The notes beneath the pieces are model-generated. The model was given only the letters and a program-made list of their open reading frames with translations. It was not told the origin of the DNA and ran no database searches. From positions 2,720,001 to 2,784,000 of the forward strand of contig OY970342.1 of assembly GCA_963717505.1 (NCBI GenBank): a stretch of DNA of 64,000 nt, written 5' to 3'. The position numbers were made by a program, and so were the translations under genes. The DNA comes from Candidatus Eiseniibacteriota bacterium (lineage in GTDB: Bacteria; Eisenbacteria; RBG-16-71-46). Positions 1 to 64,000 of this stretch are shown piece by piece; positions within the stretch are counted from its first letter, which is position 1, and each line of letters begins with the position of its first letter.

Positions 1-193
1 TGCCGCGCTGGTGGTGGATCTGGTCTACGGCCGGGAACTCAGCGAGTGGACCCGGGCTGCGCGCGCCGCCGGACTCGATGCCTACGATGGCCTCGGCCTG
101 CTCGTGTTCCAGGCGCGCCGATCGCTCATGTTGTGGCTGGGCCGTGACCTCGGCGTCGAGCCGCTGGCCCGCGCGGTCCGCTGGCCGCGATGA
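1..193 (+). CDS. aroE: shikimate dehydrogenase, C-terminal part (truncated by window edge)
   Basis: VDLVYG...DGLGLLVFQARRSLMLW matches the AroE C-terminal DxxY / DGxxMLxxQA motif; stop overlaps the comF start. Confidence 0.8.
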   Translation, partial: AALVVDLVYGRELSEWTRAARAAGLDAYDGLGLLVFQARRSLMLWLGRDLGVEPLARAVRWPR

Positions 194-894
194 ACGCCTC
201 GCCCTTCCGGCGGTTCCTCGGTTCGAATCCCGCCCGCGACGCGCTCGAATTCGTCCTGCCCCAGCGCTGCCCCGCATGCGGCGCTCCCGCGGATCGTATT
301 CGCGTCCTGTGCCCGCCGTGCCTGCAGGCGATTCCCCATGCCGCACTCGACCTGTGCTCCCGGTGCCTGGTGGCCGAGCGCGAGCCGTCCGGATGCACGC
401 GCCACCCCGGGTTTCGCGTTCGGGCGGCCTGGCTCTACGATGAGCGGGCCGCGGCCCTGATTGCGGCGTTCAAGTACGATGGTCGGCCGGCAAGCGCGGA
501 CTTCCTGGCCGCCGTCCTGGCGGAAGCAGCGGGGAACGAGCGCGCCGATCTGGCGGTCGGCGTTCCCATGCACCCCACGCGCCGCCGCGAGCGAGGCTTC
601 GACCACGCCGGGGCGCTGACGCATTCGTTCGGAGCAACGACCGGAGTGCCGGTGGTGGAAGGTCTGCTGAAGCGCAACCGGTTGGTGTCGCCCCAGGCTC
701 AGCGCCGTCACCACGCGCGCCGCCATGCGGTTCGCGGCACGATCGACGTGGCGTACCCGTCGTGGGTTCGGGGCAGGAGGGTCATCGTCGTGGACGACGT
801 CATCACGACCGGAGCGACGTTCGAGGCCACATTGTCGGCACTCGACCAGGCCGGAGCGCGGGCCACGGGCCTGGCGCTGGCCTGGGCTCAGTAG
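190..894 (+). CDS. comF: ComF family protein (double zinc ribbon + phosphoribosyltransferase domain)
   Basis: CPAC/CPPC/CSRC zinc ribbon, VPMHPTRRRERGFDH, PRT motif VVDDVITTGAT. Confidence 0.9.
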   Translation: MNASPFRRFLGSNPARDALEFVLPQRCPACGAPADRIRVLCPPCLQAIPHAALDLCSRCLVAEREPSGCTRHPGFRVRAAWLYDERAAALIAAFKYDGRPASADFLAAVLAEAAGNERADLAVGVPMHPTRRRERGFDHAGALTHSFGATTGVPVVEGLLKRNRLVSPQAQRRHHARRHAVRGTIDVAYPSWVRGRRVIVVDDVITTGATFEATLSALDQAGARATGLALAWAQ

Positions 895-895
895 C

Positions 896-1615
896 ATGTC
901 GCACCTCCATCTACCCGACGGGGTGTTGCCCGTCTGGCTTTGGGGAAGTGGGTGGCTGGCGGCGGCGGTCTTCATCGCAATCGGGCTTCGCCCTCAGGGC
1001 CGGCGGTCGGTCCACCGGGTGGCGATCGAGGGCGCGTTGACCGCGCTGATGCTGGCGGCGATGGCCGTCGAGATTCCCATGGGGCCGATCGAGTATCACC
1101 TGACCCTGGCCGGCCCGATGGGCGTCCTGCTCGGGGCGGCCGGAGCGTTCCAGGCGGCCTTCATCGCTAGCGCGATGCTGTCGTTCGTCGGACACGGGGG
1201 CTTCAGCCTGATCGGACTCAATGCGCTCAACCTGGGAGTCGTGGCCGTGACCGCCGGTTGGATCTACCGGAGGCTGGTGGTTCGTTGGCACCCGGGACCG
1301 GCGCTGGCAATCGCGACCGGTGTGGCGCAGGTGGTCGGTGGATTGACCTGGGCGATGGTGATGATGGTCGGCATTCGCGCGCACGCGGGCTCGGCCGGCG
1401 CTGCCGCCGCACCTTCTCCGCTGGTGCCCGCGGTCGCCGCCGTCCTGATCGTCATCGGCGCGATTGCCGAGGCGCTGGTCGCTTTTGGATTCGGACGCTT
1501 TCTCGGACGGGTTCGGCCCGATCTGCTCGGGGTTCCTGCGCCACGCGCGTCGATCGGGCCGACCGAGGCGCCGCGCGGACCCGCCGGGGAGGAACCTCGT
1601 GTCGCTTCTCGCTAG
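896..1615 (+). CDS. cbiM: ECF-type Co/Ni transporter substrate-binding membrane component (CbiM/NikM family)
   Basis: ATG at 896 gives MSHLHLPDGVLP (HxxDG CbiM N-terminus), YHLTLAG and GHGGFSLIGLN motifs, multiple TM helices. Confidence 0.85.
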   Translation: MSHLHLPDGVLPVWLWGSGWLAAAVFIAIGLRPQGRRSVHRVAIEGALTALMLAAMAVEIPMGPIEYHLTLAGPMGVLLGAAGAFQAAFIASAMLSFVGHGGFSLIGLNALNLGVVAVTAGWIYRRLVVRWHPGPALAIATGVAQVVGGLTWAMVMMVGIRAHAGSAGAAAAPSPLVPAVAAVLIVIGAIAEALVAFGFGRFLGRVRPDLLGVPAPRASIGPTEAPRGPAGEEPRVASR

Positions 1616-2316
1616 TCTCGATCTGCGGGCGAGTCGCGGCGGAACGCCATGGCATCGGGCCAGCGCCCTGACCAAGCTGCTGCTCGCCCTCGGGTTGATG
1701 ATCGGGTTGCTCGCGGCCACCCGGCTCGAGACGTTGATCGTCCTGCACCTGACCGCGTGGATTCTGGTCCTGACCTGCGGCGTGCCGGGCCGTCTGGTGT
1801 TGGTGGCCGCCGCCTACCCGCTGTTCGTGACCTCGTTGTTCCTGATCGCGACCTGGCAGGCGCCGCTGGTCGCACAGGTCGGTCTCATCCTGCGTCCGGT
1901 GTCGGCGGTGCTGGTGGCGTTGTGGCTGGTCGGGACCACGCCCTATCCGGATCTGTTCGCGCCGCATCTCACGGCTGTTGCCACGCTCCCTGGCCGATGG
2001 CCTGTTCCTCACCTATCGCGCGCTGTTCGATCTGCTCGAGCGCGCCGAGCGGATGGGGCGGCTGATGCGCGTGCGCGGCAGTGCGAACGCATCCTTCCCG
2101 TCGCGTCTGACCACGGCGGGACAGGGGCTCGCGACGCTGGTGCTCTACGGATTCGAACGCAGCCAGCGAACCTACGCGACGATGCTGCTGCGCGGGCACT
2201 CGGGGCGAGTCTGCGGTTGCCGCCACTTCGCCGAGCTGTCGCGCTCCGACCTCTGGGTCGCGGCCATCGCGCTCGGAGCGGCGGCCGCCGTCTTCTGGGT
2301 GGGAGGTCTGCGTTGA
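1599..2316 (+). CDS. cbiQ: ECF transporter transmembrane component T (CbiQ family), one frameshift near 1965
   Basis: N-half in frame of ORF 1464 (WHRASALTKLL...TTPYPDLF); C-half in ORF 1978-2316 with LTYRALF, MRVRG and MLLRG motifs. Confidence 0.8.
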
Positions 2317-3212
2317 TCCCGACCGGAGGAGCTGCAGAGCCGATCGTCCGCGTTTCGTGCGTGCGCCACACGTATCCGGATCGGACCCAGGTCCACCTGT
2401 GCGGGCTCGACTTCGTGGTCGAGCGCGGCCAGCGCGTCGTGGTCCTCGGCCCGAACGGGTGCGGCAAGACGACGCTGCTCTACCACATCCTCGGACTGCT
2501 CGAGCCCGAGGAGGGAGAAGTGTCGGTGTTCGGGGTGAATCCGGCGCGCGACTTCGACCGGATTCGCGAGCGGGTCGGCGTCGTGCTGCAGAACGTCGAC
2601 GAGCAGATCATCGCCCCGACCGTGTGGGACGACGTTTCGTTCTCGCCGCGGAATTACGGCTATCGCGGCCCCGAGGTGGATCGCAAGGTGGAGGCCGCGC
2701 TCGAGCGCGTGGGGATCGCGCATCTGCGTCACAAGGTCTGCCATCATCTTTCGGGCGGCGAGAAGCGCAAGGTGGCGCTGGCCGGCGCGCTGGTGCTGGA
2801 GCCCGAACTGCTGGTCCTGGACGAACCGTTCGAGGGGCTCGATCCGGCCTCGCGCGTCGAGTTGCGCGAGCTGCTCGGGCGTTTGCACTCCGAGCAGGGC
2901 GTGACGCTGGTGGTCGCGACCCACGATGTCAACGTGGTGACCGAGCTGGCCGACCGGGTGTACGTCCTGGTCGGCGGCGGCGAGATCGTGGCGCAGGGGC
3001 CGCCGGCCGAGATCTTCCGCGACCCCGGTCTGCTTCGGAGGAGCAACATCGAACCCCCGGTGCTCGCCGAGCTGTTCGCGCGCCTCGAGGCCGCCGGCTT
3101 GCCGCTCGGGCGTCCGCTGAGCATGGAGCAGGCGGTCCGGGCACTGGTCACCGCGCTCGAGGCGCGACCGGCGGCCTCCGAATCGACGCCGGAACCGACG
3201 AACGCGCCGTGA
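2313..3212 (+). CDS. cbiO: ECF transporter ATP-binding protein (CbiO family)
   Basis: Walker A GPNGCGKT, QNVDEQ, LSGGEKRK, Walker B LVLDEP, ATHD. Confidence 0.9.
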   Translation: MIPTGGAAEPIVRVSCVRHTYPDRTQVHLCGLDFVVERGQRVVVLGPNGCGKTTLLYHILGLLEPEEGEVSVFGVNPARDFDRIRERVGVVLQNVDEQIIAPTVWDDVSFSPRNYGYRGPEVDRKVEAALERVGIAHLRHKVCHHLSGGEKRKVALAGALVLEPELLVLDEPFEGLDPASRVELRELLGRLHSEQGVTLVVATHDVNVVTELADRVYVLVGGGEIVAQGPPAEIFRDPGLLRRSNIEPPVLAELFARLEAAGLPLGRPLSMEQAVRALVTALEARPAASESTPEPTNAP

Positions 3213-4520
3213 GCGGCGACCTGTTCGGCCCGGCCAAGACGGCCGCGCCGCTCGCCGAGCGGATGCGCCCGCGATCGTTCGACGAGCTGGTCGGCCAGGA
3301 CCACCTGTTCGAGCCCGGATCGCCGCTCGCCCTCATGCGCGACGGCCAACATCTGTCGTCCCTCATCCTGTGGGGTGCTGCCCGGCACCGGCAAGACCAC
3401 GATCGCGCGCCTGATCGCGCGCTCGGCCGGTGTGCCGTTCGTGGCATTCAGCGCGGTGATCTCCGGCATCAAGGAGGTCAAGGACGTCATGGCGCGCGCG
3501 GCGCTCGAGCGCCGCAGCAGCGGCAAGCCGACTCTTCTGTTCGTCGACGAGATCCATCGCTTCAATCGCGCGCAGCAGGACGCCTTCCTCGCCCACGTCG
3601 AGCGCGGCGACATCGTGCTGATCGGCGCCACCACGGAGAACCCCTCTTTCGAGGTGAACGCGGCGCTGCTGTCGCGGACGCGGGTCGTCACGCTGCGCGA
3701 GCTGGGAGTCGAGCCCCTTCGCGAGCTGGTGCGGCGCGCGTTGTCGGACCCGGCGCGCGGCGTCACCCCGCGGACCACGATCGAGGACGACGCACTCGAG
3801 CTGCTCGCGCATGCCGCCGATGGCGACGCGCGGCGCGCCCTGTCGGCACTCGAGATCGCGGGTGCTGCCGCCGGTGGACGGATCGAGCGTGGCCACATCG
3901 AGCGGGCGCTGCAAAGCCGTCACCTGCGCTACGACCGTGCGGGGGAGGAGCACTTCAACCTGATTTCGGCGCTGCACAAGTCGCTGCGCGACTCGGACGC
4001 CGATGCCGGGCTCTACTGGCTGGCGCGCATGCTGGCGGCGGGCGAGGATCCGCTCTACGTCGGGCGCCGGCTGGTGCGGTTCGCGAGCGAGGACGTCGGG
4101 AATGCCGATCCTCAGGCCCTGCCGCTGGCGGTCGCGGCCTTCGAGGCTTTTCACCGTCTCGGGAGCCCGGAGGGCGAGCTGGCGCTCGCCCAGTGCACGG
4201 TCTACCTGGCGACGGCACCCAAGAGCAACGCCGTCTATCGCGCCTTCTCGGCGGCCCTCGACGCCGCGCGCGAGAGCGGCAGCCTGCCGCCGCCTCTGGT
4301 CATCCGTAACGCTCCGACGCCGCTCATGAAGCAGCTGGGATACGGCTCCGGGTACCGCTACGCCCACGACCAACCCGGTCGGATCGCCGACCAGGAGCAC
4401 TGGCCCGAAGGGCTATCGCCCCGGCGGTTCTACGAGCCCACCGATCAGGGGTTTGAAGCCGAAGTCCGGCGCCGGATGGCGTCCTGGGCCGCCGAACTCG
4501 ACCGCCAACGCGAGTCGTGA
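3209..4520 (+). CDS. rarA: replication-associated recombination protein A (AAA+ ATPase), frameshift near 3375
   Basis: PLAERMRPRSFDELVGQDH, GTGKTT, FVDEIHRFNRAQQD, GATTENPSF, ISALHKSLRDSD, ASEDVGNADP, YLATAPKSN. Confidence 0.93.
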
Positions 4521-4548
4521 ATTGGGTTGCAGGTTGCCCTGAAAGCGC

Positions 4549-4577
4549 TTGAACCCGTAGGCGCTTCACGTTAGCCT
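4549..4577 (+). promoter_or_regulatory. putative sigma70-type promoter of giant secreted protein 1
   Basis: TTGAAC (4549-4554) - 17 nt - TAGCCT (4572-4577); the same layout occurs before the paralog at 14860. Confidence 0.5.
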
Positions 4578-4696
4578 ATTGTCACGTCAGCGTCCGCCGG
4601 GAGTTGCGCGCTACCCCTTCGCGCGCGCCGGCTGCCGTCCTCCGACATCACCTCCTGATACTCGCGTAAGACCGGCCGTCTGGACGACATCCTCGC

Positions 4697-7600
4697 TTGA
4701 GTGACCGCACGGTAGGCTCCTTTGCGGACCTGCTGCGGGGCTGGCTGCGTGCCCCGCGCTCGCGTCCGTCCATCCGGTGGCTGTTCCGGCCACTGGTGGC
4801 CTGCGCCATTCTCAATTTCGGCGTCTCCGCCGCGCACGCGCAATCCACCTACGTCTGGAACGTGACGGGGACCGGCAACTACAGCGACCAGGACAACTGG
4901 ACGCCGCGCCGCAACAACTCGAGCACGGACGACATCCTGGTGATCGACGGCAGCCTCACGCCGACGACCAGCATCGAGGACATCGAGGCCGAAACCATCG
5001 GCGCGTTCCGGTTCGTGAACAGCGTGGTGGCCACCCTCTCGGCGACCGCGTCCCGGACCCTGGTCATGTCCGGCACCGGCTCGCCGGCGTTCGACATCGG
5101 CGCGGGAAGCTCGGTCCTCGTGAATGGAGCTTCGCCGATTCAGTTCAACCTGAGCGCGGGCGCCAGTGCGCTCCTGAGCGGGACGCTGATCTTCTCCGGG
5201 ACCAGCCACCGGCTGGTGGCTGCCGGCGCCGGTGCGGTCGTGTTCACCAGTGGCTCGGTGTTCGAGACCGCCGCCGCATTCACCGGGAGCCCGTACGGCA
5301 CTTCGGGAATCACGGACATCGTGGTCTTCCAGGCGGGCTCGACCTACCGCCATGGCGCGGGAGGCAATCCGTTCGGGCTGGCCGCGCCGGCATCGCGCGT
5401 CGTATTCCAGAGCGGCAGCGAGTTCGTGGCGCTCATTCCGACCGGCTTCGTGGCCACCGGGCGCACGTACTCGCACCTCAGGATCGCCAACGCGACGGCG
5501 ATCAGCACCAGCGGAACCGGCACGCTCCAGTTCGACAACTTGTTCGTCGAGAACGGTTCGTCGTTCACCCACAGCGGGAGCGGTGCGGCGGCGATCCGGA
5601 TTCGCGGCAACGTCGGCAGCTCCGGGACCGGGGCGATTTCCTTGATGTCGGGCAACGGCGACGTGCACTTCGAAGCCGCGGGGATGCAGTCGATCGGTGG
5701 TGGCGGCGGCACCGGATCGATTCTGATCGGCAGCGCCGCGCACGTTCCGGCGACCACCACCCTGCAGCTCGAGCGCGCGGTGACATTCGCGACCACGTTG
5801 TTCGTCGGCGGTGTGCTTCAGGTGGCGCCCGGCGGCTCTTTGACCGGCACCGTCGAGTACGCCGATGCCGCGCGCCTGGTGTTCGCCTCGAGCGCCAGTC
5901 CGATCTCGGTCGATGCCGCGGCCTATTGGCCGGCGCTCAACGGTCCCGATGAGATCCTGGTGAACGGCCCGGGCGGGATCAGCATGGCCAGCGGGGCGAA
6001 CCGCGCAGCCACCGGTCTGCTCCGGGTGGCCGGCCCGATCGCGAACGCCGGAGAGATCGTCGTCACCGGCACGCTGCAGCGAGAGCCGGGCGGATCGGTG
6101 ACCGGCGGGCCGGTCTATGGCGCCTCCTCGATCCTGCGCTACCTCGGGACCTTCGCGGTCGGTGGCGAGTGGGGTGGGGGCGTGATCGTCGGCGCGGGGG
6201 TTCCCCGGAACGTCGAAATCGCCGCCGGATCCGGCACGGTGACCCTGCCCAGCCAGGACCGCTACGTTCCCGGCAACCTGACGGTGGAGAGCGGCACGCT
6301 GGCGCTCGGCCCCACGGCGGGGAATCTCTTGATTCGAGGCAACTGGACCAACTCCGGGACGCTGGTCCCCAACGACCGCACGGTCGCGATGATCGGCACG
6401 GCCAACCAGACCGTCACCCGAACGGCCGGCGCCGAAGCCTTCGACATCCTGCAGATCATCAAGACCGGCGGGGACGTATTCCTCGGCTCCAACGTCAACA
6501 TCAACAAACGTCTGTTCCTGAACGGCGGCGACCTGATCACCGGCCCGCACCTGGCGTCGCTGGTTTCAACCACCGCCTATGTGGTGTGGACCGCGGGTCA
6601 TGTCGAGGGCACGCTGCGCAAGCTGGTCGGCACCGGGCCGAAGAGCGTCCTGTTCGAGATCGGCTCCGGTGGCCGCGATGGATTCCTGGGCGCCAGTTTC
6701 GGATCGATCTCGGCGGGAGGCTACCTGGCCGCTTCGACCGTCGGTGGCGACCATCCTCAGATCGCCTCGTCCTCATTCGATCCCAACCTGACCGCGAATC
6801 GTTCGTGGACGCTTTCGGGTCCCGGGGTCGCGTTCGACTCGGCGGCGGTCAGCCTGTACTTCGATCCTGCCGACCTCGACGCGGGCGCCAACCCACTGAC
6901 GTTCGAGGTCGGACGCTGGTCGGCGGGCTGGACCGATCCGCGGATCGGAGTGGTCACCGACTCGAGCACGCAGGCCGTCGGGCTCACGGCGCTCGGCGAT
7001 TTCGTGGTCGGCAACCGGGCCGGTCACACGATCACCGCGACCGCGGGGTCCGGTGGTGCGATCACCCCTTCTGGCGCGGTCGCCGTGCCGCACAAGGCCA
7101 ATCAGTTGTTCACGATGACGCCGAATCCCCACTACCACGTGGCGAACGTCGTGGTCGACAGCGCTTCCGTCGGCGCGGTTCCGACCTACACATTCGTCGA
7201 CGTACGCAAGGACCACACGATCGCCGCGACCTTCGCGATCGACCGTCATACCGTGGCCGTCGACACGGTGGGCGGCGGCACGGTGGCGCGGAGCCCCAAT
7301 CTCCCGGACTATCCCTATGGATCCTTGGTCCAGCTCACGGCGACTCCCGCGTTCGGCTATCAGTTCGGCTCCTGGAGTGGCGACACGGCCAGCACCGCGA
7401 ATCCGCTCCAGGTGCTGGTGGACGGCAACCTCTCGATCACGGCCACCTTCGTCGCGAACCTCTACACGCTGTCGGTGAGCTCGGTCGGGCCGGGGATCGT
7501 CTATCGCCAGCCGAACCTGTCCCAATACGCGTACGGCAGCACCGTGTGGTTGACCGCGAGCCCTCAACCCGGCTACGGACTCACCGCGTGGAGCGGTAGT

Positions 7601-10600
7601 GCCAGCGGGACGACCAACCCGTTGCCGTTGACGATCAACGGCCCGATGAGCGTCACCGCCACCTTTGGGACGCCCTCGTTCCCGGTGGCCGTGAACGTCG
7701 TCGGCTCGGGCACGGTGACGCGCAGCCCGAACCAGACTTCATACGTGGTTCTGTCCACCGTCGAGCTGACCGCGATCCCCGACGCCGGATCGCGCTTCGT
7801 CGGATGGTCGGGCAGCGTCAGCGGCGCTTCCAACCCGGTGCTCCTGACCGTGGATGCCACCGAATCGGTCACCGCGACGTTCACGACGTCGGCATTCGAC
7901 TACACGCTGACCCGTTTCGCATCCTCGTACTCGCCGATCACCGAGGCGGGTGGCGCCACGCCGCTCATGGTGGCCGCTGACGATTCGATCCGTTCGATCC
8001 CCTTGCCCTTCATCTTCACCTACGCGGGCAACGTCTATCGGACCACCTCGCACCTGGCGGTGAGCGCGAATGGCTATGCGTTCATGAGCCGCGAGCCGGT
8101 GCAGACTTCTTCGGTCGCCTCGTCGATCAACACCGGTTTGTTCACCACCGGAGCGCCGAACGCCACGCTGGCCCCGTGGTTCGACAACCTCGCGGTCAAC
8201 GCGGTCGGCGCCAACCCGTCGGGATCCGTGCTCTACCAGACGTTCGGAACCCCGGGGTCGCGCAGCCTGGTGGTTCAGTGGACCAACGTCTCCTCGTACG
8301 CGCAGACCACGGCCGGGCAGCCGCGCCGGCTCAACTTCCAGCTGGCCCTGTTCGAGGCCTCGGGGGTCGTCGAGTTCCGATACGGGTCGGTCCAGGGCTC
8401 GGACTTCAGCATTCTCGAATCCGCTTCGATCGGGATCGAGGACTCGACCGGCGGCAACAACCACTACATCGACGCGATCACCGGATCCCGGCTGACCGGG
8501 ACCAGCATGATGACGTCGAACAAGTGGCCGACGAGGCACGTTCGCTTCACCCCCGGCGCCCCGACGCCGATCCCCGGCGGGGATTACACGGTCGGCATGG
8601 TCGCGACCTATCCCAACCTCAATGAGGCCTTCGCCGACCTCAACCACCGTGGCGTCTCCGGCCCGGTCACCCTGAACCTGAACAACGCGGTCTACGACTC
8701 GAGCTCCGGGGGAGGACGAAACGTATTCCCGTTGCTGCTCGGCCCGATTGCCGGCGCCGACGCCTCGAGACCGGTCGTCATCCAATCCGGGGGCGGGTCG
8801 GTGCTGCGGCACCGCGGGACCGACAACGGCACGTGCGTCCATCAGAACGGCACCCACGTGATCGGGATCGCGAACGAGCCGATCGTCGGCCTGTTGGGCG
8901 CCGACTACGTCACGCTCTCCAACGTCACCCTCGAGGGTGGATCGGCCGTCGATCGTGGTGTGCTGGTGCTCAATTCGTCGCGCTCCGATGGCGCATGGCA
9001 CAACACGTTCGTCGACGTGACCGTGTTGCTCGATCGAACCAACCCTTCTTCGATCGGGATCGAGCAGGTGGTCCCGGCGACTCCGACCTCGGCGGACGGC
9101 TCGAACTCGTACAACCGCTACCTCAACGTGACGGTCGAGGACGCCTACTCGGGCATCGCGCTCACCGGAAACGGTTCGTGGCTCGACGTCGGTTGCGAGA
9201 TCGGCGGCGCCGCCGGCAACGCACGAACCATCGTCGGCGCGGCCACTGCGGGCGACATTGGCGGCGGATCAGCGCCGGTCTACGGCGTGCGCGCGGTGAA
9301 CCAATCCGGACTTCTGATTCGGAGCACCACGGTCCGCAATCTGGTCGGTAGCGGCACGGGCCCGGTCGAGGGCATCGTCGTCGAGCCTCAGGGCGCGGTG
9401 TCGACCCCGCACGGGACGCTCGAGATCTCGGGCTCCCTGATCCACGATCTGGCTCAGGCGTCGCCCAGCGGCGGCCGCGTCGTCGGCCTCAAGGTCGGCG
9501 TGACCGCGAATCCCGCGAGTGTCGTCCGCGTGTACAACAACCTGATCCACCAGCTGTCGTCGGCCAGCACGTCGACCCTGTCTCGGCGCGTGATCGGCAT
9601 CCAGGCGCAGGAGATCGCGCTGGGCGAAGGCGGCACGATCGACGTCGACTTCAACTCGGTTCGGCTGGCGCCCGCGGGACTTGCGTGTCCGAATACGGCT
9701 TTCGAGCTGGGAACCCACACCGGTCCCGTCGTCCACGCGCGCAACAACATCTTTGCGAACTTCACGGCCGCGCAATCGGGCGCGGCCCGACACTACGCGA
9801 TGGTGGTTCCCGGCGCCGGCGCCCTGGGCCCTGCCGGCTCGATCTCGAACCACAACCTGCTGCATGTCGCGAATCCAACCAACGGCTACGCCGGCCGCGC
9901 CGGGGGCGTCGATCGCGTCGCGCTGGCCGACTGGCAGTCCGCGACCGGCGGCGACGCCAATAGCCGGAGCGAGAACCCCGAGTTCGCGTCGTCCTCCAAC
10001 CTCCACCTGAGCACCGTCATGGCCACGCCCGCCGAATCGCAGGGGTCGATGTACTCGGGCACGATCGGCTGGGTCACCGACGATGTGGATGGACAGCCTC
10101 GCTCCATGAGCAGTCCGGACGTCGGCGCCGACGAGGGCTCGTTCGTTCGGCTCCCCTGGCTCGACCTGCAGGCCCTGAGCATCGACACGCCCGGACCCGG
10201 CACCTCGCTCGCCGCCGGTGTGCCGTTCGCGCCGCGTGCGACGTTCCGCAATCTGGGTGGAGCGACGCTGGCTGGCGCAACGGTGCGGTTCCGGATCACC
10301 GGCCCGGCGCCGTCCTCGGCCGTGGTCTACAACGTCACCGCGACGACCCCGACGCTGCCGCGAGATTCGAGCGGAATCGTGACCTTCGGCAGCGCCACGC
10401 TCTCCACCCCGGGCGTCTATTCCCTGCTCGCGCGCGCCGAGCTTCCGGGCGACGAAGTTGCGGCCAACGACAGCGCCACCGGCACGGCTCAGGCCTCGGG
10501 TCCTTTGGTGGGCGACTATCTGGTCGGCAACGCACAGCCCTCGCCGTTCAATACCCTGACCGGGGCGGTTGGACGTCTGAACGCCGTCGGGGTCGCGGGA

Positions 10601-13600
10601 GCGGTGCGCCTGCTGCTCATCGACGCGAGCTACGGCGCACTCGAGACGTTTCCGATCACGGTGCAGTCGTACCCGGGGGCGAGTGCCGCGAATTCGGTCA
10701 CGATTCGGCCGGCATCCGGGAACATCGTGACCATGACCGGCAGCAGCGCTCAGGCACTGCTGATGCTCTCGGGCGCGGACTACGTGGTGATCGAGGGCTC
10801 GAACCAGACCGGCGGGACCAGTCGCGACTGGACGCTCGAAAACCAGAACGCAGGTTCGAGTGCGGTGGTCTGGGTCGGCTCGAACGGCTCCAACGGTGCG
10901 ACCAACAATGGGGTGCGCAACGTCCGGGTGCGCGGCAGCGGGAACGGAACGCTGGTCGGGGTTGGGATCGGCGGGCCTTCGGTCGGCCTGACCAGCAACG
11001 GCACCAACAACGCGTCGAATCGGGTGGAGAACATCCGCGCCGAGCGCGCCCAGGTCGGCGTGTACACCGCGGGGTCGTCGGGAAGCGGCAAGGCGACGGG
11101 AACCGTGGTCACCCGGAACGATCTGGATGCCGGCTCACCCGACCATCTGACGAAAGCCGGCATTCTGTCGCGCAACGAAGACGGCATCCAGATCACCGAA
11201 AACGTGATCGGCAACCTGAGTGGTACCGGCGTCGAGGACGTGATCGGTATCGCGCTGGGCACGACCCAGGTGTCGTCGACGACCTTCACCGGAGACGAAG
11301 TCACCGGCGCCACGGTTTCCGCCAACGTCGTGGACGCGATCACGGGCGGCGCGGCCGGCGCCGCGGGAATCGTGCTGGCGCGGGTCACGAGCGGCACCAA
11401 CACCCTGGTCAACAACATGGTCAGCCGTGTGATCAGCACGCCGCCCACCGGCCGACTGACCGCGGGGATCCTCGCGGGTGGCGGCGGGACCACGCGCGTG
11501 TGGTTCAACTCGGTGTCGATGACGGGCAATCGCGGATCCGCGTCCGGTCGCGGGTTCGCCCTGGCGGTCGCCGACTCGACCAATCCGGTGGAGGTGCGCA
11601 ACAACGTCCTGGCCACCACCCAAACGGGAACCGGGGCGGCGACGCACGCGATCGGCATGCTCGAGGGAGGAACGTTCGCGAGCCTGACCTCCAACTACAA
11701 CGACTTCTACGCGCCCTCGGCCGCGCTGGCGGTGGTGGGCGGCCTCGCGGTCCCGCCGGGTCAAACCGTCGCGGATCTCGCGGCCTGGCGCACCCGAACC
11801 GGTGAGGACGCATCTTCGGTGTCCGGCGATCCGCTGTTCCAGGGGAATGGCGATCTGCACGTCACGTCGCCGTTGTCGCCGGCCGCCAACGCCGGCCAAC
11901 CGATCGCCGGCGTCACCACCGACCTCGACGGCGAAGCTGGCAGCCGCACGACCCTGCCGGACCTCGGCGCGGACGAATTCACGACCTGGTCCCTCGCCAC
12001 CGCCGTATCGGGCGGCGGCGCGGTGCAACGGACTCCGGACCAACCGAGCTACGCGCCCTCGAGCACGGTGCAGATCCAGGCGACGCCGAACACGGGGTGG
12101 GTGTTCACCAGCTGGAGCGGCAGCGTGACCGGGGCGACGAATCCGACGAACGTGTTCATGGACGGCCACAAGTCGGTGACCGCGACCTTCACGATCGCAG
12201 CCTACGCGCTGACCGTGGACATCGTGGGTCTCGGCACGGTCACCAAGAATCCCAACCAGCCGACCTATGCCCACGGCACGGTCGTGAACCTGACGGCGAA
12301 CCCGTCGGTCGGCTACAGCTTCGTCGGCTGGAGCGGTGACACCACGGCGACCACGAATCCGTTGCCGGTGGTCATGAATCGGGCCAAGGCGATCACCGCG
12401 ACGTTCTCGCTCAGCACCTACACGCTCACCGTCAACGTGGTCGGGAATGGCACCGTCACGCGCAACCCCGATCAGCCGCTCTACGGGCACGGGACCATAG
12501 TGACGCTGACCGCGACGCCCGCCACCGGCTGGAGCTTCACCGGTTGGAGCGGATCGGTGAGCGGGACCATGAATCCGATTCAGGTGGTGATGAACGGTCC
12601 GCGCACGGTCACGGCAACATTCACCATCAACAGCTACGCGCTCAACGTGGCGGTGGTTGGCAGCGGCAGCGTGGCTCGAAGCCCGGATCAGGCCCTCTAC
12701 ACCCACGGCACGAACGTGACGCTGACCGCGACCCCGGCCACCGGGTGGACGTTCACCTCGTGGAGCGGGGACGCGACCGGCGCCACGAACCCCGTCCAGG
12801 TGGTGATGAACGGTCCGCGCTCGGTGACGGCGACGTTCACGATCAATACTTACCCACTCGACGTCACGGTGGTCGGCAACGGCAGCGTCGTCCGAAACCC
12901 CGATCAGCCGGCCTACAACCACGGGACCACGGTGACGCTGACCGCGACGCCGGCCACCGGATGGAGCTTCACCGGCTGGAGCGGGAGCGCGACCGGAACC
13001 ACGAACCCGGTTCAGGTGGTGATGAATGGTCCGCGGGCGGTGACGGCGACCTTCACCATCAACAGCTACACGCTCAGCGTGTCGGTGACCGGGTCGGGGA
13101 CCGTCGACGTGAACCCGAACCAGGCCACGTACACGCATGGGACCAACGTCACCCTCACCGCAACCCCGGGGGCCAACCATCTATTCGCCGGCTGGACCGG
13201 AGATGCCACCGGGTCGACCAATCCGTTGGTCGTGCCCATGACCTCGAACAAGACGATCACGGCCCAGTTCGTGGTCGACACGTATACGCTGAGCGTCAAC
13301 GTGGTTGGCAGCGGCAGCGTGACGCGGAATCCGAATCTCGCGCAGTACCCGCACGGAACTCTGGTCGAGCTGACGGCCGTCCCCTCGTCGGGGTGGAGCT
13401 TCGTCCAGTGGAGCGGCGACCTGACCGGCGCGGCCAACCCGCAGTCGTTGAGCATGGTGGGGCCGAGGTCCGTGACCGCGACCTTCGCAGTCAGCACCTA
13501 CGCGCTCGACGTGACCGTTGCCGGTAGCGGGTCGGTGACGAAAGTTCCGAACCAGGCGCTCTACAACCACGGAACCATCGTCCAGCTGACCGCGGTTCCC

Positions 13601-14752
13601 TCCACCGGTTGGGTCTTTGCCGGCTGGAGCGGGGACGCGAGCGGAACCAACAACCCGGTCAACGTCACGATGAATGGTCCGCGCGCGGTGACCGCCAGCT
13701 TCACCATCAGTACTTACGCGCTCGGGATCACCGTGATTGGCAGCGGGACCGTTGCGAAGAACCCGAACCAGGCCCTGTACGACCACGGAACCATCGTCCA
13801 ACTCACGGCGAGTGCTTCGACCGGGTGGGGTTTCTCGGGCTGGAGCGGGGATGCCTCCGGGTTCGTGAATCCGACCCAGGTCACGATGAACGGACCCAAG
13901 TCCGTGACGGCGACATTTACCATCAACTCCTACTTCCTCGACCTGTCGATCGTGGGCAGCGGTAGCGTGATCGCGAATCCCGACCAGTCCTTCTACGACC
14001 ACGGGACGGTGGTGACCCTGACCGCGACCCCGGCGGCCGGCCGCAGCTTCGTGGGCTGGAGCGGGGACGCGAGCGGCAGCCAGAACCCGATTCAGATCAC
14101 CATGGACGCCGATAAGTCGATCACGGCGACGTTTACGCTCAATCTGCACACGCTCAGCGTCACGGGCGGCCCGCACGGCCAGGTCTCGGTCACGATCGAC
14201 GTTCCCATGGAGGCTGCTGCGTCGGACAGGGCGCAGAGCCGGCGAGCTCCCAGTGGTGGCAACGGGACCATTCCCGGACCGACTCCGGCATCAGGAGTCG
14301 AGTCCGAAAGCAGCCAGTTTGGGCACGGCTCACTTCTGACGCTGACGGCGACCGCCATGGAGGGCTGGCTGTTCGCGGGGTGGGAGGGGGATGCCTCCGG
14401 ATCCGCGAATCCTCTTCAGGTCGTCATGGATCAACCGCGGAACATTTCCGCCAAGTTCGTGCGTGGCGCGCAGAACGCCGGTCCGGTGGTGGAGTTGGGA
14501 CTGACCCGGATCCACCCCAATCCAGCGGTGGGACCCATTTCGATCGAGTACGCGCTCCCCCTGGCCTCGGGAGTCCGGCTCAGCCTGGTGGACGTCCAGG
14601 GGCGTGTGGTCGCCCTCCTGGTGAACGAGCCGAGATCTGCGGGTCGCCATGAGGTTCGCTGGGATCCCAAGGGGAACCCTCCGGGGGTCTATTTCGCGTG
14701 TCTCGAGACCGGTGGTCAGCGTCGGATCCGCCGTCTAGTGCTGGGCCGATGA
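4697..14752 (+). CDS. giant secreted surface/adhesin-like protein 1 (beta-helix regions, NIDO-like domain, CARDB-like domain, InlB B-type repeats, C-terminal FlgD/T9SS-like domain)
   Basis: Uninterrupted 3351-aa ORF; signal peptide ending AAHA-Q; DxDGxxR...PDVGADE motifs; 3 + 11 repeats of ~71 aa (GxV.ATP..GW.F.GWSG..NP..VTATF); C-terminal HPNPAVG...PGVYF. The exact start is uncertain. Confidence 0.85.
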   Translation: MSDRTVGSFADLLRGWLRAPRSRPSIRWLFRPLVACAILNFGVSAAHAQSTYVWNVTGTGNYSDQDNWTPRRNNSSTDDILVIDGSLTPTTSIEDIEAETIGAFRFVNSVVATLSATASRTLVMSGTGSPAFDIGAGSSVLVNGASPIQFNLSAGASALLSGTLIFSGTSHRLVAAGAGAVVFTSGSVFETAAAFTGSPYGTSGITDIVVFQAGSTYRHGAGGNPFGLAAPASRVVFQSGSEFVALIPTGFVATGRTYSHLRIANATAISTSGTGTLQFDNLFVENGSSFTHSGSGAAAIRIRGNVGSSGTGAISLMSGNGDVHFEAAGMQSIGGGGGTGSILIGSAAHVPATTTLQLERAVTFATTLFVGGVLQVAPGGSLTGTVEYADAARLVFASSASPISVDAAAYWPALNGPDEILVNGPGGISMASGANRAATGLLRVAGPIANAGEIVVTGTLQREPGGSVTGGPVYGASSILRYLGTFAVGGEWGGGVIVGAGVPRNVEIAAGSGTVTLPSQDRYVPGNLTVESGTLALGPTAGNLLIRGNWTNSGTLVPNDRTVAMIGTANQTVTRTAGAEAFDILQIIKTGGDVFLGSNVNINKRLFLNGGDLITGPHLASLVSTTAYVVWTAGHVEGTLRKLVGTGPKSVLFEIGSGGRDGFLGASFGSISAGGYLAASTVGGDHPQIASSSFDPNLTANRSWTLSGPGVAFDSAAVSLYFDPADLDAGANPLTFEVGRWSAGWTDPRIGVVTDSSTQAVGLTALGDFVVGNRAGHTITATAGSGGAITPSGAVAVPHKANQLFTMTPNPHYHVANVVVDSASVGAVPTYTFVDVRKDHTIAATFAIDRHTVAVDTVGGGTVARSPNLPDYPYGSLVQLTATPAFGYQFGSWSGDTASTANPLQVLVDGNLSITATFVANLYTLSVSSVGPGIVYRQPNLSQYAYGSTVWLTASPQPGYGLTAWSGSASGTTNPLPLTINGPMSVTATFGTPSFPVAVNVVGSGTVTRSPNQTSYVVLSTVELTAIPDAGSRFVGWSGSVSGASNPVLLTVDATESVTATFTTSAFDYTLTRFASSYSPITEAGGATPLMVAADDSIRSIPLPFIFTYAGNVYRTTSHLAVSANGYAFMSREPVQTSSVASSINTGLFTTGAPNATLAPWFDNLAVNAVGANPSGSVLYQTFGTPGSRSLVVQWTNVSSYAQTTAGQPRRLNFQLALFEASGVVEFRYGSVQGSDFSILESASIGIEDSTGGNNHYIDAITGSRLTGTSMMTSNKWPTRHVRFTPGAPTPIPGGDYTVGMVATYPNLNEAFADLNHRGVSGPVTLNLNNAVYDSSSGGGRNVFPLLLGPIAGADASRPVVIQSGGGSVLRHRGTDNGTCVHQNGTHVIGIANEPIVGLLGADYVTLSNVTLEGGSAVDRGVLVLNSSRSDGAWHNTFVDVTVLLDRTNPSSIGIEQVVPATPTSADGSNSYNRYLNVTVEDAYSGIALTGNGSWLDVGCEIGGAAGNARTIVGAATAGDIGGGSAPVYGVRAVNQSGLLIRSTTVRNLVGSGTGPVEGIVVEPQGAVSTPHGTLEISGSLIHDLAQASPSGGRVVGLKVGVTANPASVVRVYNNLIHQLSSASTSTLSRRVIGIQAQEIALGEGGTIDVDFNSVRLAPAGLACPNTAFELGTHTGPVVHARNNIFANFTAAQSGAARHYAMVVPGAGALGPAGSISNHNLLHVANPTNGYAGRAGGVDRVALADWQSATGGDANSRSENPEFASSSNLHLSTVMATPAESQGSMYSGTIGWVTDDVDGQPRSMSSPDVGADEGSFVRLPWLDLQALSIDTPGPGTSLAAGVPFAPRATFRNLGGATLAGATVRFRITGPAPSSAVVYNVTATTPTLPRDSSGIVTFGSATLSTPGVYSLLARAELPGDEVAANDSATGTAQASGPLVGDYLVGNAQPSPFNTLTGAVGRLNAVGVAGAVRLLLIDASYGALETFPITVQSYPGASAANSVTIRPASGNIVTMTGSSAQALLMLSGADYVVIEGSNQTGGTSRDWTLENQNAGSSAVVWVGSNGSNGATNNGVRNVRVRGSGNGTLVGVGIGGPSVGLTSNGTNNASNRVENIRAERAQVGVYTAGSSGSGKATGTVVTRNDLDAGSPDHLTKAGILSRNEDGIQITENVIGNLSGTGVEDVIGIALGTTQVSSTTFTGDEVTGATVSANVVDAITGGAAGAAGIVLARVTSGTNTLVNNMVSRVISTPPTGRLTAGILAGGGGTTRVWFNSVSMTGNRGSASGRGFALAVADSTNPVEVRNNVLATTQTGTGAATHAIGMLEGGTFASLTSNYNDFYAPSAALAVVGGLAVPPGQTVADLAAWRTRTGEDASSVSGDPLFQGNGDLHVTSPLSPAANAGQPIAGVTTDLDGEAGSRTTLPDLGADEFTTWSLATAVSGGGAVQRTPDQPSYAPSSTVQIQATPNTGWVFTSWSGSVTGATNPTNVFMDGHKSVTATFTIAAYALTVDIVGLGTVTKNPNQPTYAHGTVVNLTANPSVGYSFVGWSGDTTATTNPLPVVMNRAKAITATFSLSTYTLTVNVVGNGTVTRNPDQPLYGHGTIVTLTATPATGWSFTGWSGSVSGTMNPIQVVMNGPRTVTATFTINSYALNVAVVGSGSVARSPDQALYTHGTNVTLTATPATGWTFTSWSGDATGATNPVQVVMNGPRSVTATFTINTYPLDVTVVGNGSVVRNPDQPAYNHGTTVTLTATPATGWSFTGWSGSATGTTNPVQVVMNGPRAVTATFTINSYTLSVSVTGSGTVDVNPNQATYTHGTNVTLTATPGANHLFAGWTGDATGSTNPLVVPMTSNKTITAQFVVDTYTLSVNVVGSGSVTRNPNLAQYPHGTLVELTAVPSSGWSFVQWSGDLTGAANPQSLSMVGPRSVTATFAVSTYALDVTVAGSGSVTKVPNQALYNHGTIVQLTAVPSTGWVFAGWSGDASGTNNPVNVTMNGPRAVTASFTISTYALGITVIGSGTVAKNPNQALYDHGTIVQLTASASTGWGFSGWSGDASGFVNPTQVTMNGPKSVTATFTINSYFLDLSIVGSGSVIANPDQSFYDHGTVVTLTATPAAGRSFVGWSGDASGSQNPIQITMDADKSITATFTLNLHTLSVTGGPHGQVSVTIDVPMEAAASDRAQSRRAPSGGNGTIPGPTPASGVESESSQFGHGSLLTLTATAMEGWLFAGWEGDASGSANPLQVVMDQPRNISAKFVRGAQNAGPVVELGLTRIHPNPAVGPISIEYALPLASGVRLSLVDVQGRVVALLVNEPRSAGRHEVRWDPKGNPPGVYFACLETGGQRRIRRLVLGR
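11985..14460 (+). repeat. tandem array of 11 InlB-B/Listeria-Bacteroides-type Ig-like repeats (~213 bp unit)
   Basis: Recurring Y.L.V.V.G.G.V...P.Q..Y.HG..V.LTA.P..GW.F..WSG.....NP....M.....VTATF units; the last carries an insertion. Confidence 0.85.
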
Positions 14753-14773
14753 GCCGGAGCCCTGTCGCACCGC

Positions 14774-14816
14774 GGGTGGATCCCTCGCCGGGTGGAACCG
14801 GGATCCATTCCTTTTT
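14774..14816 (+). terminator. rho-independent terminator after giant protein 1
   Basis: GGGTGGATCCC...GGGATCCATTC stem followed by CTTTTT, 22 nt after the TGA. Confidence 0.7.
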
Positions 14817-14859
14817 GCAACGCTTCGGGGGCCAGGAGCGTGTTGGCACTGCAAAACCC

Positions 14860-14888
14860 TTGAACGAAACCTTGACGGAACATAGACT
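14860..14888 (+). promoter_or_regulatory. putative sigma70-type promoter of giant secreted protein 2
   Basis: TTGAAC (14860-14865) - 17 nt - TAGACT (14883-14888), downstream of the terminator. Confidence 0.55.
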
Positions 14889-15072
14889 TGTGCCCACCCA
14901 ACGCAGAACTTTCAGGAGGAGACATCCCCAGCACCACACCCTAGTTCTCGGCGCTTCCGGCTGTGCCTCCCCTTCCACCGCCCGCCCGGAAGCAAAGCGC
15001 CCAAAAGAACTGGTCACCCACCGCGCCCGCCGGCGGCTCCGCGCTGGCAGCGTCACCGTTTTGGGAGCGAAC

Positions 15073-18000
15073 GTGATTCGAGCTGCCATCCGTAGCCTGC
15101 GGCGACCGGCATTCGTGCTGTTCGCCGTCGCGGCCCTTTCGCTTCTCAGCGTGACCGCGGCGCTGGCCCAATCCTGGACCATCACAGCAACGTCGGGTTC
15201 CAACGGCAGCATCACGCCTTCGGGAGCGGTCGTCGTTCCCAACGGGACCGACACCACGTTCTTCGCGACGCCGAACGTGGGCTATGTCGTCGCGGACGTG
15301 CTGGTCGACGGCGGCTCGGTCGGCGCGGTTTCGTCGTACATGTTCACCAACGTCACTTCCGATCACACGATTTCGGCATCGTTCACGGTCGCGACTCATT
15401 CGATCAGCATCGCGGTGAACGGGGTCGGGACGGTGACACGCGTCCCGGATCTCCCGCTCTACAACTACGGCGCTTCCGTTCAGCTCACGGCGACTCCCGG
15501 TCCTGGCCATCAGTTCGTCGGCTGGAGCGGCGATCTGCTCGGGTCGTCCAATCCGGCAACCATGATCATGACCGGTGACAAGTCGGTGACCGCGACGTTC
15601 GAACGGATGGTGCTCGGCTACGAGCGACTGCCGTTCAACAGCGCCTACACGCCGATCTCGACCGGTACGGGCGCGAGCACGCTGCTGGTCGCCGCCGACG
15701 ACTCGACGCGGTCGATTGCGCTGCCGTTCGATTTCACGTTCTCCGGGCTTCAGTACACGACCGGGAACTTCCTCGCGGTCAACGCCAACGGCTTCGCCCA
15801 TTTCTCGCGCACGGCGGTCACGACCTCCTCGACCTCGTTGTCCTCGAACGCGAACCTGTTCAACGCGTCGGCGCCGAACGCCACGCTGGCGCCGTGGTTC
15901 GACGACTTGAGCGTCGGCGCCGTGGGGACCAATCCCGCGGGTCGCGTGCTCTATCAGGTCGAGGGCAGCCCGGGGTCCCGCGTCCTGATCGTCCAGTGGA
16001 CCGACGTCTCGTCCTTTGCGAACGCGACTGGCGGTCAGCCGCGGCGCATCAACTTCCAGGTCGCGCTCAAGGAAACGTCCAACGAGGTCGAGTTCCGCTA
16101 CGGCCCGATCACCGGAGCCGACCACAGCGGTTTCGAATCCGGCTCGATCGGCATCGAGGACTCGATCGGCGGTCGGTTCCTCGACGCCGTCACCGGTTCG
16201 AAGTTCACCAGCAACGGCATGATGACCACGAACAAGTGGCCGAGCTTCAACCTCCGGTTCCTGCCCACGATACCGGGCACGATCGTCGGCGGCACGTACA
16301 CGACCGGTCCGGGCGGCTACTACACGTCGTTGTCCGAGGCGGTGGCCGACCTCAATCACAAAGGCATCTCCGGGCCGGTGACCATTCAGCTCGTGGACAA
16401 CATCGTGGACTCGACATCGGCCCATGGCAGCAACCGGTTCCCGATCCTGCTCGGGCCGGTCGAGGGCAGCTCTGCGATCAATACGATCACCATCGAGCCG
16501 GCCTCCGGGGTGGCTACGATGTTCCATCGCGGCACGGCGGCGGGAAACTGCGGGAATGGCATCTCGGTGACCGCGATCGGGACCGCGAACGAGCCGGTGT
16601 TCGGCGTCATGAGCGCCGACTACGTCACGTTGCGCAATCTGGCCATGGCGGGCGGGTCGCTGGTGGATCGTGGCTTGCTGCTCCTGCCCAACTCGGCCAC
16701 CGACGGCGCCCAGCACAACACATTCGACAACATCGCGATCAGCCTCGACCGAACCAACACCAGCTCGATCGGCGTCCAGCAGATCCTGCAGGTCACGCCC
16801 ACCGCGCAGTCCGGAACCAACTCGTTCAACAGCTACCGCGGCATCAGCGTAACCAACGCCTACGCCGGCATCTCACTGGCCGGAAGAGCCCCGGTCCTCG
16901 ACACCGATTGCGAGATCTCGGGAGTGGCCGGGATCCCGACCACGATCGGCGCCGAGTCGGTGCCCGGTGACATCGGAGGCGGTGCGATCCAGACGTTCGG
17001 TATTCGCGCGCTGAACCAAGCCAACATCACGATTCGCAGCTGCTTCGTGCGCCAGGTGACCGGCGCCGGAACCAGTGTCGTCGACGGCATCCTGCTGGAG
17101 AACAGCGGCTCGCTGACCGCGAGCAGCGGGCTGTGCCAGATCGTCGGCAACGTCGTCTATTCGATCAACAGCACCAACCCGAGCGCCGGCCGGGTCAGCG
17201 GCATTCGGGCTTCGCTCACCGCCAACTCGACCAGCCGGAGCCTGATCTACAACAACTTCGTCTACGACTTGAACTCGAGCAGCGCGTCGCCGTTCCCGCG
17301 ACGCATCGTCGGCATCTACCTGCAGGACGGCGGCCTCGGAGCCGGCGCCGTTCACGAGGTCGACTTCAACAGCGTTCGTCTGGCCCCGGGCAACACGGTG
17401 GCCTCGAACGCGTGCTTCGAGATCAACACCGCGACCGGTCCGGTGATTCGGGCCCGCAACAACGTATTCGCCAACTTCACCGGCACCCAGACCACCGCGT
17501 CGAGGCACTACACCTGGGTCACGCCGGCCACGAACTCGATTGGCCCGGCCGGGTCGGTCTCGGAGCGCAACGTCCTGCACGTGAACAACACGGTCAACGG
17601 CTTCACCGGGCTTTCGGGGACGACCGATCGGGCGACCCTGGGCGAATGGCAGACGGTGGCCAACAACGACTTCAACAGCCTGGCGGGCAACCCTCAGTTC
17701 GTCGGCCCGTTCAATCTCCACATCAACACGGCGTTCCCGTCCCCGGTGGAAAGCGGCGGATCGTTTTTCGGGGGGGACATCAGCTGGGTCACCGAGGACA
17801 TCGAAGGCAACCCGCGCAACCCGACCAGTCCCGACATCGGCGCCGACGAGGGCAACTTCGTGCCGCCGGCGACCAACGACATGGCGGCTTCCGGAATCGT
17901 GGAGCCAGTGCCGGGGAGCCTGATGGTCTCGGGCACCTCGTTCTCGCCCAGGGCCACGTTCGAGAACCAGGGCTCGGTCAGCCAGAATTCCATTCCCGTG

Positions 18001-21000
18001 CGGTTCCGCATCCGCGGTCCGCAGCCTGCGACCACGATCGTCTACGAGCAAACCGGCGTGATTCCCTCGCTGCCGATCGGATTGTCTCAGGTCGTGACCT
18101 TCCCCTCGACGTCGCTGGTCGCGGGCGGCAACTACACGCTGGAGGCGATCGCCGAGCTGGCGACCGACACCAACCCGGCCAACAACATGTCCACCGGCAT
18201 GTTCCAGATCGTCGGACCGCTGTCCGGAGACTATCTGGTCGGCGCCGGGCAAATGGCTCCATTCAATACCCTGACCGGCGCAGTGTCACGACTGAACTCG
18301 GTCGGAGTCGCGGGTCCGGTTCGATTCCTGCTGACCGATTCGAGCTACGGGCCGCTCGAGACCTTCCCAATCACGATCGCCACCCACCTGGGGGCGAGCG
18401 CCACCAACACCGTGACCCTCCGGCCGGCCCCCGGGAATGTCGTGACCCTGACCGGCAACAACAACCAGGCTTTGCTGTTGCTCTCCGGCGCGGATTACAT
18501 GGTGCTCGACGGATCGAACCAGACGGGTGGAACCAGCCGCGACTGGACGCTCGAGAACTTGAACGGCGAAGGCAGCGCGGTGGTGTGGGTCGCCTCGACC
18601 GTGGGCGGCGACGGCGCGACCAACAACATCGTGCGCAATCTGCGCGTCCGTGGCACCGGGGTCGGGACCGCGGCGGGCGTGGGTGTCGGCGGACCAGGCA
18701 TCGGGCTGGCGAGCAACGGCGCCGGCAATCTGTCGAACCGGGTCGAGAACGTGCAGGCCGAGCGCGCACAGGTGGGCGTGTACACCGCGGGGTCGCCGGG
18801 CACCGGAAAGTCGACGGGAACCGTGGTCACGAAGAACGATCTGGACGCGATGGCCCCCGACCAGCTGACCCGGGCGGGTGTGATGGCACGCTACGAGGAC
18901 GGCATCCAGATCACCGAAAACGTGATCGGCAACCTGAGCAGCACCAGCGTCGACGACGTCATCGGGATCGCGGTCGGCTTGAGCCTGGTCGCCTCCGACG
19001 TGTTCACCGGCGACGAAGTGGTCAACGCGACGGTCTCGCGCAACGTCATTCACGGCGTCGCCTCGAACAGCCTCAGCGAGGTCAGCGCCGCGGGCATCGC
19101 GGTGGCCCGGGCCTCGACCGGCATCAACACCATCGTCAACAACATGATCACCGGAGTGACCAGCAACGCCTACGAGCCCAGCCTGACGGTCGGCATCCTG
19201 GTGGGCGGCGGCGGCACGACCCGCGTCTGGTTCAATTCGGTGTGGATGCACGGTGATCGCGGCGATGCGAACGCCGCCAGCATTGCGCTGGCCGTCTGCG
19301 ACTCGACCTCCGCGTTCAACGTCCGCGACAACATTCTCGCGAACACCCAGACCGCCCTCGCCCTGTCGGGCGGCAAGGGCTTCGCGATCGCCACGGTGGC
19401 GGCGAACGCGTTCGGCAACCTGACCTCGAACTTCAACGACCTGTATTCGCCGACTGAGGGCAACGACCTGGCCATGGTCGGTGGACTCGACAACCAGGAC
19501 GACGGCGACCTGGCCACGCTCGCGGAGTGGCGCACCAAGAGCGGCCGCGACCTGCAATCGATTTCCAGCGATCCGATCTTCCAGAGCACCGACGACCTGC
19601 ACATCAACATCAAGTCGGGAACGGCGTCGCCGGTCGCCAACATCGGCCAGGCGATCAGCGGGGTCAGCAACGACTTCGACGGCGAGCCGGGCAATCGCAC
19701 GACCACGCCTGACATCGGCGCCGACGAGTTCGCCACCTTCAACCTGATCACGAACGTGGTCGGGCCGGGGACGATCGTCCGCAATCCGAACGCGACGAAC
19801 TACGAATCGGGCACCAACGTGCAGATCACGGCGGTGCCCGCGGTCGGGCACTCGTTCACCGGCTGGAGCGGCGCGGTCACCGGAATGACCAATCCGACCA
19901 CCGTCCTGATGAACGCGCACAAGACCGTGACCGCGACGTTCGTCATCAACACCTACACGCTGAGTGTGAACGCGGGCCCCAACGGCACGGTGGCCAAGAC
20001 GCCCAATCAGGCGACCTACACGCACGGCACCGCGGTCCAGGTTTCGGCTACGCCCATTCCGACGTTCCGGCTGGCGGGCTGGTCGGGGGACACCACCGGA
20101 ACCGCCAATCCGTTCACGGTCATCATGAACGGCAACAAGACCTACACCGCGACCTTCGAGCTCGATGCCTTCCCGATCAACGTCACGATCGTCGGCGGTG
20201 GAACCGTCACCAAGACGCCGAATCAGACGAACTATCCGAATGGAACGCCGGTTCAGGTGGTGGCGACCGCCGCTACCGGCTTCGACTTCACCGGCTGGAC
20301 CGGGGACACGACGACCACCGAGGACACGCTCAGTCTGGTCATGACCAGAACGCGCAACCTGACGGCGACCTTCACCATCAGGACCTACACGGTGTCGGTG
20401 TCGGCGGGACCCAACGGCACGGTGAGCAAGGCGCCGGATCAGCCGCTCTACGATTACGGCACCAACTTGGTGCTCACGGCGAATCCGTCCGTCGGCTATC
20501 ACCTGGTGAGCTGGGGTGGGGACACCACCTCTACGGCAAATCCGCTGACCGTGATCGTCACCCGAAATCGGACCATCAGCGCGACCTTTGCGATCAACCA
20601 GTACACATTGAACGTCACGACCCTCGGTCCTGGCGCGGTGGTCAAGGCGCCCAACCAGCCGAACTACGATCACGGCATCAGCGTCAACCTGACGGCAACG
20701 CCGAACACCGGGTTCCACTTCGTCGGCTGGGGTGGCGACACCACCGGGACGACGAATCCCCTGGCCGTGGTCATGACCCGCAATCGGACGATGTCGGCGA
20801 CGTTCGGCTACCAACTGAATACCGCCGTGGTCGGCACCGGATCCGTGACCCGCAATCCCAACCAGCAGAACTATGCCCCGGGAACGGCGGTGAGCCTGAC
20901 CGCGGTTCCGGGCGCCGGTTACAGCTTCACCGGGTGGAGTGGCGACACCACGACCACGGTGAATCCCCTCAATCTGCAGATGACGCGTAACCGGAGCTTC

Positions 21001-23799
21001 ACCGCCACCTTCACGATCAATCAGTACACGCTGAGTGTCACCAACGTCGGTGGCGGCACCAACGCCAAGGTCCCGAACCAGGCGACCTACGCCCATGGCA
21101 CCAGCGTCCAGGTGACTGCGACGCCCAACCCGTTCAACCACTTCGTGAGCTGGACCGGGGACACGACCGGAACCACGAATCCGCTGACGCTGATCATGAA
21201 CCGCAATCGCGCGTTCGCGGCCAATTTCGCGATCGACACCTACCCGTTGACCGTGAACGTCACCGGCAGTGGCAGCGTCGCGAAGAACCCGGACCTGCCG
21301 CAGTACAATCACGGCTCGACGCTGCAGTTGACCGCGACCCCGGCGGTGGGCTGGTCGTTCACCGGCTGGACCGGCGACACCACGACCACCACCAACCCGC
21401 TGACCGTCGTGATGAACCGGGCGAAGACCCTGACCGCCACCTTCACGATCAACAGTTATGCCTTGACCGTGAACGTGGTCGGCAACGGCAGCGTCGCCAG
21501 GAATCCGAACCAGCCGACCTACACCCATGGCACCAGTGTCCAGCTGACCGCGACGCCGAACACCGGTTGGAGCTTCACCAACTGGAGCGGCGCCGTCACC
21601 GGAAGCACGAACCCGGTGCAGGTGGTCATGGATGCGCCCAAGACCGTGACCGGCACGTTCGTGATCAACAGCTACTCGATGACGGTGAGCGTGGTGGGCA
21701 GCGGCAGCGTGAGCAAGAGCCCCGATCAGCCGCTCTACGGCCACGGCGCTTCGGTGCAACTGACCGCGAATCCGGCGGTCGGCTTCAGCTTCACCAACTG
21801 GAGTGGGGACACCAGCGGCACCGTGAACCCGTTGCTGGTGGTCATGACTCGCAACCGCACGGTCACCGCGAATTTCGTGATCAACACGTATCCCTTGACG
21901 ATCAACGTGGTCGGGAGCGGCGCCGTCGTCAGGAACCCGAACCAGCCGAACTACAACCACGGGACCAACGTCCTGCTGACCGCGAATCCCGCGGTCGGAT
22001 TCAGCTTCACCGGCTGGACCGGAGATACGACCGCGACCACCAACCCGCTGCCGCTGCCGATGATTGCGCCGCGGACTCTGACCGCGACCTTCACGCTGAA
22101 TGCCTACACGCTCGGCGTGACCGTGGTCGGCAATGGCAGCGTCGCCAAGAACCCGGACCAGCCGACCTACAATCACGGCACCAGCGTGACACTGACCGGG
22201 ACCCCCCAGCAGTTCCACCACTTCGTCTCGTGGAGCGGGGACACCACCACCACCACCAATCCGCTCACGATCATCATGACGCGCAATCGCACGGTCACCG
22301 CGACGTTCGCGATCGATCAATACACGCTGACCGTGAATGCCGGAGCCAACGGCACGGTGACCAAGATCCCGAATCAGCCCCTGTACGATCACGGATCGAC
22401 GGTTCAGCTCGATGCCGTACCCAACACCGGCTTCGAGTTGATCGGCTGGGGCGGGGCCGCGAGCGGGTCCACGGATCCCCTCAGCGTCCTGATGGACGGC
22501 AACAAGACCATCTCGGCGACCTTCGGCTACCGGTTGACGACGACCGTGACCGGCAGCGGCAGCGTGACGCGCAATCCCGATGCGCAGGTCTACCCGCCGT
22601 CCACCGTGGTGCAGCTGACCGCGGTCCCGGTCACGGGCTGGTCGTTCACCAACTGGAGCGGCGGCGTCACCGGAACCGCAAACCCGACTCCGATCACGAT
22701 GGCGGGAGCCCGGACCGTCAACGCCACCTTCACGATCAACAGCTACACACTGACCGTGAACAGCGGCGGCAACGGTACGGTGAGCAGGAATCCGGATCAG
22801 CCGACCTACACGCACGGCACGACCGTACAGGTCACGGCCACGCCATCGACCGGCTACCACCTGCAGAACTGGAGCGGCAGCGCCACCGGCAGCGCGAACC
22901 CGTTGAGCGTGTTGATGGACGGCAACAAGACCATCACCGCCAACTTCGTGATCAACACCTACGACCTGCAGATCAGCATCCTGGGCCCGGGCTCGGTCAA
23001 CGCGACGCCCGACCTGCCGATCTATCCGCACGGAACCGTGGTTCAGCTGCAGACCGTGCCGCTCAGCTCCGGCCACCACTTCGTCGAGTGGACCGGCGCC
23101 GCGGCCAGTTTCGGTTCGCAGCGCAACATTCAGATCACGATGAACGGGCCGCTGAACATCGGCGCCACGTTCACCATCACCGAGAACGTCCCGCCGGTCG
23201 TCCAGGTGCTCAGCCCGAACGGCAGCGAACTGGTGGTCGATGGCCAGACCGCGGTCATCACCTGGATCGCCACCGACAACGTCGGCGTCGTCGCGATCGA
23301 CATCTTCCTGTCGCGCAACGGCCCGGGTGGGCCGTTCGAGCACTTGGCCGGGCCGATGCCCAATGACTACCCGACCTTCGACTGGCACGTGACGCTGCCC
23401 GCGACGACCAACGCGCACATCCGAGTGGTCGGGCGCGATGCGAACGGCTACACCGGCGCCGACCTGAGCGACGCCGCGTTCGAGATCGTGCCGCGGACGG
23501 TCGACGTCACGCCCGAGTTGCCGACCGCCTTCGCGCTGGCGGCGGTCTATCCGAATCCGACGATGTCGCAGGCGCGGGTCACGTTCGACGTGCCGACGGC
23601 GGCGTCGATTCGCATGGCGGTTCTCGACCTCCAAGGGCGCGAGATCGCCGTGCTGGTCGACGGTGTCACGGAGCCCGGTCGACATCAGGTGATCTGGCAC
23701 GCGCGCGGTCGCGAGGGACGCGTTCAGCCGGGCGTCTACTTCCTGAACATGAGGTCGCCGGCCGGTCAGCTCACCCGGCGAATCGTGGTCTCGAACTAG
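15073..23799 (+). CDS. giant secreted surface/adhesin-like protein 2, paralog of 4697-14752
   Basis: GTG at 15073 gives the signal peptide VIRAAIRSLRRPAFVLFAVAALSLLSVTAALA-Q; same NIDO-like / beta-helix / CARDB core; 16 C-terminal InlB-B-type repeats, Ig-like SPNG domain, YPNP...PGVYF C-terminal domain. The ORF-track start at 14698 runs through the terminator and promoter and is unlikely. Confidence 0.85.
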   Translation: MIRAAIRSLRRPAFVLFAVAALSLLSVTAALAQSWTITATSGSNGSITPSGAVVVPNGTDTTFFATPNVGYVVADVLVDGGSVGAVSSYMFTNVTSDHTISASFTVATHSISIAVNGVGTVTRVPDLPLYNYGASVQLTATPGPGHQFVGWSGDLLGSSNPATMIMTGDKSVTATFERMVLGYERLPFNSAYTPISTGTGASTLLVAADDSTRSIALPFDFTFSGLQYTTGNFLAVNANGFAHFSRTAVTTSSTSLSSNANLFNASAPNATLAPWFDDLSVGAVGTNPAGRVLYQVEGSPGSRVLIVQWTDVSSFANATGGQPRRINFQVALKETSNEVEFRYGPITGADHSGFESGSIGIEDSIGGRFLDAVTGSKFTSNGMMTTNKWPSFNLRFLPTIPGTIVGGTYTTGPGGYYTSLSEAVADLNHKGISGPVTIQLVDNIVDSTSAHGSNRFPILLGPVEGSSAINTITIEPASGVATMFHRGTAAGNCGNGISVTAIGTANEPVFGVMSADYVTLRNLAMAGGSLVDRGLLLLPNSATDGAQHNTFDNIAISLDRTNTSSIGVQQILQVTPTAQSGTNSFNSYRGISVTNAYAGISLAGRAPVLDTDCEISGVAGIPTTIGAESVPGDIGGGAIQTFGIRALNQANITIRSCFVRQVTGAGTSVVDGILLENSGSLTASSGLCQIVGNVVYSINSTNPSAGRVSGIRASLTANSTSRSLIYNNFVYDLNSSSASPFPRRIVGIYLQDGGLGAGAVHEVDFNSVRLAPGNTVASNACFEINTATGPVIRARNNVFANFTGTQTTASRHYTWVTPATNSIGPAGSVSERNVLHVNNTVNGFTGLSGTTDRATLGEWQTVANNDFNSLAGNPQFVGPFNLHINTAFPSPVESGGSFFGGDISWVTEDIEGNPRNPTSPDIGADEGNFVPPATNDMAASGIVEPVPGSLMVSGTSFSPRATFENQGSVSQNSIPVRFRIRGPQPATTIVYEQTGVIPSLPIGLSQVVTFPSTSLVAGGNYTLEAIAELATDTNPANNMSTGMFQIVGPLSGDYLVGAGQMAPFNTLTGAVSRLNSVGVAGPVRFLLTDSSYGPLETFPITIATHLGASATNTVTLRPAPGNVVTLTGNNNQALLLLSGADYMVLDGSNQTGGTSRDWTLENLNGEGSAVVWVASTVGGDGATNNIVRNLRVRGTGVGTAAGVGVGGPGIGLASNGAGNLSNRVENVQAERAQVGVYTAGSPGTGKSTGTVVTKNDLDAMAPDQLTRAGVMARYEDGIQITENVIGNLSSTSVDDVIGIAVGLSLVASDVFTGDEVVNATVSRNVIHGVASNSLSEVSAAGIAVARASTGINTIVNNMITGVTSNAYEPSLTVGILVGGGGTTRVWFNSVWMHGDRGDANAASIALAVCDSTSAFNVRDNILANTQTALALSGGKGFAIATVAANAFGNLTSNFNDLYSPTEGNDLAMVGGLDNQDDGDLATLAEWRTKSGRDLQSISSDPIFQSTDDLHINIKSGTASPVANIGQAISGVSNDFDGEPGNRTTTPDIGADEFATFNLITNVVGPGTIVRNPNATNYESGTNVQITAVPAVGHSFTGWSGAVTGMTNPTTVLMNAHKTVTATFVINTYTLSVNAGPNGTVAKTPNQATYTHGTAVQVSATPIPTFRLAGWSGDTTGTANPFTVIMNGNKTYTATFELDAFPINVTIVGGGTVTKTPNQTNYPNGTPVQVVATAATGFDFTGWTGDTTTTEDTLSLVMTRTRNLTATFTIRTYTVSVSAGPNGTVSKAPDQPLYDYGTNLVLTANPSVGYHLVSWGGDTTSTANPLTVIVTRNRTISATFAINQYTLNVTTLGPGAVVKAPNQPNYDHGISVNLTATPNTGFHFVGWGGDTTGTTNPLAVVMTRNRTMSATFGYQLNTAVVGTGSVTRNPNQQNYAPGTAVSLTAVPGAGYSFTGWSGDTTTTVNPLNLQMTRNRSFTATFTINQYTLSVTNVGGGTNAKVPNQATYAHGTSVQVTATPNPFNHFVSWTGDTTGTTNPLTLIMNRNRAFAANFAIDTYPLTVNVTGSGSVAKNPDLPQYNHGSTLQLTATPAVGWSFTGWTGDTTTTTNPLTVVMNRAKTLTATFTINSYALTVNVVGNGSVARNPNQPTYTHGTSVQLTATPNTGWSFTNWSGAVTGSTNPVQVVMDAPKTVTGTFVINSYSMTVSVVGSGSVSKSPDQPLYGHGASVQLTANPAVGFSFTNWSGDTSGTVNPLLVVMTRNRTVTANFVINTYPLTINVVGSGAVVRNPNQPNYNHGTNVLLTANPAVGFSFTGWTGDTTATTNPLPLPMIAPRTLTATFTLNAYTLGVTVVGNGSVAKNPDQPTYNHGTSVTLTGTPQQFHHFVSWSGDTTTTTNPLTIIMTRNRTVTATFAIDQYTLTVNAGANGTVTKIPNQPLYDHGSTVQLDAVPNTGFELIGWGGAASGSTDPLSVLMDGNKTISATFGYRLTTTVTGSGSVTRNPDAQVYPPSTVVQLTAVPVTGWSFTNWSGGVTGTANPTPITMAGARTVNATFTINSYTLTVNSGGNGTVSRNPDQPTYTHGTTVQVTATPSTGYHLQNWSGSATGSANPLSVLMDGNKTITANFVINTYDLQISILGPGSVNATPDLPIYPHGTVVQLQTVPLSSGHHFVEWTGAAASFGSQRNIQITMNGPLNIGATFTITENVPPVVQVLSPNGSELVVDGQTAVITWIATDNVGVVAIDIFLSRNGPGGPFEHLAGPMPNDYPTFDWHVTLPATTNAHIRVVGRDANGYTGADLSDAAFEIVPRTVDVTPELPTAFALAAVYPNPTMSQARVTFDVPTAASIRMAVLDLQGREIAVLVDGVTEPGRHQVIWHARGREGRVQPGVYFLNMRSPAGQLTRRIVVSN
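19730..23180 (+). repeat. tandem array of 16 InlB-B-type repeats
   Basis: Counted from the translation, from ATFNLITNVVGPG to ...LNIGATF. Confidence 0.85.
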
Positions 23800-23823
23800 T
23801 CGGCCCGAGAGAAGACGAACGCC

Positions 23824-24636
23824 TTAGAACCGGCCCCGGAGTCGCTCCGGGGCCGGTAGGTTTTCCAGGCAGGTCGTCCACCAACCGGTGCGAATCGTGG
23901 CGACGAATTCCTCCGGCAGCCGCTCGGTCTCCATCTCGCGGGCCAGGGCCTCGTGGTCGTAGGCGACGCGCCGGAAGGTCACGGCCACGTCGCGGCCCAG
24001 GTCGATCTCGGCACAAACGACCTCCGGTCGGCCATCGTTGGCCGGCCGGCCGATCGTGCCGACGTTGATCACGTGGCGACCCGACGGCAACGACCGGTGC
24101 CAGGGCAGGCCGGTGTGGGTGCACAGGACGACGTCGGCGGCGGCGTGTTCGCACAGCCATTCGAGGAATGCGTCCGAGCAGGTCGATTCCCACAGGAACT
24201 CGTTCACCCGGCGCGGTGATCCGTGGCACAGGAGCAACCGGCGTCCCGCGACCTCGAGGCGCGCCTGCTCGGGCAACCCGAGCAGCCAGGGCCGATGTCG
24301 CGCCGAGGTTCGCGCCCGCGTGTAGTCGTAGGAGATCTGCGCGAAGCGCCGATCGCGGGGGTCGGCGTAGCCGCAGGCGCAATCGTCGCGACCGCTGCCA
24401 ATCGCTTCGTCGTAGTTGCCGCGTACGATGGGGATCGACTCGGCGCGCAAGCGTTCGAGGACGCGATCCGGGTGTGGGCCGAACCCGCCCAGGTCGCCCA
24501 GGCACCAGATCCGGTCGGCGCCGCAGCCGCGCAGGTCGGCGAGCACGGCGTCGAGAGCCAGGTGGTTGCTGTAGACCCCGCCGAACGCCGCGAGTCGAAC
24601 CGGGCTGGCCCCGGCGCCGTTCACGCGTTGCTGCAT
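23824..24636 (-). CDS. calcineurin-like metallophosphoesterase family protein with atypical motifs
   Basis: MQQRVNG...FGGVYSN, CLGDLGGFGP, RGNYD, CACGY, HGSPRRVNEFL, THTG, INVGTIGRPANDG. Confidence 0.8.
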   Translation of the reverse strand: MQQRVNGAGASPVRLAAFGGVYSNHLALDAVLADLRGCGADRIWCLGDLGGFGPHPDRVLERLRAESIPIVRGNYDEAIGSGRDDCACGYADPRDRRFAQISYDYTRARTSARHRPWLLGLPEQARLEVAGRRLLLCHGSPRRVNEFLWESTCSDAFLEWLCEHAAADVVLCTHTGLPWHRSLPSGRHVINVGTIGRPANDGRPEVVCAEIDLGRDVAVTFRRVAYDHEALAREMETERLPEEFVATIRTGWWTTCLENLPAPERLRGRF

Positions 24637-25520
24637 GTCGACCCCGTCACCCAGCAGGTCAGGCACGCGCCGTGGCGCAACGGGAACGGTCCGAGCGCCT
24701 CCTCGAGGCGTGCGCCGAGGCGCGCCGCCGGCTCGTCGACCAGAAGCGGGCAGACGAACACGCCGCGGCTGGTGACCGCCCGGCACGATGCGCACGGCAG
24801 CCGTGTCGTGTCGAAGTCCGAAGGCGCCAGGTCCGCGAGCGTTTCGTCGGGGCCGTAGCCGCCACCGCGCTCGATCTCGCGTCCGAGACGGAACAGGGGC
24901 AGGACCTTGATGCGCGGGCGCGACAATCCGGCGGCGCGCAGCCGCTTCGCATGGAGCTCGCGAAACGCCAGGGGATCGCCCGGCTCGTGCTGGGTGAGCG
25001 TGAGGATCGGCAGCAGGCCGGCACGCTCCAGTCGCAGGAGCCCGGACATCGTCCGGGCGAACGCGCCGGGGCCGCGCACGGCATCGTGCGATTCGGGGGT
25101 CGAGCCGTCGAGGCTGACGCGAATCTCGAGCGCGTATCGCGAGCCGTCGCTGAGCCGGCGCAAGGCCGCCGCTCGTCCCGCGGTGAACAGCGTGCCGTTG
25201 GTCAGAACCGTGGTCGGGGCCACGGCCAGGGTGTCGGCGATCAGGGTCATCATCTCGGGATGGACGAATGGCTCGCCGCCGGTGAAGTAGAACTCGCGGA
25301 TGCCGAGGGCCAGGCCGTCGGCGACGTGCGCGGCCACGGTCTCGAGGTCGAGCAGGTCGTGACGGCGGATGCCCGGTCCGGAGGGAACGAAACAATGCGT
25401 GCACGACAGGTTGCACAGCGTTCCCGCGACCTGGATCCAGAGGGCATCCAGATGCAGGAGCGGCTGTACCGGCCACCGATCATCGGTGGCGGGGTCCGTG
25501 CGTATCGGCGAGCGTTGCAT
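24621..25520 (-). CDS. radical SAM protein with Cys-rich C-terminus
   Basis: CNLSCTHC (CxxxCxxC), FTGGEPF, LTNGT, VSLDG; C-terminal CASC...CPLL...CLTC...C. Confidence 0.9.
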   Translation of the reverse strand: MQRSPIRTDPATDDRWPVQPLLHLDALWIQVAGTLCNLSCTHCFVPSGPGIRRHDLLDLETVAAHVADGLALGIREFYFTGGEPFVHPEMMTLIADTLAVAPTTVLTNGTLFTAGRAAALRRLSDGSRYALEIRVSLDGSTPESHDAVRGPGAFARTMSGLLRLERAGLLPILTLTQHEPGDPLAFRELHAKRLRAAGLSRPRIKVLPLFRLGREIERGGGYGPDETLADLAPSDFDTTRLPCASCRAVTSRGVFVCPLLVDEPAARLGARLEEALGPFPLRHGACLTCWVTGSTCSNA

Positions 25521-25594
25521 GGAACCTCGTACCCGGGGGCCCGCCCACCCGATTCGGGCGCCCCGCATCGACCGTGCACGATGCAGCGGACCGG

Positions 25595-25624
25595 TTGACG
25601 CCGCGTCGAGCGAGTCCCTAATCT
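25595..25624 (+). promoter_or_regulatory. putative sigma70 promoter of the mrp-iscS-pdx-ccm operon
   Basis: TTGACG - 18 nt - TAATCT in the divergent intergenic region. Confidence 0.5.
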
Positions 25625-25749
25625 AACGTGTTCGACACCACCGACGAAGGTCGGTGCGTCCGCCCACCGGCGCACGACGTCCGGGCCGCATGCCGAGAAA
25701 CGAGTCTCGTTGCCCGCCGTGACGGTCGGGCCGAGGGGGAGCCAGCGCG

Positions 25750-26820
25750 ATGTCCGACGTACGGAACGACGCCGTGTGGGACGCATTGCGCAAGGTCCAG
25801 GACCCGGACCTCAAGCGCGACCTGGTCACGCTCGGCATGATCGAGGACCTCGCGGTCGCGGGGGGTCGCGTGTCGTTCACGCTGGTGCTCACCACCGCGG
25901 CCTGCCCGCTCAAGGACGAGATCGAGGCGGAGTGCCGCGCCGCGGTGCAGCGCAGTGCCCGGGGTCCAGCGAGGTCGACGATCCGCACGACCTCGCGGGT
26001 GCGCAAGCCCAAGGACCCGACCGCCGACCGCAAGGCGCTGCGACGGAGTCGCGCACGTGATCGCGATCGGCAGCGGCAAGGGTGGGGTCGGCAAGTCCAC
26101 GGTCTCGGCGAATCTCGCAGCGTCGCTGGCCGCGACGCGGAGCCCGCGTCGGCCTGCTCGACGGCGACATCTACGGCCCCAACCTGCCGCGCATGCTCGG
26201 CGTGCGGCGCCAGCCGCTCGCAGCGCGAGGGCAAGATCATGCCGGTCGAGGCCTGGGGGCTGCGCTTCATGTCGATGGGTCTGCTGGTCGACCAGGGCGA
26301 GGCCGTGGTCTGGCGCGGACCCATGCTCCACGGCGCGATCAAGAGCTTCCTCCACGACGTCGACTGGGGCGAGCTCGACTACCTGCTGGTCGACCTGCCG
26401 CCCGGGACCGGCGACGTCCAGCTGTCGCTGATCCAGCAGACGTACGTCGGCGGGCGCGGTGGTGGTGACCACGCCGTCGACGGTCGCGATCGAGGACGCG
26501 GTCAAGGCGGTCTCGATGTTCGGCAAGCTCGAGGTGCCGGTGCTCGGGCGTGATCGAGAACATGAGCTACTTCGTGTGCCCGAACTGCTCACACGCGCCA
26601 CGACGATCTTCGCCTCCGGCGACCCGGAGACGCGCGAGCGCTAGCGCTGGGGCTTCCGTTCCTGGGGGCGATCCCGCTTCATCCGGACGTGCGCGACGGC
26701 GGCGATCACGGCCGCCCGGTCGTGCTCGAGCAGCCGGACAGCGGACTACTCGCGCGCGCTGCGCGCGCATCGCGGGACACCTCGCGCAGCGGGTCTCGAT
26801 CCAGACGCTGGGAGCGCCGG
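25750..26820 (+). CDS. mrp: Mrp/NBP35 (ApbC) Fe-S cluster carrier ATPase, multiple frameshifts
   Basis: [12 protein letters not shown]...[47 protein letters not shown] spread over several frames; end approximate. Confidence 0.85.
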
Positions 26821-28031
26821 AGACGCGACAGCGAGATCTACGCCGACCACGCCGCCACCACGCGCGCTCGGCGCCCGAGGTGGTCGCGGCCATGCGCCGT
26901 ATCTTCGGGCCGAGGCGTTTCGGCAACGCCTCGTCGGTCCACCGCCGCGGCGAGGCGGCCCGCGATGCGCGTGGACCGCGCGCGCGCGGCGGTCGCCGAC
27001 CTGGTCGGCGCCACACCCGAGGAGATCGTGTTCACCGCGAGCGGCTCGGAGTCCAACAACCTGGCGCTCAAGGGACTGCTGGCGGGCGCCGTCGAAGGCC
27101 GGCGCCGGCTCGTGGTCTCCGCGATCGAGCACCCCTCGGTGCTCGAGACCGCGCGTCATCTCGAGGGCCGCGGCGTGCCGGTGACCGTGGTGCCGGTCGA
27201 CGAGCGCGGCCTGGTCGACCGACGTGCGTTGCGCCGAAGCCCTGGGCCCGGACGTGGCGCTGCTCTCGGTGATGTGGGTCAACAACGAGATCGGGACGAT
27301 CCAGCCGATCGCGCGAGCTCGCGGAGCGCGCGCACGCGTGCGGCGCCCGCGTTCCACTGCGACGCGGTGCAGGCGGCGGGCAAGCTGCCGATCGACGTCG
27401 ACGCGCTCGGGCGTCGATCTGTTGAGCCTCGCCGGGCACAAGTTCCACGGGCCGCCCGGGGCGGCCGCGCTGTTCGTGCGCCGGCGCACGCGGCTGGTGC
27501 CGCTGGTGCACGGCGGCCACCAGGAGCGCGGCGCGCCGCGCCGGCACCGAGAACCTGCCGGCGATCGTCGGGCTGGGCGTCGCCGCCGCGCGGGCGCAGA
27601 ACGCGCTGGCGGATGGCGTGGCCGCGAGCGCTCGGCACGCGCTGGGCGAGCGGCTGCTCGCCGGCCTGCTCGCGGCGCGTGCCCGGATCGCGGCTCAACG
27701 GCGACCGCGACCTGCGGGTCCGCTCGATCGTCAACCTGTTGGTGCCAGGCGTCGACGGCGAGGCCGTGCTGCACGAGCTCGACCACGCGGGCATCACGGT
27801 CTCGACCGGATCGGCGTGCGCGGCGGCGAGCCCGGGACCGTCGCACGTGCTGATGGCGCTGGGACTGCACGCCCGAGGAGGCGCACGCCAGCGTGCGATT
27901 CTCGCTGGGTGACGGACAACGACGACGACGACGTGCAAATCATCGTGCGCGAAACCCCGGCCGCGGTCGATCGAGTGCGGTCACTCGCCGGCGCGCCGCC
28001 CGGGAGGCGCGCGGCCACAGGAACGCCGTGA
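26820..28031 (+). CDS. iscS: cysteine desulfurase (IscS/NifS family), multiple frameshifts
   Basis: [61 protein letters not shown]; boundaries approximate. Confidence 0.85.
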
Positions 28032-28070
28032 CGGCCGGGAACGGACCGGCCGCGAGAAGGAGGTAAACTC

Positions 28071-28988
28071 GTGAATCAGCAGGATCAGTTCCGGCTCAAG
28101 GTCGGACTCGCCGAGATGCTCAAGGGCGGCGTGATCATGGACGTGATGACCGCCGACCAGGCCCGGATCGCCGAGGAAGCCGGCGCCTCCGCGGTGATGG
28201 CGCTCGAGCGGATTCCGGCGCGCATCCGTCGCGACGGCGGCGTGGCGCGCATGTCGGACCCGCGGCTGATCAAGGAGATCGAGTCCGCGGTCTCGATCCC
28301 GGTGATGGCCAAGTGCCGGATCGGACACATCGCCGAGGCCCAGATCCTCGAGGCGCTCGAGCGTCGACTTCGTCGACGAGAGCGAGGTGCTGACCCCGGC
28401 CGACGAGGAGCACCACATCGACAAGCACGCACTTCAAGGTGCCGTTCGTGTGCGGCTGCCGCGATCTGGGCGAGGCGCTGCGCCGGATCGGCGAGGGCGC
28501 GGCGATGATCCGCACCAAGGGCGAGGCCGGAACCGGCAACGTGGTCGAGGCCGTGCGCCACATGCGCTCGGTGATGCGCGACATCCGCGTGCTGGCGACG
28601 CTGCCGCGAGGACGAGCTGATGGCCGAGGCCAAGCGCCTGGCGGCGCCCTACGAGCTGGTGCGCCAGGTGGCGCGCACCGGCAAGCTGCCGGTGCCGAAC
28701 TTCGCCGCCGGCGGCGTCGCAACCCCGGCCGACGCGGCGCTGATGATGAGCTCGGCGCCGAGGCGGTGTTCGTCGGCTCCGGCATCTTCGAGGTCGGACA
28801 GGATCTCAAACCGGACGAGGCGCGGCGCAACCAGCGGCGCATGGCGCGAGGCCATCGTCAAGGCCGTCACCAACTACAACCGACCCGACGTGCTCGCCGA
28901 GTCGAGCGAGGGGCTGCCGCAGGCGATGCGCGGCCTGTCGATGGAAGCGATCCCGGGCGAGCAGCAGCTCGCGAAGCGCGGCTGGTGA
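28071..28988 (+). CDS. pdxS: pyridoxal 5'-phosphate synthase lyase subunit, frameshifted
   Basis: [58 protein letters not shown], ends RGW. Confidence 0.95.
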
Positions 28989-28994
28989 CGTGGC

Positions 28995-29640
28995 ATGCCG
29001 CGCGTCGGTGTGCTGAGCCTGCAGGGCGACTTCGCCCGCCACGCGCGCGACGCTCGAAGCGCTCGGTGTCGACGCCGGTGCGCGTGACGCTGCCCGCGCG
29101 ACCTCGAGGGGCTCGACGCACTGGTGCTGCCCGGCGGCGAGTCGACGACCATGCTGCGCCTGCTCGAGGCCACCGGGCTGCGCGCACCGCTCGAGCGATT
29201 CGTGCGCGAGCGGCCGGTGCTCGGCACCTGCGCGGGCGTGATCCTGCTCGCACGCGCGGCCGACCGGCTGCCGGCGCCGCCGCTCGGCGTGCTCGACGTC
29301 ACGGTCGAGCGCAACGCGTACGGTCGCCAGATCGACTCGTTCGTCGCCGACGTCGAAGTGGCACCCGCTGGGCCGCGCGTTCCCGGGCGTGTTCATCCGC
29401 GCCCCGCGCATCCGCGCGTCGGTGCTGGGGTCGAGGTGTTCGCGCGCCGCCGCGACCCGGAGGGACGAACCGAGCCGGTCGGGGTGCGCTCGGGGCGCGT
29501 CGTCGGACTCTGCTTCCATCCCGAGCTGACCCGCGACCTGCGCTCCACGCTGGTTCCTGACCGAGGTCGCCGGACTGCCGGTGCCCGGCGACGAGCGCGC
29601 GTCGATCCGATCGGCGGCTTCCGCCGAGGCGACTCGGTGA
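28995..29640 (+). CDS. pdxT: PLP synthase glutaminase subunit, frameshifted
   Basis: [39 protein letters not shown]. Confidence 0.93.
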
Positions 29641-30675
29641 AGCCCGCGTCTCCCCAGCGCGCCGCGTTCCACGAGTTCGTCGCCCGACATCGCCGCTTCC
29701 TGCTTCACCACGCACATGAACCCGACGGCGACGGCCTCGGCAGCGAGGTCGCGCATGGCGCTGTGGCTGCGCAGTCGCGCGGCAAGCACCGTGCGCATGC
29801 TCAACGACTCGGTCGCTGCCGCGCGCGTTCGCGTTCCTCGGCCGACCATCAGCCGATCGAGGCGTTCGAGCCGGAGCTGGCGGAGCGGCGCTTCGACGAG
29901 GCCGACGCGCTGATCGTGCTCGACACCAGCAACCGCCAGCGCATCGGCCGGCTGTCGGCCGCTGCTCGATCGCCACATCATGCCGATCGCGGTCGTCGAC
30001 CATCACGTGCTCGCACGCCCAGGGCTTCGGCCAGGTCAACGTCATCGAGCCCGAGGCCTCGGCCACCGGCGAGATCGTCTACGACCTGATCCGCGAGGCC
30101 GGCGACGCCGATCACGCCCGATCATGGCCGAGGCGCTGTACGTCGCGCTGATGACCGACACCGGCTCGTTCCGCTACTCGAACACCGACAGCCACGCCCA
30201 TCGCATGGCGGCCGAGCTGCTGGCGCACGGGCTCGATCCGCAGCGGCTGCACGCCCAGGTGCACTCGCACGCCACCGCCGGCCGGCTGCGCTTCTTCGGC
30301 GAGGTGCTGAGCGCGCTCGAGATGCGCGACGAGGGTCGCTGGTGGTGCTCGAGGCGTCGCCCGAGCAGTTCGCCGCGCCACGGCGCTCGTCGGGCGCCGA
30401 CACCGAGGGGCTGGTCGACATGCCGCGCACCATCGCCGGCGTCGAGGTGGTCGTGCTGTTCTCCGAGGTCGAGCCGGGCAAGGTCAAGGTGAGCCTGCGC
30501 TCGACCGGACGGGTCACGATCGATCGCGTGGCGCGCCAGCTGGGCGGCGGCGGACACCCGCACGCGGCCGGCGTCCATGCTGCGCGGCGCGCGCGCCGAG
30601 GTGCGCGCGCGCGTTCTCGGCGAGCTGTCGCGACTGGTGACGGCTCCGGCCCCCAGTCCGGCGCCCGTGCGATGA
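29637..30675 (+). CDS. DHH/DHHA1 phosphoesterase (NrnA-type oligoribonuclease / pAp phosphatase), frameshifted
   Basis: PDGDGLGSE, LDTS, VDHH, TDTGSFRYSNT, KVSLRS, GGGGHPHAAG. Confidence 0.88.
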
Positions 30676-31354
30676 GCGCCTCGAGCGCGGTGGCCTGGAG
30701 CAGTGGACCGCTCCCGGTTTCGGTGGTCGCCGACGCGGTCGGCCACCGCTACGCGCCCGGACGCGGGCTCGATCCGGTGAGCTTCAGCGTTGCCTCGCCT
30801 GGCGTGGTCGCGATCACCGGGGCCAACGGCTCCGGCAAGAGCACGCTGCTGCGGATCTTCGCCGGCCTGCTGCGCCCGAGCCACGGGAGCGCTCCGAATC
30901 GAATGGGAGGGACGGGCTCTCGAGCCCGCGAGGCGTCGTGACGTGGTTGGGTTTGCGTCGCCCGAGCTGGCGTTCTACGACGAGTTGACGGTCGCAGAGA
31001 ACCTGATCTTCGCCGCCGAGGCGCGCGGAATCGCGGCCGATGACTGGCGTGACGAGCGCTCGCGCGCGTCGGGCTCGACGAGCGCGCGCAGACGATCGAG
31101 TCCAGGCGCTGTCTTCGGGAATGAAGCAGCGGCTGCGACTGGCGTTCGCGCTGCTCGGACGATCCGCCGCTGCTGCTGCTCGACGAGCCGGGCAGCCATC
31201 TGGACGAGTCGGGGCGCGCAATCGTGCGCGACCTGCTCGATCAGCAGCGCGGCCGCGGACTGGTCGTGGTCGCCACCAACGACGAACGGGAGTGGAGATC
31301 TTGCCGACTCGACGAATCGAGCTTCGTGGCCGCGGTCTGGGCGATCCTGCGTAA
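30672..31354 (+). CDS. ccmA: heme exporter ATP-binding protein CcmA, frameshifted
   Basis: GANGSGKST, LSSGMKQR, LLLDEP; first gene of the ccm cluster. Confidence 0.8.
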
Positions 31355-31979
31355 GGAGTGCCGGAGCGAGTGGCGCACCCGCTACGGGCTCAATGCGGCG
31401 TTGCTGTTCGCGGTGACCACGCTGACCGCGGTCAGCTTCGCGGTCGGCCGGCTGGGCGACCGCGCCGACTTGCTGGCGCGCTGCTGTGGATCGTGCTGCT
31501 GTTCGCAGCACTGGCGTCGCTGAGCCACGCCTTCGTCCGCGAGGTCGAGGGCGCACACGCTGACGTTGCTTCGCCTGGTCGCATCGCCGACCGCGATCGC
31601 GACTCGGCAAGCTGCTGTTCAACCTGATCTTCCTCGTGGTGCTCGAGCTGGTGACCGTGCCGCTGTTCCTGGTGCTGATGGGCGGCGCCACCGCCGCCTG
31701 GGGACCGTTCCTCGTCCGTGCTCGCCCTCGGCAGCCTGGCGCTGGCGGCGGCCTGCACGCTGATCGGCGCGGTGATCGCGCAGACGCGTGGTCGCGGCGC
31801 CCTGTTCGCCGGCGATCTCGCTGCCGCTGCTGCTGCCGGTGCTGGCGGCCGCGGTGAGCGGCACCCGAGCCCAGTGGATCTCGGTTTCGCCCGACGCCGA
31901 GCTCAAGCTGCTCGCCGGCTACGCGGCGGCGGTGCTCGGCGCGAGCCTGCTCCTGTACGATCACCTGTGGAAGGAATGA
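31310..31979 (+). CDS. ccmB: heme exporter membrane protein CcmB, frameshifted
   Basis: AVWAILRKECRSEWRTR, LLWIVLLFA, FVREVE, SLPLLLPVL; start approximate. Confidence 0.8.
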
Positions 31980-31983
31980 CCTC

Positions 31984-32663
31984 ATGAAGCTCGCCCCGCT
32001 CAAATGGCTTCTGCTGCTGTGGATCGCGGCGTGGATCACGGCCGGGTTCCTGTGGGCCCCGCTGGTGCCCGGGCTCGGCGAGACCACACGCGTGCTTTAC
32101 TTCCACATCCCGGCGGCCTGGGTTACGGTGCTCGCGCTGGCGTGGTCCATGGTCCACAGCGTGCTCTACCTGAGGCGTCGACGCCTCGAGCACGACGATC
32201 ACGCGGCGGCGGCCGCGGAGTTGGGACTGATGTTCTGCATGATCGCCACCGTGAGCGGCTCGATGTGGGCGAAGGCGATATGGGACTCACTACTGGAACT
32301 GGGATCCGCGCGAGACCTCGATCTTCTTCCTGTTGCTGATCTACGGCGCCTACCTGGCGCTGCGCGGCGCGATCGAGGGCGACGAGCGCCGGGCGCGTCT
32401 GTCGGCGATCTACTCGGTGGTCGCCTTCGTCACCGTGCCGTTCCTGATCTTCATCGTGCCGCGCATCTACTTCACGCTGCATCCCGATCCCGCTCATCAA
32501 CGCGCGCGGCAAGGTCGACATGGATCCGCGCATCCGGATCGTCGTTCTTCGCGCATGCTGCATCGGGTTCACGGCTTTGTTCTTCTGGGTGCTGACCCTG
32601 CGAGTCCGGGTCACTCGACTCGCTCGCCGAGCCGCCGTGCGCGCGGCGGCCGAGGCGGCATGA
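31984..32663 (+). CDS. ccmC: cytochrome c biogenesis protein CcmC, frameshifted
   Basis: RVLYFHIPAAW, GSMWAK..W..YWNWDPRETS (WWD motif), LHP. Confidence 0.88.
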
Positions 32664-32673
32664 GGGAGGTGTG

Positions 32674-32781
32674 ATGGGCGCCAACGGAGTCGTGCTCGGT
32701 GTGGCCCTGCTCGCCTGGGGGCTGCTGTTCTTCTATCTCGTGCGCCTGGAGCGCCGCATCCGGGAGCTGGAGAAGTCATGA
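32674..32781 (+). CDS. ccmD: CcmD family small membrane protein
   Basis: 35-aa MGANGVVLGVALLAWGLLFFYLVRLERRIRELEKS between ccmC and ccmE, GGAGG RBS; too short for the ORF track. Confidence 0.8.
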   Translation: MGANGVVLGVALLAWGLLFFYLVRLERRIRELEKS

Positions 32782-33167
32782 ACCTCAAGAGTGATCGTGG
32801 CGATCGTACTGTTGGTCGTCGCCGGCGGGTTCGGGGTCACCAGCTTCCGCAAGTCGATGACCCCGTACATCTCGTTCGCCGAGGCCCGGCGCGCGACCGG
32901 GCATGGTCCAGGTGAACGGCGTGCTTGCCGACAAGAACTACGTGCTCAAGCGTGACGAGCAGTACCTCGCAGTTCGACCTCAAGGACGAGCGCGGCGAGG
33001 TGCTGCCGGTCGAGTACCGCGGCGTGATCCCCGGCAATTTCGACCAGGCGACCTCGATCGTCGCGATCGGCCGCTACCAGGACGGCCGCTTCGAGGCCGA
33101 CCAGCTGCTGGTCAAGTGTCCGTCGAAGTACCAGGCCGAAGCCGAACGGGGCGGAACCGCGACATGA
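32778..33167 (+). CDS. ccmE: heme chaperone CcmE, Cys-type (CxxxY), frameshifted
   Basis: N-terminal TM, PYISFAEA, VEYRGVIPGNF, LLVKCPSKY. Confidence 0.88.
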
Positions 33168-35368
33168 ACTTCGGGCAGATCCTCGGCTGGATTTCGCTCC
33201 TGGCCTCGCTGGCGGCGGGGCTGCTGTTCATGGCGGCCGCCGGCGGGCGCGAGTCGGCGCTCAAGCCCGCGCGCATCGCGTTCGGCGTGCAGTGGCTGGC
33301 GCTGCTCGGCCGCGCCGGGCTGCTCTGGTACATCCTGTTCAACCACCAGTTCCAGTACCAGTACGTCGCCTCGTACTCGTCGCACGTCGATGCCCGGCGC
33401 ACTACGTGTACGCGGCGTTCTGGGGCGGGCAGGAAGGCACGTTCCTGCTGTGGGCGCTGCTCACCGCGACGCTCGGACTGGTGCTCATGCGCGTGCGGCA
33501 TCCGCTGACGACGCCGGCGATGTTCTTCCTCAACCTGCCGCTGGTGATGCTGGCGCTGGTCACGGTGATGCGCGGCCCGTTCCTCGACGTTCGCGCCGGG
33601 GACGATCCCGGTCGACGGCAACGGCCTGAACCCGCTGCTGCAGGACCCGTGGATGACCATCCACCCGCCGGTGCTGTTCACCGGCTTCTCGTCGCTGGTC
33701 GGTGCCGTTCGCGATCGCGATGGCGGCGCTGGTGCGCCGCGACTACGACGGCTGGATCAAGCCGGTGCTGCCCTGGGTGGTGTTCTCGACCGCGATCCTG
33801 GCCACCGGTTTCATCATGGGCGGTGTGTGGGCCTACAAGGTGCTCGGCTGGGGCGGCTACTGGGGCTGGGACCCGGTCGAGAACGGCTCGCTGATCCCCT
33901 GGCTCTCGAACGTCGGCGCTGCTGCACGGACTGCTGGTCCAGCGCGTGACCGGGTAGCCTCCGGCGCACCAACTTCTTCCTCGCGATCACCTCGTACGTG
34001 CTCGTGCTCTACGCCTCGTTCCTGACCCGCAGCGGCGTGCTGGCCGACTTCTCGGTGCACTCGTTCGTGAACCTCGGGCTCAACGGCTTCCTGCTCTCGT
34101 TCCTGTTCCTGGTCATGATCGTCGGCTACGGCACGCTGCTCGTCCGCCTGCGCGACATCCCCGCGCCGCCGCAGCCGCTCGGCAACTTCTCGCGCGAGTC
34201 GATGATGTGGCTCGGCCAGCTGGTGTTCATGCTGATGTGCGCGCTGATCGCGGTCGGCATGAGCGCGCCGCTGATCACGCGGCTGTTCGGTCCGCCCTCG
34301 AACGTCCAGACCTCGTACTACAACCTGGTCAACGCTCCGCTGGCGGTGGCGCTCGGGCTGCTGCTCGGAATCGCGCCGCTGATGCGCTGGCGCCAGCAGG
34401 AGGCGCGGCCGCTCCTGCGCGCCGCGTGCCGTCGGTCGCTGGTCGCGGTCGCTGCGTGACGCTGGTCGCCGCGGTCGCTGCGGCGTGCGCGAGCCGATGC
34501 CGGCCGCGGTGGTGTTCGCGTGGCCTTCGCGCTGGCCGCGAACCTCGTCGTCGACGGTGCGCGGCTTCCGCGCCGGCTGGAAGCACGGCGTCGCCTACCT
34601 CGGTCACGCGGGCGTCGCGGTCCTGCTGATCGGCGTGGTCGCCTCGTCCGGATACGGCCGCTCGGTCCAGGTCCAGCTGCCGCGCGGCGAGGAGCGCAGC
34701 GCGCTCGGCTTCCAGCATGACGTTCGAGGGCATGCGGCAGGATCGCGAGGGCAAGGACCACGTCATGATCGCGGTGAACGCGTCCGGAGCGGCAATTCGA
34801 GGCGCTGCCGGCGATGTACTGGAGCGAGTTCAACCAGGGCTACATGAAGAAGCCGCACATCGAGCGCTTCCTGACCCACGACGTCTACATCTCGCCGCTC
34901 GAGATGGTCGGCGACGATCCCGCGGCCAGCGCGCTGTGGCTCGCCAAGGGCGAGACGCAAGCAGATCGGACAGGTCGCCTACACGTTCGTGGACTTCGAC
35001 GTCCAGGGCATGGGGACCGCGGAGATGCGAGTCGCGGCCCAGCTTGCGCGCCGAGATCGGCGGACGCACGGTGCCGGTGCGACCGCGCATCGAGATGAAC
35101 GGAGGGCGGCGTCCCCAACCGCGATTCCCGACTACCTGCCGGGCGGGGCTCGGTCTAGATCGTGTCGGTGGACGCCACGACCGGCCGGGTCGCGCTGGAA
35201 GTGCCCGGCATGCAGAAGCCCAGCGAGGGCGGAATCCTCGCGGTCGAGGTCAGCACCAAGCCGCTGATCAACCTGGTGTGGCTGGGCGCGATCCTGATGC
35301 TGGGCAGCGTGTTCTTGAGCATGGGGCGTCGCATCATCGACGTCCGGCGGGCGGCGGCGAGCGCCTGA
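33164..35368 (+). CDS. ccmF: cytochrome c heme lyase CcmF, multiple frameshifts
   Basis: WGGQEGTFLLW, GLNPLLQDPWMTIHPP, WAYKVLGWGGYWGWDPVEN, FLTRSG..SVHSF, KPLINLVWLG. Confidence 0.92.
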
Positions 35369-35404
35369 AGTTTCTGGGCATCGTTGGGTCGAGGGGAAGT
35401 ACAC

Positions 35405-35433
35405 TGGACAGGTGCACGGATGTGCAGTAGATT
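35405..35433 (+). promoter_or_regulatory. putative promoter of the dinB cassette with an embedded palindromic operator
   Basis: TGGACA - 17 nt - TAGATT; the spacer contains TGCAC-ggat-GTGCA (35413-35426). Confidence 0.5.
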
Positions 35434-35451
35434 CCGTTCGGTGCCCAGCCC

Positions 35452-35709
35452 ATGTTCGAGACCCTCAACGACCCGGTGGACGTACTCACCGCCTTCACCA
35501 ACGGAGCCATGGAGCCCCTCCGGTTCCGTTGGAAGGGCAAGGTGATCCGCGTCTCCAAGGTCACCGGACGCTGGACCCGGCGCGAAGGACAAGCCCTCCT
35601 GCGCTACTTCTCGGTCGAGGGGCCGGGAAGCGAAACCTACGAGCTGTGCTACGACCCTCGCGGACCGCGCTGGCTGCTGAGCCGAGCGTGGACCTCGGGC
35701 GGACGCTGA
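35452..35709 (+). CDS. small DUF6504-like protein upstream of dinB
   Basis: PLRFRWKGK..RV..VTGRW...RYFSV...YELCYD...RWLL pattern. Confidence 0.65.
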   Translation: MFETLNDPVDVLTAFTNGAMEPLRFRWKGKVIRVSKVTGRWTRREGQALLRYFSVEGPGSETYELCYDPRGPRWLLSRAWTSGGR

Positions 35710-35741
35710 GGAATCCCTTGGCTCCGCCGGTCTCGCGCGGA

Positions 35742-36954
35742 ATGATCCTGCTGGTGGACATGGACTCGTTCTTCGCCTCGGTCGAGCAGGCGCACCACCC
35801 CCACTTGCGCGGCCGGCCGGTGATCGTCTGCGGCGACCCTGAGCGCCGAGGGGTGGTGACCGCAGCTTCCTACGAGGCGCGGCCCTCGGGAGTCCACGCC
35901 GGAATGCGGCTCCAGGAGGCACGCCGCTTGTGCCCCGACGCCGAATACGTCGAGGGCAACCCCGACAAGTACGTCGCGATCTCGCTCCAGCTGCTCCAGC
36001 TCTATCTCGAGCTGACGCCCGACGTCGAACCCTTCAGCGTCGACGAGGCGTTTGTCGGACTCGGGCGCACCGACGCCCTCGGTGGCGAGTGCGGTCGAGA
36101 TCGCCGAAACCATTCAGCAGCGGATCTGGGACCGCTTCGGCCTCGGCGCCTCGATCGGCGTCGGGCCCAACAAGCTGGTGGCCAAGATGGCTGCAGGGGT
36201 GAACAAGCCGCGTGGGCTGACCGGGTTCGATGAGGCGGCTTTTCGCGCACATTTCTGGCCGCTCGACATTCGCGAGTTGTGGGGCGTCGGGCCGAAGCTC
36301 GCCGAGCGCATGCGGTCGCTCGGGATATCGACCGTCGGCGAGCTCGCCCGCGCCCCAGAACCCGTCTTGAAGAGCGCGTTCGGCATCATCGGCCCGCAGC
36401 TGCGCGAAGCCGCCTGGGGGCGAGACGACACGCCGCTCGTGCCCTACCATCGCGGCGTGGATGCCAAGTCCATGGGCCATGAGGTGACGTTGCCCGCCGA
36501 CGTCGAGAAACGCGATCAAGTGGGGGGTACGTTGCTACGGCTGTCGGATCAGGTTGCGCGCCGGCTGCGCAGCGAGGGTTATGTCGGCCGGGTGATCGCG
36601 ATCAAGCTGCGCGACCATCGCTTCCACACCCGGATCCGCCAGCGGGCGATCGAGGTGCCGACCGACGACTACGCCCTGATCTATTCGGTGGCCACCACGC
36701 TGCTCGACCAGCTGTGGCGCGGGGAGCCGTTGCGGCTGATCGGCGTCCACGTCTCGGGACTCGAGCGTCATGCGCCGCCGCAGGGCGAGCTGTTCGAGTC
36801 CGGGCGGCGCGCGCGCGAGCTGCGCGACGCCATGGACCGGGTCCGCAATCGACTCGGGGAGGCGAGTCTGGTCCCCGCCGGCTCGATCGGGCATCGGCGC
36901 CATCTCGGTCACGTTCCCTTCGGCACTCCCAATCGCGTCCCCGACCCGTCATGA
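35742..36954 (+). CDS. dinB: DNA polymerase IV (Y-family), one frameshift near 36065
   Basis: LVDMDSFFASVE, ASYEAR, SVDEAF, NKLVAKMA..NKPRG, LWGVG, KSMGHE, clamp-like motif QGELF. Confidence 0.93.
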
Positions 36955-37748
36955 CCGCGCTCGCCGATCGAATCCTGGTCGGCACCTCCGGCTACTCGTT
37001 CGCCGACTGGGTGGGGCCCTTCTACCCGCCCGGGACGCGCAACTCCGAGTTCCTCGGTTTCTACTCCGCGCACTTCAACACCGTCGAGGTCAACTCCACC
37101 TACTACCGAATTCCCCATCCGCGCGTGCTCGACATGATGGAAAAGAAGACCCCGCCCGGATTCCACTTCGTCGTCAAGCTGAACGAGGCCATGACCCACG
37201 AACGGTCCACCGATCCGGGGCTCTATCGCGAATTCCTCGCGGTGCTCGAGCCGCTCAAGGCCGCGAGCAAATACGACGGCCTGCTCGCCCAGTTCCCCTG
37301 GGGGTTCCATCGCACGCCGGCGACCCTCGGGCACCTGGAGGCCATGCGCTCGCTGCTCGGCGACGAACCCTTGCACGTCGAGTTCCGCCACCGATCGTGG
37401 ATCACGCCCGAACTGGAGCCCTGGCTTCGCCAACGACAGCTCGGCTACTGCGTGGTCGACGAACCGCAGCTTCCCGGGCTGGTGCCGCCGATCCCGCTGC
37501 TGTCGACCGACGAGGCCTACGTCCGGTTCCACGGACGCAACGCCCAGAACTGGTGGGGACGCGGGACGGGAGACCGCTACGACTACGACTACAGCGAGCA
37601 GGAACTTCGCGACTGGCTCGGAAAGATCCGCGCCCTGGCCGAGCAGGCGCGACGCACGTACCTGTTCTTCAACAACTGTCACGCCGGGCAGGCGGCGCGT
37701 AACGCCAAGCTCATGCAGGAATTGTTGCGTCACACCGAACCTGCGTAG
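36951..37748 (+). CDS. DUF72 family protein (YecE-like)
   Basis: VGTSGYSFADWVGPFYP, VEVNSTYY, VEFRHRSW, YVRFHGRN, YDYDYS, FFNN. Confidence 0.9.
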   Translation: MTALADRILVGTSGYSFADWVGPFYPPGTRNSEFLGFYSAHFNTVEVNSTYYRIPHPRVLDMMEKKTPPGFHFVVKLNEAMTHERSTDPGLYREFLAVLEPLKAASKYDGLLAQFPWGFHRTPATLGHLEAMRSLLGDEPLHVEFRHRSWITPELEPWLRQRQLGYCVVDEPQLPGLVPPIPLLSTDEAYVRFHGRNAQNWWGRGTGDRYDYDYSEQELRDWLGKIRALAEQARRTYLFFNNCHAGQAARNAKLMQELLRHTEPA

Positions 37749-37779
37749 AAACCCGGACTCGCCGGCGCAAACTATTCTC

Positions 37780-37808
37780 TTGAGTGATCGGGGATCGGCG
37801 GCCACAAT
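37780..37808 (+). promoter_or_regulatory. putative sigma70 promoter of the secreted propeller gene
   Basis: TTGAGT - 17 nt - CACAAT. Confidence 0.4.
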
Positions 37809-37880
37809 TCACGCCCCGGAACGCCGGTCCCCCCCCGGTCTCGGCTGCCCCCTGCGTCACCCACACCCGGAAGGACCCGA

Positions 37881-40280
37881 ATGTTCGACTCGCGCGCTGC
37901 ACGTGGACTGGGCAAGACCGGCGTGCCGTTCGCCGCCTGGCTGTTCTTTGCGGTCGGTGCCGAGGCCCAGCCCGTAGTGCTGCAGGAGAACCTGGCCGAG
38001 ACCGACGGGGTCGTCTCGACGATCGTGCTGTCCAGCACCTCGGCCTTCATCGGGGGCGACTTCACCTACGTCGGCCCGCATACTGGTTGCGCCGTGCCGC
38101 TCGGCGTCACCACCGCGACGGCACCGGCCAGTTTCCCGAAGGTCGAAGGTGGCGACGTGCTCGCCATCGCGGCTGACGGCGCCGGCGGGTGGTTTCTCGC
38201 CGGCAGTTTCACGCACGTCAGTGGCGAGCCGCGGCATCATCTCGCGCACGTGCTCGCCGACATGACGCTCGATGGCGGATGGGATCCGGGAGCGGATCGA
38301 CCGGTGTACACCCTCGCGCTCGGGGGATCGACTCTCTACGTCGGTGGCGAGTTCACCTCGGTCGGCGCCCGGACGCGCCATCGGATCGGCGCAGTCGACG
38401 CCACGACCGGCATCGCGACGGCATGGAATCCGCGCGCGAACGCTGCGGTCCATACCCTGGTGGTCTCCGACACGACTCTGTTCGCAGGCGGCGCGTTCAC
38501 TACCATCGGTGGGACGGTGCGCACGCGGATTGCCCAGCTGAGCCTGGCGACCGGCGAGGCGACCGTGTGGCAGGCCGGCGCCAACGGTGTGGTGCAGACG
38601 CTGTGTCTCAATGGCTCGTCGCTCTATGCCGGCGGGTGGTTCACCAGCATCGGCGGCCAGCCGCGAAGTCGCATCGCCGCGCTCGACCGGAACACCGGTG
38701 CGCCCACTGCCTGGAATCCAGGGGCCAGTGATGCGGTTCAAACCCTCGCAATCTCGGGAACCACGCTCTATGTCGGCGGCCTGTTCACCACGCTCGGCGG
38801 CCAGCTGCGCGACTTCATCGGCGCGGTCGACGCGGTGTCCGGAGTGACCACCGCGTGGAACCCCGATCCCGACGACCCGGTGACGGCACTCGCGGTGCTC
38901 GATACCACGATCTACATCGGCGGGCCGTTCTCGAGCATCGGCGGGGCGCCGCGCAACTTCATCGCTGCGGTCGGCGCGGTCACCGGAGGCGCCACCGCCT
39001 GGAACCCGGGCGCCAATGGCAACGTGCGCGCAGTGCAGGCCGCCGGGAGCGCGGTGTTCGTGGGTGGCGCGTTCTCGAGCGCCGGCGGCCAGCCGCGGGC
39101 CAACATCGCCGAGCTGAACCTGGCCAGCGGCCAAGTGACCGCGTGGAATCCCGGCGCCAATAGCGTCGTGCAATCGTTGGCGCTTTCCGGATCGACGCTC
39201 TACGTGGGCGGGTGGTTCACCAGTATCGGCGGCCTGGCGCGCAACTACGCTGCCGCGTTCAATACCACAACCGGGTTGCCGACCTCCTGGAACCCGAACG
39301 CCAACGATTTCGTGTCCACCCTCGGCGTCAACGGGTCCACGATCTACGCGGGCGGCTGGTTCACCTTGATCGGCGGTCTGACCCGCAATCGCGTGGCCGC
39401 CCTCAACAACACGACCGGTGCTGCGCTGACCTGGAATCCCAACGTCGATGGCGACCTTCAAACTCTGGTGGTCTCCGGCAGCAACGTCTACGTCGGGGGC
39501 TTCTTCAACATTGTCGGCATCCAGCCGCGTGACTACCTGGCTGCGGTCAGCACTTCGACCGGACAGGCCACCGCGTGGAATCCGACTCCCGACGATTTCG
39601 TCTACGCCGTGATGCCGGCGGGCGGCCTGATCTACGTCGGTGGCTGGTTCACCGAGGTCGGCGAGGAGGCTCGCGAGCGGCTCGCGGCGCTGGACCCGAC
39701 CACCGGTCTCGCGACCGGGTGGAACCCGGGAGCCAACGACTACGTGCACGTGCTCGGAGCCGCGGGGAGCAACTTGTACGCGGGCGGCTGGTTCACCTTC
39801 ATCGGTGGACAGCCGCGCACCTACCTGGCGGCGATCGACGCGGTGACCGGGGAGGCGAAGCCCTGGGCCCCTGATCCCGACGGGCCGATCTACGCCATGG
39901 CGCTGTCGCCGACCGCGATCTACGTGGGTGGGGACTTCGCCGAAATCGCCGGCGGACGGCGCCGCAGCCTGGCGGGGATTCAGATCCCGGTGACGCTCGA
40001 TGTTCCCGGGTCGTCTGCGGCGCTGACCGCGTTCGCCTGGCCGAATCCGTTCCGCGATCGGGCGGTACTCCACTTCTCGCTGCCCGAAGCGGCCAATGTC
40101 ACCGTGCGCATTTTCGACGTGGGCGGCCGGGTGGTGGCGAACCCGATCGCGAACCAGCGGTACTCGGCCGGATCGCACATGGTCGAATGGCGGGGCGGCC
40201 CGGCGCCCGCCGGGGTCTATCTCTACCGCGTCCAGTCGGATCGGGCGCTGGCCAGCGGCAAGATCCTGCACGTCAAGTGA
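37881..40280 (+). CDS. secreted beta-propeller repeat protein with C-terminal FlgD/T9SS-like domain
   Basis: Signal peptide ending AEA-Q; about 14 repeats of ~48 aa (LYVGG.FT.IGG..R..IAA.D..TG..T.WNP); C-terminal WPNPF...GVYLYR. Confidence 0.85.
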   Translation: MFDSRAARGLGKTGVPFAAWLFFAVGAEAQPVVLQENLAETDGVVSTIVLSSTSAFIGGDFTYVGPHTGCAVPLGVTTATAPASFPKVEGGDVLAIAADGAGGWFLAGSFTHVSGEPRHHLAHVLADMTLDGGWDPGADRPVYTLALGGSTLYVGGEFTSVGARTRHRIGAVDATTGIATAWNPRANAAVHTLVVSDTTLFAGGAFTTIGGTVRTRIAQLSLATGEATVWQAGANGVVQTLCLNGSSLYAGGWFTSIGGQPRSRIAALDRNTGAPTAWNPGASDAVQTLAISGTTLYVGGLFTTLGGQLRDFIGAVDAVSGVTTAWNPDPDDPVTALAVLDTTIYIGGPFSSIGGAPRNFIAAVGAVTGGATAWNPGANGNVRAVQAAGSAVFVGGAFSSAGGQPRANIAELNLASGQVTAWNPGANSVVQSLALSGSTLYVGGWFTSIGGLARNYAAAFNTTTGLPTSWNPNANDFVSTLGVNGSTIYAGGWFTLIGGLTRNRVAALNNTTGAALTWNPNVDGDLQTLVVSGSNVYVGGFFNIVGIQPRDYLAAVSTSTGQATAWNPTPDDFVYAVMPAGGLIYVGGWFTEVGEEARERLAALDPTTGLATGWNPGANDYVHVLGAAGSNLYAGGWFTFIGGQPRTYLAAIDAVTGEAKPWAPDPDGPIYAMALSPTAIYVGGDFAEIAGGRRRSLAGIQIPVTLDVPGSSAALTAFAWPNPFRDRAVLHFSLPEAANVTVRIFDVGGRVVANPIANQRYSAGSHMVEWRGGPAPAGVYLYRVQSDRALASGKILHVK

Positions 40281-40432
40281 GCGCCTCCGGGCGACTTGTT
40301 CGCCCGGCGTGGGATCGTGTATAGAGGTCCACGGTTTGTCTTACGCGCCCCGGCCGGGACGCGGGAGAAGCGGACTCGAATCGTGGCGATCCCTCGTCGC
40401 CGCGCTGCGTTCCACGGACTCGGAGGCGGCTC

Positions 40433-41077
40433 TTGCGTCACGCCCTGGGGGCGTTGCTGTGCCTGGCGGTGCCGACCGCGCTGCTGGTCAACTCCTGTGG
40501 CAGTTCGGCGCCGGGACTGGCGCGCGGAGGGCAGCTCTACGACACCTGTGTCCCCTGTCATGGAGAGCAGGGGCAAGGGGATCGCACCCTCGGCGCGCCG
40601 GCGATCGCGGGCTTGCCCCAGTGGTACATCGAGGCCCAGTTGACCAAGTTCAAGGGCGGTGTCCGCGGTGCGCATCCGGAGGACGTCGAAGGTGCCCGGA
40701 TGCGTCCCATGGCGCGCACGTTGTCGAAGGCGACCGACGTCACCTCCGTCGCCCAGTACGTCGCCGGTCTCACCGAGGTCCACCCGGCGCACACGCTCCA
40801 GGGGGGCGATCCGCAGGCTGGCAGCGAGCGCTACAAGACCGTGTGCGTGGTGTGCCACGGCACCGACGGTCGCGGCATGGAGCCGCTCAAATCGCCGAGC
40901 CTGGTCGCTCAGGCCGACTGGTACATGCTCTCGCAGCTGAGAAAGTTCAAGAGCGGCATGCGGGGCGCCCACCCCGAGGACATCACCGGCTCGCAGATGC
41001 GGGCCATGGCGATGACCCTCGAGGACGAGAAAGCGATGATGGACGTCATCGCCTACATCCAGACGCTGTCGCGATAG
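40433..41077 (+). CDS. di-heme c-type cytochrome (cytochrome c4-like, probable lipoprotein)
   Basis: CVPCH and CVVCH, each followed by a distal Met; LVNSC lipobox-like segment. Confidence 0.88.
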   Translation: MRHALGALLCLAVPTALLVNSCGSSAPGLARGGQLYDTCVPCHGEQGQGDRTLGAPAIAGLPQWYIEAQLTKFKGGVRGAHPEDVEGARMRPMARTLSKATDVTSVAQYVAGLTEVHPAHTLQGGDPQAGSERYKTVCVVCHGTDGRGMEPLKSPSLVAQADWYMLSQLRKFKSGMRGAHPEDITGSQMRAMAMTLEDEKAMMDVIAYIQTLSR

Positions 41078-41089
41078 GGGGCGAACCAC

Positions 41090-41218
41090 ATGGCAGACAA
41101 CGAGCGCGACGAAGACTGGGGCCCGAAGACCGCCCGCCTGACGTTCGTCGCCACCCTGCTCGGCGCGGCCGCGTTCGTCGGTTCGGTGATCTTCTTCATC
41201 CTGAGCCGAAAGGCCTAG
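41090..41218 (+). CDS. 42-aa single-TM protein in the oxidase operon
   Basis: MADNERDEDWGPKTARLTFVATLLGAAAFVGSVIFFILSRKA, tightly packed between the cytochrome c and subunit II. Confidence 0.7.
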   Translation: MADNERDEDWGPKTARLTFVATLLGAAAFVGSVIFFILSRKA

Positions 41219-41222
41219 CGCC

Positions 41223-41933
41223 ATGATCGACACGCTCGTCAAGAGCCTCTCCAGCTACGCCGGCGACATCGACCGGCTGTTCCTGCTGGTCACGATCCTG
41301 GTCGGGTTCTGGTTCATCCTGGCCGAGATCATGTTCTTCTGGCTGATCTTCCGTTTCCGGGCCAAGCCGGGGGTGCCGGCCCTGTACCTGTCCGACAAGG
41401 ACAAGACGGTCAAGCGCTGGATCAACATTCCGCACTGGCTGATCATCGGCTGCGACGTCGTGATCATCGCCGCCGCGATCAAGGTCTGGACCTACGTCAA
41501 GCAGACGCTGCCGCCGGCCGACGCGACGATTCGCGTGACCGGCCAGCAATGGGTGTGGACGTTCGAGCATCCCGGTCCCGACGGAAAGCTGGACACCGCC
41601 GACGACATCGCGATCAGCGACGAGCTGCACGTCGAGGTCGGCAAGACCTACCACTTCCTGCTCGAGTCGAAGGACGTCCTGCACAGCTTCTCGGTGCCGG
41701 TATTCCGGCTCAAGCAGGACGCGGTTCCCGGGCGGACGATCACCGGCTGGTTCAAGCCGACCGGGCCGGGAACCCACGACATCCAGTGTGCGGAAATGTG
41801 CGGCATCGGCCACGGCGTCATGATGGGCCGGATCTTCCTCGAGACGCCGGAGCAGCACGCAGCCTGGGTGCAGAAGCACGCGCCCCCGGCGCTGGCCGCG
41901 GCTCCGGACACCCTCCCACAGGCGGTGCATTGA
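41223..41933 (+). CDS. coxB: heme-copper oxidase subunit II (CuA)
   Basis: Two TM helices, GQQWVWTF, DVLHSF, KQDAVPG, CAEMCGIGHGVM. Confidence 0.93.
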   Translation: MIDTLVKSLSSYAGDIDRLFLLVTILVGFWFILAEIMFFWLIFRFRAKPGVPALYLSDKDKTVKRWINIPHWLIIGCDVVIIAAAIKVWTYVKQTLPPADATIRVTGQQWVWTFEHPGPDGKLDTADDIAISDELHVEVGKTYHFLLESKDVLHSFSVPVFRLKQDAVPGRTITGWFKPTGPGTHDIQCAEMCGIGHGVMMGRIFLETPEQHAAWVQKHAPPALAAAPDTLPQAVH

Positions 41934-43660
41934 TGGCGCAACACGCGAGCGGCGACGCCCACGCGGCTACGGCCGATCACGGCCACGGCGGCGGGCACGG
42001 GCACGCGAAACAGTCCTTCTTCCACAAGTACCTGTGGTCGACCGACCACAAGATCATCGCCTTCCAGTACCTGTTCACCGGGCTGGCGATGGGGCTGGTC
42101 GGCGCGTTCATGGCGTACGTGTTCCGCATGCAGCTCGCGTTCCCCGGCCAGCCGGTGCCGTTCTGGGGCGTCGTGTCGCCCGGCGAGTACAACGCGCTGG
42201 TCACCAACCACGGCAGCATCATGATCTTCTGGGTCGCGATGCCGGTGCTGGTCGCGGCATTTGGCAACTTCCTGATCCCGTTGATGGTCGGCTGTGACGA
42301 CATGGTGTTCCCGCGCATCAACCGGCTCAGCTATCAGATCTTCCTGTTGAGCGCGATCCTGATCATCGCCTCGTTGTTCGTGAAGGGCGGCGGCTTCGGC
42401 GGCGCCTGGACCGCGTACCCGCCGCTGTCGGCCGGCGGCAAGTTCAACCTGACACCTGCGGGCTCGACCATGTGGCTGATCGCGGTCGCCCTCGAATTCG
42501 TCGCCTTCCTGCTCGGCGGCATCAATTTCATCACCACCGCGATGAACTCACGGGCCCCGGGCATGAAGGCGCTCGACGTCCCGATCGTAGTCTGGTGCAT
42601 CGTCATCGCCAGCCTGTTGTTCATGGGCTCGGTCGGCCCGCTGATCGCCGGCGCGGTCATGCTGGTGTTCGACCAGCTGATCGGCACCGGGTTCTACGAT
42701 CCCTCTCGCGGCGGCGATCCGATCCTGTGGCAGCACCTGTTCTGGTTCTTCGGCCACCCCGAAGTCTACGTCGTGCTGCTGCCGGCCTTGGGCATCGTCG
42801 CCGACGTCATGGTGGTGTTCTCGCGCAAGAAACTGTTCGGCTACAAGCTGATCCTGCTCACGATCATCGCGACCGCGGTGCTCAGTTTCTTCGTCTGGGC
42901 CCACCACCAGTTCATCGCTGGCATCGATCCGCGCATGGCCAATGTGTTCACTGCGACCACGGTCATCATCTCGATTCCGATCGCCGAGATGTGCTTCCTG
43001 TACATCGCTACCCTGTACGGCGGCTCGATTCGACTGACCACGCCGATGCTCTGGGCGCTGGCGTTCATCGCCGAGTTCCTGATCGGTGGCGTCACCGGCA
43101 TCTACCTGGGGGCCAGCGGCGCCGACATCTACCTGCACGACACCTACTTCGTCGTCGCCCACTTCCACTACACGTTCTTCCCGATAGCGATCATCGGCAC
43201 GTTCTGCGGGCTGACCTTCTGGTTCCCGAAGATGTTCGGCAAGATGATGAACGACGGCCTGGGCAAGATCCATTTCTGGGGCACGATCATTCCGTTCAAC
43301 CTGATCTTCATTCCCCTGTTCTTCACGGGTGCTGCCGGCGACCATCGGCGGATCTTCGACTACACCAACTTCCCCGAGCTGTCGACGCCCTGGCTGCAGG
43401 GGCTGCGGATGACCGCGACCATCTCGCTGGTGGTCATGCTGCTGTTCCAGTTCGTGTTCTTCTACAACTTCATCGTCAGCCTGATCCGCGGTCGCAAGGC
43501 CGAGAAGAACCCGTGGCAGTCCAATACGCTCGAGTGGACGGCGGAGTCCCCGCCGCCTCATGGCAACTTCGAGACCATGCCGACCGTCTACCGCGGGCCC
43601 TACGAATACAGCGCGCCCGGCCGGTCGACCGACTTCTGGCCGCAGAACGAGAAGGCGTAG
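41933..43660 (+). CDS. coxA: heme-copper oxidase subunit I (A-family-like)
   Basis: STDHK, NHGSIMIF, DMVFPRIN, WTAYPPLS, WFFGHPEVY, WAHHQF, HDTYFVVAHFHY, HRRI; ATG at 41933. Confidence 0.95.
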   Translation: MAQHASGDAHAATADHGHGGGHGHAKQSFFHKYLWSTDHKIIAFQYLFTGLAMGLVGAFMAYVFRMQLAFPGQPVPFWGVVSPGEYNALVTNHGSIMIFWVAMPVLVAAFGNFLIPLMVGCDDMVFPRINRLSYQIFLLSAILIIASLFVKGGGFGGAWTAYPPLSAGGKFNLTPAGSTMWLIAVALEFVAFLLGGINFITTAMNSRAPGMKALDVPIVVWCIVIASLLFMGSVGPLIAGAVMLVFDQLIGTGFYDPSRGGDPILWQHLFWFFGHPEVYVVLLPALGIVADVMVVFSRKKLFGYKLILLTIIATAVLSFFVWAHHQFIAGIDPRMANVFTATTVIISIPIAEMCFLYIATLYGGSIRLTTPMLWALAFIAEFLIGGVTGIYLGASGADIYLHDTYFVVAHFHYTFFPIAIIGTFCGLTFWFPKMFGKMMNDGLGKIHFWGTIIPFNLIFIPLFFTGAAGDHRRIFDYTNFPELSTPWLQGLRMTATISLVVMLLFQFVFFYNFIVSLIRGRKAEKNPWQSNTLEWTAESPPPHGNFETMPTVYRGPYEYSAPGRSTDFWPQNEKA

Positions 43661-43666
43661 GGGCCC

Positions 43667-44239
43667 GTGGAAAAGACGATTGCCGCCCAGCGCAGCGCGA
43701 TGAACATCCCGACCGGACGGTTGGGAGTGTGGTGGGTGCTGGTCTCCGAAATCGTGATCTTCGGCGGGATTCTCGTCTCCTACATCATGCATCGGCTCGC
43801 GCATCCGGAGTGGGGGCACCAGGCGGCGAACACCAACATGTGGATCGGTGCGTTCAACACGCTGGTGCTGTTGACCTCGAGCCTGTCGGCAGTGCTCGCC
43901 CACCAGGCGGCCGAGGCGGGCAATGGCAAGAAGGCGGCCAAACTCCTGCTGGCAACCGTCGGCGGCGGCGCGATATTCCTGATCGTCAAGTCGTACGAAT
44001 GGACCACGGAGATCATGCACGGCTTCACCATCACTTCGAGCGGCTTCTGGTCCTACTACTACACCGCGGCCGGCCTGCACGCGTTCCACGTCGCCGCCGG
44101 GATGTGCGTCATGCTCTGGGTCGCGAGCACGGCGTGGAAGAACCAGGAGCTGCATCGCGTCGAGAACGTGGGCATCTACTGGCACTTCGTCGACATCGTC
44201 TGGATCTTCCTGTTCCCCTTGCTGTACATCGCCAAGTAG
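43667..44239 (+). CDS. coxC: heme-copper oxidase subunit III (short form)
   Basis: SEIVIFG, NTLVLLTSS, GLHAFHV, YWHFVDIVWIFLFPLLY. Confidence 0.9.
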   Translation: MEKTIAAQRSAMNIPTGRLGVWWVLVSEIVIFGGILVSYIMHRLAHPEWGHQAANTNMWIGAFNTLVLLTSSLSAVLAHQAAEAGNGKKAAKLLLATVGGGAIFLIVKSYEWTTEIMHGFTITSSGFWSYYYTAAGLHAFHVAAGMCVMLWVASTAWKNQELHRVENVGIYWHFVDIVWIFLFPLLYIAK

Positions 44240-44249
44240 GGACGAACGC

Positions 44250-44738
44250 ATGAGCGCACACGCCGCCTCGCACGCATCGGGTCACGGACACCACCGGAAC
44301 TACGTGCGGATCTGGATGATCCTGGTCGGGCTGCTGGTGGTCAGCGTGGTCGGACCGATGTTCGGCATCCGGGTGCTGACGCTGATCACCGCGTTCGGTG
44401 TCGCGTTGGTCAAGGCCTACATGGTGGCGAAGAACTTCATGCACTTGGACATCGAGAAGCCGATCGTCGGCTGGATGCTGGCGATCGCGCTGACGTTCAT
44501 GGTGCTCATGTTCTCGGGGATCGCGCCGGACGTCATGAAGTCCCAGGGCCGCTCGTGGCAGAAGGGCCCGGGCTTTCACCCGGTGGAGAAGGTCGGGCAC
44601 GAGTCCGACGGACACGGAGCCGCCGGGGCCTCCGGGACCACAGAGCACGGAGGCGCGACCACCGGCACCGGAAGTTCGAAACACGGGAGCACGGGTGCTG
44701 CGACGGGAGACTCGAGTGGGAGCAGCAGCGGCCACTGA
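44250..44738 (+). CDS. cytochrome c oxidase subunit IV family protein with His/Gly/Ser-rich tail
   Basis: VKAYMVAKNFMHL motif, three TM helices. Confidence 0.8.
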   Translation: MSAHAASHASGHGHHRNYVRIWMILVGLLVVSVVGPMFGIRVLTLITAFGVALVKAYMVAKNFMHLDIEKPIVGWMLAIALTFMVLMFSGIAPDVMKSQGRSWQKGPGFHPVEKVGHESDGHGAAGASGTTEHGGATTGTGSSKHGSTGAATGDSSGSSSGH

Positions 44739-45309
44739 CGGCGGCACGGTCGCCCGCCGCACGCGCATCGCCGAGGACGGCGTCTTCGGCATGGCGCTGT
44801 TCGTGTTCGTCGAGGTCATGCTGTTCGCCGGGTTCATCTCGGCGTTCGTCGTGGTCGAGAACACGGCCCTGCCCGGCATGTGGCCGCCGCCGGGGCAGCC
44901 GCGCCTGCCGGTCGCGACCACCGCGTTCAACACCCTGGCTCTGTTCGCCAGCGGGGTCTTTCTGTTCCTGTCGCAACGCGCGTTTCAGCGGGGAGCGCAG
45001 GCGGTCGCCGCCCGCTGGCTGGGAATCGCGGTCCTGCTCGGCGCCTTCTTCGTCGGTTTCCAGGGGATCGAGTGGGCGCGCCTGCTGTCTCAGGGTCTGA
45101 CGCTGACCTCGAGTCAGCTCGGCGCCTTCTTCTACGTCATCGTGGGCGCCCATGCGCTCCATGCGGTCTCGGCGCTGGTACTGCTCGCACTGCAATGGCG
45201 GGCGCTCAAGGCGCAGCGGCTGACCCGCTCCGCGTTCGGGGCCGGCCAGCTGTTCTGGTACTTTGTGGTCCTGATATGGCCCGTCATCTACGTGCAGGTC
45301 TATCTCTAG
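44716..45309 (+). CDS. second subunit III-like protein
   Basis: FVEVMLFAGF, NTLAL, GFQGIEW, GAHALHA, FWYFVVLIWP. Confidence 0.85.
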   Translation: MGAAAATDGGTVARRTRIAEDGVFGMALFVFVEVMLFAGFISAFVVVENTALPGMWPPPGQPRLPVATTAFNTLALFASGVFLFLSQRAFQRGAQAVAARWLGIAVLLGAFFVGFQGIEWARLLSQGLTLTSSQLGAFFYVIVGAHALHAVSALVLLALQWRALKAQRLTRSAFGAGQLFWYFVVLIWPVIYVQVYL

Positions 45310-45323
45310 CTCGATCTCTGGCG

Positions 45324-45581
45324 GTGGTTGCCACGGTGCTGCTGCCCGCGGCTGCCCATGCCTGTGCGGTGTGTGGCGCCGGTCTGCAGGATCGAAGCGC
45401 GAACGCCTTCGTCGGGATCACGGCCCTCTTGTCCCTGCTGCCGATGGGAATGATCGGGGCCGGGCTATGGTGGACCCGCCGCAATCTGTGGTCGAGCCTG
45501 GGCGGGAATCCGGACGATCGAGCCTCCGACCCCGAAGACCACACGCCGCCCGAGCCGCCGAACGCCCAGCCGGGCGCGTGA
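45324..45581 (+). CDS. small CxxC membrane protein of the oxidase operon
   Basis: Signal-like segment AAAHA-CAVCG followed by one TM helix; start uncertain. Confidence 0.55.
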   Translation: MVATVLLPAAAHACAVCGAGLQDRSANAFVGITALLSLLPMGMIGAGLWWTRRNLWSSLGGNPDDRASDPEDHTPPEPPNAQPGA

Positions 45582-46234
45582 TGCGGATCCGACGTCGGGC
45601 GCGCAAGCCGCCCGCCATGTGGCTTCGCCTGGCATTGTTGGGCGCGGCTCTGGGAGTGGCGGCGTTCGCGACCGCGCGGCTCGTCGACCGCGAGAACCCC
45701 TCGGGGGCCGCCTCGGCCACCGACTGGAAGTCCGAGCCGTTCCCTGCGGACTACCCACGCGGCGAAGCCCCGTGCCCCGATTTTCAGCTGGTGGATCAGG
45801 CCGGAACGCCCTTCGGTCCGGCGCGATTGCGGGGCCGTCCCGCCGTCGTGGCGTTCGTCTTCTCGCACTGCCAGGCGATTTGTCCCGGCCTGGTGCACGA
45901 CGTGCGCGAGGCCGCTCGCGCCGTGGGACCCGACGCCGCCCAGCTGGTCCTGATCACGATCGATCCGGCGCGCGACTCGCCTGCGGTGCTGCCCAGGATC
46001 GCGAGCGAATGGCAGCTGGGTCCGTCGGAGTGGCTGCTCTCCGGGCCACCGTCCGAAGTCGAGCGTCTGCTCGACGCGTTCGACGTGGCCCGAGCCCCCG
46101 ACGCCCTGACCGGCGAGGTCGCCCACCCGCCGCTGGTCGTGATTCTCGATCCGCAGGGCCGGCAGGCGTATCGCTTGAATGCGCCGCCGATCGCGTGGAT
46201 CGCCGACGCCGTGCGCCGCAGTCGCACCCGCTAG
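45581..46234 (+). CDS. SCO family copper chaperone
   Basis: FQLVDQ, FSHCQAICP (CxxxC), ITIDPARDSP, conserved His in VAH. Confidence 0.88.
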   Translation: MRIRRRARKPPAMWLRLALLGAALGVAAFATARLVDRENPSGAASATDWKSEPFPADYPRGEAPCPDFQLVDQAGTPFGPARLRGRPAVVAFVFSHCQAICPGLVHDVREAARAVGPDAAQLVLITIDPARDSPAVLPRIASEWQLGPSEWLLSGPPSEVERLLDAFDVARAPDALTGEVAHPPLVVILDPQGRQAYRLNAPPIAWIADAVRRSRTR

Positions 46235-47293
46235 AGTCGGGTGCGGACCTCGCTCGCCGCGCGCCGGTCGGTGGTCAGCTCGACGTGCTTGCCCTGGATG
46301 AACGCCTCGCCTCTTCGACGTCTTCCCGGCTGCCGATGAACAGCGGCGTGCGCTCGTGGAGCGTGCCGGGGGCGATCTCCATGATGCGGCGCACGCCGTC
46401 GCTCGCCGCGCCGCCGGCCTGCTCGGCGATGAACGCGAGCGGCGCCGCCTCGTAGAGCACGCGCAGCTTGCCGCTGCGGGTTCTTGCGATCGCCGGGGTA
46501 GAGGAAGATGCCGCCGTAGAGCAGGTTGCGGTGGAAGTCGGCGACCAGCGAGCCGACGTAGCGCGCGCTGTAGGGCCGGCCGGTCGTCCGCGTCCTCCAT
46601 CTTGAGCCAGTCCACGTAGCGCTTGACGCCCGTCGTCCCAGCTGGACGTAGTTGCCCTCGTTGACGCTGTAGATGTGCCCGCGCGTCGGGGTGCGGATGT
46701 TGGGGTGCGAGAGCAGGAACTCGCCGACGCTCGGCTCGAACGTGAAGCCGTGGACGCCGTCGCCGGTGGTGTAGACCAGCATCGTGCTCGAGCCGTACAT
46801 CACGTAGCCGGCGCACAGCTGGCGGCGGCCGGCCTGCAGGCAGTCCTCGACCGTGCCGCTCCCCTTCTGCGTGATCCGCGGCAGGATCGAGAAGATCGTG
46901 CCGATGTTGACGTTGGCGTTGATGTTCGACGAGCCGTCGAGCGGGTCGAAGTTGACCACGTACTTGCCGATCGGCTGGCCACTCGGCGACCGGGATGATG
47001 TCCTCGTCCTCTTCGGAGGCCATCACCGCGAGCTGGCCGGTCGAGCCGAGCACGCGGTAGATGGTCGTCGTGCGCGAACACGGTCGAGCTTCTGCACCTT
47101 CTCGCCGTGGACGTTCTCGCCGCCGGTGTAGCCGAGCATGTCGACCAGGCCGGCGCGCGATCACCTCGCGGTTGATCATCTTGGCCGCGAGCGCGATGTC
47201 GTGCAGCACGCTGGTGAACTCGCCGCTGGCCTCGGGGTGGATGCGCTCCTGCTGCAGGATGAACTGCGACAGCGTGACGGCGCGGTCGGTCAT
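46231..47293 (-). CDS. fbp: class 1 fructose-1,6-bisphosphatase, frameshifted
   Basis: [74 protein letters not shown]. Confidence 0.93.
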
Positions 47294-47301
47294 GGCGTCC
47301 T

Positions 47302-48711
47302 CTAGTCCGAGAGTCCGGTCACGTCCTCGGGGCCGCTGCGCGGCGCCGACGCGGCCGCCGAGCGCCGGGAACGAGCCGGGAACGAACGGCGCGTGCTGCT
47401 CGGCCAGCGCGCGCGTGCCTGGCCACGTCGAGCTGCTCGAGCAGGAAGGTGAACTTCTCCTCGAGCGCGCGCGCCGATCGCCGTCGCGCGATCGGCGCCG
47501 GCATGCCCCACATCTCGCGCTTGAACAGGCCGAGCGCCTTCTTGCGCGTCTTGTAGAAGAACTGCTCGTCGGTGTCGCGTGGCCTTGCGCTCGTCGGCGG
47601 CTGCGGTGCGCAGGCGTCTCGTAGATCGCGCGCTTGAGGTCGGCGGGGAACGCCGGGTGGTCGAAGAGCATGTTCTGGAACTCGGTCGCCAGGTGGATCT
47701 CGCACGCGCCGAGCTTGGGGAAGCGGTCGAACAGCTCCGGCCGGCAGCGTCGAGGCGCCGTGCTGCACCGCGCCGGCCATGCCGTACTGCTCGCGCGCCA
47801 GCTTCGAGCAGCGTCTCGAGCGCGTCGAAGTCGATCTTGACCTGGGCGATCGAGCCGTCGGGCAGCGGCACGCCGCCGTGGCTGGTGCCGGTCTGGATCG
47901 AGATCTTGCTCATGCCGGCGGTACCGGGCGCGTGCTTGCTCGAGCGCCGCCCGGTAGACCGTCATGAACGCGTCGCAGCTCCTCGGGGGTCGAGTTCTTG
48001 CCGCCGACCTCGCCGATCTCGCCGCCGACCGAGACCGTGACGCCCTTGGGCTCGCGGCCGCGGATGAACGCGGTGATCTCGCGCGCACAGGTCGCCGTTC
48101 AGCCGCCTGCTGCGCCTCGTGGCCCGGCTTCGACAGATCGACCAGCGTCGAGGTGTCGACGTCGATGTTGTAGAAGCCGGCCTGGATCGCCTCGGCGGTC
48201 AGCTCCTGCGACCGGCTTGCAGCTCGGCGGTCGGATCGGTCGCGTACTTCTTGGCGTTGATCTGGAAGTGATCGCCCTGGATGAACACCGGGCCCTTCCA
48301 GCCCTCGCGCAGCGCCGCGGCCAGGACCACGAACGCGTACTCGGCGGGTCGCTGGTCGGTGTAGCTGATCTCGGAGCGCGCGATCTCGCAGATCACCGCC
48401 CCGGCGTCGAGCTGCCGGCGGGCGCGGAACAGGGCGCGGGCGGTGTCGTAGGCGACGCCGCGGATGTTGATCGCCGGCACCGTGAAGTCGGCCGGGGCCT
48501 CGCCGCGGCCGCGCGCGATGTAGAGACCGTGGATCGAGGCCGGGTAGATGCCGGCCGAGCGGCACTGGTCGAGCACGGCGGCGCGAGCGGCGTCGCGCAG
48601 CTCGGCGGCTCCGAACACGCCGGTCCACACCAGGCGATCCAGGGCTTCGGGGCTGCTCGACGCCAAGGCGGCGACCGCATGCGTGAGTTCCTGCGGGTTC
48701 TTGAGTTCCAT
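47302..48711 (-). CDS. class II fructose-bisphosphate aldolase family protein, frameshifted
   Basis: [72 protein letters not shown]. Confidence 0.85.
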
Positions 48712-48846
48712 GGGGGGAAGGCTCCTGGGCTCGGGACCTCGGCCGGGGTCGACGGGCGGGAGCGCAGACCCTGGACGGACGACTCCGGGCGAGTATAGCG
48801 CCCGAGGTTCCGAGCCGGCCAGCGGCGTCGACCGGGTCGCGGTCGC

Positions 48847-49495
48847 CTACATGCAGTATCCGGTGCAGCTCGTGAACGAGAACGTGCTGAGCGACACCTG
48901 GAGCATCAACGACAGGTCGGCCGGGCTCAGACTGCCGTCGAAATTGAAGTCCGAGCGCTCGAAGAAGGTTCCGCTGAAGCGAATCGGGCAGCCATACCGA
49001 CATGTCCACCGGGTTCACGCCGCCGACGCCGTTCTGGTCGAACGTCGCGACCTTGGCGGTCGAGATTCCGACGCCCTCCATCAAGATCCGAGCGCAGTTG
49101 AGCGGATGCCCGGGGGCCGCTCCGGTCGCGTTGTTGGAGCTGCCGACGATCGTGAACGCGACGCGGCCGGCGCCGTCGGTGACGCCGTAGACCCGGTGGT
49201 CACCGCAATCGATCGTTTCGGCCCCGGGCTGGACCGCGCAGATTCGAACGTCCGGCGCGCATTGCGCGAAGTCGATCTCGACGCGGACGTTCCGGATCGG
49301 CAGGCCGGCGGCGCCACGGACCACGACCTCGAATCTGCCGAACGGATCGGGAACGCCGAGCAGCGTGCCGACCAGGTGGATGCCGGGCGGCAGATCGCAT
49401 TGCGAAGGATCGGGAACATCGGCTGCGGCGAAGCGGGCGGGCAGGAGCAGGACCGCGGCCAGGGCAAACGCCCACCGTGACTGGAGTCGGAACAT
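48847..49495 (-). CDS. secreted protein with C-terminal dockerin/EF-hand-like pair, one frameshift near 48985
   Basis: Signal peptide MFRLQSRWAFALAAVLLLPARFAAA; DQNGVGGVNPVD and, after the frameshift, DFNFDGSLSPAD Ca-binding-like loops; several Cys. Confidence 0.65.
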
Positions 49496-49714
49496 TTCAG
49501 TCTCCGGAGGTTTTCAACAACGAAGTTTCAAAAGATGTGAGTGGCGATCCGGCAGGGGGCGCGCCATGGTAGGTGCATCGGCGACCGGAGGAAAGGGAAT
49601 TCTTCGCGACACCGAACGTGTCGGAGGCGGTTGACACCCTTCGGGATCCAGTCTTGAATCGCGCTTCGAGCGCCGTTTCATGCTACCTGACATCGGAGAA
49701 CCGCAGTCGTGCCC

Positions 49715-50223
49715 ATGGCCCCAACCGTCTGCCGCCTGCGCGTGAACGGCGATCTCCGCGAGTGCGCGGTCACGCCGCAACACGACGCTGCTCGAGGCGC
49801 TGCGCTACGGCCTCGGCCTGACCGGCTCCAAGCAGGGCTGCGACAAGGGCGACTGCGGCGCCTGCACCGTGGTGGTCGACGGCGAAGCCGATCCTGGCCT
49901 GCATCTCGCTGGCGCTGGCGTACCACGACGGGCCGGAGATCACCACCATCGAGGGCATCGCTCGCGAACGGCGTGCCGCATCCGCTCCAGGACGCCTTCG
50001 ACGTCACCGGCGGCGCCCAGTGCGGGTTCTGCACCCCGGGAATCCTGATGAGCGCGTGGGCGCTGCTGCGCGCGCAACCCGAGCCCGACGCGCGACGAGA
50101 TCGCGCGCGCGCTGTCGGGCAACCTGTGCCGCTGCACCGGCTACACGAAGATCTTCGAGGCGGTCGAGCTGGCGGCGCGCGAGCATGCGCGAGCGCGCGA
50201 GCACGGAGGCGAGCGGCGCGTGA
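49715..50223 (+). CDS. xanthine dehydrogenase-family (2Fe-2S) subunit (HcrC-like), frameshifted
   Basis: [31 protein letters not shown]. Confidence 0.9.
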
Positions 50224-50245
50224 GCCGGCCGGCGCGAGGCCGGCG

Positions 50246-52719
50246 ATGGCGATCCCCGGCGGGCCGCATGATGCCGCGCGAGGATCGGCTCGACGCCGCC
50301 GGCGTGGCCGAGGGCGGTCGCACGCGCCGCCCGAACGGCGACGTTCCTCGTCATCGGCAAGCGCAACCGCAAGGTCGAGGGCCTGGCCAAGGTCACCGGC
50401 CGCGCGGTCTACACCGACGACCTCACGCTGCCGCGCATGCTGCACGGCAAGCTGCTGCGCAGCATCCACGCGCACGCGCGCATCCGTGTCGATCGACGCG
50501 AGCGCGGCGCTCGCGCTGCCCGGCGTGCACGCGGTGATCACCGGCCAGCGACCTGCCCGAGCTACTTCGGCATCATCCCGTGGACCCAGGACGAGCAGGC
50601 GCTGTGCGAGGACAAGGCGCGCTACGTCGGCGACGCGATCGCCGCGGTCGCGGCCGACAGCGAGCTGCTCGCCGAGGAGGCGCTCCGCGAAGATCCACGT
50701 CGAGTACGAGGTGCTGCCGGCGGTGATCGACGTCGAGACCGCGCTCGCGCATCCCGAGTGGAAGGTCAACGAGCAGGCGAAGGACGGCAACATCTCGAAG
50801 CAGGTCCACCTCGAGTTCGGCGACGTCGACGGCCGAGCTCGCGGCGAGCGACGCCGTGGTCGAGGGCGAGTACTGGTACGAGGGCTCGACCCACACGCCG
50901 ATCGAGCCGCACTGCGCGCTCGCCGACTTCGACCCGACCGGCTTCCTGACCGTGTGGTCGAGCACCCAGGTCGCGCACTACCTGCACCGCGACCTGGCCA
51001 AGGTGCTGGGCCTGCCGACCCAGCGCATCCGCGTGATCCAGCCGGTGGTCGGCGGCGCGTTCGGCGGCAAGAGCGAGCCGTTCTCGCTCGAGTTCTGCGC
51101 CGCCAAGCTGGCGATGATCACCGGCCGGCCGGTCAAGATCCTCTACACGCGCGAGGAGGTGTTCTACGCGCACCGCGGCCGCCACCCGATGCGGCTGCAC
51201 TACCGCACCGGCGTCAAGCGCGACGGCACGCTGACCGGCGTCGACGCGCAAGATCCAGATCGACGGCGGCGCCTACTCGTCGTTCGGGCTGGTCACCACC
51301 TACTACTCGGGCCAGCTGCTGACCGCGCCCTACCGCATGCCGCGCCTACCGCTTCGACTCGACGCGCGTGTTCACCAACAAGCCGTGCTGCGGACCCAAG
51401 CGCGGCCACGGCTCGGTGCAGCCGCGCTTCGCGTTCGAGTGCCAGCTCGACAAGCTCGCCGAGGCGATCGGCATCGATCCGATCGAGCTGCGGCGGCCGC
51501 AACTTCCTCGGCGAGAACACGCGCACCGTCAACGGCATGCGCGTCACCTCGAACGGCTTCCCCGAGTGCCTCGACGCGGTCGAGCGCGCGTCGGGCTGGA
51601 CGCGCGAAGTTCCGCCGCATGCCCTACGGCCGCGGCCTCGGCGTCGCCGGCAGCATGTACATCACCGGCACCAACTACTGCATCTACCCGAACGAGATGC
51701 CGCAGTCGGCGCGTCCAGCTCAAGCTCGACCGCAGCGGCCGCGCGACCGTGTTCTGCGGCGCCTCCGACATCGGCCAGGGCGTCGGACTCGGTGCTCGCC
51801 TACATCGTGTGCGAGGAGCTGGGGCTCGAGCTGCGGCGACGTGCGCGTCGTCGCCGCCGACACCGACCTCACCCCGGTCGACCTCGGCTCGCTACTCGAG
51901 CCGCGAGACGTTCATGGTCGGCAACGCCTGCCTGGACGCGGCGCGCAAGCTGCGCGCGCAAGGTCGCGCGAGGCGCTGGCCGAGCGCTGGGGCGTGCGCG
52001 CCGGGCGAGGTCACGCTCGCCGGCGGCGTCGCGTGCTGCGATGCGCGACCCCGCGCAGCACGTGCATGACCGTCCGGGAGGCGTTCCAGCTCGCCGAGGC
52101 GCGGTTCGGCACGCTCGGCTCGGTCGGCTGGTACCAGAGCCCCAAGCTCGGCGGCGACTACCGCGGCGGCACGATCGGCGCCTCGCCCGCCTACTCGTTC
52201 ACCGCGCACGTCGCCGAGGTCGAGTGCGACGCCGAGACCGGGCGCGTCGAGCGTGAAGAAGATCTGGGTCGCGCACGACTGCGGCCGCGCGCTGAACCCG
52301 GTCACGGTCGAGGGCCAGATGGAGGGCAGCGCCTACATGGGCTTCGCCGAGGCGCTGCTCGAGGAGCAGGTGTTCAAGCCCGCCGCCTCCGGCCACGGCG
52401 CCGGGCTCCACCACGGGCCGTCGCTGCTCGACTACCGCATCCCGACCTCGCTCGACACGCCCGAGCTCGAGTCGCTGATCGTCGAGTCGATCGATCCCGA
52501 GGGCCCGTACGGCGCCAAGGAGGCGGGCGAGGGGCCGCTGCACCCGAGCATCCCGGCGATCGCCAACGCGATCTACGACGCGCTCGGCGTCCGCTGCGAC
52601 CGGCTGCCCTTCCACCCGCCGCGGGTGCTGCGGCCTGCTGCGACGCGGGCGATGCCCGGGCCCACTGGGAGAAGGCGCGCGCCCAGGTCCGCGGCACCGG
52701 CGTCGGCGCGGAACGGTAG
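50246..52719 (+). CDS. xanthine dehydrogenase-family molybdopterin-binding subunit (4-hydroxybenzoyl-CoA reductase alpha-like), many frameshifts
   Basis: [66 protein letters not shown]; boundaries approximate. Confidence 0.85.
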
Positions 52720-52725
52720 CGACCC

Positions 52726-53726
52726 ATGCTGACGCTCCCGGCCTTCGAGTGGGTGAAGCCGCGCTCGCTGGACGAGCTGCTCGGGCATCTTCGCGAGCAC
52801 GGCCGCGAGAGCCTGATCGTCGCGGGCGGCACCGACGCGGTGCCGAACCTCAAGCATCGGCTGCACGAGCCGCGCTTCGTCGTGTGCATCGGCGGCGTGG
52901 CCGAGCTGCACCGCGTGCGCGACGAGGCCGACGGGCTTCATCTGGGCCCGCTGGCCACGCTGAGCGACGATCGCGCGCGACGCGACGATGCGCGCGCGAC
53001 TTCCCGTCGCTCGCCAAGGCGGCCGGACTCGTCGCGGGTCCGCAGCTCCGCAACATGGGCACGCTCGGCGGCAACCTGTGCCTCGACACGCGCTGCACCT
53101 ACTACAACCAGACCTACTTCTGGCGCGAGGCGCTCGGGCTTCTGCCTCAAGAAGAGCGGCACGCGTGTGCCACGTGGTGCCGACCGGCAAGCGCTGCGTC
53201 GCGGCGCACTCCTCGGACGTCGCGCCGGTGCTGATCGCGCTCGAGGCCGAGGTCGAGATCGCCGGGCCGGACGGCGCGACGCATCGTATCCGGTCGAGGA
53301 GTTCTTCGTCGCCGACGGCATCCACAACAACGTGCTCGAGCCCGGCGAGGTGGTGACCCGGATCTTCGTGCCGGCACGCTCGCGCGGCGCTGCAGCGCCG
53401 GCTACCAGAAGCTGCGGCCGCGCGCCGCCATCGACTTCCCGATGCTGTCGGTGGCGTTCGCCGCGCGCATGAACGGTGCGGGCTGCGCCGGCGGGCGCCT
53501 GGTGGTGAGCGCGATCGCCGCCAAGCCACGAACCATCTCGGCGGGTCGACGCCATCGTCCAGGGCCGGCCGCTCGACGACGCCGTGGCGCGCGAGCTGGG
53601 CGCAGGCCGCGTACAAGCAGTGCCATCCGCTGATCAACGTTCCCTACGATCAGGACTACCGGCGCCGAGATGGTGCCGGTGTTCGTGCGGCGCGCGGTAC
53701 TCGAAGCCGCGGGAGGGACCTCGTGA
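52726..53726 (+). CDS. FAD-binding subunit with extra [4Fe-4S] loop (HcrB-like), frameshifted
   Basis: AGGTD, QLRNMGTLGGNLCLDTRCTYYNQ..FWR....FCLK...CHVVPTGKRCVAAHSSDVAP. Confidence 0.85.
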
Positions 53727-54666
53727 CCGAATACGATCCCCACGACCTGCCGGGCCCGACCCGCGACGCCGACGTCTGGACCGCGCTGGCGCAGTGGCGC
53801 GCCGAACGCCGCACCTTCGTGCTGGCGACGGTGATCGAGTCGCGCGGCTTCACGCCGCGCAAGCCGGGCGCCCACATGCTGATCGGGACCGATGGCGCCA
53901 CGGTGGGCACGATCGGTGGCGGCGCGATCGAGCACGAGGTGCTGCGACGCGCGCGCGGCGCTGCTGGCGCGGACTCGGCGAGCAGGCGTCGACCTCGGTG
54001 CAGCGACATCTGACCCAGGAGCTGGGCATGTGCTGCGGCGGCGAGATGACGGTGTTCCTCGAGCGGATGGACCCCGCACCGCGGCTGTTCGTGTTCGGCG
54101 CCGGCTACATCGCCAAGCCCGCTGGCCGCGATCGCCGCCGGCTGCGGCTTCGAGGTGACCGTGGTCGACGCGCGCCCCGAGTGGGCGACCGCGGAGCGCT
54201 TCCCGACTTCTGCGGTTCTGGTGCGCGCGCCCGAAGAGGTCGCTCGCGCGTTGCCCAGCACCGATGCGGACTTCGCCGTCGTGGTGACCCACGACCACGC
54301 GCTCGACCAGCAACTGGTGCAGGCGCTGCTGCGTCAGCCCGCTGCGCTTCCTGGGCATGATCGGCAGCATTCCCAAGCAGCGGAAGTTCGCGCTCCGGCT
54401 GCGAAGCTCGCGGCTTCAGCGACGCCGACATCGCCCGGCTGCGCACGCCGCTCGGCCTCGCGATCGGCGCTGCGACGCCGGAGGAGATCGCGGTCAGCGT
54501 GGTGGCCGAGCTGGTTGCCGTCCGCCGCGGGGCCGACGTCGAGGCCGGCTGGACGCCGCCGGCACGGGCCGGGCGGGCCGCCTCGACGTTCGCCGAGGGC
54601 GAGCCCGTCAGCGAGACCCAGGTCGATCCGGCGATGGCGCCAGACCCCACGGAGGCTCGCTCGTGA
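53723..54666 (+). CDS. xdhC: XdhC/CoxI family Moco chaperone, frameshifted
   Basis: GFTPRKPGAHM, GTIGGGAIE, LGMCCGG, VFGAGYIA, VTHDHALD, GMIGS, TPEEIAVS. Confidence 0.88.
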
Positions 54667-55334
54667 TCGCGGGCGTTCTGCTCGCCGCCGGCGCCTCGAC
54701 CCGCATGGGCAAGAGCAAGCCGCTGGTCCGCGAGGGCGGCCAGTCGTTCGCGGCCCGCGGCATCCGCCACCTGTGGAGCACGTGCGATACGGTGGTCATG
54801 GTGCTCGGAGCGAACGCCACTCGCATCCGGCGCGACGTCGAGCTGGAGTTCGCCCGGCTCATGGAATCGGGCGCGCTGCGGCCGGACCTCAAACACGCGC
54901 ACGGACACGGATCGCGCGACCTCGAGGTGCAGATCGTGGTCAACCGCGCCTGGCGCGCGGGCATGTACGGCTCGGTGCGCGCCGGGCTCGCGAGCGCGCT
55001 CGGTTCCAAGCCCGAAGCGGTGATGGTGCTGCCGGTCGATCATCCGGACGTCCATGCGCGCACACTCGAGATCCTCGCGTCCACGATTCGGGGAGCGCTG
55101 GCCGCGTGCAAGACGCCGCGCGAGCGGCGCGGGCTGGCCTACGCCGTGGTTCCGCGCTATCGTCGCCGGCGCGGACACCCCGTGGTGATGACTCCCGCCC
55201 TGGCCGCCGCGATCGCCGCGGATCGCGACGCCGAACACCTGAGCGATGCCCTTCGTCGTCATGCCCGGCTGGTCGGCTACCTCGACGTCGCCGATGCCGG
55301 TGTGGTTCGCAACGTCAACCGACCCGCTGACTGA
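54663..55334 (+). CDS. molybdenum cofactor cytidylyltransferase (MocA-like NTP transferase)
   Basis: LLAAGASTRMGKSKPL, GMYGSVRAG, LPVDHP, RGHPVV, NVNRPAD. Confidence 0.8.
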   Translation: MIAGVLLAAGASTRMGKSKPLVREGGQSFAARGIRHLWSTCDTVVMVLGANATRIRRDVELEFARLMESGALRPDLKHAHGHGSRDLEVQIVVNRAWRAGMYGSVRAGLASALGSKPEAVMVLPVDHPDVHARTLEILASTIRGALAACKTPRERRGLAYAVVPRYRRRRGHPVVMTPALAAAIAADRDAEHLSDALRRHARLVGYLDVADAGVVRNVNRPAD

Positions 55335-55353
55335 TTTCTTGAAAGGAAGGTTC

Positions 55354-57705
55354 ATGGACAGAAACGCGCTGCGAACCTGTTGGCTGCTCGTCGCCCTATT
55401 GGCTTCGGGTTGCACGTCCGTCGCCCAGAAGCCTGCCTCCGGCGGCCTCGATCGCACGGTGCTTCCGGTGGCCGAGCCGGCTGTGGCGCCGATCACCGAG
55501 CAGGACGCGCGCAAGGCGACCGCGCCGCCCAGGTTCGAGGTCAAGGCTCCGGACGGTGCCCCCAACGTGGTGATCGTGCTGATCGACGACATCGGCTTCG
55601 GCCACAGCAGCACGTTCGGCGGGCCGATCGACATGCCGACGCTGCAGGGCCTGGCCGATAACGGCCTGCGCTTCAACCGCTTCCACACGACCGCGTTGTG
55701 CTCGCCGACCCGCACCGCATTGCTGACCGGGCGCAACCATCACATCAACAACGCCGGCGCGATCATGGAGGTGGCCACCAGCTTCCCGGGCAACACTGGC
55801 GTGCGCCCGAACAGCGTGACCCCGCTGGCGCAGATCCTTCGTATGAACGGATACAGCACCGCGGCGTTCGGCAAGTACCACGAGACGCCGCCGTGGGAGG
55901 CGTCGGTCTCGGGACCCTACGATCGCTGGCCCACCGGCTCAGGATTCGACAAGTTCTACGGTTTCATCGGCGGCGAGACCAACCAGTGGTCGCCCGCCAT
56001 CTACGACGGCGTCACCCGGGTCGAGCCGGAGCTTGGCCCCGATTATCACTTCACCACCGACATGACCGACCACGCGATCGCGTGGTCGCGCTTCCAGCAG
56101 GCGTTGACCCCCGACAAGCCGTTCTACATGTACTTCGCTACCGGCGCGACTCACGCGCCGCATCATGCGCCCAAGGAGTGGATCGCCAAGTACAAGGGCA
56201 AGTTCGATCAAGGGTGGGACGTGCTGCGCGAGCAGACCCTGGCGCGCCAGATCGAGTTGGGCGTGGTGCCGGCGGGGACGAAGTTGACCGCACGACCGGA
56301 GCAGATCCCGGCGTGGGACTCGTTGACCGATGATCAGAAGCGCCTATTCGCGCGCCAGATGGAGACCTTCGCAGGATTTGGGGCGCACACCGACCACGAG
56401 GTCGGGCGCCTGGTCGATGCGCTGCGCGACATGGGCGAGCTGGACAACACGCTGTTCATCTACATCGTCGGCGACAACGGCTCGAGCGCCGAGGGTGGGC
56501 CCGATGGCACCTACAACGAAATCCTGGCGCTCAACGGGATTGTCAGCGACGTGTCGTCGCAGCTCTCGCACATCGACGAGTGGGGCGGACCGAACACGTT
56601 CCCGCACTTTGCCGTGGGTTGGGCGCACGCCGGCAACACGCCGTTCCAGTGGACCAAGCAGGTGGCGTCGCACTTCGGCGGTACTCGCAACGCGATGGTC
56701 ATGCACTGGCCCAAGGGGATCGCCGCCAAGGGTGAGGTGCGCTCGCAGTTCCACCACGTGATCGACGTGGCGCCGACCGCCCTCGAGGCGGCCGGTCTGC
56801 CCGAGCCGACCATGGTCAATGGCACGCGGCAGTATCCGATGGACGGTGTCTCGATGATGTACGCCGCCGCTGACGGCGCCGCCAAGGATCGCCGCACCAC
56901 CCAGTACTTCGAGATGTTCGGCAATCGCGCCATCTACCACGACGGTTGGGTCGCGGCGACGCGTCACTCGATTCCGTGGCTCATCGTCGAAAACCCGCCA
57001 TTCGACCAGGACAAGTGGGAGCTGTACAACGTGGCCGAGGACTTCAGCCAAGCCAACGATCTGGCGGCCCAGAATCCGGCGAAGCTCAAGGAACTCCAGG
57101 ATCTGTTCGTGAAGGAAGCGATACGCAACCACGTGTTCCCGCTCGACGATCGGCGTGTCGAGCGCTTCAACCCGGCGATCGCCGGGCGCCCGGACCTCAT
57201 CGGGGACCGCACCTCGCTCACGCTGTACGAGGGCATGACCGGGATCGCGGAGAACGCCTTCATCAACATCAAGGGCCGGTCCTCGAGCATCACCGCCGAG
57301 GTGGAAGTTCCGTCGGGCGCGAGCGGCGTGATCATCGCCCAGGCCGGCCGCTTCGGCGGCTGGAGCCTGTACATGAAGGGTGGACGCGCGCATCACGTGT
57401 ACAACTTCGGTGGACTCGAGCGAACCACGGTGTCTTCGGGCGTTTTGTCGCCTGGCCGCCACACGCTGCAGTACGAGTTTGCGTATGACGGCGGTGCTCC
57501 GGGCTCCGGAGGAGTCAGCAAGCTCAGCGTCGACGGCAAGCCGGCCGGTGAGGCGCGCGTGCAAAAGACCATGCCGTTCGTGTATTCCGCGGACGAGGGC
57601 ATCGACGTTGGGATGGACAACGAAACTCCGGTGACCGAGGAGTATCGCGAAGGCCACAACAAGTTCACCGGCAAGATCCTGAGAGTGACGGTGGAGGCGA
57701 AATAG
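55354..57705 (+). CDS. arylsulfatase (Cys-type, lipoprotein)
   Basis: Lipobox LASGC; PNVVIVLIDDIG, CSPTRTALLTGRNHH, GKYH, HAPHH, GDNG; GGAAGG RBS. Confidence 0.93.
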   Translation: MDRNALRTCWLLVALLASGCTSVAQKPASGGLDRTVLPVAEPAVAPITEQDARKATAPPRFEVKAPDGAPNVVIVLIDDIGFGHSSTFGGPIDMPTLQGLADNGLRFNRFHTTALCSPTRTALLTGRNHHINNAGAIMEVATSFPGNTGVRPNSVTPLAQILRMNGYSTAAFGKYHETPPWEASVSGPYDRWPTGSGFDKFYGFIGGETNQWSPAIYDGVTRVEPELGPDYHFTTDMTDHAIAWSRFQQALTPDKPFYMYFATGATHAPHHAPKEWIAKYKGKFDQGWDVLREQTLARQIELGVVPAGTKLTARPEQIPAWDSLTDDQKRLFARQMETFAGFGAHTDHEVGRLVDALRDMGELDNTLFIYIVGDNGSSAEGGPDGTYNEILALNGIVSDVSSQLSHIDEWGGPNTFPHFAVGWAHAGNTPFQWTKQVASHFGGTRNAMVMHWPKGIAAKGEVRSQFHHVIDVAPTALEAAGLPEPTMVNGTRQYPMDGVSMMYAAADGAAKDRRTTQYFEMFGNRAIYHDGWVAATRHSIPWLIVENPPFDQDKWELYNVAEDFSQANDLAAQNPAKLKELQDLFVKEAIRNHVFPLDDRRVERFNPAIAGRPDLIGDRTSLTLYEGMTGIAENAFINIKGRSSSITAEVEVPSGASGVIIAQAGRFGGWSLYMKGGRAHHVYNFGGLERTTVSSGVLSPGRHTLQYEFAYDGGAPGSGGVSKLSVDGKPAGEARVQKTMPFVYSADEGIDVGMDNETPVTEEYREGHNKFTGKILRVTVEAK

Positions 57706-57707
57706 CC

Positions 57708-58730
57708 ATGCGTTTCATACCGGCAACCAGTTTCGTCCTGGCGCTCGCTACCCCGGTCTTCGCTGCGTCGCGCGGCGACCTGTTGGTGGTGCTCAACAAG
57801 TCCGATCACGACGTGGCGTTGGTCGATCCCACCACGCTCAAGGTGGTCAAGAAGCTCAAGACCGGCAAGGGCCCGCACGAAGTCGCGATCTCGCCGGACG
57901 GCCGTTGGGCGTTCGTCACCAACTACGGCGCCTTCGGTCTGTTCAAGCCCGGCGAGCCGCCGCAGCGCGAGCCCGGCAACTCGATCACCGTGATCGACCT
58001 CGACAAGCAGTCGGTCGCACGCACGATCACGCTCGAGGGCTACTCGATGCCGCACGGCATCCAGGTCAGCCGCGACGGCAAGCGCTTCTGGGTGACGTGC
58101 GAAGAGAACCAGGCGGTGCTCGAAGTCGAGATCGCGAACGGCAAGATCGTGGCGAGCTGGAAGACCGGAGCCGAGATCAGCCACATGGTGGTCGTGACCC
58201 CCGACGAAAAGAAACTCTATGTCGCCAATATCCGGTCCGGCAGCGTGACCGTGATTGATCGCGCCAGCGGCTCGGTGCGTTCGATCCCGACCGGGGATGG
58301 CGCCGAAGGCATCGACATGGCCCCCAACGGACGCGAGGTGTGGATCGCCAACCGCGGGGCCAACACCGTGTCGGTGATCGACGTCGCCACCGACTCGCTG
58401 GTCGCCAATCTCGAGAGCGGCGGCGAGTTCCCGATCCGGTCGCAGTTCACGCCCGACGGCAAGGAAGTCCTGGTGTCGAACGCGCGCAGCAACAAGGTCG
58501 TGGTGTTCGACGCCGCCACCCGCGAGCGGGTCGCCGATATCGAGGTCGGCACCATGCCGATCGGGATCGAGATCACGCCGGATGGCTCGCACGCCTACAT
58601 CGCGAACACCAACGACAGCCGGGTGACGGTGATCGACATCAAGCAGCGCAAGGCAACCGGCACGTTCACCACCGGCAAGGAGCCGGACGGCATGGGCTGG
58701 GCGCCGCGACCGGCGGCCAAGAAGTCGTAA
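57708..58730 (+). CDS. secreted YncE/YVTN-type beta-propeller protein
   Basis: Signal peptide; repeats PHEVAISPDG..FVTNY, YVANIRSGSVTVID, YIANTNDSRVTVID. Confidence 0.85.
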   Translation: MRFIPATSFVLALATPVFAASRGDLLVVLNKSDHDVALVDPTTLKVVKKLKTGKGPHEVAISPDGRWAFVTNYGAFGLFKPGEPPQREPGNSITVIDLDKQSVARTITLEGYSMPHGIQVSRDGKRFWVTCEENQAVLEVEIANGKIVASWKTGAEISHMVVVTPDEKKLYVANIRSGSVTVIDRASGSVRSIPTGDGAEGIDMAPNGREVWIANRGANTVSVIDVATDSLVANLESGGEFPIRSQFTPDGKEVLVSNARSNKVVVFDAATRERVADIEVGTMPIGIEITPDGSHAYIANTNDSRVTVIDIKQRKATGTFTTGKEPDGMGWAPRPAAKKS

Positions 58731-58736
58731 CCGCGC

Positions 58737-59486
58737 GTGTCTATCGAGGACGAGGACGACTGGAGCGGGCTGAGGCTCGCAGGTCGAGCCGCGGCGGCGG
58801 CGCTCGAGGCGATGCGCGTCTCGGTCGCCCCCGGTCTGACCACAGCCGAGCTGGACGCGATCGGACGCGCGGTGCTCGAACGGCATGGGGCCCGTTCGGC
58901 GCCCCAGCTCGTCTATCAGTTCCCCGGCGCCAACTGCATCAGCCTGAACGACGAAGTCGTTCACGGCATTCCGGGGTCGCGCGCGATCCAGCCTGGCGAC
59001 GTCGTGAAGTTGGACGTGACGGCCGAGCTGGGCGGCTACATGGCCGACACCGCGTGCACGGTCGTGGTGGGCCCGGCGGACCCATTGGCCCAGGAACTTG
59101 CGGCCTGCGCCGAGGCCGCATTCCAGGCGGCTCTGAAGGCCGCTCGTGCCGGAGCGCTCGCTCGCGACGTCGGTCGTGCGATTCAGGGCGTGGTCGAAGG
59201 CCATGGATTCTCCTGCGTCGAGGGCCTGAGCGGGCACGGCATCGGTCGCACGATCCACGAGCCGCCGACCATCCCCAACGTCGACGACCCCGACGCCACC
59301 GAGCGCCTGGAGGAAGGCATGGTGCTGACGATCGAGCCGATCATCGCGGCAGGGTCGGGACGGGCCTACCTGGCAAGCGACGGCTGGACGGTGCGCACCC
59401 ACGACGGGCGGAACGCAGCGCACTTCGAGCACACTGTGGTGATCGGCAAGGGCGCCCCGACGATCCTGACGACGCTCGCGGCGTAG
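58737..59486 (+). CDS. map: type I methionine aminopeptidase
   Basis: CISLNDEVVHGIP, DVVKLDV, ADT, GHGIGRTIHEPP, TIEPII, AHFEHT. Confidence 0.95.
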   Translation: MSIEDEDDWSGLRLAGRAAAAALEAMRVSVAPGLTTAELDAIGRAVLERHGARSAPQLVYQFPGANCISLNDEVVHGIPGSRAIQPGDVVKLDVTAELGGYMADTACTVVVGPADPLAQELAACAEAAFQAALKAARAGALARDVGRAIQGVVEGHGFSCVEGLSGHGIGRTIHEPPTIPNVDDPDATERLEEGMVLTIEPIIAAGSGRAYLASDGWTVRTHDGRNAAHFEHTVVIGKGAPTILTTLAA

Positions 59487-59514
59487 CTCAGGGGACCCCT
59501 TGCCTCGGCGTCGA

Positions 59515-59554
59515 CCGTTAGTTGGGCCTAACGGAACTCGCTCTGGAGCGAGTT
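59515..59554. terminator. two adjacent hairpins between convergent genes (possible bidirectional terminator)
   Basis: CCGTTAG-ttgggc-CTAACGG and AACTCGCTC-tg-GAGCGAGTT; no clear U-tract. Confidence 0.4.
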
Positions 59555-59559
59555 GACCT

Positions 59560-59889
59560 CTAGTCGTCGAACCACAACGCCCCGTCCCGCTCCTCGACCT
59601 CGAGTCTCGTGAGCTTCGACCCGACGCACGGCCCGTCGAAACACTCGCCCGTCTCCGGCCGGTATCTCGCCCCGTGATGGCAGCACACCAGCGCGTCATA
59701 CTCGTCGTCGAAGTAGCGCGCATCGCCAAAGTCCAACGGCAGCGACTGGTGCCGGCAGGTGTTCACGTAGGCGTAGAGCCTGCCTCGATAACGCACCACG
59801 AACGCCTCGCGGCGTACGCCATCGCGGACGATCTCGAACTTGAGTCCGCCGCCCTCGCGCAGGCGTGAAGCGTCTTCCAGGATTCTCAT
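59560..59889 (-). CDS. Rieske [2Fe-2S] ferredoxin-like protein
   Basis: NTCRH...LVCCHHGARY...GECFDGPC. Confidence 0.88.
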   Translation of the reverse strand: MRILEDASRLREGGGLKFEIVRDGVRREAFVVRYRGRLYAYVNTCRHQSLPLDFGDARYFDDEYDALVCCHHGARYRPETGECFDGPCVGSKLTRLEVEERDGALWFDD

Positions 59890-59989
59890 CACGTGACACT
59901 GGCCCGTCCCGGGCCGCCGTGGCAAGATGGTGGCCGGCACCCGGTCGTCCGACCCCCGGCGCCCACGCCCCATCCTCTCCGGAGACCCG

Positions 59990-60550
59990 ATGGCCACGCG
60001 CCCGTTGATCGCCGTGTTCGGCAGCAGCACCGTCCGACCGGGGGATCCAGCCTACGCGCTCGGCCTCGACCTGGGGCGCGCGATCGCCGCCGCAGGCGCC
60101 GACGCCATGACCGGCGGCTACAGCGGCACCATGGAGGCGGTTTCGCGCGGGGCCCACGAGACCGGCGGGCACGTGATCGGGGTCACCGTCGAGTTGTTCG
60201 AAGCCCGGGGGCCGGTCAACGATTGGGTGCGTGAGCGGGTGCACACGACCGACCTCTACGAGCGCCTCCGTCACCTGGTCGAGCGCGCCGACGGGTTCGT
60301 CGTGCTCCCGGGCAGCATCGGAACGCTCACCGAGCTGTTCCTTGCCTGGACGCTGGTCAGCGTCGGCGGACGTCACGCCGCACCGATCGTCCTCCTTGGG
60401 CCGCACTGGAAGGAGTTCATTCAGGCGCTCCGCCATCCGGACATGGTCCTGCCGCACCTGTTCGAGCACGTTCAGGTCACGGAGTCGCCCACAGATGCCG
60501 TGCGCCTGGCACTGGCCGAGCGCGAAGCCGGAGCGGGAGAAGCTCGATAA
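59990..60550 (+). CDS. LOG family nucleotide phosphoribohydrolase-like protein
   Basis: AVFGSS, TGGYSGTMEA, ERL, LPGSIGTLTELF. Confidence 0.88.
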   Translation: MATRPLIAVFGSSTVRPGDPAYALGLDLGRAIAAAGADAMTGGYSGTMEAVSRGAHETGGHVIGVTVELFEARGPVNDWVRERVHTTDLYERLRHLVERADGFVVLPGSIGTLTELFLAWTLVSVGGRHAAPIVLLGPHWKEFIQALRHPDMVLPHLFEHVQVTESPTDAVRLALAEREAGAGEAR

Positions 60551-61731
60551 TGGCGACCCGCACCGCGCCGGATTCGCTGATTCACTGGCGAACCGAGTTC
60601 CCGACGGTCGAGACAGCGCTGCACTTCATCTCGCACTCGCTCGGGCGCGATGCCGCGTTTCGCCGAGGAGGCGCTGCGGCGCTACACGCACACCTGGAAG
60701 ACGCGCAGCATCCGCGCATGGGACGAAGGGTGGTTCGCCCTGCCGACCGAGATCGGAAACCTGCTCGGCTCGATCTTCAACGCCGAGCCCGGCTCGATCA
60801 CGATGTTCGAGAACGCGACCATGGCCGAGGCGGTGGCGCTGTCGGCGTTTCGCTTCGAAGCGCCGCGCAATCGCCTGGTCTGCACTGCGGAGGATTTCCC
60901 GTCGATGCTGTACCTGTACGAGGGGCTTGACGCAGCGCGGCGCCGAGGTCGTGCTCGTGCCGGCGCGCGAGGACCACCACATCGCCGAAGCCGACATCGT
61001 GGCCGCGATCGACGAGCGCACCGCTGTCGTCGCGATCTCGCACATGTTGTTCCGCAGCGCCCAGGTGCTGGATCTCGCGCCGATCGTCGCCAAGCGCACA
61101 CGCAGTCGGGGGCGCTGGTGCTGATCGATGCTTACCAGTCGATCGGCACCGTACCGCTCGACGTCCAAGCCTCGAACATCGACATGCTCGCCGGTGGCTC
61201 GGTCAAGTGGCTGTGCGGCGGACCAGGCGCCGGCTACCTGTACGTGAGTCCGCGGGTGGCGCCGAAACTCGAGCCCGCGATCACCGGCTGGATGACGCAT
61301 GAGCGGCCGTTCGACTTCGAACCCGGTCGCTCGCGCGCGACACCGGTGCGCGGCGGTTCTGGATCGGCACACCGGGGATCCCGGCATTCGTCGCGGCCCG
61401 CGCGGGCTATGACGATCGTCGCCGGAATCGGGGTGGCCGCGATCCGCGCCAAGTCGCTGCGCCAGACCGATCGCATGATCGCCTGGGCGGATGAGTTCAG
61501 GATGACGCTGGGATCACCGCGCGAGCCGGAGCGGCGCGGCGGCACGGTTGTGCTCGACGTGCCGAATGCCGAGTCTGCGTGCCTCGCGCTGCTGGGCCGC
61601 GGACGTGCTGCTCGACTACCGCCCGGGTGTGGGGCTGAGGTTCGCGCCCCACTTCTACACTCGGGACGAGGAAGTGGACCTGGTCATGACCCGCCGGTCC
61701 GCGACGCGGTCGCGGCGTCACGCGCAAATAG
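60550..61731 (+). CDS. class V PLP-dependent enzyme (kynureninase-like), frameshifted
   Basis: HFISHSLG, FPSMLY, DAYQSIGTVP, GSVKWLCGGPG, RFAPHFYT. Confidence 0.8.
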
Positions 61732-61745
61732 GGGACGGAACCTCC

Positions 61746-62553
61746 ATGGGAACCACGGCAATGCAGGACGACCAAACCGCTCAAGATCGTGCGCGACCCG
61801 AGTGTGCATCTGGTCGGCCGCCAGGTCGTCGATCCGGCGGGCGATCGAGCGGCTTCCTCGAACGACCACGGCCTGACCTGGAGCACCGACACCGAGGTCG
61901 GCGGCGAGCAGCTGGCCGAGATGGCCGGGCGGGTCTGCTACATGTCGTACGGCAAGGGCCGCAAGCACCAACCGCGAGTTCATCGAGCACATCGTCGAGG
62001 TCGGACACGGCTCGGTGCTCGAGCACGCGGTGTGGAGCTTCGTGATCACCGGCGTGTCGCGCTCGTTCACGCACGAGCTGATCCGCCACCGGCACTTCTC
62101 GTACTCGCAGCTCTCGCAGCGCTACGTCGACGAGTCCGACTCGGACTTCGTCGAGCCCGACGTGATCGCCGCCGATCCCGAGCTGCACGCGGCCTGGGAA
62201 CGAGGCGGTCAACGCGACGCGCGACGCCTACGATCGGCTGGTCACCGGGCTCCAGGAGCAAGTTCACCGACGTGCCCGAGAAGACGCTGCGGCGCAAGCT
62301 CGCGCGCCAGGCGGCGCGCTCGGTGCTGCCCAATGCCACCGAGACCAAGATCTTCGTCACCGGGAACGCGCGCGCGCTTCGGCACTTCATCGAGCTGCGC
62401 GGCAGCGAGCACGCCGACGTCGAGATCCGCAAGGTCGCGGTGGCAATGCTCAGGATCATGCAGCGCGAGGCGCCGGCGATGTTCGCGGACTACACGCTGG
62501 TCCCGCTCGCCGACGGCAGCTTCGCGACCCGCACCGAGCATCCGAAGGTCTGA
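61746..62553 (+). CDS. thyX: FAD-dependent thymidylate synthase, frameshifted
   Basis: [52 protein letters not shown]; start approximate. Confidence 0.93.
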
Positions 62554-62569
62554 GCGCTTCGGGATCGAC

Positions 62570-63403
62570 ATGACGCAGAGTCCTCCCGACCCACGGCGTA
62601 CCGTCCGCGCGGTGACGCGCGTGGCGGCCGGGGCCACGGAGCGAATCGACGACGCGGTCGCCGTCGAGCGCGCGCTCGAGATTCGTGTGGACGGCCGCCC
62701 GCTCGCGGTGACGCTGCGCACGCCCGGCGACGATCGCGAGCTGGCGCTGGGTTTCCTGGCCGGCGAGGGCGTGATTCGCACGCGCAGCGGATGTTCGCGA
62801 TGTGCGTGAGAGTGTGGCGGCATGCGCCGACGAGCCCGATCGGATCGACATTTCGCTCGCGCCCGACGTCACCCTCGACTGGAGCCGGCTCGAGCGCCAC
62901 TTCGCGGCGACCGCGGCCTGCGGACTGTGCGGGCGAGCGCATCTCGACTCGTTGCGCGCCGGACTCACGCCGATCGCCGAAGGTCCGCCGATTGCGGCCA
63001 CCGCCCTGGCGGCACTCCCCGAACGTCTGCGCGCGGCGCAGGTGACGTTCACAGCGACGGGCGGGCTGCACGCCGCCGCGTGGTGCGACGAACAACTCGA
63101 GCCGCGCGTCCTGCGCGAGGACGTCGGGCGGCACAACGCGGTCGACAAGATCTGCTGGCTGGCTGATCGAGCCAGGGGCGCCACCCCGCGAACGCGGGCG
63201 TGCTGTGGGTCAGCGGGCGCGCGGGAGCCGAGATCGTGCTCAAGGCCGCGCGGGCGCGGATTCCGGTGCTGGCCGCGGTCGGGGCGCCGTCGTCGCTCGC
63301 GATCGAGCTGGCCGAGGCCGCGCGCATGACGCTGATCGGGTTCCTGCGCGAAGGCCGGATGAACCTTTACTCGGGGCATGAACGAGTTCAGACTGGCGCA
63401 TGA
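62570..63403 (+). CDS. fdhD: formate dehydrogenase accessory sulfurtransferase, frameshifted
   Basis: [56 protein letters not shown]. Confidence 0.92.
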
Positions 63404-63425
63404 ACCGGGCGTCAGGAGTAGCTCC

Positions 63426-64000
63426 ATGACTCACCGTCGGCCGACCCGTGTCCGCGTCCTGATCGCCATCGCACTCCTCGCGATCCCGGCGAGTGCCCGT
63501 GCTCAGAATCCCGACGATATCTTTTGGTCGCCGAGCTTCGACGCACCGGCATTCGATTCGCCGATTCAGGACTTCGCGAACTTCGGCGGTGACCTGGTGG
63601 CGGCGGGCGCCTTCGGCCAGACACCGGACGGTCCGGCCTCGGCTATCGCGCGCTGGGACGGCAAGCAGTGGCGCCCGCTTGGCGACGGCGTGTACGGCGG
63701 CCTGTGGGCATTGGTCGAGTTCGAAGCCTCGCTGATCGCGGGCGGCGCATTCGGCGTCCCCGGCAGCGATACCGCGCTGAACGTGGCGCGATGGGACGGC
63801 GTCGCGTGGCACCGAATGGGCTCGGGGTTGCAGGGTCAGGTGCTCGATCTCGCTGTGGTCGACGACGAGCTGTTCGCCGCCGGCGACTTCACCTTCGGCG
63901 CGAGCTTCGAGCACGTTCCGGTGGCGCGGTGGAACGGGACCGAATGGGAGCCGGTCGGTCCGCTCGTGCCCTCAGCGATCTTCGCGCGTGCCCGCAAGCT
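63426..64000 (+). CDS. secreted repeat protein, N-terminal part (truncated by window edge)
   Basis: MTHRRPTRVRVLIAIALLAIPASARA-Q signal, then repeats L.A.G.F......ARW(D/N)G..W..(L/M/V)G. Confidence 0.75.
   Translation, partial: MTHRRPTRVRVLIAIALLAIPASARAQNPDDIFWSPSFDAPAFDSPIQDFANFGGDLVAAGAFGQTPDGPASAIARWDGKQWRPLGDGVYGGLWALVEFEASLIAGGAFGVPGSDTALNVARWDGVAWHRMGSGLQGQVLDLAVVDDELFAAGDFTFGASFEHVPVARWNGTEWEPVGPLVPSAIFARARK

Follow-up and report, generated by a model that had tools for sequence, protein, structure and literature searches.

The oxidase cassette and its surroundings

The window, a stretch of 64,000 nucleotides from a Candidatus Eiseniibacteriota genome (contig OY970342.1), carries on its forward strand a cassette of six genes in the order dihaem cytochrome c, II, I, III, IV, and III′ (the numerals denote oxidase subunits). 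The first gene (40433-41077) encodes a c4-like dihaem c-type cytochrome with two stretches matching Pfam Cytochrom_C (E 1.9e-21). It is followed by coxII (41223-41933; Pfam COX2, E 1.4e-16), whose product has a CuA site made up of C189, C193, H197, and M200, and by coxI (41933-43660; Pfam COX1, E 8.5e-127), whose ATG shares one base with the coxII TGA and which encodes an A1-type subunit I of 575 aa. Next come a short, cassette-conserved form of subunit III of 190 aa (43667-44239; Pfam COX3, E 4e-20); a caa3-type small subunit IV (44250-44738; Pfam COX4_pro, and TIGR02229 at 41.5 bits with a cut-off of 37.25); and a second subunit III-like gene, III′ (44695-45309; Pfam COX3, E 9e-22), the true start of which is probably 3′ of 44695. 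All six genes have intact open reading frames, and the coordinates and residues that an earlier, sequence-only reading had given for coxII and coxI match the sequence on re-check.

We label the window's oxidase, and others of its kind, "E-type". The gene order of the cassette is kept across loci while the flanking genes differ: a homologue of the dihaem cytochrome gene lies directly 5′ of coxII in every E-type locus long enough to show it, and III′ follows subunit IV in nearly all of them. The cytochrome is likely the electron donor of the oxidase. In the window the cassette is followed by a SCO1/SenC copper chaperone gene (45371-46234, forward strand, start uncertain; Pfam SCO1-SenC, E 1.9e-23), which had no BLASTP match downstream of the cassette in other phyla and is not a constant cassette member; in locus L077, a thioredoxin-like gene and a DUF420 gene follow the cassette. 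Haem A synthase (CtaA, 135.4 bits) is encoded elsewhere in the genome.

Subunit I keeps the catalytic site and the D-channel and lacks the K-pathway residues

Subunit I passes the Pfam COX1 cut-off (424.1 vs. 34.8) and scores 569.3 bits with NCBIfam TIGR02891 (CtaD_CoxA), under the cut-off of 670.75; several homologues carry the database label "cbb3-type". An AlphaFold2 model of subunit I alone (pLDDT 92.6) matched solved A-family subunits I in Foldseek with TM-scores of 0.83-0.87 by model length and 0.63-0.96 by target length, and the structure of the R. sphaeroides K362M mutant (3om3) is among the listed fold matches. Compared to the A1-type aa3 oxidases of R. sphaeroides and Paracoccus denitrificans (1m56 and 1ar1), the fold is the same (TM 0.84-0.86 by model length, rmsd about 2 Å, 37-38% identity), as are the metal ligands, the HPEVY motif, the D-channel Asp and Asn residues, the Mg-site His/Asp, the Arg pair, and the CuA-bearing subunit II.

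Searching PDB chains with phmmer gave an alignment to R. sphaeroides subunit I (1m56_A, E 1.8e-123) in which residues 287-389 correspond without gaps to residues 296-398, a stretch spanning helices VI-VIII. The motifs of interest are DMVFPRIN (123-130), HPEVY (275-279), GIVAD (287-291), and IPIAEM (348-353). The sequence-only reading had claimed that the six His ligands, the cross-linked Tyr, the Glu of HPEVY, and the D-channel Asp and Asn are all kept, and the alignment and the homologue counts agree on every point: the ligands H93, H275, H324, H325, H410, and H412 align with R. sphaeroides H102, H284, H333, H334, H419, and H421, and the D-channel residues D123, N112, and N130 with Asp132, Asn121, and Asn139. 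The helix VI Glu (E277, codon at 42761) of HPEVY places the enzyme in subtype A1 rather than A2; Y279 is encoded at 42767.

The K-pathway positions differ from 1m56_A as follows: S299 is A290 (42800), H300 is D291, T359 is I350 (42980), G360 is A351, I361 is E352 (GAG at 42986), and K362 is M353 (ATG at 42989), so that the helix VIII changes described earlier (Thr to Ile, Lys to Met, and a new Glu just before the Met) are all present. Relative to the R. sphaeroides enzyme, the window's oxidase thus lacks K362, T359, and S299 in subunit I and E101 in subunit II; its subunit I gains E352, S347 (42971), T310 (42860), T314 (42872), Q326 (42908), D122 (42296, next to D123 at 42299), and [E/D]470-H471 (H471 at 43343), its subunit II gains H71 and D78, and its cassette has the short subunit III and the second subunit III-like gene.

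We examined conservation in a set of 121 sequences, made up of the window's protein plus the 120 database homologues closest to it, and compared it to 81 K-bearing relatives. H275, H324, H325, H410, and H412 are each found in 121/121, as are E277, Y279, D123, N112, N130, H402/D403, and R472/R473; H93 is nearly invariant (at least 90%) in an 83-row subunit I alignment. The losses are equally uniform: position 290 is Ala or Gly and position 350 Ile or Val in all 121 sequences, and none has Lys at 353. E352 is present in every one of the 121, in a column that holds Ile or Val in 80 of the 81 K-bearing relatives. S347 (121/121) stands where the commonest K-bearing residue is Ala (73/81), T310 (118/121) likewise (Ala, 62/81), and T314 (117/121) where all 81 K-bearing relatives have Ile. 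As for the GIVAD motif, which had been noted in place of the canonical GIISH, the change from Ser to Ala is distinctive (Ser in 78/81 K-bearing relatives), but the Asp is ordinary: the K-bearing relatives have Glu or Asp there in 31/81 and His in 23/81, and we rejected this Asp as a new channel residue.

The window is frameshifted elsewhere (for example, a fructose-bisphosphatase gene is broken at about 46231-46959), which could suggest that the substitutions are a sequencing or assembly artefact, or belong to a decaying gene. We give this reading practically no credence, and indeed consider it already refuted: the six cassette frames are open, and the signature recurs in 121/121 homologous subunits I and in 44 loci of independent assemblies. 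The codons are also the same in independent contigs assembled from public runs. Contig X1, possibly from the source sample itself, spans 42796-43088 with no differences, and contig X6, from another study, spans 42731-43098 with 19 differences, none of them within 42952-43009; the canonical TGxK was restored in neither. The earlier opinion that the substitutions are unlikely to be errors is therefore upheld. The runs other than that of X1 held small shares only, and none of the runs listed for the coxII-coxI stretch is an RNA run.

Subunit II has lost the entry Glu and gained conserved polar residues

The channel-entry Glu of subunit II is missing, as the sequence-only reading had it: the window's protein has V63 (41409) in a column that holds Glu in 48/48 K-bearing relatives. 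In the same transmembrane helix (TM2) lie K64 (41412), N68 (41424), H71 (41433), and D78 (41454), the last within a four-residue insertion (about 41451-41465) whose columns are gaps in all 48 K-bearing loci. H71 and D78 are each invariant in the E-type loci (44/44), K64 is found in 38/44, and D78 occurs also in 14/14 other K-less loci of the superclade. The CuA motif H...CxExCGxxHxxM is invariant in the subunit II alignment. The AlphaFold2 model of subunit II alone has a continuous helix over residues 61-94 (pLDDT 93.3), and K64, N/T/S68, H71, and D78 form a polar stripe on one face of it.

Relation to published K-less oxidases

The caution that K-deficient A-like clades may already be known was well placed, since A-family oxidases lacking the Lys and also the subunit II Glu have been published (Degli Esposti 2020/2021; 10.1101/2020.03.01.968255; PMC8239418), from acidophilic Fe(II) oxidisers (the rus-operon CoxBACD of Acidithiobacillus) and from related MAGs of soil bacteria. 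As described in these sources, the rus-type enzymes share with the window's oxidase a hydrophobic residue in place of the Lys, a substituted Glu in subunit II (here M353 and V63), and a retained D-channel, but the preprint (10.1101/2020.03.01.968255) assigns them to the A2 type, whereas the window's enzyme, with E277, is A1. For MAGs of Gemmatimonadetes, the same preprint describes COX clusters that include a dihaem cytochrome of the c4 type and in which COX3 is duplicated; the make-up of the window's cassette matches this. The partners of the rus operon are cyc2, rusticyanin, and a Cyc1-like dihaem cytochrome. The window's cassette has a dihaem cytochrome c; a search without a dedicated Cyc2 model found no cyc2 and no rusticyanin-type or other cupredoxin gene in the window or in six flanks. 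The main text of the preprint, apart from its figures and supplements, makes no mention of a conserved helix VIII Glu or of a subunit II His or Asp. The invariant His71 of subunit II, the invariant Asp78 in its insertion, and the Glu swap described below are new observations of this work.

Distribution and use as a terminal oxidase

E-type subunits I are 70-82% identical across genomes of at least five phyla, with locus GC contents from 37% to 68%; the carriers are Eisenbacteria-like genomes, Gemmatimonadota, Myxococcota, Bdellovibrionota, and Verrucomicrobiota. In four genomes (G000, G039, G069, and G123) this oxidase is the sole match to PF00115 in a profile search, and cytochrome bd was not found in any of the four. 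One of them, G123, is a MAG assembled as a single 2.86-Mb chromosome, and G039 is 99% complete; the statement is weaker for G000 than for these two, since marker genes put the completeness of G000 at 86.7% and parts of its sequence are riddled with frameshifts. These tallies count matches, not gene copies. In the window's own family (f1), none of the 20 genomes with the E-type oxidase has a stronger PF00115 match, and the 16 genomes without it have best matches between 1e-143 and 1e-167; the seven of these that we inspected all have PTGVK and the Ser. E-type and canonical K-bearing aa3 oxidases were never found together in one f1 genome.

This pattern (sole oxidase in four genomes, no bd, alternation with canonical aa3 in f1) favours O2 as the substrate, and, judging from such genomic evidence, the enzyme is most likely a working O2 reductase and not an NO reductase. 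The sequence-only reading had left open either another proton route or another substrate, with NO and peroxide as examples, pointing out that the membrane Glu recalls NO reductases (NORs). A main substrate of NO, or of another oxidant such as peroxide, would fit a genome that encodes a clade II NosZ (852.5 bits) and no recognised NOR and has one PF00115 match only. However, we regard it as very unlikely: the cross-link Tyr, the three CuB His ligands, the CuA site, and the D-channel are all kept, whereas NOR families lack the cross-link Tyr (Murali et al., 2024; PMC11214002). [quoted passage not shown] The genome has no NirK above cut-off, and inspection of six cassette loci showed no neighbouring nir, nor, or nos genes. 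The only Cytochrom_D1 match, a candidate NirS within the window (58311-58550), was rejected as a YncE-like beta-propeller. The part of the earlier suggestion that concerns NO or peroxide is thus unsupported, and the different proton route is favoured, with all four canonical K-pathway residues gone, the catalytic site, CuA site, and D-channel intact, and new polar residues in place.

A candidate proton path in place of the K-pathway

[quoted passage not shown] The new clade-invariant polar residues of the E-type enzymes sit in elements of this same pathway: in subunit I these are helices VII and VIII, in subunit II it is TM2. On balance we lean slightly towards a working aa3-type (A1) cytochrome c:O2 oxidoreductase in which the canonical K-pathway has been replaced by a proton-uptake path of different build. 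Subunits I and II bind each other, and the new path would lie at their interface, between helices VII/VIII and TM2. Subunit II would contribute the stripe K64 - N/T/S68 - H71 - D78, with D78 in the insertion, and subunit I would contribute E352 and S347 on helix VIII and T310 and T314 on helix VII; these residues would face each other and conduct protons, the path ending at the cross-linked Tyr279. It would serve proton uptake in the reductive half of the cycle, in an enzyme with an otherwise standard catalytic centre, CuA site, and D-channel that probably takes its electrons from the upstream dihaem cytochrome c. A bolder version, which we offer tentatively and which may well prove wrong, is that the Lys has been functionally replaced by Asp78 and His71 of subunit II together with Glu352 of subunit I, a charge-inverted and partly relocated arrangement that would have spread with the six-gene cassette through at least five phyla, displacing canonical aa3.

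Helix periodicity speaks against the proposed path, in that E352 would be about 100 degrees off the face that bears the Lys in canonical enzymes, and S347 about 120 degrees off in the other direction. A sister clade, 55-60% identical, has D78 and lacks both E352 and H71, so these two residues are dispensable for some K-less relatives; it also has S347, T314, A290, and Q326, and a Thr at position 353. This clade supports a reading in which protons would pass along a Lys-free chain of hydroxyl groups and water (S347, T343, T314, T310, and Y279), as in B-family O2 reductases, with E352, H71, and D78 structural at the I/II interface rather than proton-carrying. The ba3 oxidase of Thermus thermophilus has such a Lys-free path in the K position, with S309, T312, and T315 on helix VIII; S347, three residues before the Thr position, would presumably correspond to ba3 S309 by its i/i+3 spacing. 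S309 is named as a conserved channel residue by Murali et al. (2024; PMC11214002). The similarity to ba3 is distant at the sequence level (E about 1e-10), and the B family lacks the D-channel that the window's enzyme keeps. We know of no mid-membrane Asp in subunit II of ba3, and the invariance of D78 (in the E-type and the other K-less superclade loci alike) speaks against a structural role, a buried mid-membrane Asp being costly unless used.

Moreover, the Glu seems to have moved between subunits in one lineage, instead of simply being lost: the isolate Puniceicoccaceae bacterium K14 has Ile at position 352 of subunit I and Glu at position 68 of subunit II, whereas eight related genomes retain E352 and have Ala, Ser, or Thr at position 68. 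This swap is a single event, which limits its weight in favour of the rebuilt path. Taken together, we consider a hydroxyl chain with structural E352, H71, and D78 unlikely.

Alternatively, the K-pathway may be absent altogether, with all protons taken up through a reinforced D-channel. The D-channel is indeed intact, and its entrance is remodelled in E-type enzymes only, with D122 beside D123 in 121/121 (Pro at that position in 43/81 K-bearing relatives) and with R131 and Q135 as further E-type features. To our knowledge, however, a K-type path exists in every characterised oxygen-reducing family, the D-path being the dispensable one, and the R. sphaeroides K362M mutation blocks the reductive phase despite an intact D-channel. 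The B and C families have a single channel (Murali et al., 2024; PMC11214002). Sole use of the D-channel would also leave the new conserved polar residues near the old K-path unexplained, and we regard it as quite improbable.

Few residues in bioenergetics have been studied as much as the K-pathway Lys, whose mutational loss stops the enzyme; here is a natural, conserved, and widespread A1 enzyme, D-channel included, that lacks the Lys, the Thr, the Ser, and the Glu of subunit II. Should the Asp/His/Glu set take over this function, the role of the Lys (proton carrier or charge switch) could be tested against a natural alternative, and subunit II would contribute beyond the channel entrance. 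The signature would then also let automated annotation recognise such oxidases as functional. How the metabolism of MAGs from Eisenbacteria, Gemmatimonadota, and Myxococcota is reconstructed depends on whether this enzyme is taken to be a working aerobic oxidase.

As for the direction of change, our trees are unrooted and we favour loss of the canonical K-pathway over its gain, since distant K-bearing clades share one four-residue constellation that is unlikely to have originated repeatedly. Among the other K-less clades, informative names from a cluster look-up are limited to one Kofleriaceae MAG and one Desulfurococcales MAG.

A complete aa3-type core lacking the canonical K-pathway

The oxidase operon (40433-46234, forward strand) consists of seven genes in one direction. 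First comes a dihaem cytochrome c (40433-41077), followed by subunit II, whose CuA motif is complete (41223-41933), and subunit I (41933-43660), a protein of 575 aa whose ATG shares one base with the coxII stop. Then come a short subunit III (43667-44239), a subunit IV of the caa3 type (44250-44738), another gene resembling subunit III (III′; 44695-45309), and SCO1/SenC (45371-46234). The sequence-only reading was correct that this block is free of frameshifts, since all seven frames are open; the remark is relevant because frameshifts seem to affect other stretches of the window, where, for instance, a fructose-bisphosphatase lies in pieces at about 46231-46959.

We searched subunit I against all PDB chains with phmmer; the top match was R. 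sphaeroides subunit I (1m56_A, E 1.8e-123), and window residues 287-389 align without gaps to its residues 296-398. The catalytic core of an A1-type enzyme and the D-channel are complete: H284, E286, and Y288 of R. sphaeroides correspond to H275, E277, and Y279 in the window, H333/H334 to H324/H325, H411/D412 to H402/D403, H419/H421 to H410/H412, R481/R482 to R472/R473, and D132, N121, and N139 to D123, N112, and N130. All four K-pathway residues are lost. The replacements first read from the sequence are confirmed by the gap-free alignment, with S299 as A290, T359 as I350, K362 as M353 (ATG at 42989), and a new Glu, E352 (GAG at 42986), in place of I361; A351 replaces G360, and D291 replaces H300. 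The subunit II entry Glu had also been called missing, and the window indeed has V63 in a column that holds Glu in 48/48 relatives with the canonical K-pathway Lys (K-bearing). The AlphaFold2 model of subunit I (pLDDT 92.6) superposes on solved A-family subunit I chains with model-normalised TM-scores of 0.83-0.87 and, for most of them, an rmsd of about 2 Å; E352 and M353 are within helix VIII (333-361). The protein passed Pfam COX1 and scored 569.3 with NCBIfam CtaD, below the cut-off of 670.75.

The window protein and its top 120 homologues in the database, 75-90% identical, make a set of 121. E352 and S347 are present in 121/121, and the whole set likewise has A or G at position 290, I or V at 350, and, at 353, one of M, L, T, and A. 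A short-read contig from run X1, possibly the source sample, has 0 differences over 42796-43088, and an X6 contig from another study has 19 differences over 42731-43098, with 0 at signature codons. Sequencing error and chance are thus ruled out, as the signature is common to all 121 sequences and the read contigs agree. In NCBI records, several close homologues bear the name “cbb3-type cytochrome c oxidase subunit I”, a misleading automatic label for an aa3-type enzyme.

Replacement residues in subunits I and II

Comparison of the 121 Glu352-bearing (E-type) sequences with 81 K-bearing sequences and seven from a K-less neighbouring (sister) clade showed that helices VII and VIII have gained Glu, Ser, and Thr residues. 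Shared by the E-type and all seven sister sequences are A290 (117/121 E-type; Ser in 78/81 K-bearing), T314 in helix VII (117/121; Ile in 81/81), Q326, which adjoins the CuB His pair (121/121; Met in 77/81), and S347 (121/121; Ala in 73/81). Confined to the E-type are E352 (121/121; Ile or Val in 80/81 K-bearing), T310 (118/121; Ala in 62/81), D122, next to the D-channel Asp (121/121; Pro in 43/81), and H471 (110/121; Pro in 68/81). The helix VI motif GIVAD had been taken as aberrant: its Ser-to-Ala change is distinctive, but the Asp is ordinary, with E or D in 31/81 and H in 23/81 K-bearing sequences. Positions 470-471 (43340-43345), before the Arg-Arg over the haem propionates, also set the clade apart, here on the side of proton exit: they read [E/D]-His in E-type sequences and Met-Pro in K-bearing ones (67/81 and 68/81).

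Subunit II TM2 gained an invariant Asp and His: H71 and D78 are present in 44/44 E-type loci and K64 in 38/44, with Glu at the canonical column in 6/44 E-type loci against 48/48 K-bearing ones. D78 lies inside a four-residue insertion whose columns are empty in 48/48 K-bearing loci; both the residue and the insertion also occur in 14/14 K-less loci without E352, a mixed set of 11 sister-type loci, the locus of Puniceicoccaceae bacterium K14 counted twice, and one truncated E-type; H71 is found in 0/11 of the sister-type loci. The AlphaFold2 model of subunit II has one unbroken helix from 61 to 94 (pLDDT about 97), so D78 is mid-helix, and at 100 degrees per residue K64, N68, H71, and D78 span an arc of about 80 degrees. 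The K-pathway entrance is described as the interface of subunit I helix VII and subunit II helix II, and the remainder as helices VI-VIII (PMC9335260); the new residues sit in exactly these elements.

The earlier suggestion of a different proton route is what we infer from the loss of four K-pathway residues and the new conserved residues in K-pathway elements. Reductive-phase protons would enter along subunit II TM2 by K64, residue 68, H71/E352, and D78, and would pass on to Tyr279 by way of hydroxyl groups and water (S347, T343, and T310/T314). K14 offers a natural swap: in its subunit I, position 352 is Ile and position 314 Leu, and in its subunit II, position 68 is Glu and Ala replaces Trp66. 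Sixteen of 101 sampled genomes of its order match at E <= 1e-120, nine with the E-type cassette, and in the other eight E-type genomes E352 is retained, with A, S, or T at subunit II 68. This single event suggests that a carboxylate is needed at that level of the subunit I/II interface and can come from either subunit. Against the TM2 route, helix periodicity rotates E352 about 100 degrees from the side where the canonical Lys sits, and the sister clade presumably works without E352 and H71. Two rival explanations are a B-type-like path of hydroxyls and water, the charged residues being structural, and an enzyme that relies on the complete D-channel only.

Phylogeny and distribution of the cassette

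Among 1.84 billion cluster representatives, one full-length sequence is 76% identical to the window protein (P0123) and one 63% (P0124); identities beyond these are <=46%. Trees built with FastTree (137 rows) and IQ-TREE (quick, 52 rows) are concordant. E-type sequences form one clade (support 100), joined with support 100 to the sister clade, in which position 352 is Ile or Val and position 353 Thr or Ile; two K-bearing sequences adjoin the pair (SH-like 98 in FastTree, SH-aLRT 85 in IQ-TREE). Sequences without the Lys are common among these relatives: 47 of the 137 rows lack both Lys and Gln at the K-channel Lys position, and Gln stands there in 14. The sample is biased, since the rows were drawn from the top 150 matches to a query that is itself K-less. 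At least seven changes of the Lys state are required on the FastTree tree, five forced by well-supported branches. Gain and loss are formally indistinguishable because the trees are unrooted; loss is the favoured direction.

The 14 Gln rows (P0167, P0184, P0187, P0199, P0201, P0203, P0207, P0214, P0215, P0228, P0252, P0253, P0257, and P0261) form a separate A-family clade inside a 17-row group (support 97); most are about 780-860 aa long (three are 652-681 aa), and they are probably fused I+III proteins. Another K-less A-family clade, which shares only 40-46% identity with the window protein, comprises P0130, P0264, P0247, P0236, P0269, and loci L160-L166 from the Verrucomicrobiota order of genome G121 (7/101 sampled genomes), with IPSV[IV]I in helix VIII and WFLAHPEVY in helix VI.

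In the window's phylum, 29 of 121 sampled genomes have matches at E <= 1e-150 (tallies include one unpublished genome, G015, which has no E-type match and underlies no other result). The E-type occurs in 21 of them (75-82% identical), 20 in the window's own family f1, counting its own genome G000, and one in family f3; the other eight carry the sister type (55-59% identical; seven in family f7, one in f15). The nearest named homologues are labelled Candidatus Eisenbacteria. Across phyla, scanned with one genome per species, E-type genes at 70-78% identity among the matches listed come from Gemmatimonadota (at least four records), Myxococcota and “delta proteobacterium” (at least about 10 records), a Bdellovibrionaceae MAG, an Eisenbacteria MAG, the Verrucomicrobiota isolate K14, and two records of doubtful or absent classification. 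The six-gene cassette is mobile. In all E-type loci that extend far enough, its genes run cytochrome c - II - I - III - IV - III′; the flanks vary between loci (six annotated), and the GC content of the loci spans 37% to 68%. For L090, L110, and L113, sister-type loci whose flanks are long, no dihaem cytochrome gene was found upstream.

The caution that novelty needed checking was apt, as K-channel loss in general is already in print (10.1101/2020.03.01.968255; PMC8239418). The preprint's authors term it a rare case, link K-less oxidases to Fe(II) oxidisers, and describe Gemmatimonadetes MAGs with rus-like COX clusters containing a c4-type cytochrome and duplicated COX3, which the window cassette resembles; PMC8239418 counts several independent losses in archaeal enzymes. 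The preprint's enzymes are described there as A2-type, whereas the window enzyme is A1. A literature text search, blind to motifs shown only in figures, returned no paper describing the Glu352/His71/Asp78 signature, and the cassette may already be listed in the figures or supplements of both sources. The novel elements are the particular set of replacement residues, which is highly conserved and lies partly on subunit II, the way it has spread as a cassette, and its alternation with canonical aa3 in close relatives.

Role in the cell

The E-type is the only oxidase in some genomes: it is the sole PF00115 match in G000 (86.7% complete, one contig), G039 (99%), G069 (90%), and G123 (a Longimicrobiales MAG with a single 2.86-Mb chromosome), and these four have no cytochrome bd match. 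In f1, no PF00115 hit outscores the E-type in any of the 20 genomes that carry it. Sixteen f1 genomes without it have best PF00115 hits of 1e-143 to 1e-167, and all seven read (L011, L023, L026, L030, L035, L036, and L169) carry IAIPTGVK and the helix VI Ser. This distribution and the seven canonical sequences indicate that the E-type and canonical aa3 alternate between closely related genomes, including members of a single genus (g6: G008 canonical, G039 E-type), and the E-type appears to behave as the cell's aa3 oxidase. The remaining f1 hits (about 395-405 bits) are probably fused cbb3 CcoN-CcoO; in the one case read, the second oxidase of genome G002 (L167; G002:C11, frame from 1734) is of the cbb3 type, with CcoN and CcoO in a single reading frame. 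The idea of a different substrate, such as NO or peroxide, is not supported. G000 carries CtaA and clade II NosZ, with no NirK above cut-off and no true NirS.

Surroundings of the operon

Directly upstream lies a gene for a 799-aa beta-propeller protein (37881-40280, forward strand) with DUF5122 repeats and a type IX secretion C-terminal sorting domain; it is not conserved beside the cassette in other phyla. A Rieske [2Fe-2S] protein (59560-60051, reverse strand; Pfam E 2.5e-10) possibly belongs to a bc-type complex feeding cytochrome c and the oxidase. Clean reading frames are scarce at about 24000-36000 and 46000-54000 although GC3 is high, and the broken genes there include a CcmF C-terminal fragment (33998-34459); these stretches suggest assembly indel errors or genuine decay, which may account for the 86.7% completeness of G000. 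Two giant tandem genes on the forward strand (4697-14752 and 14698-23799; 3351 and 3033 aa) encode 14-16 divergent InlB B-repeat (Flg_new_2) domains, and are probably secreted surface proteins, since the first ends in a FlgD Ig-like/sorting-type domain.
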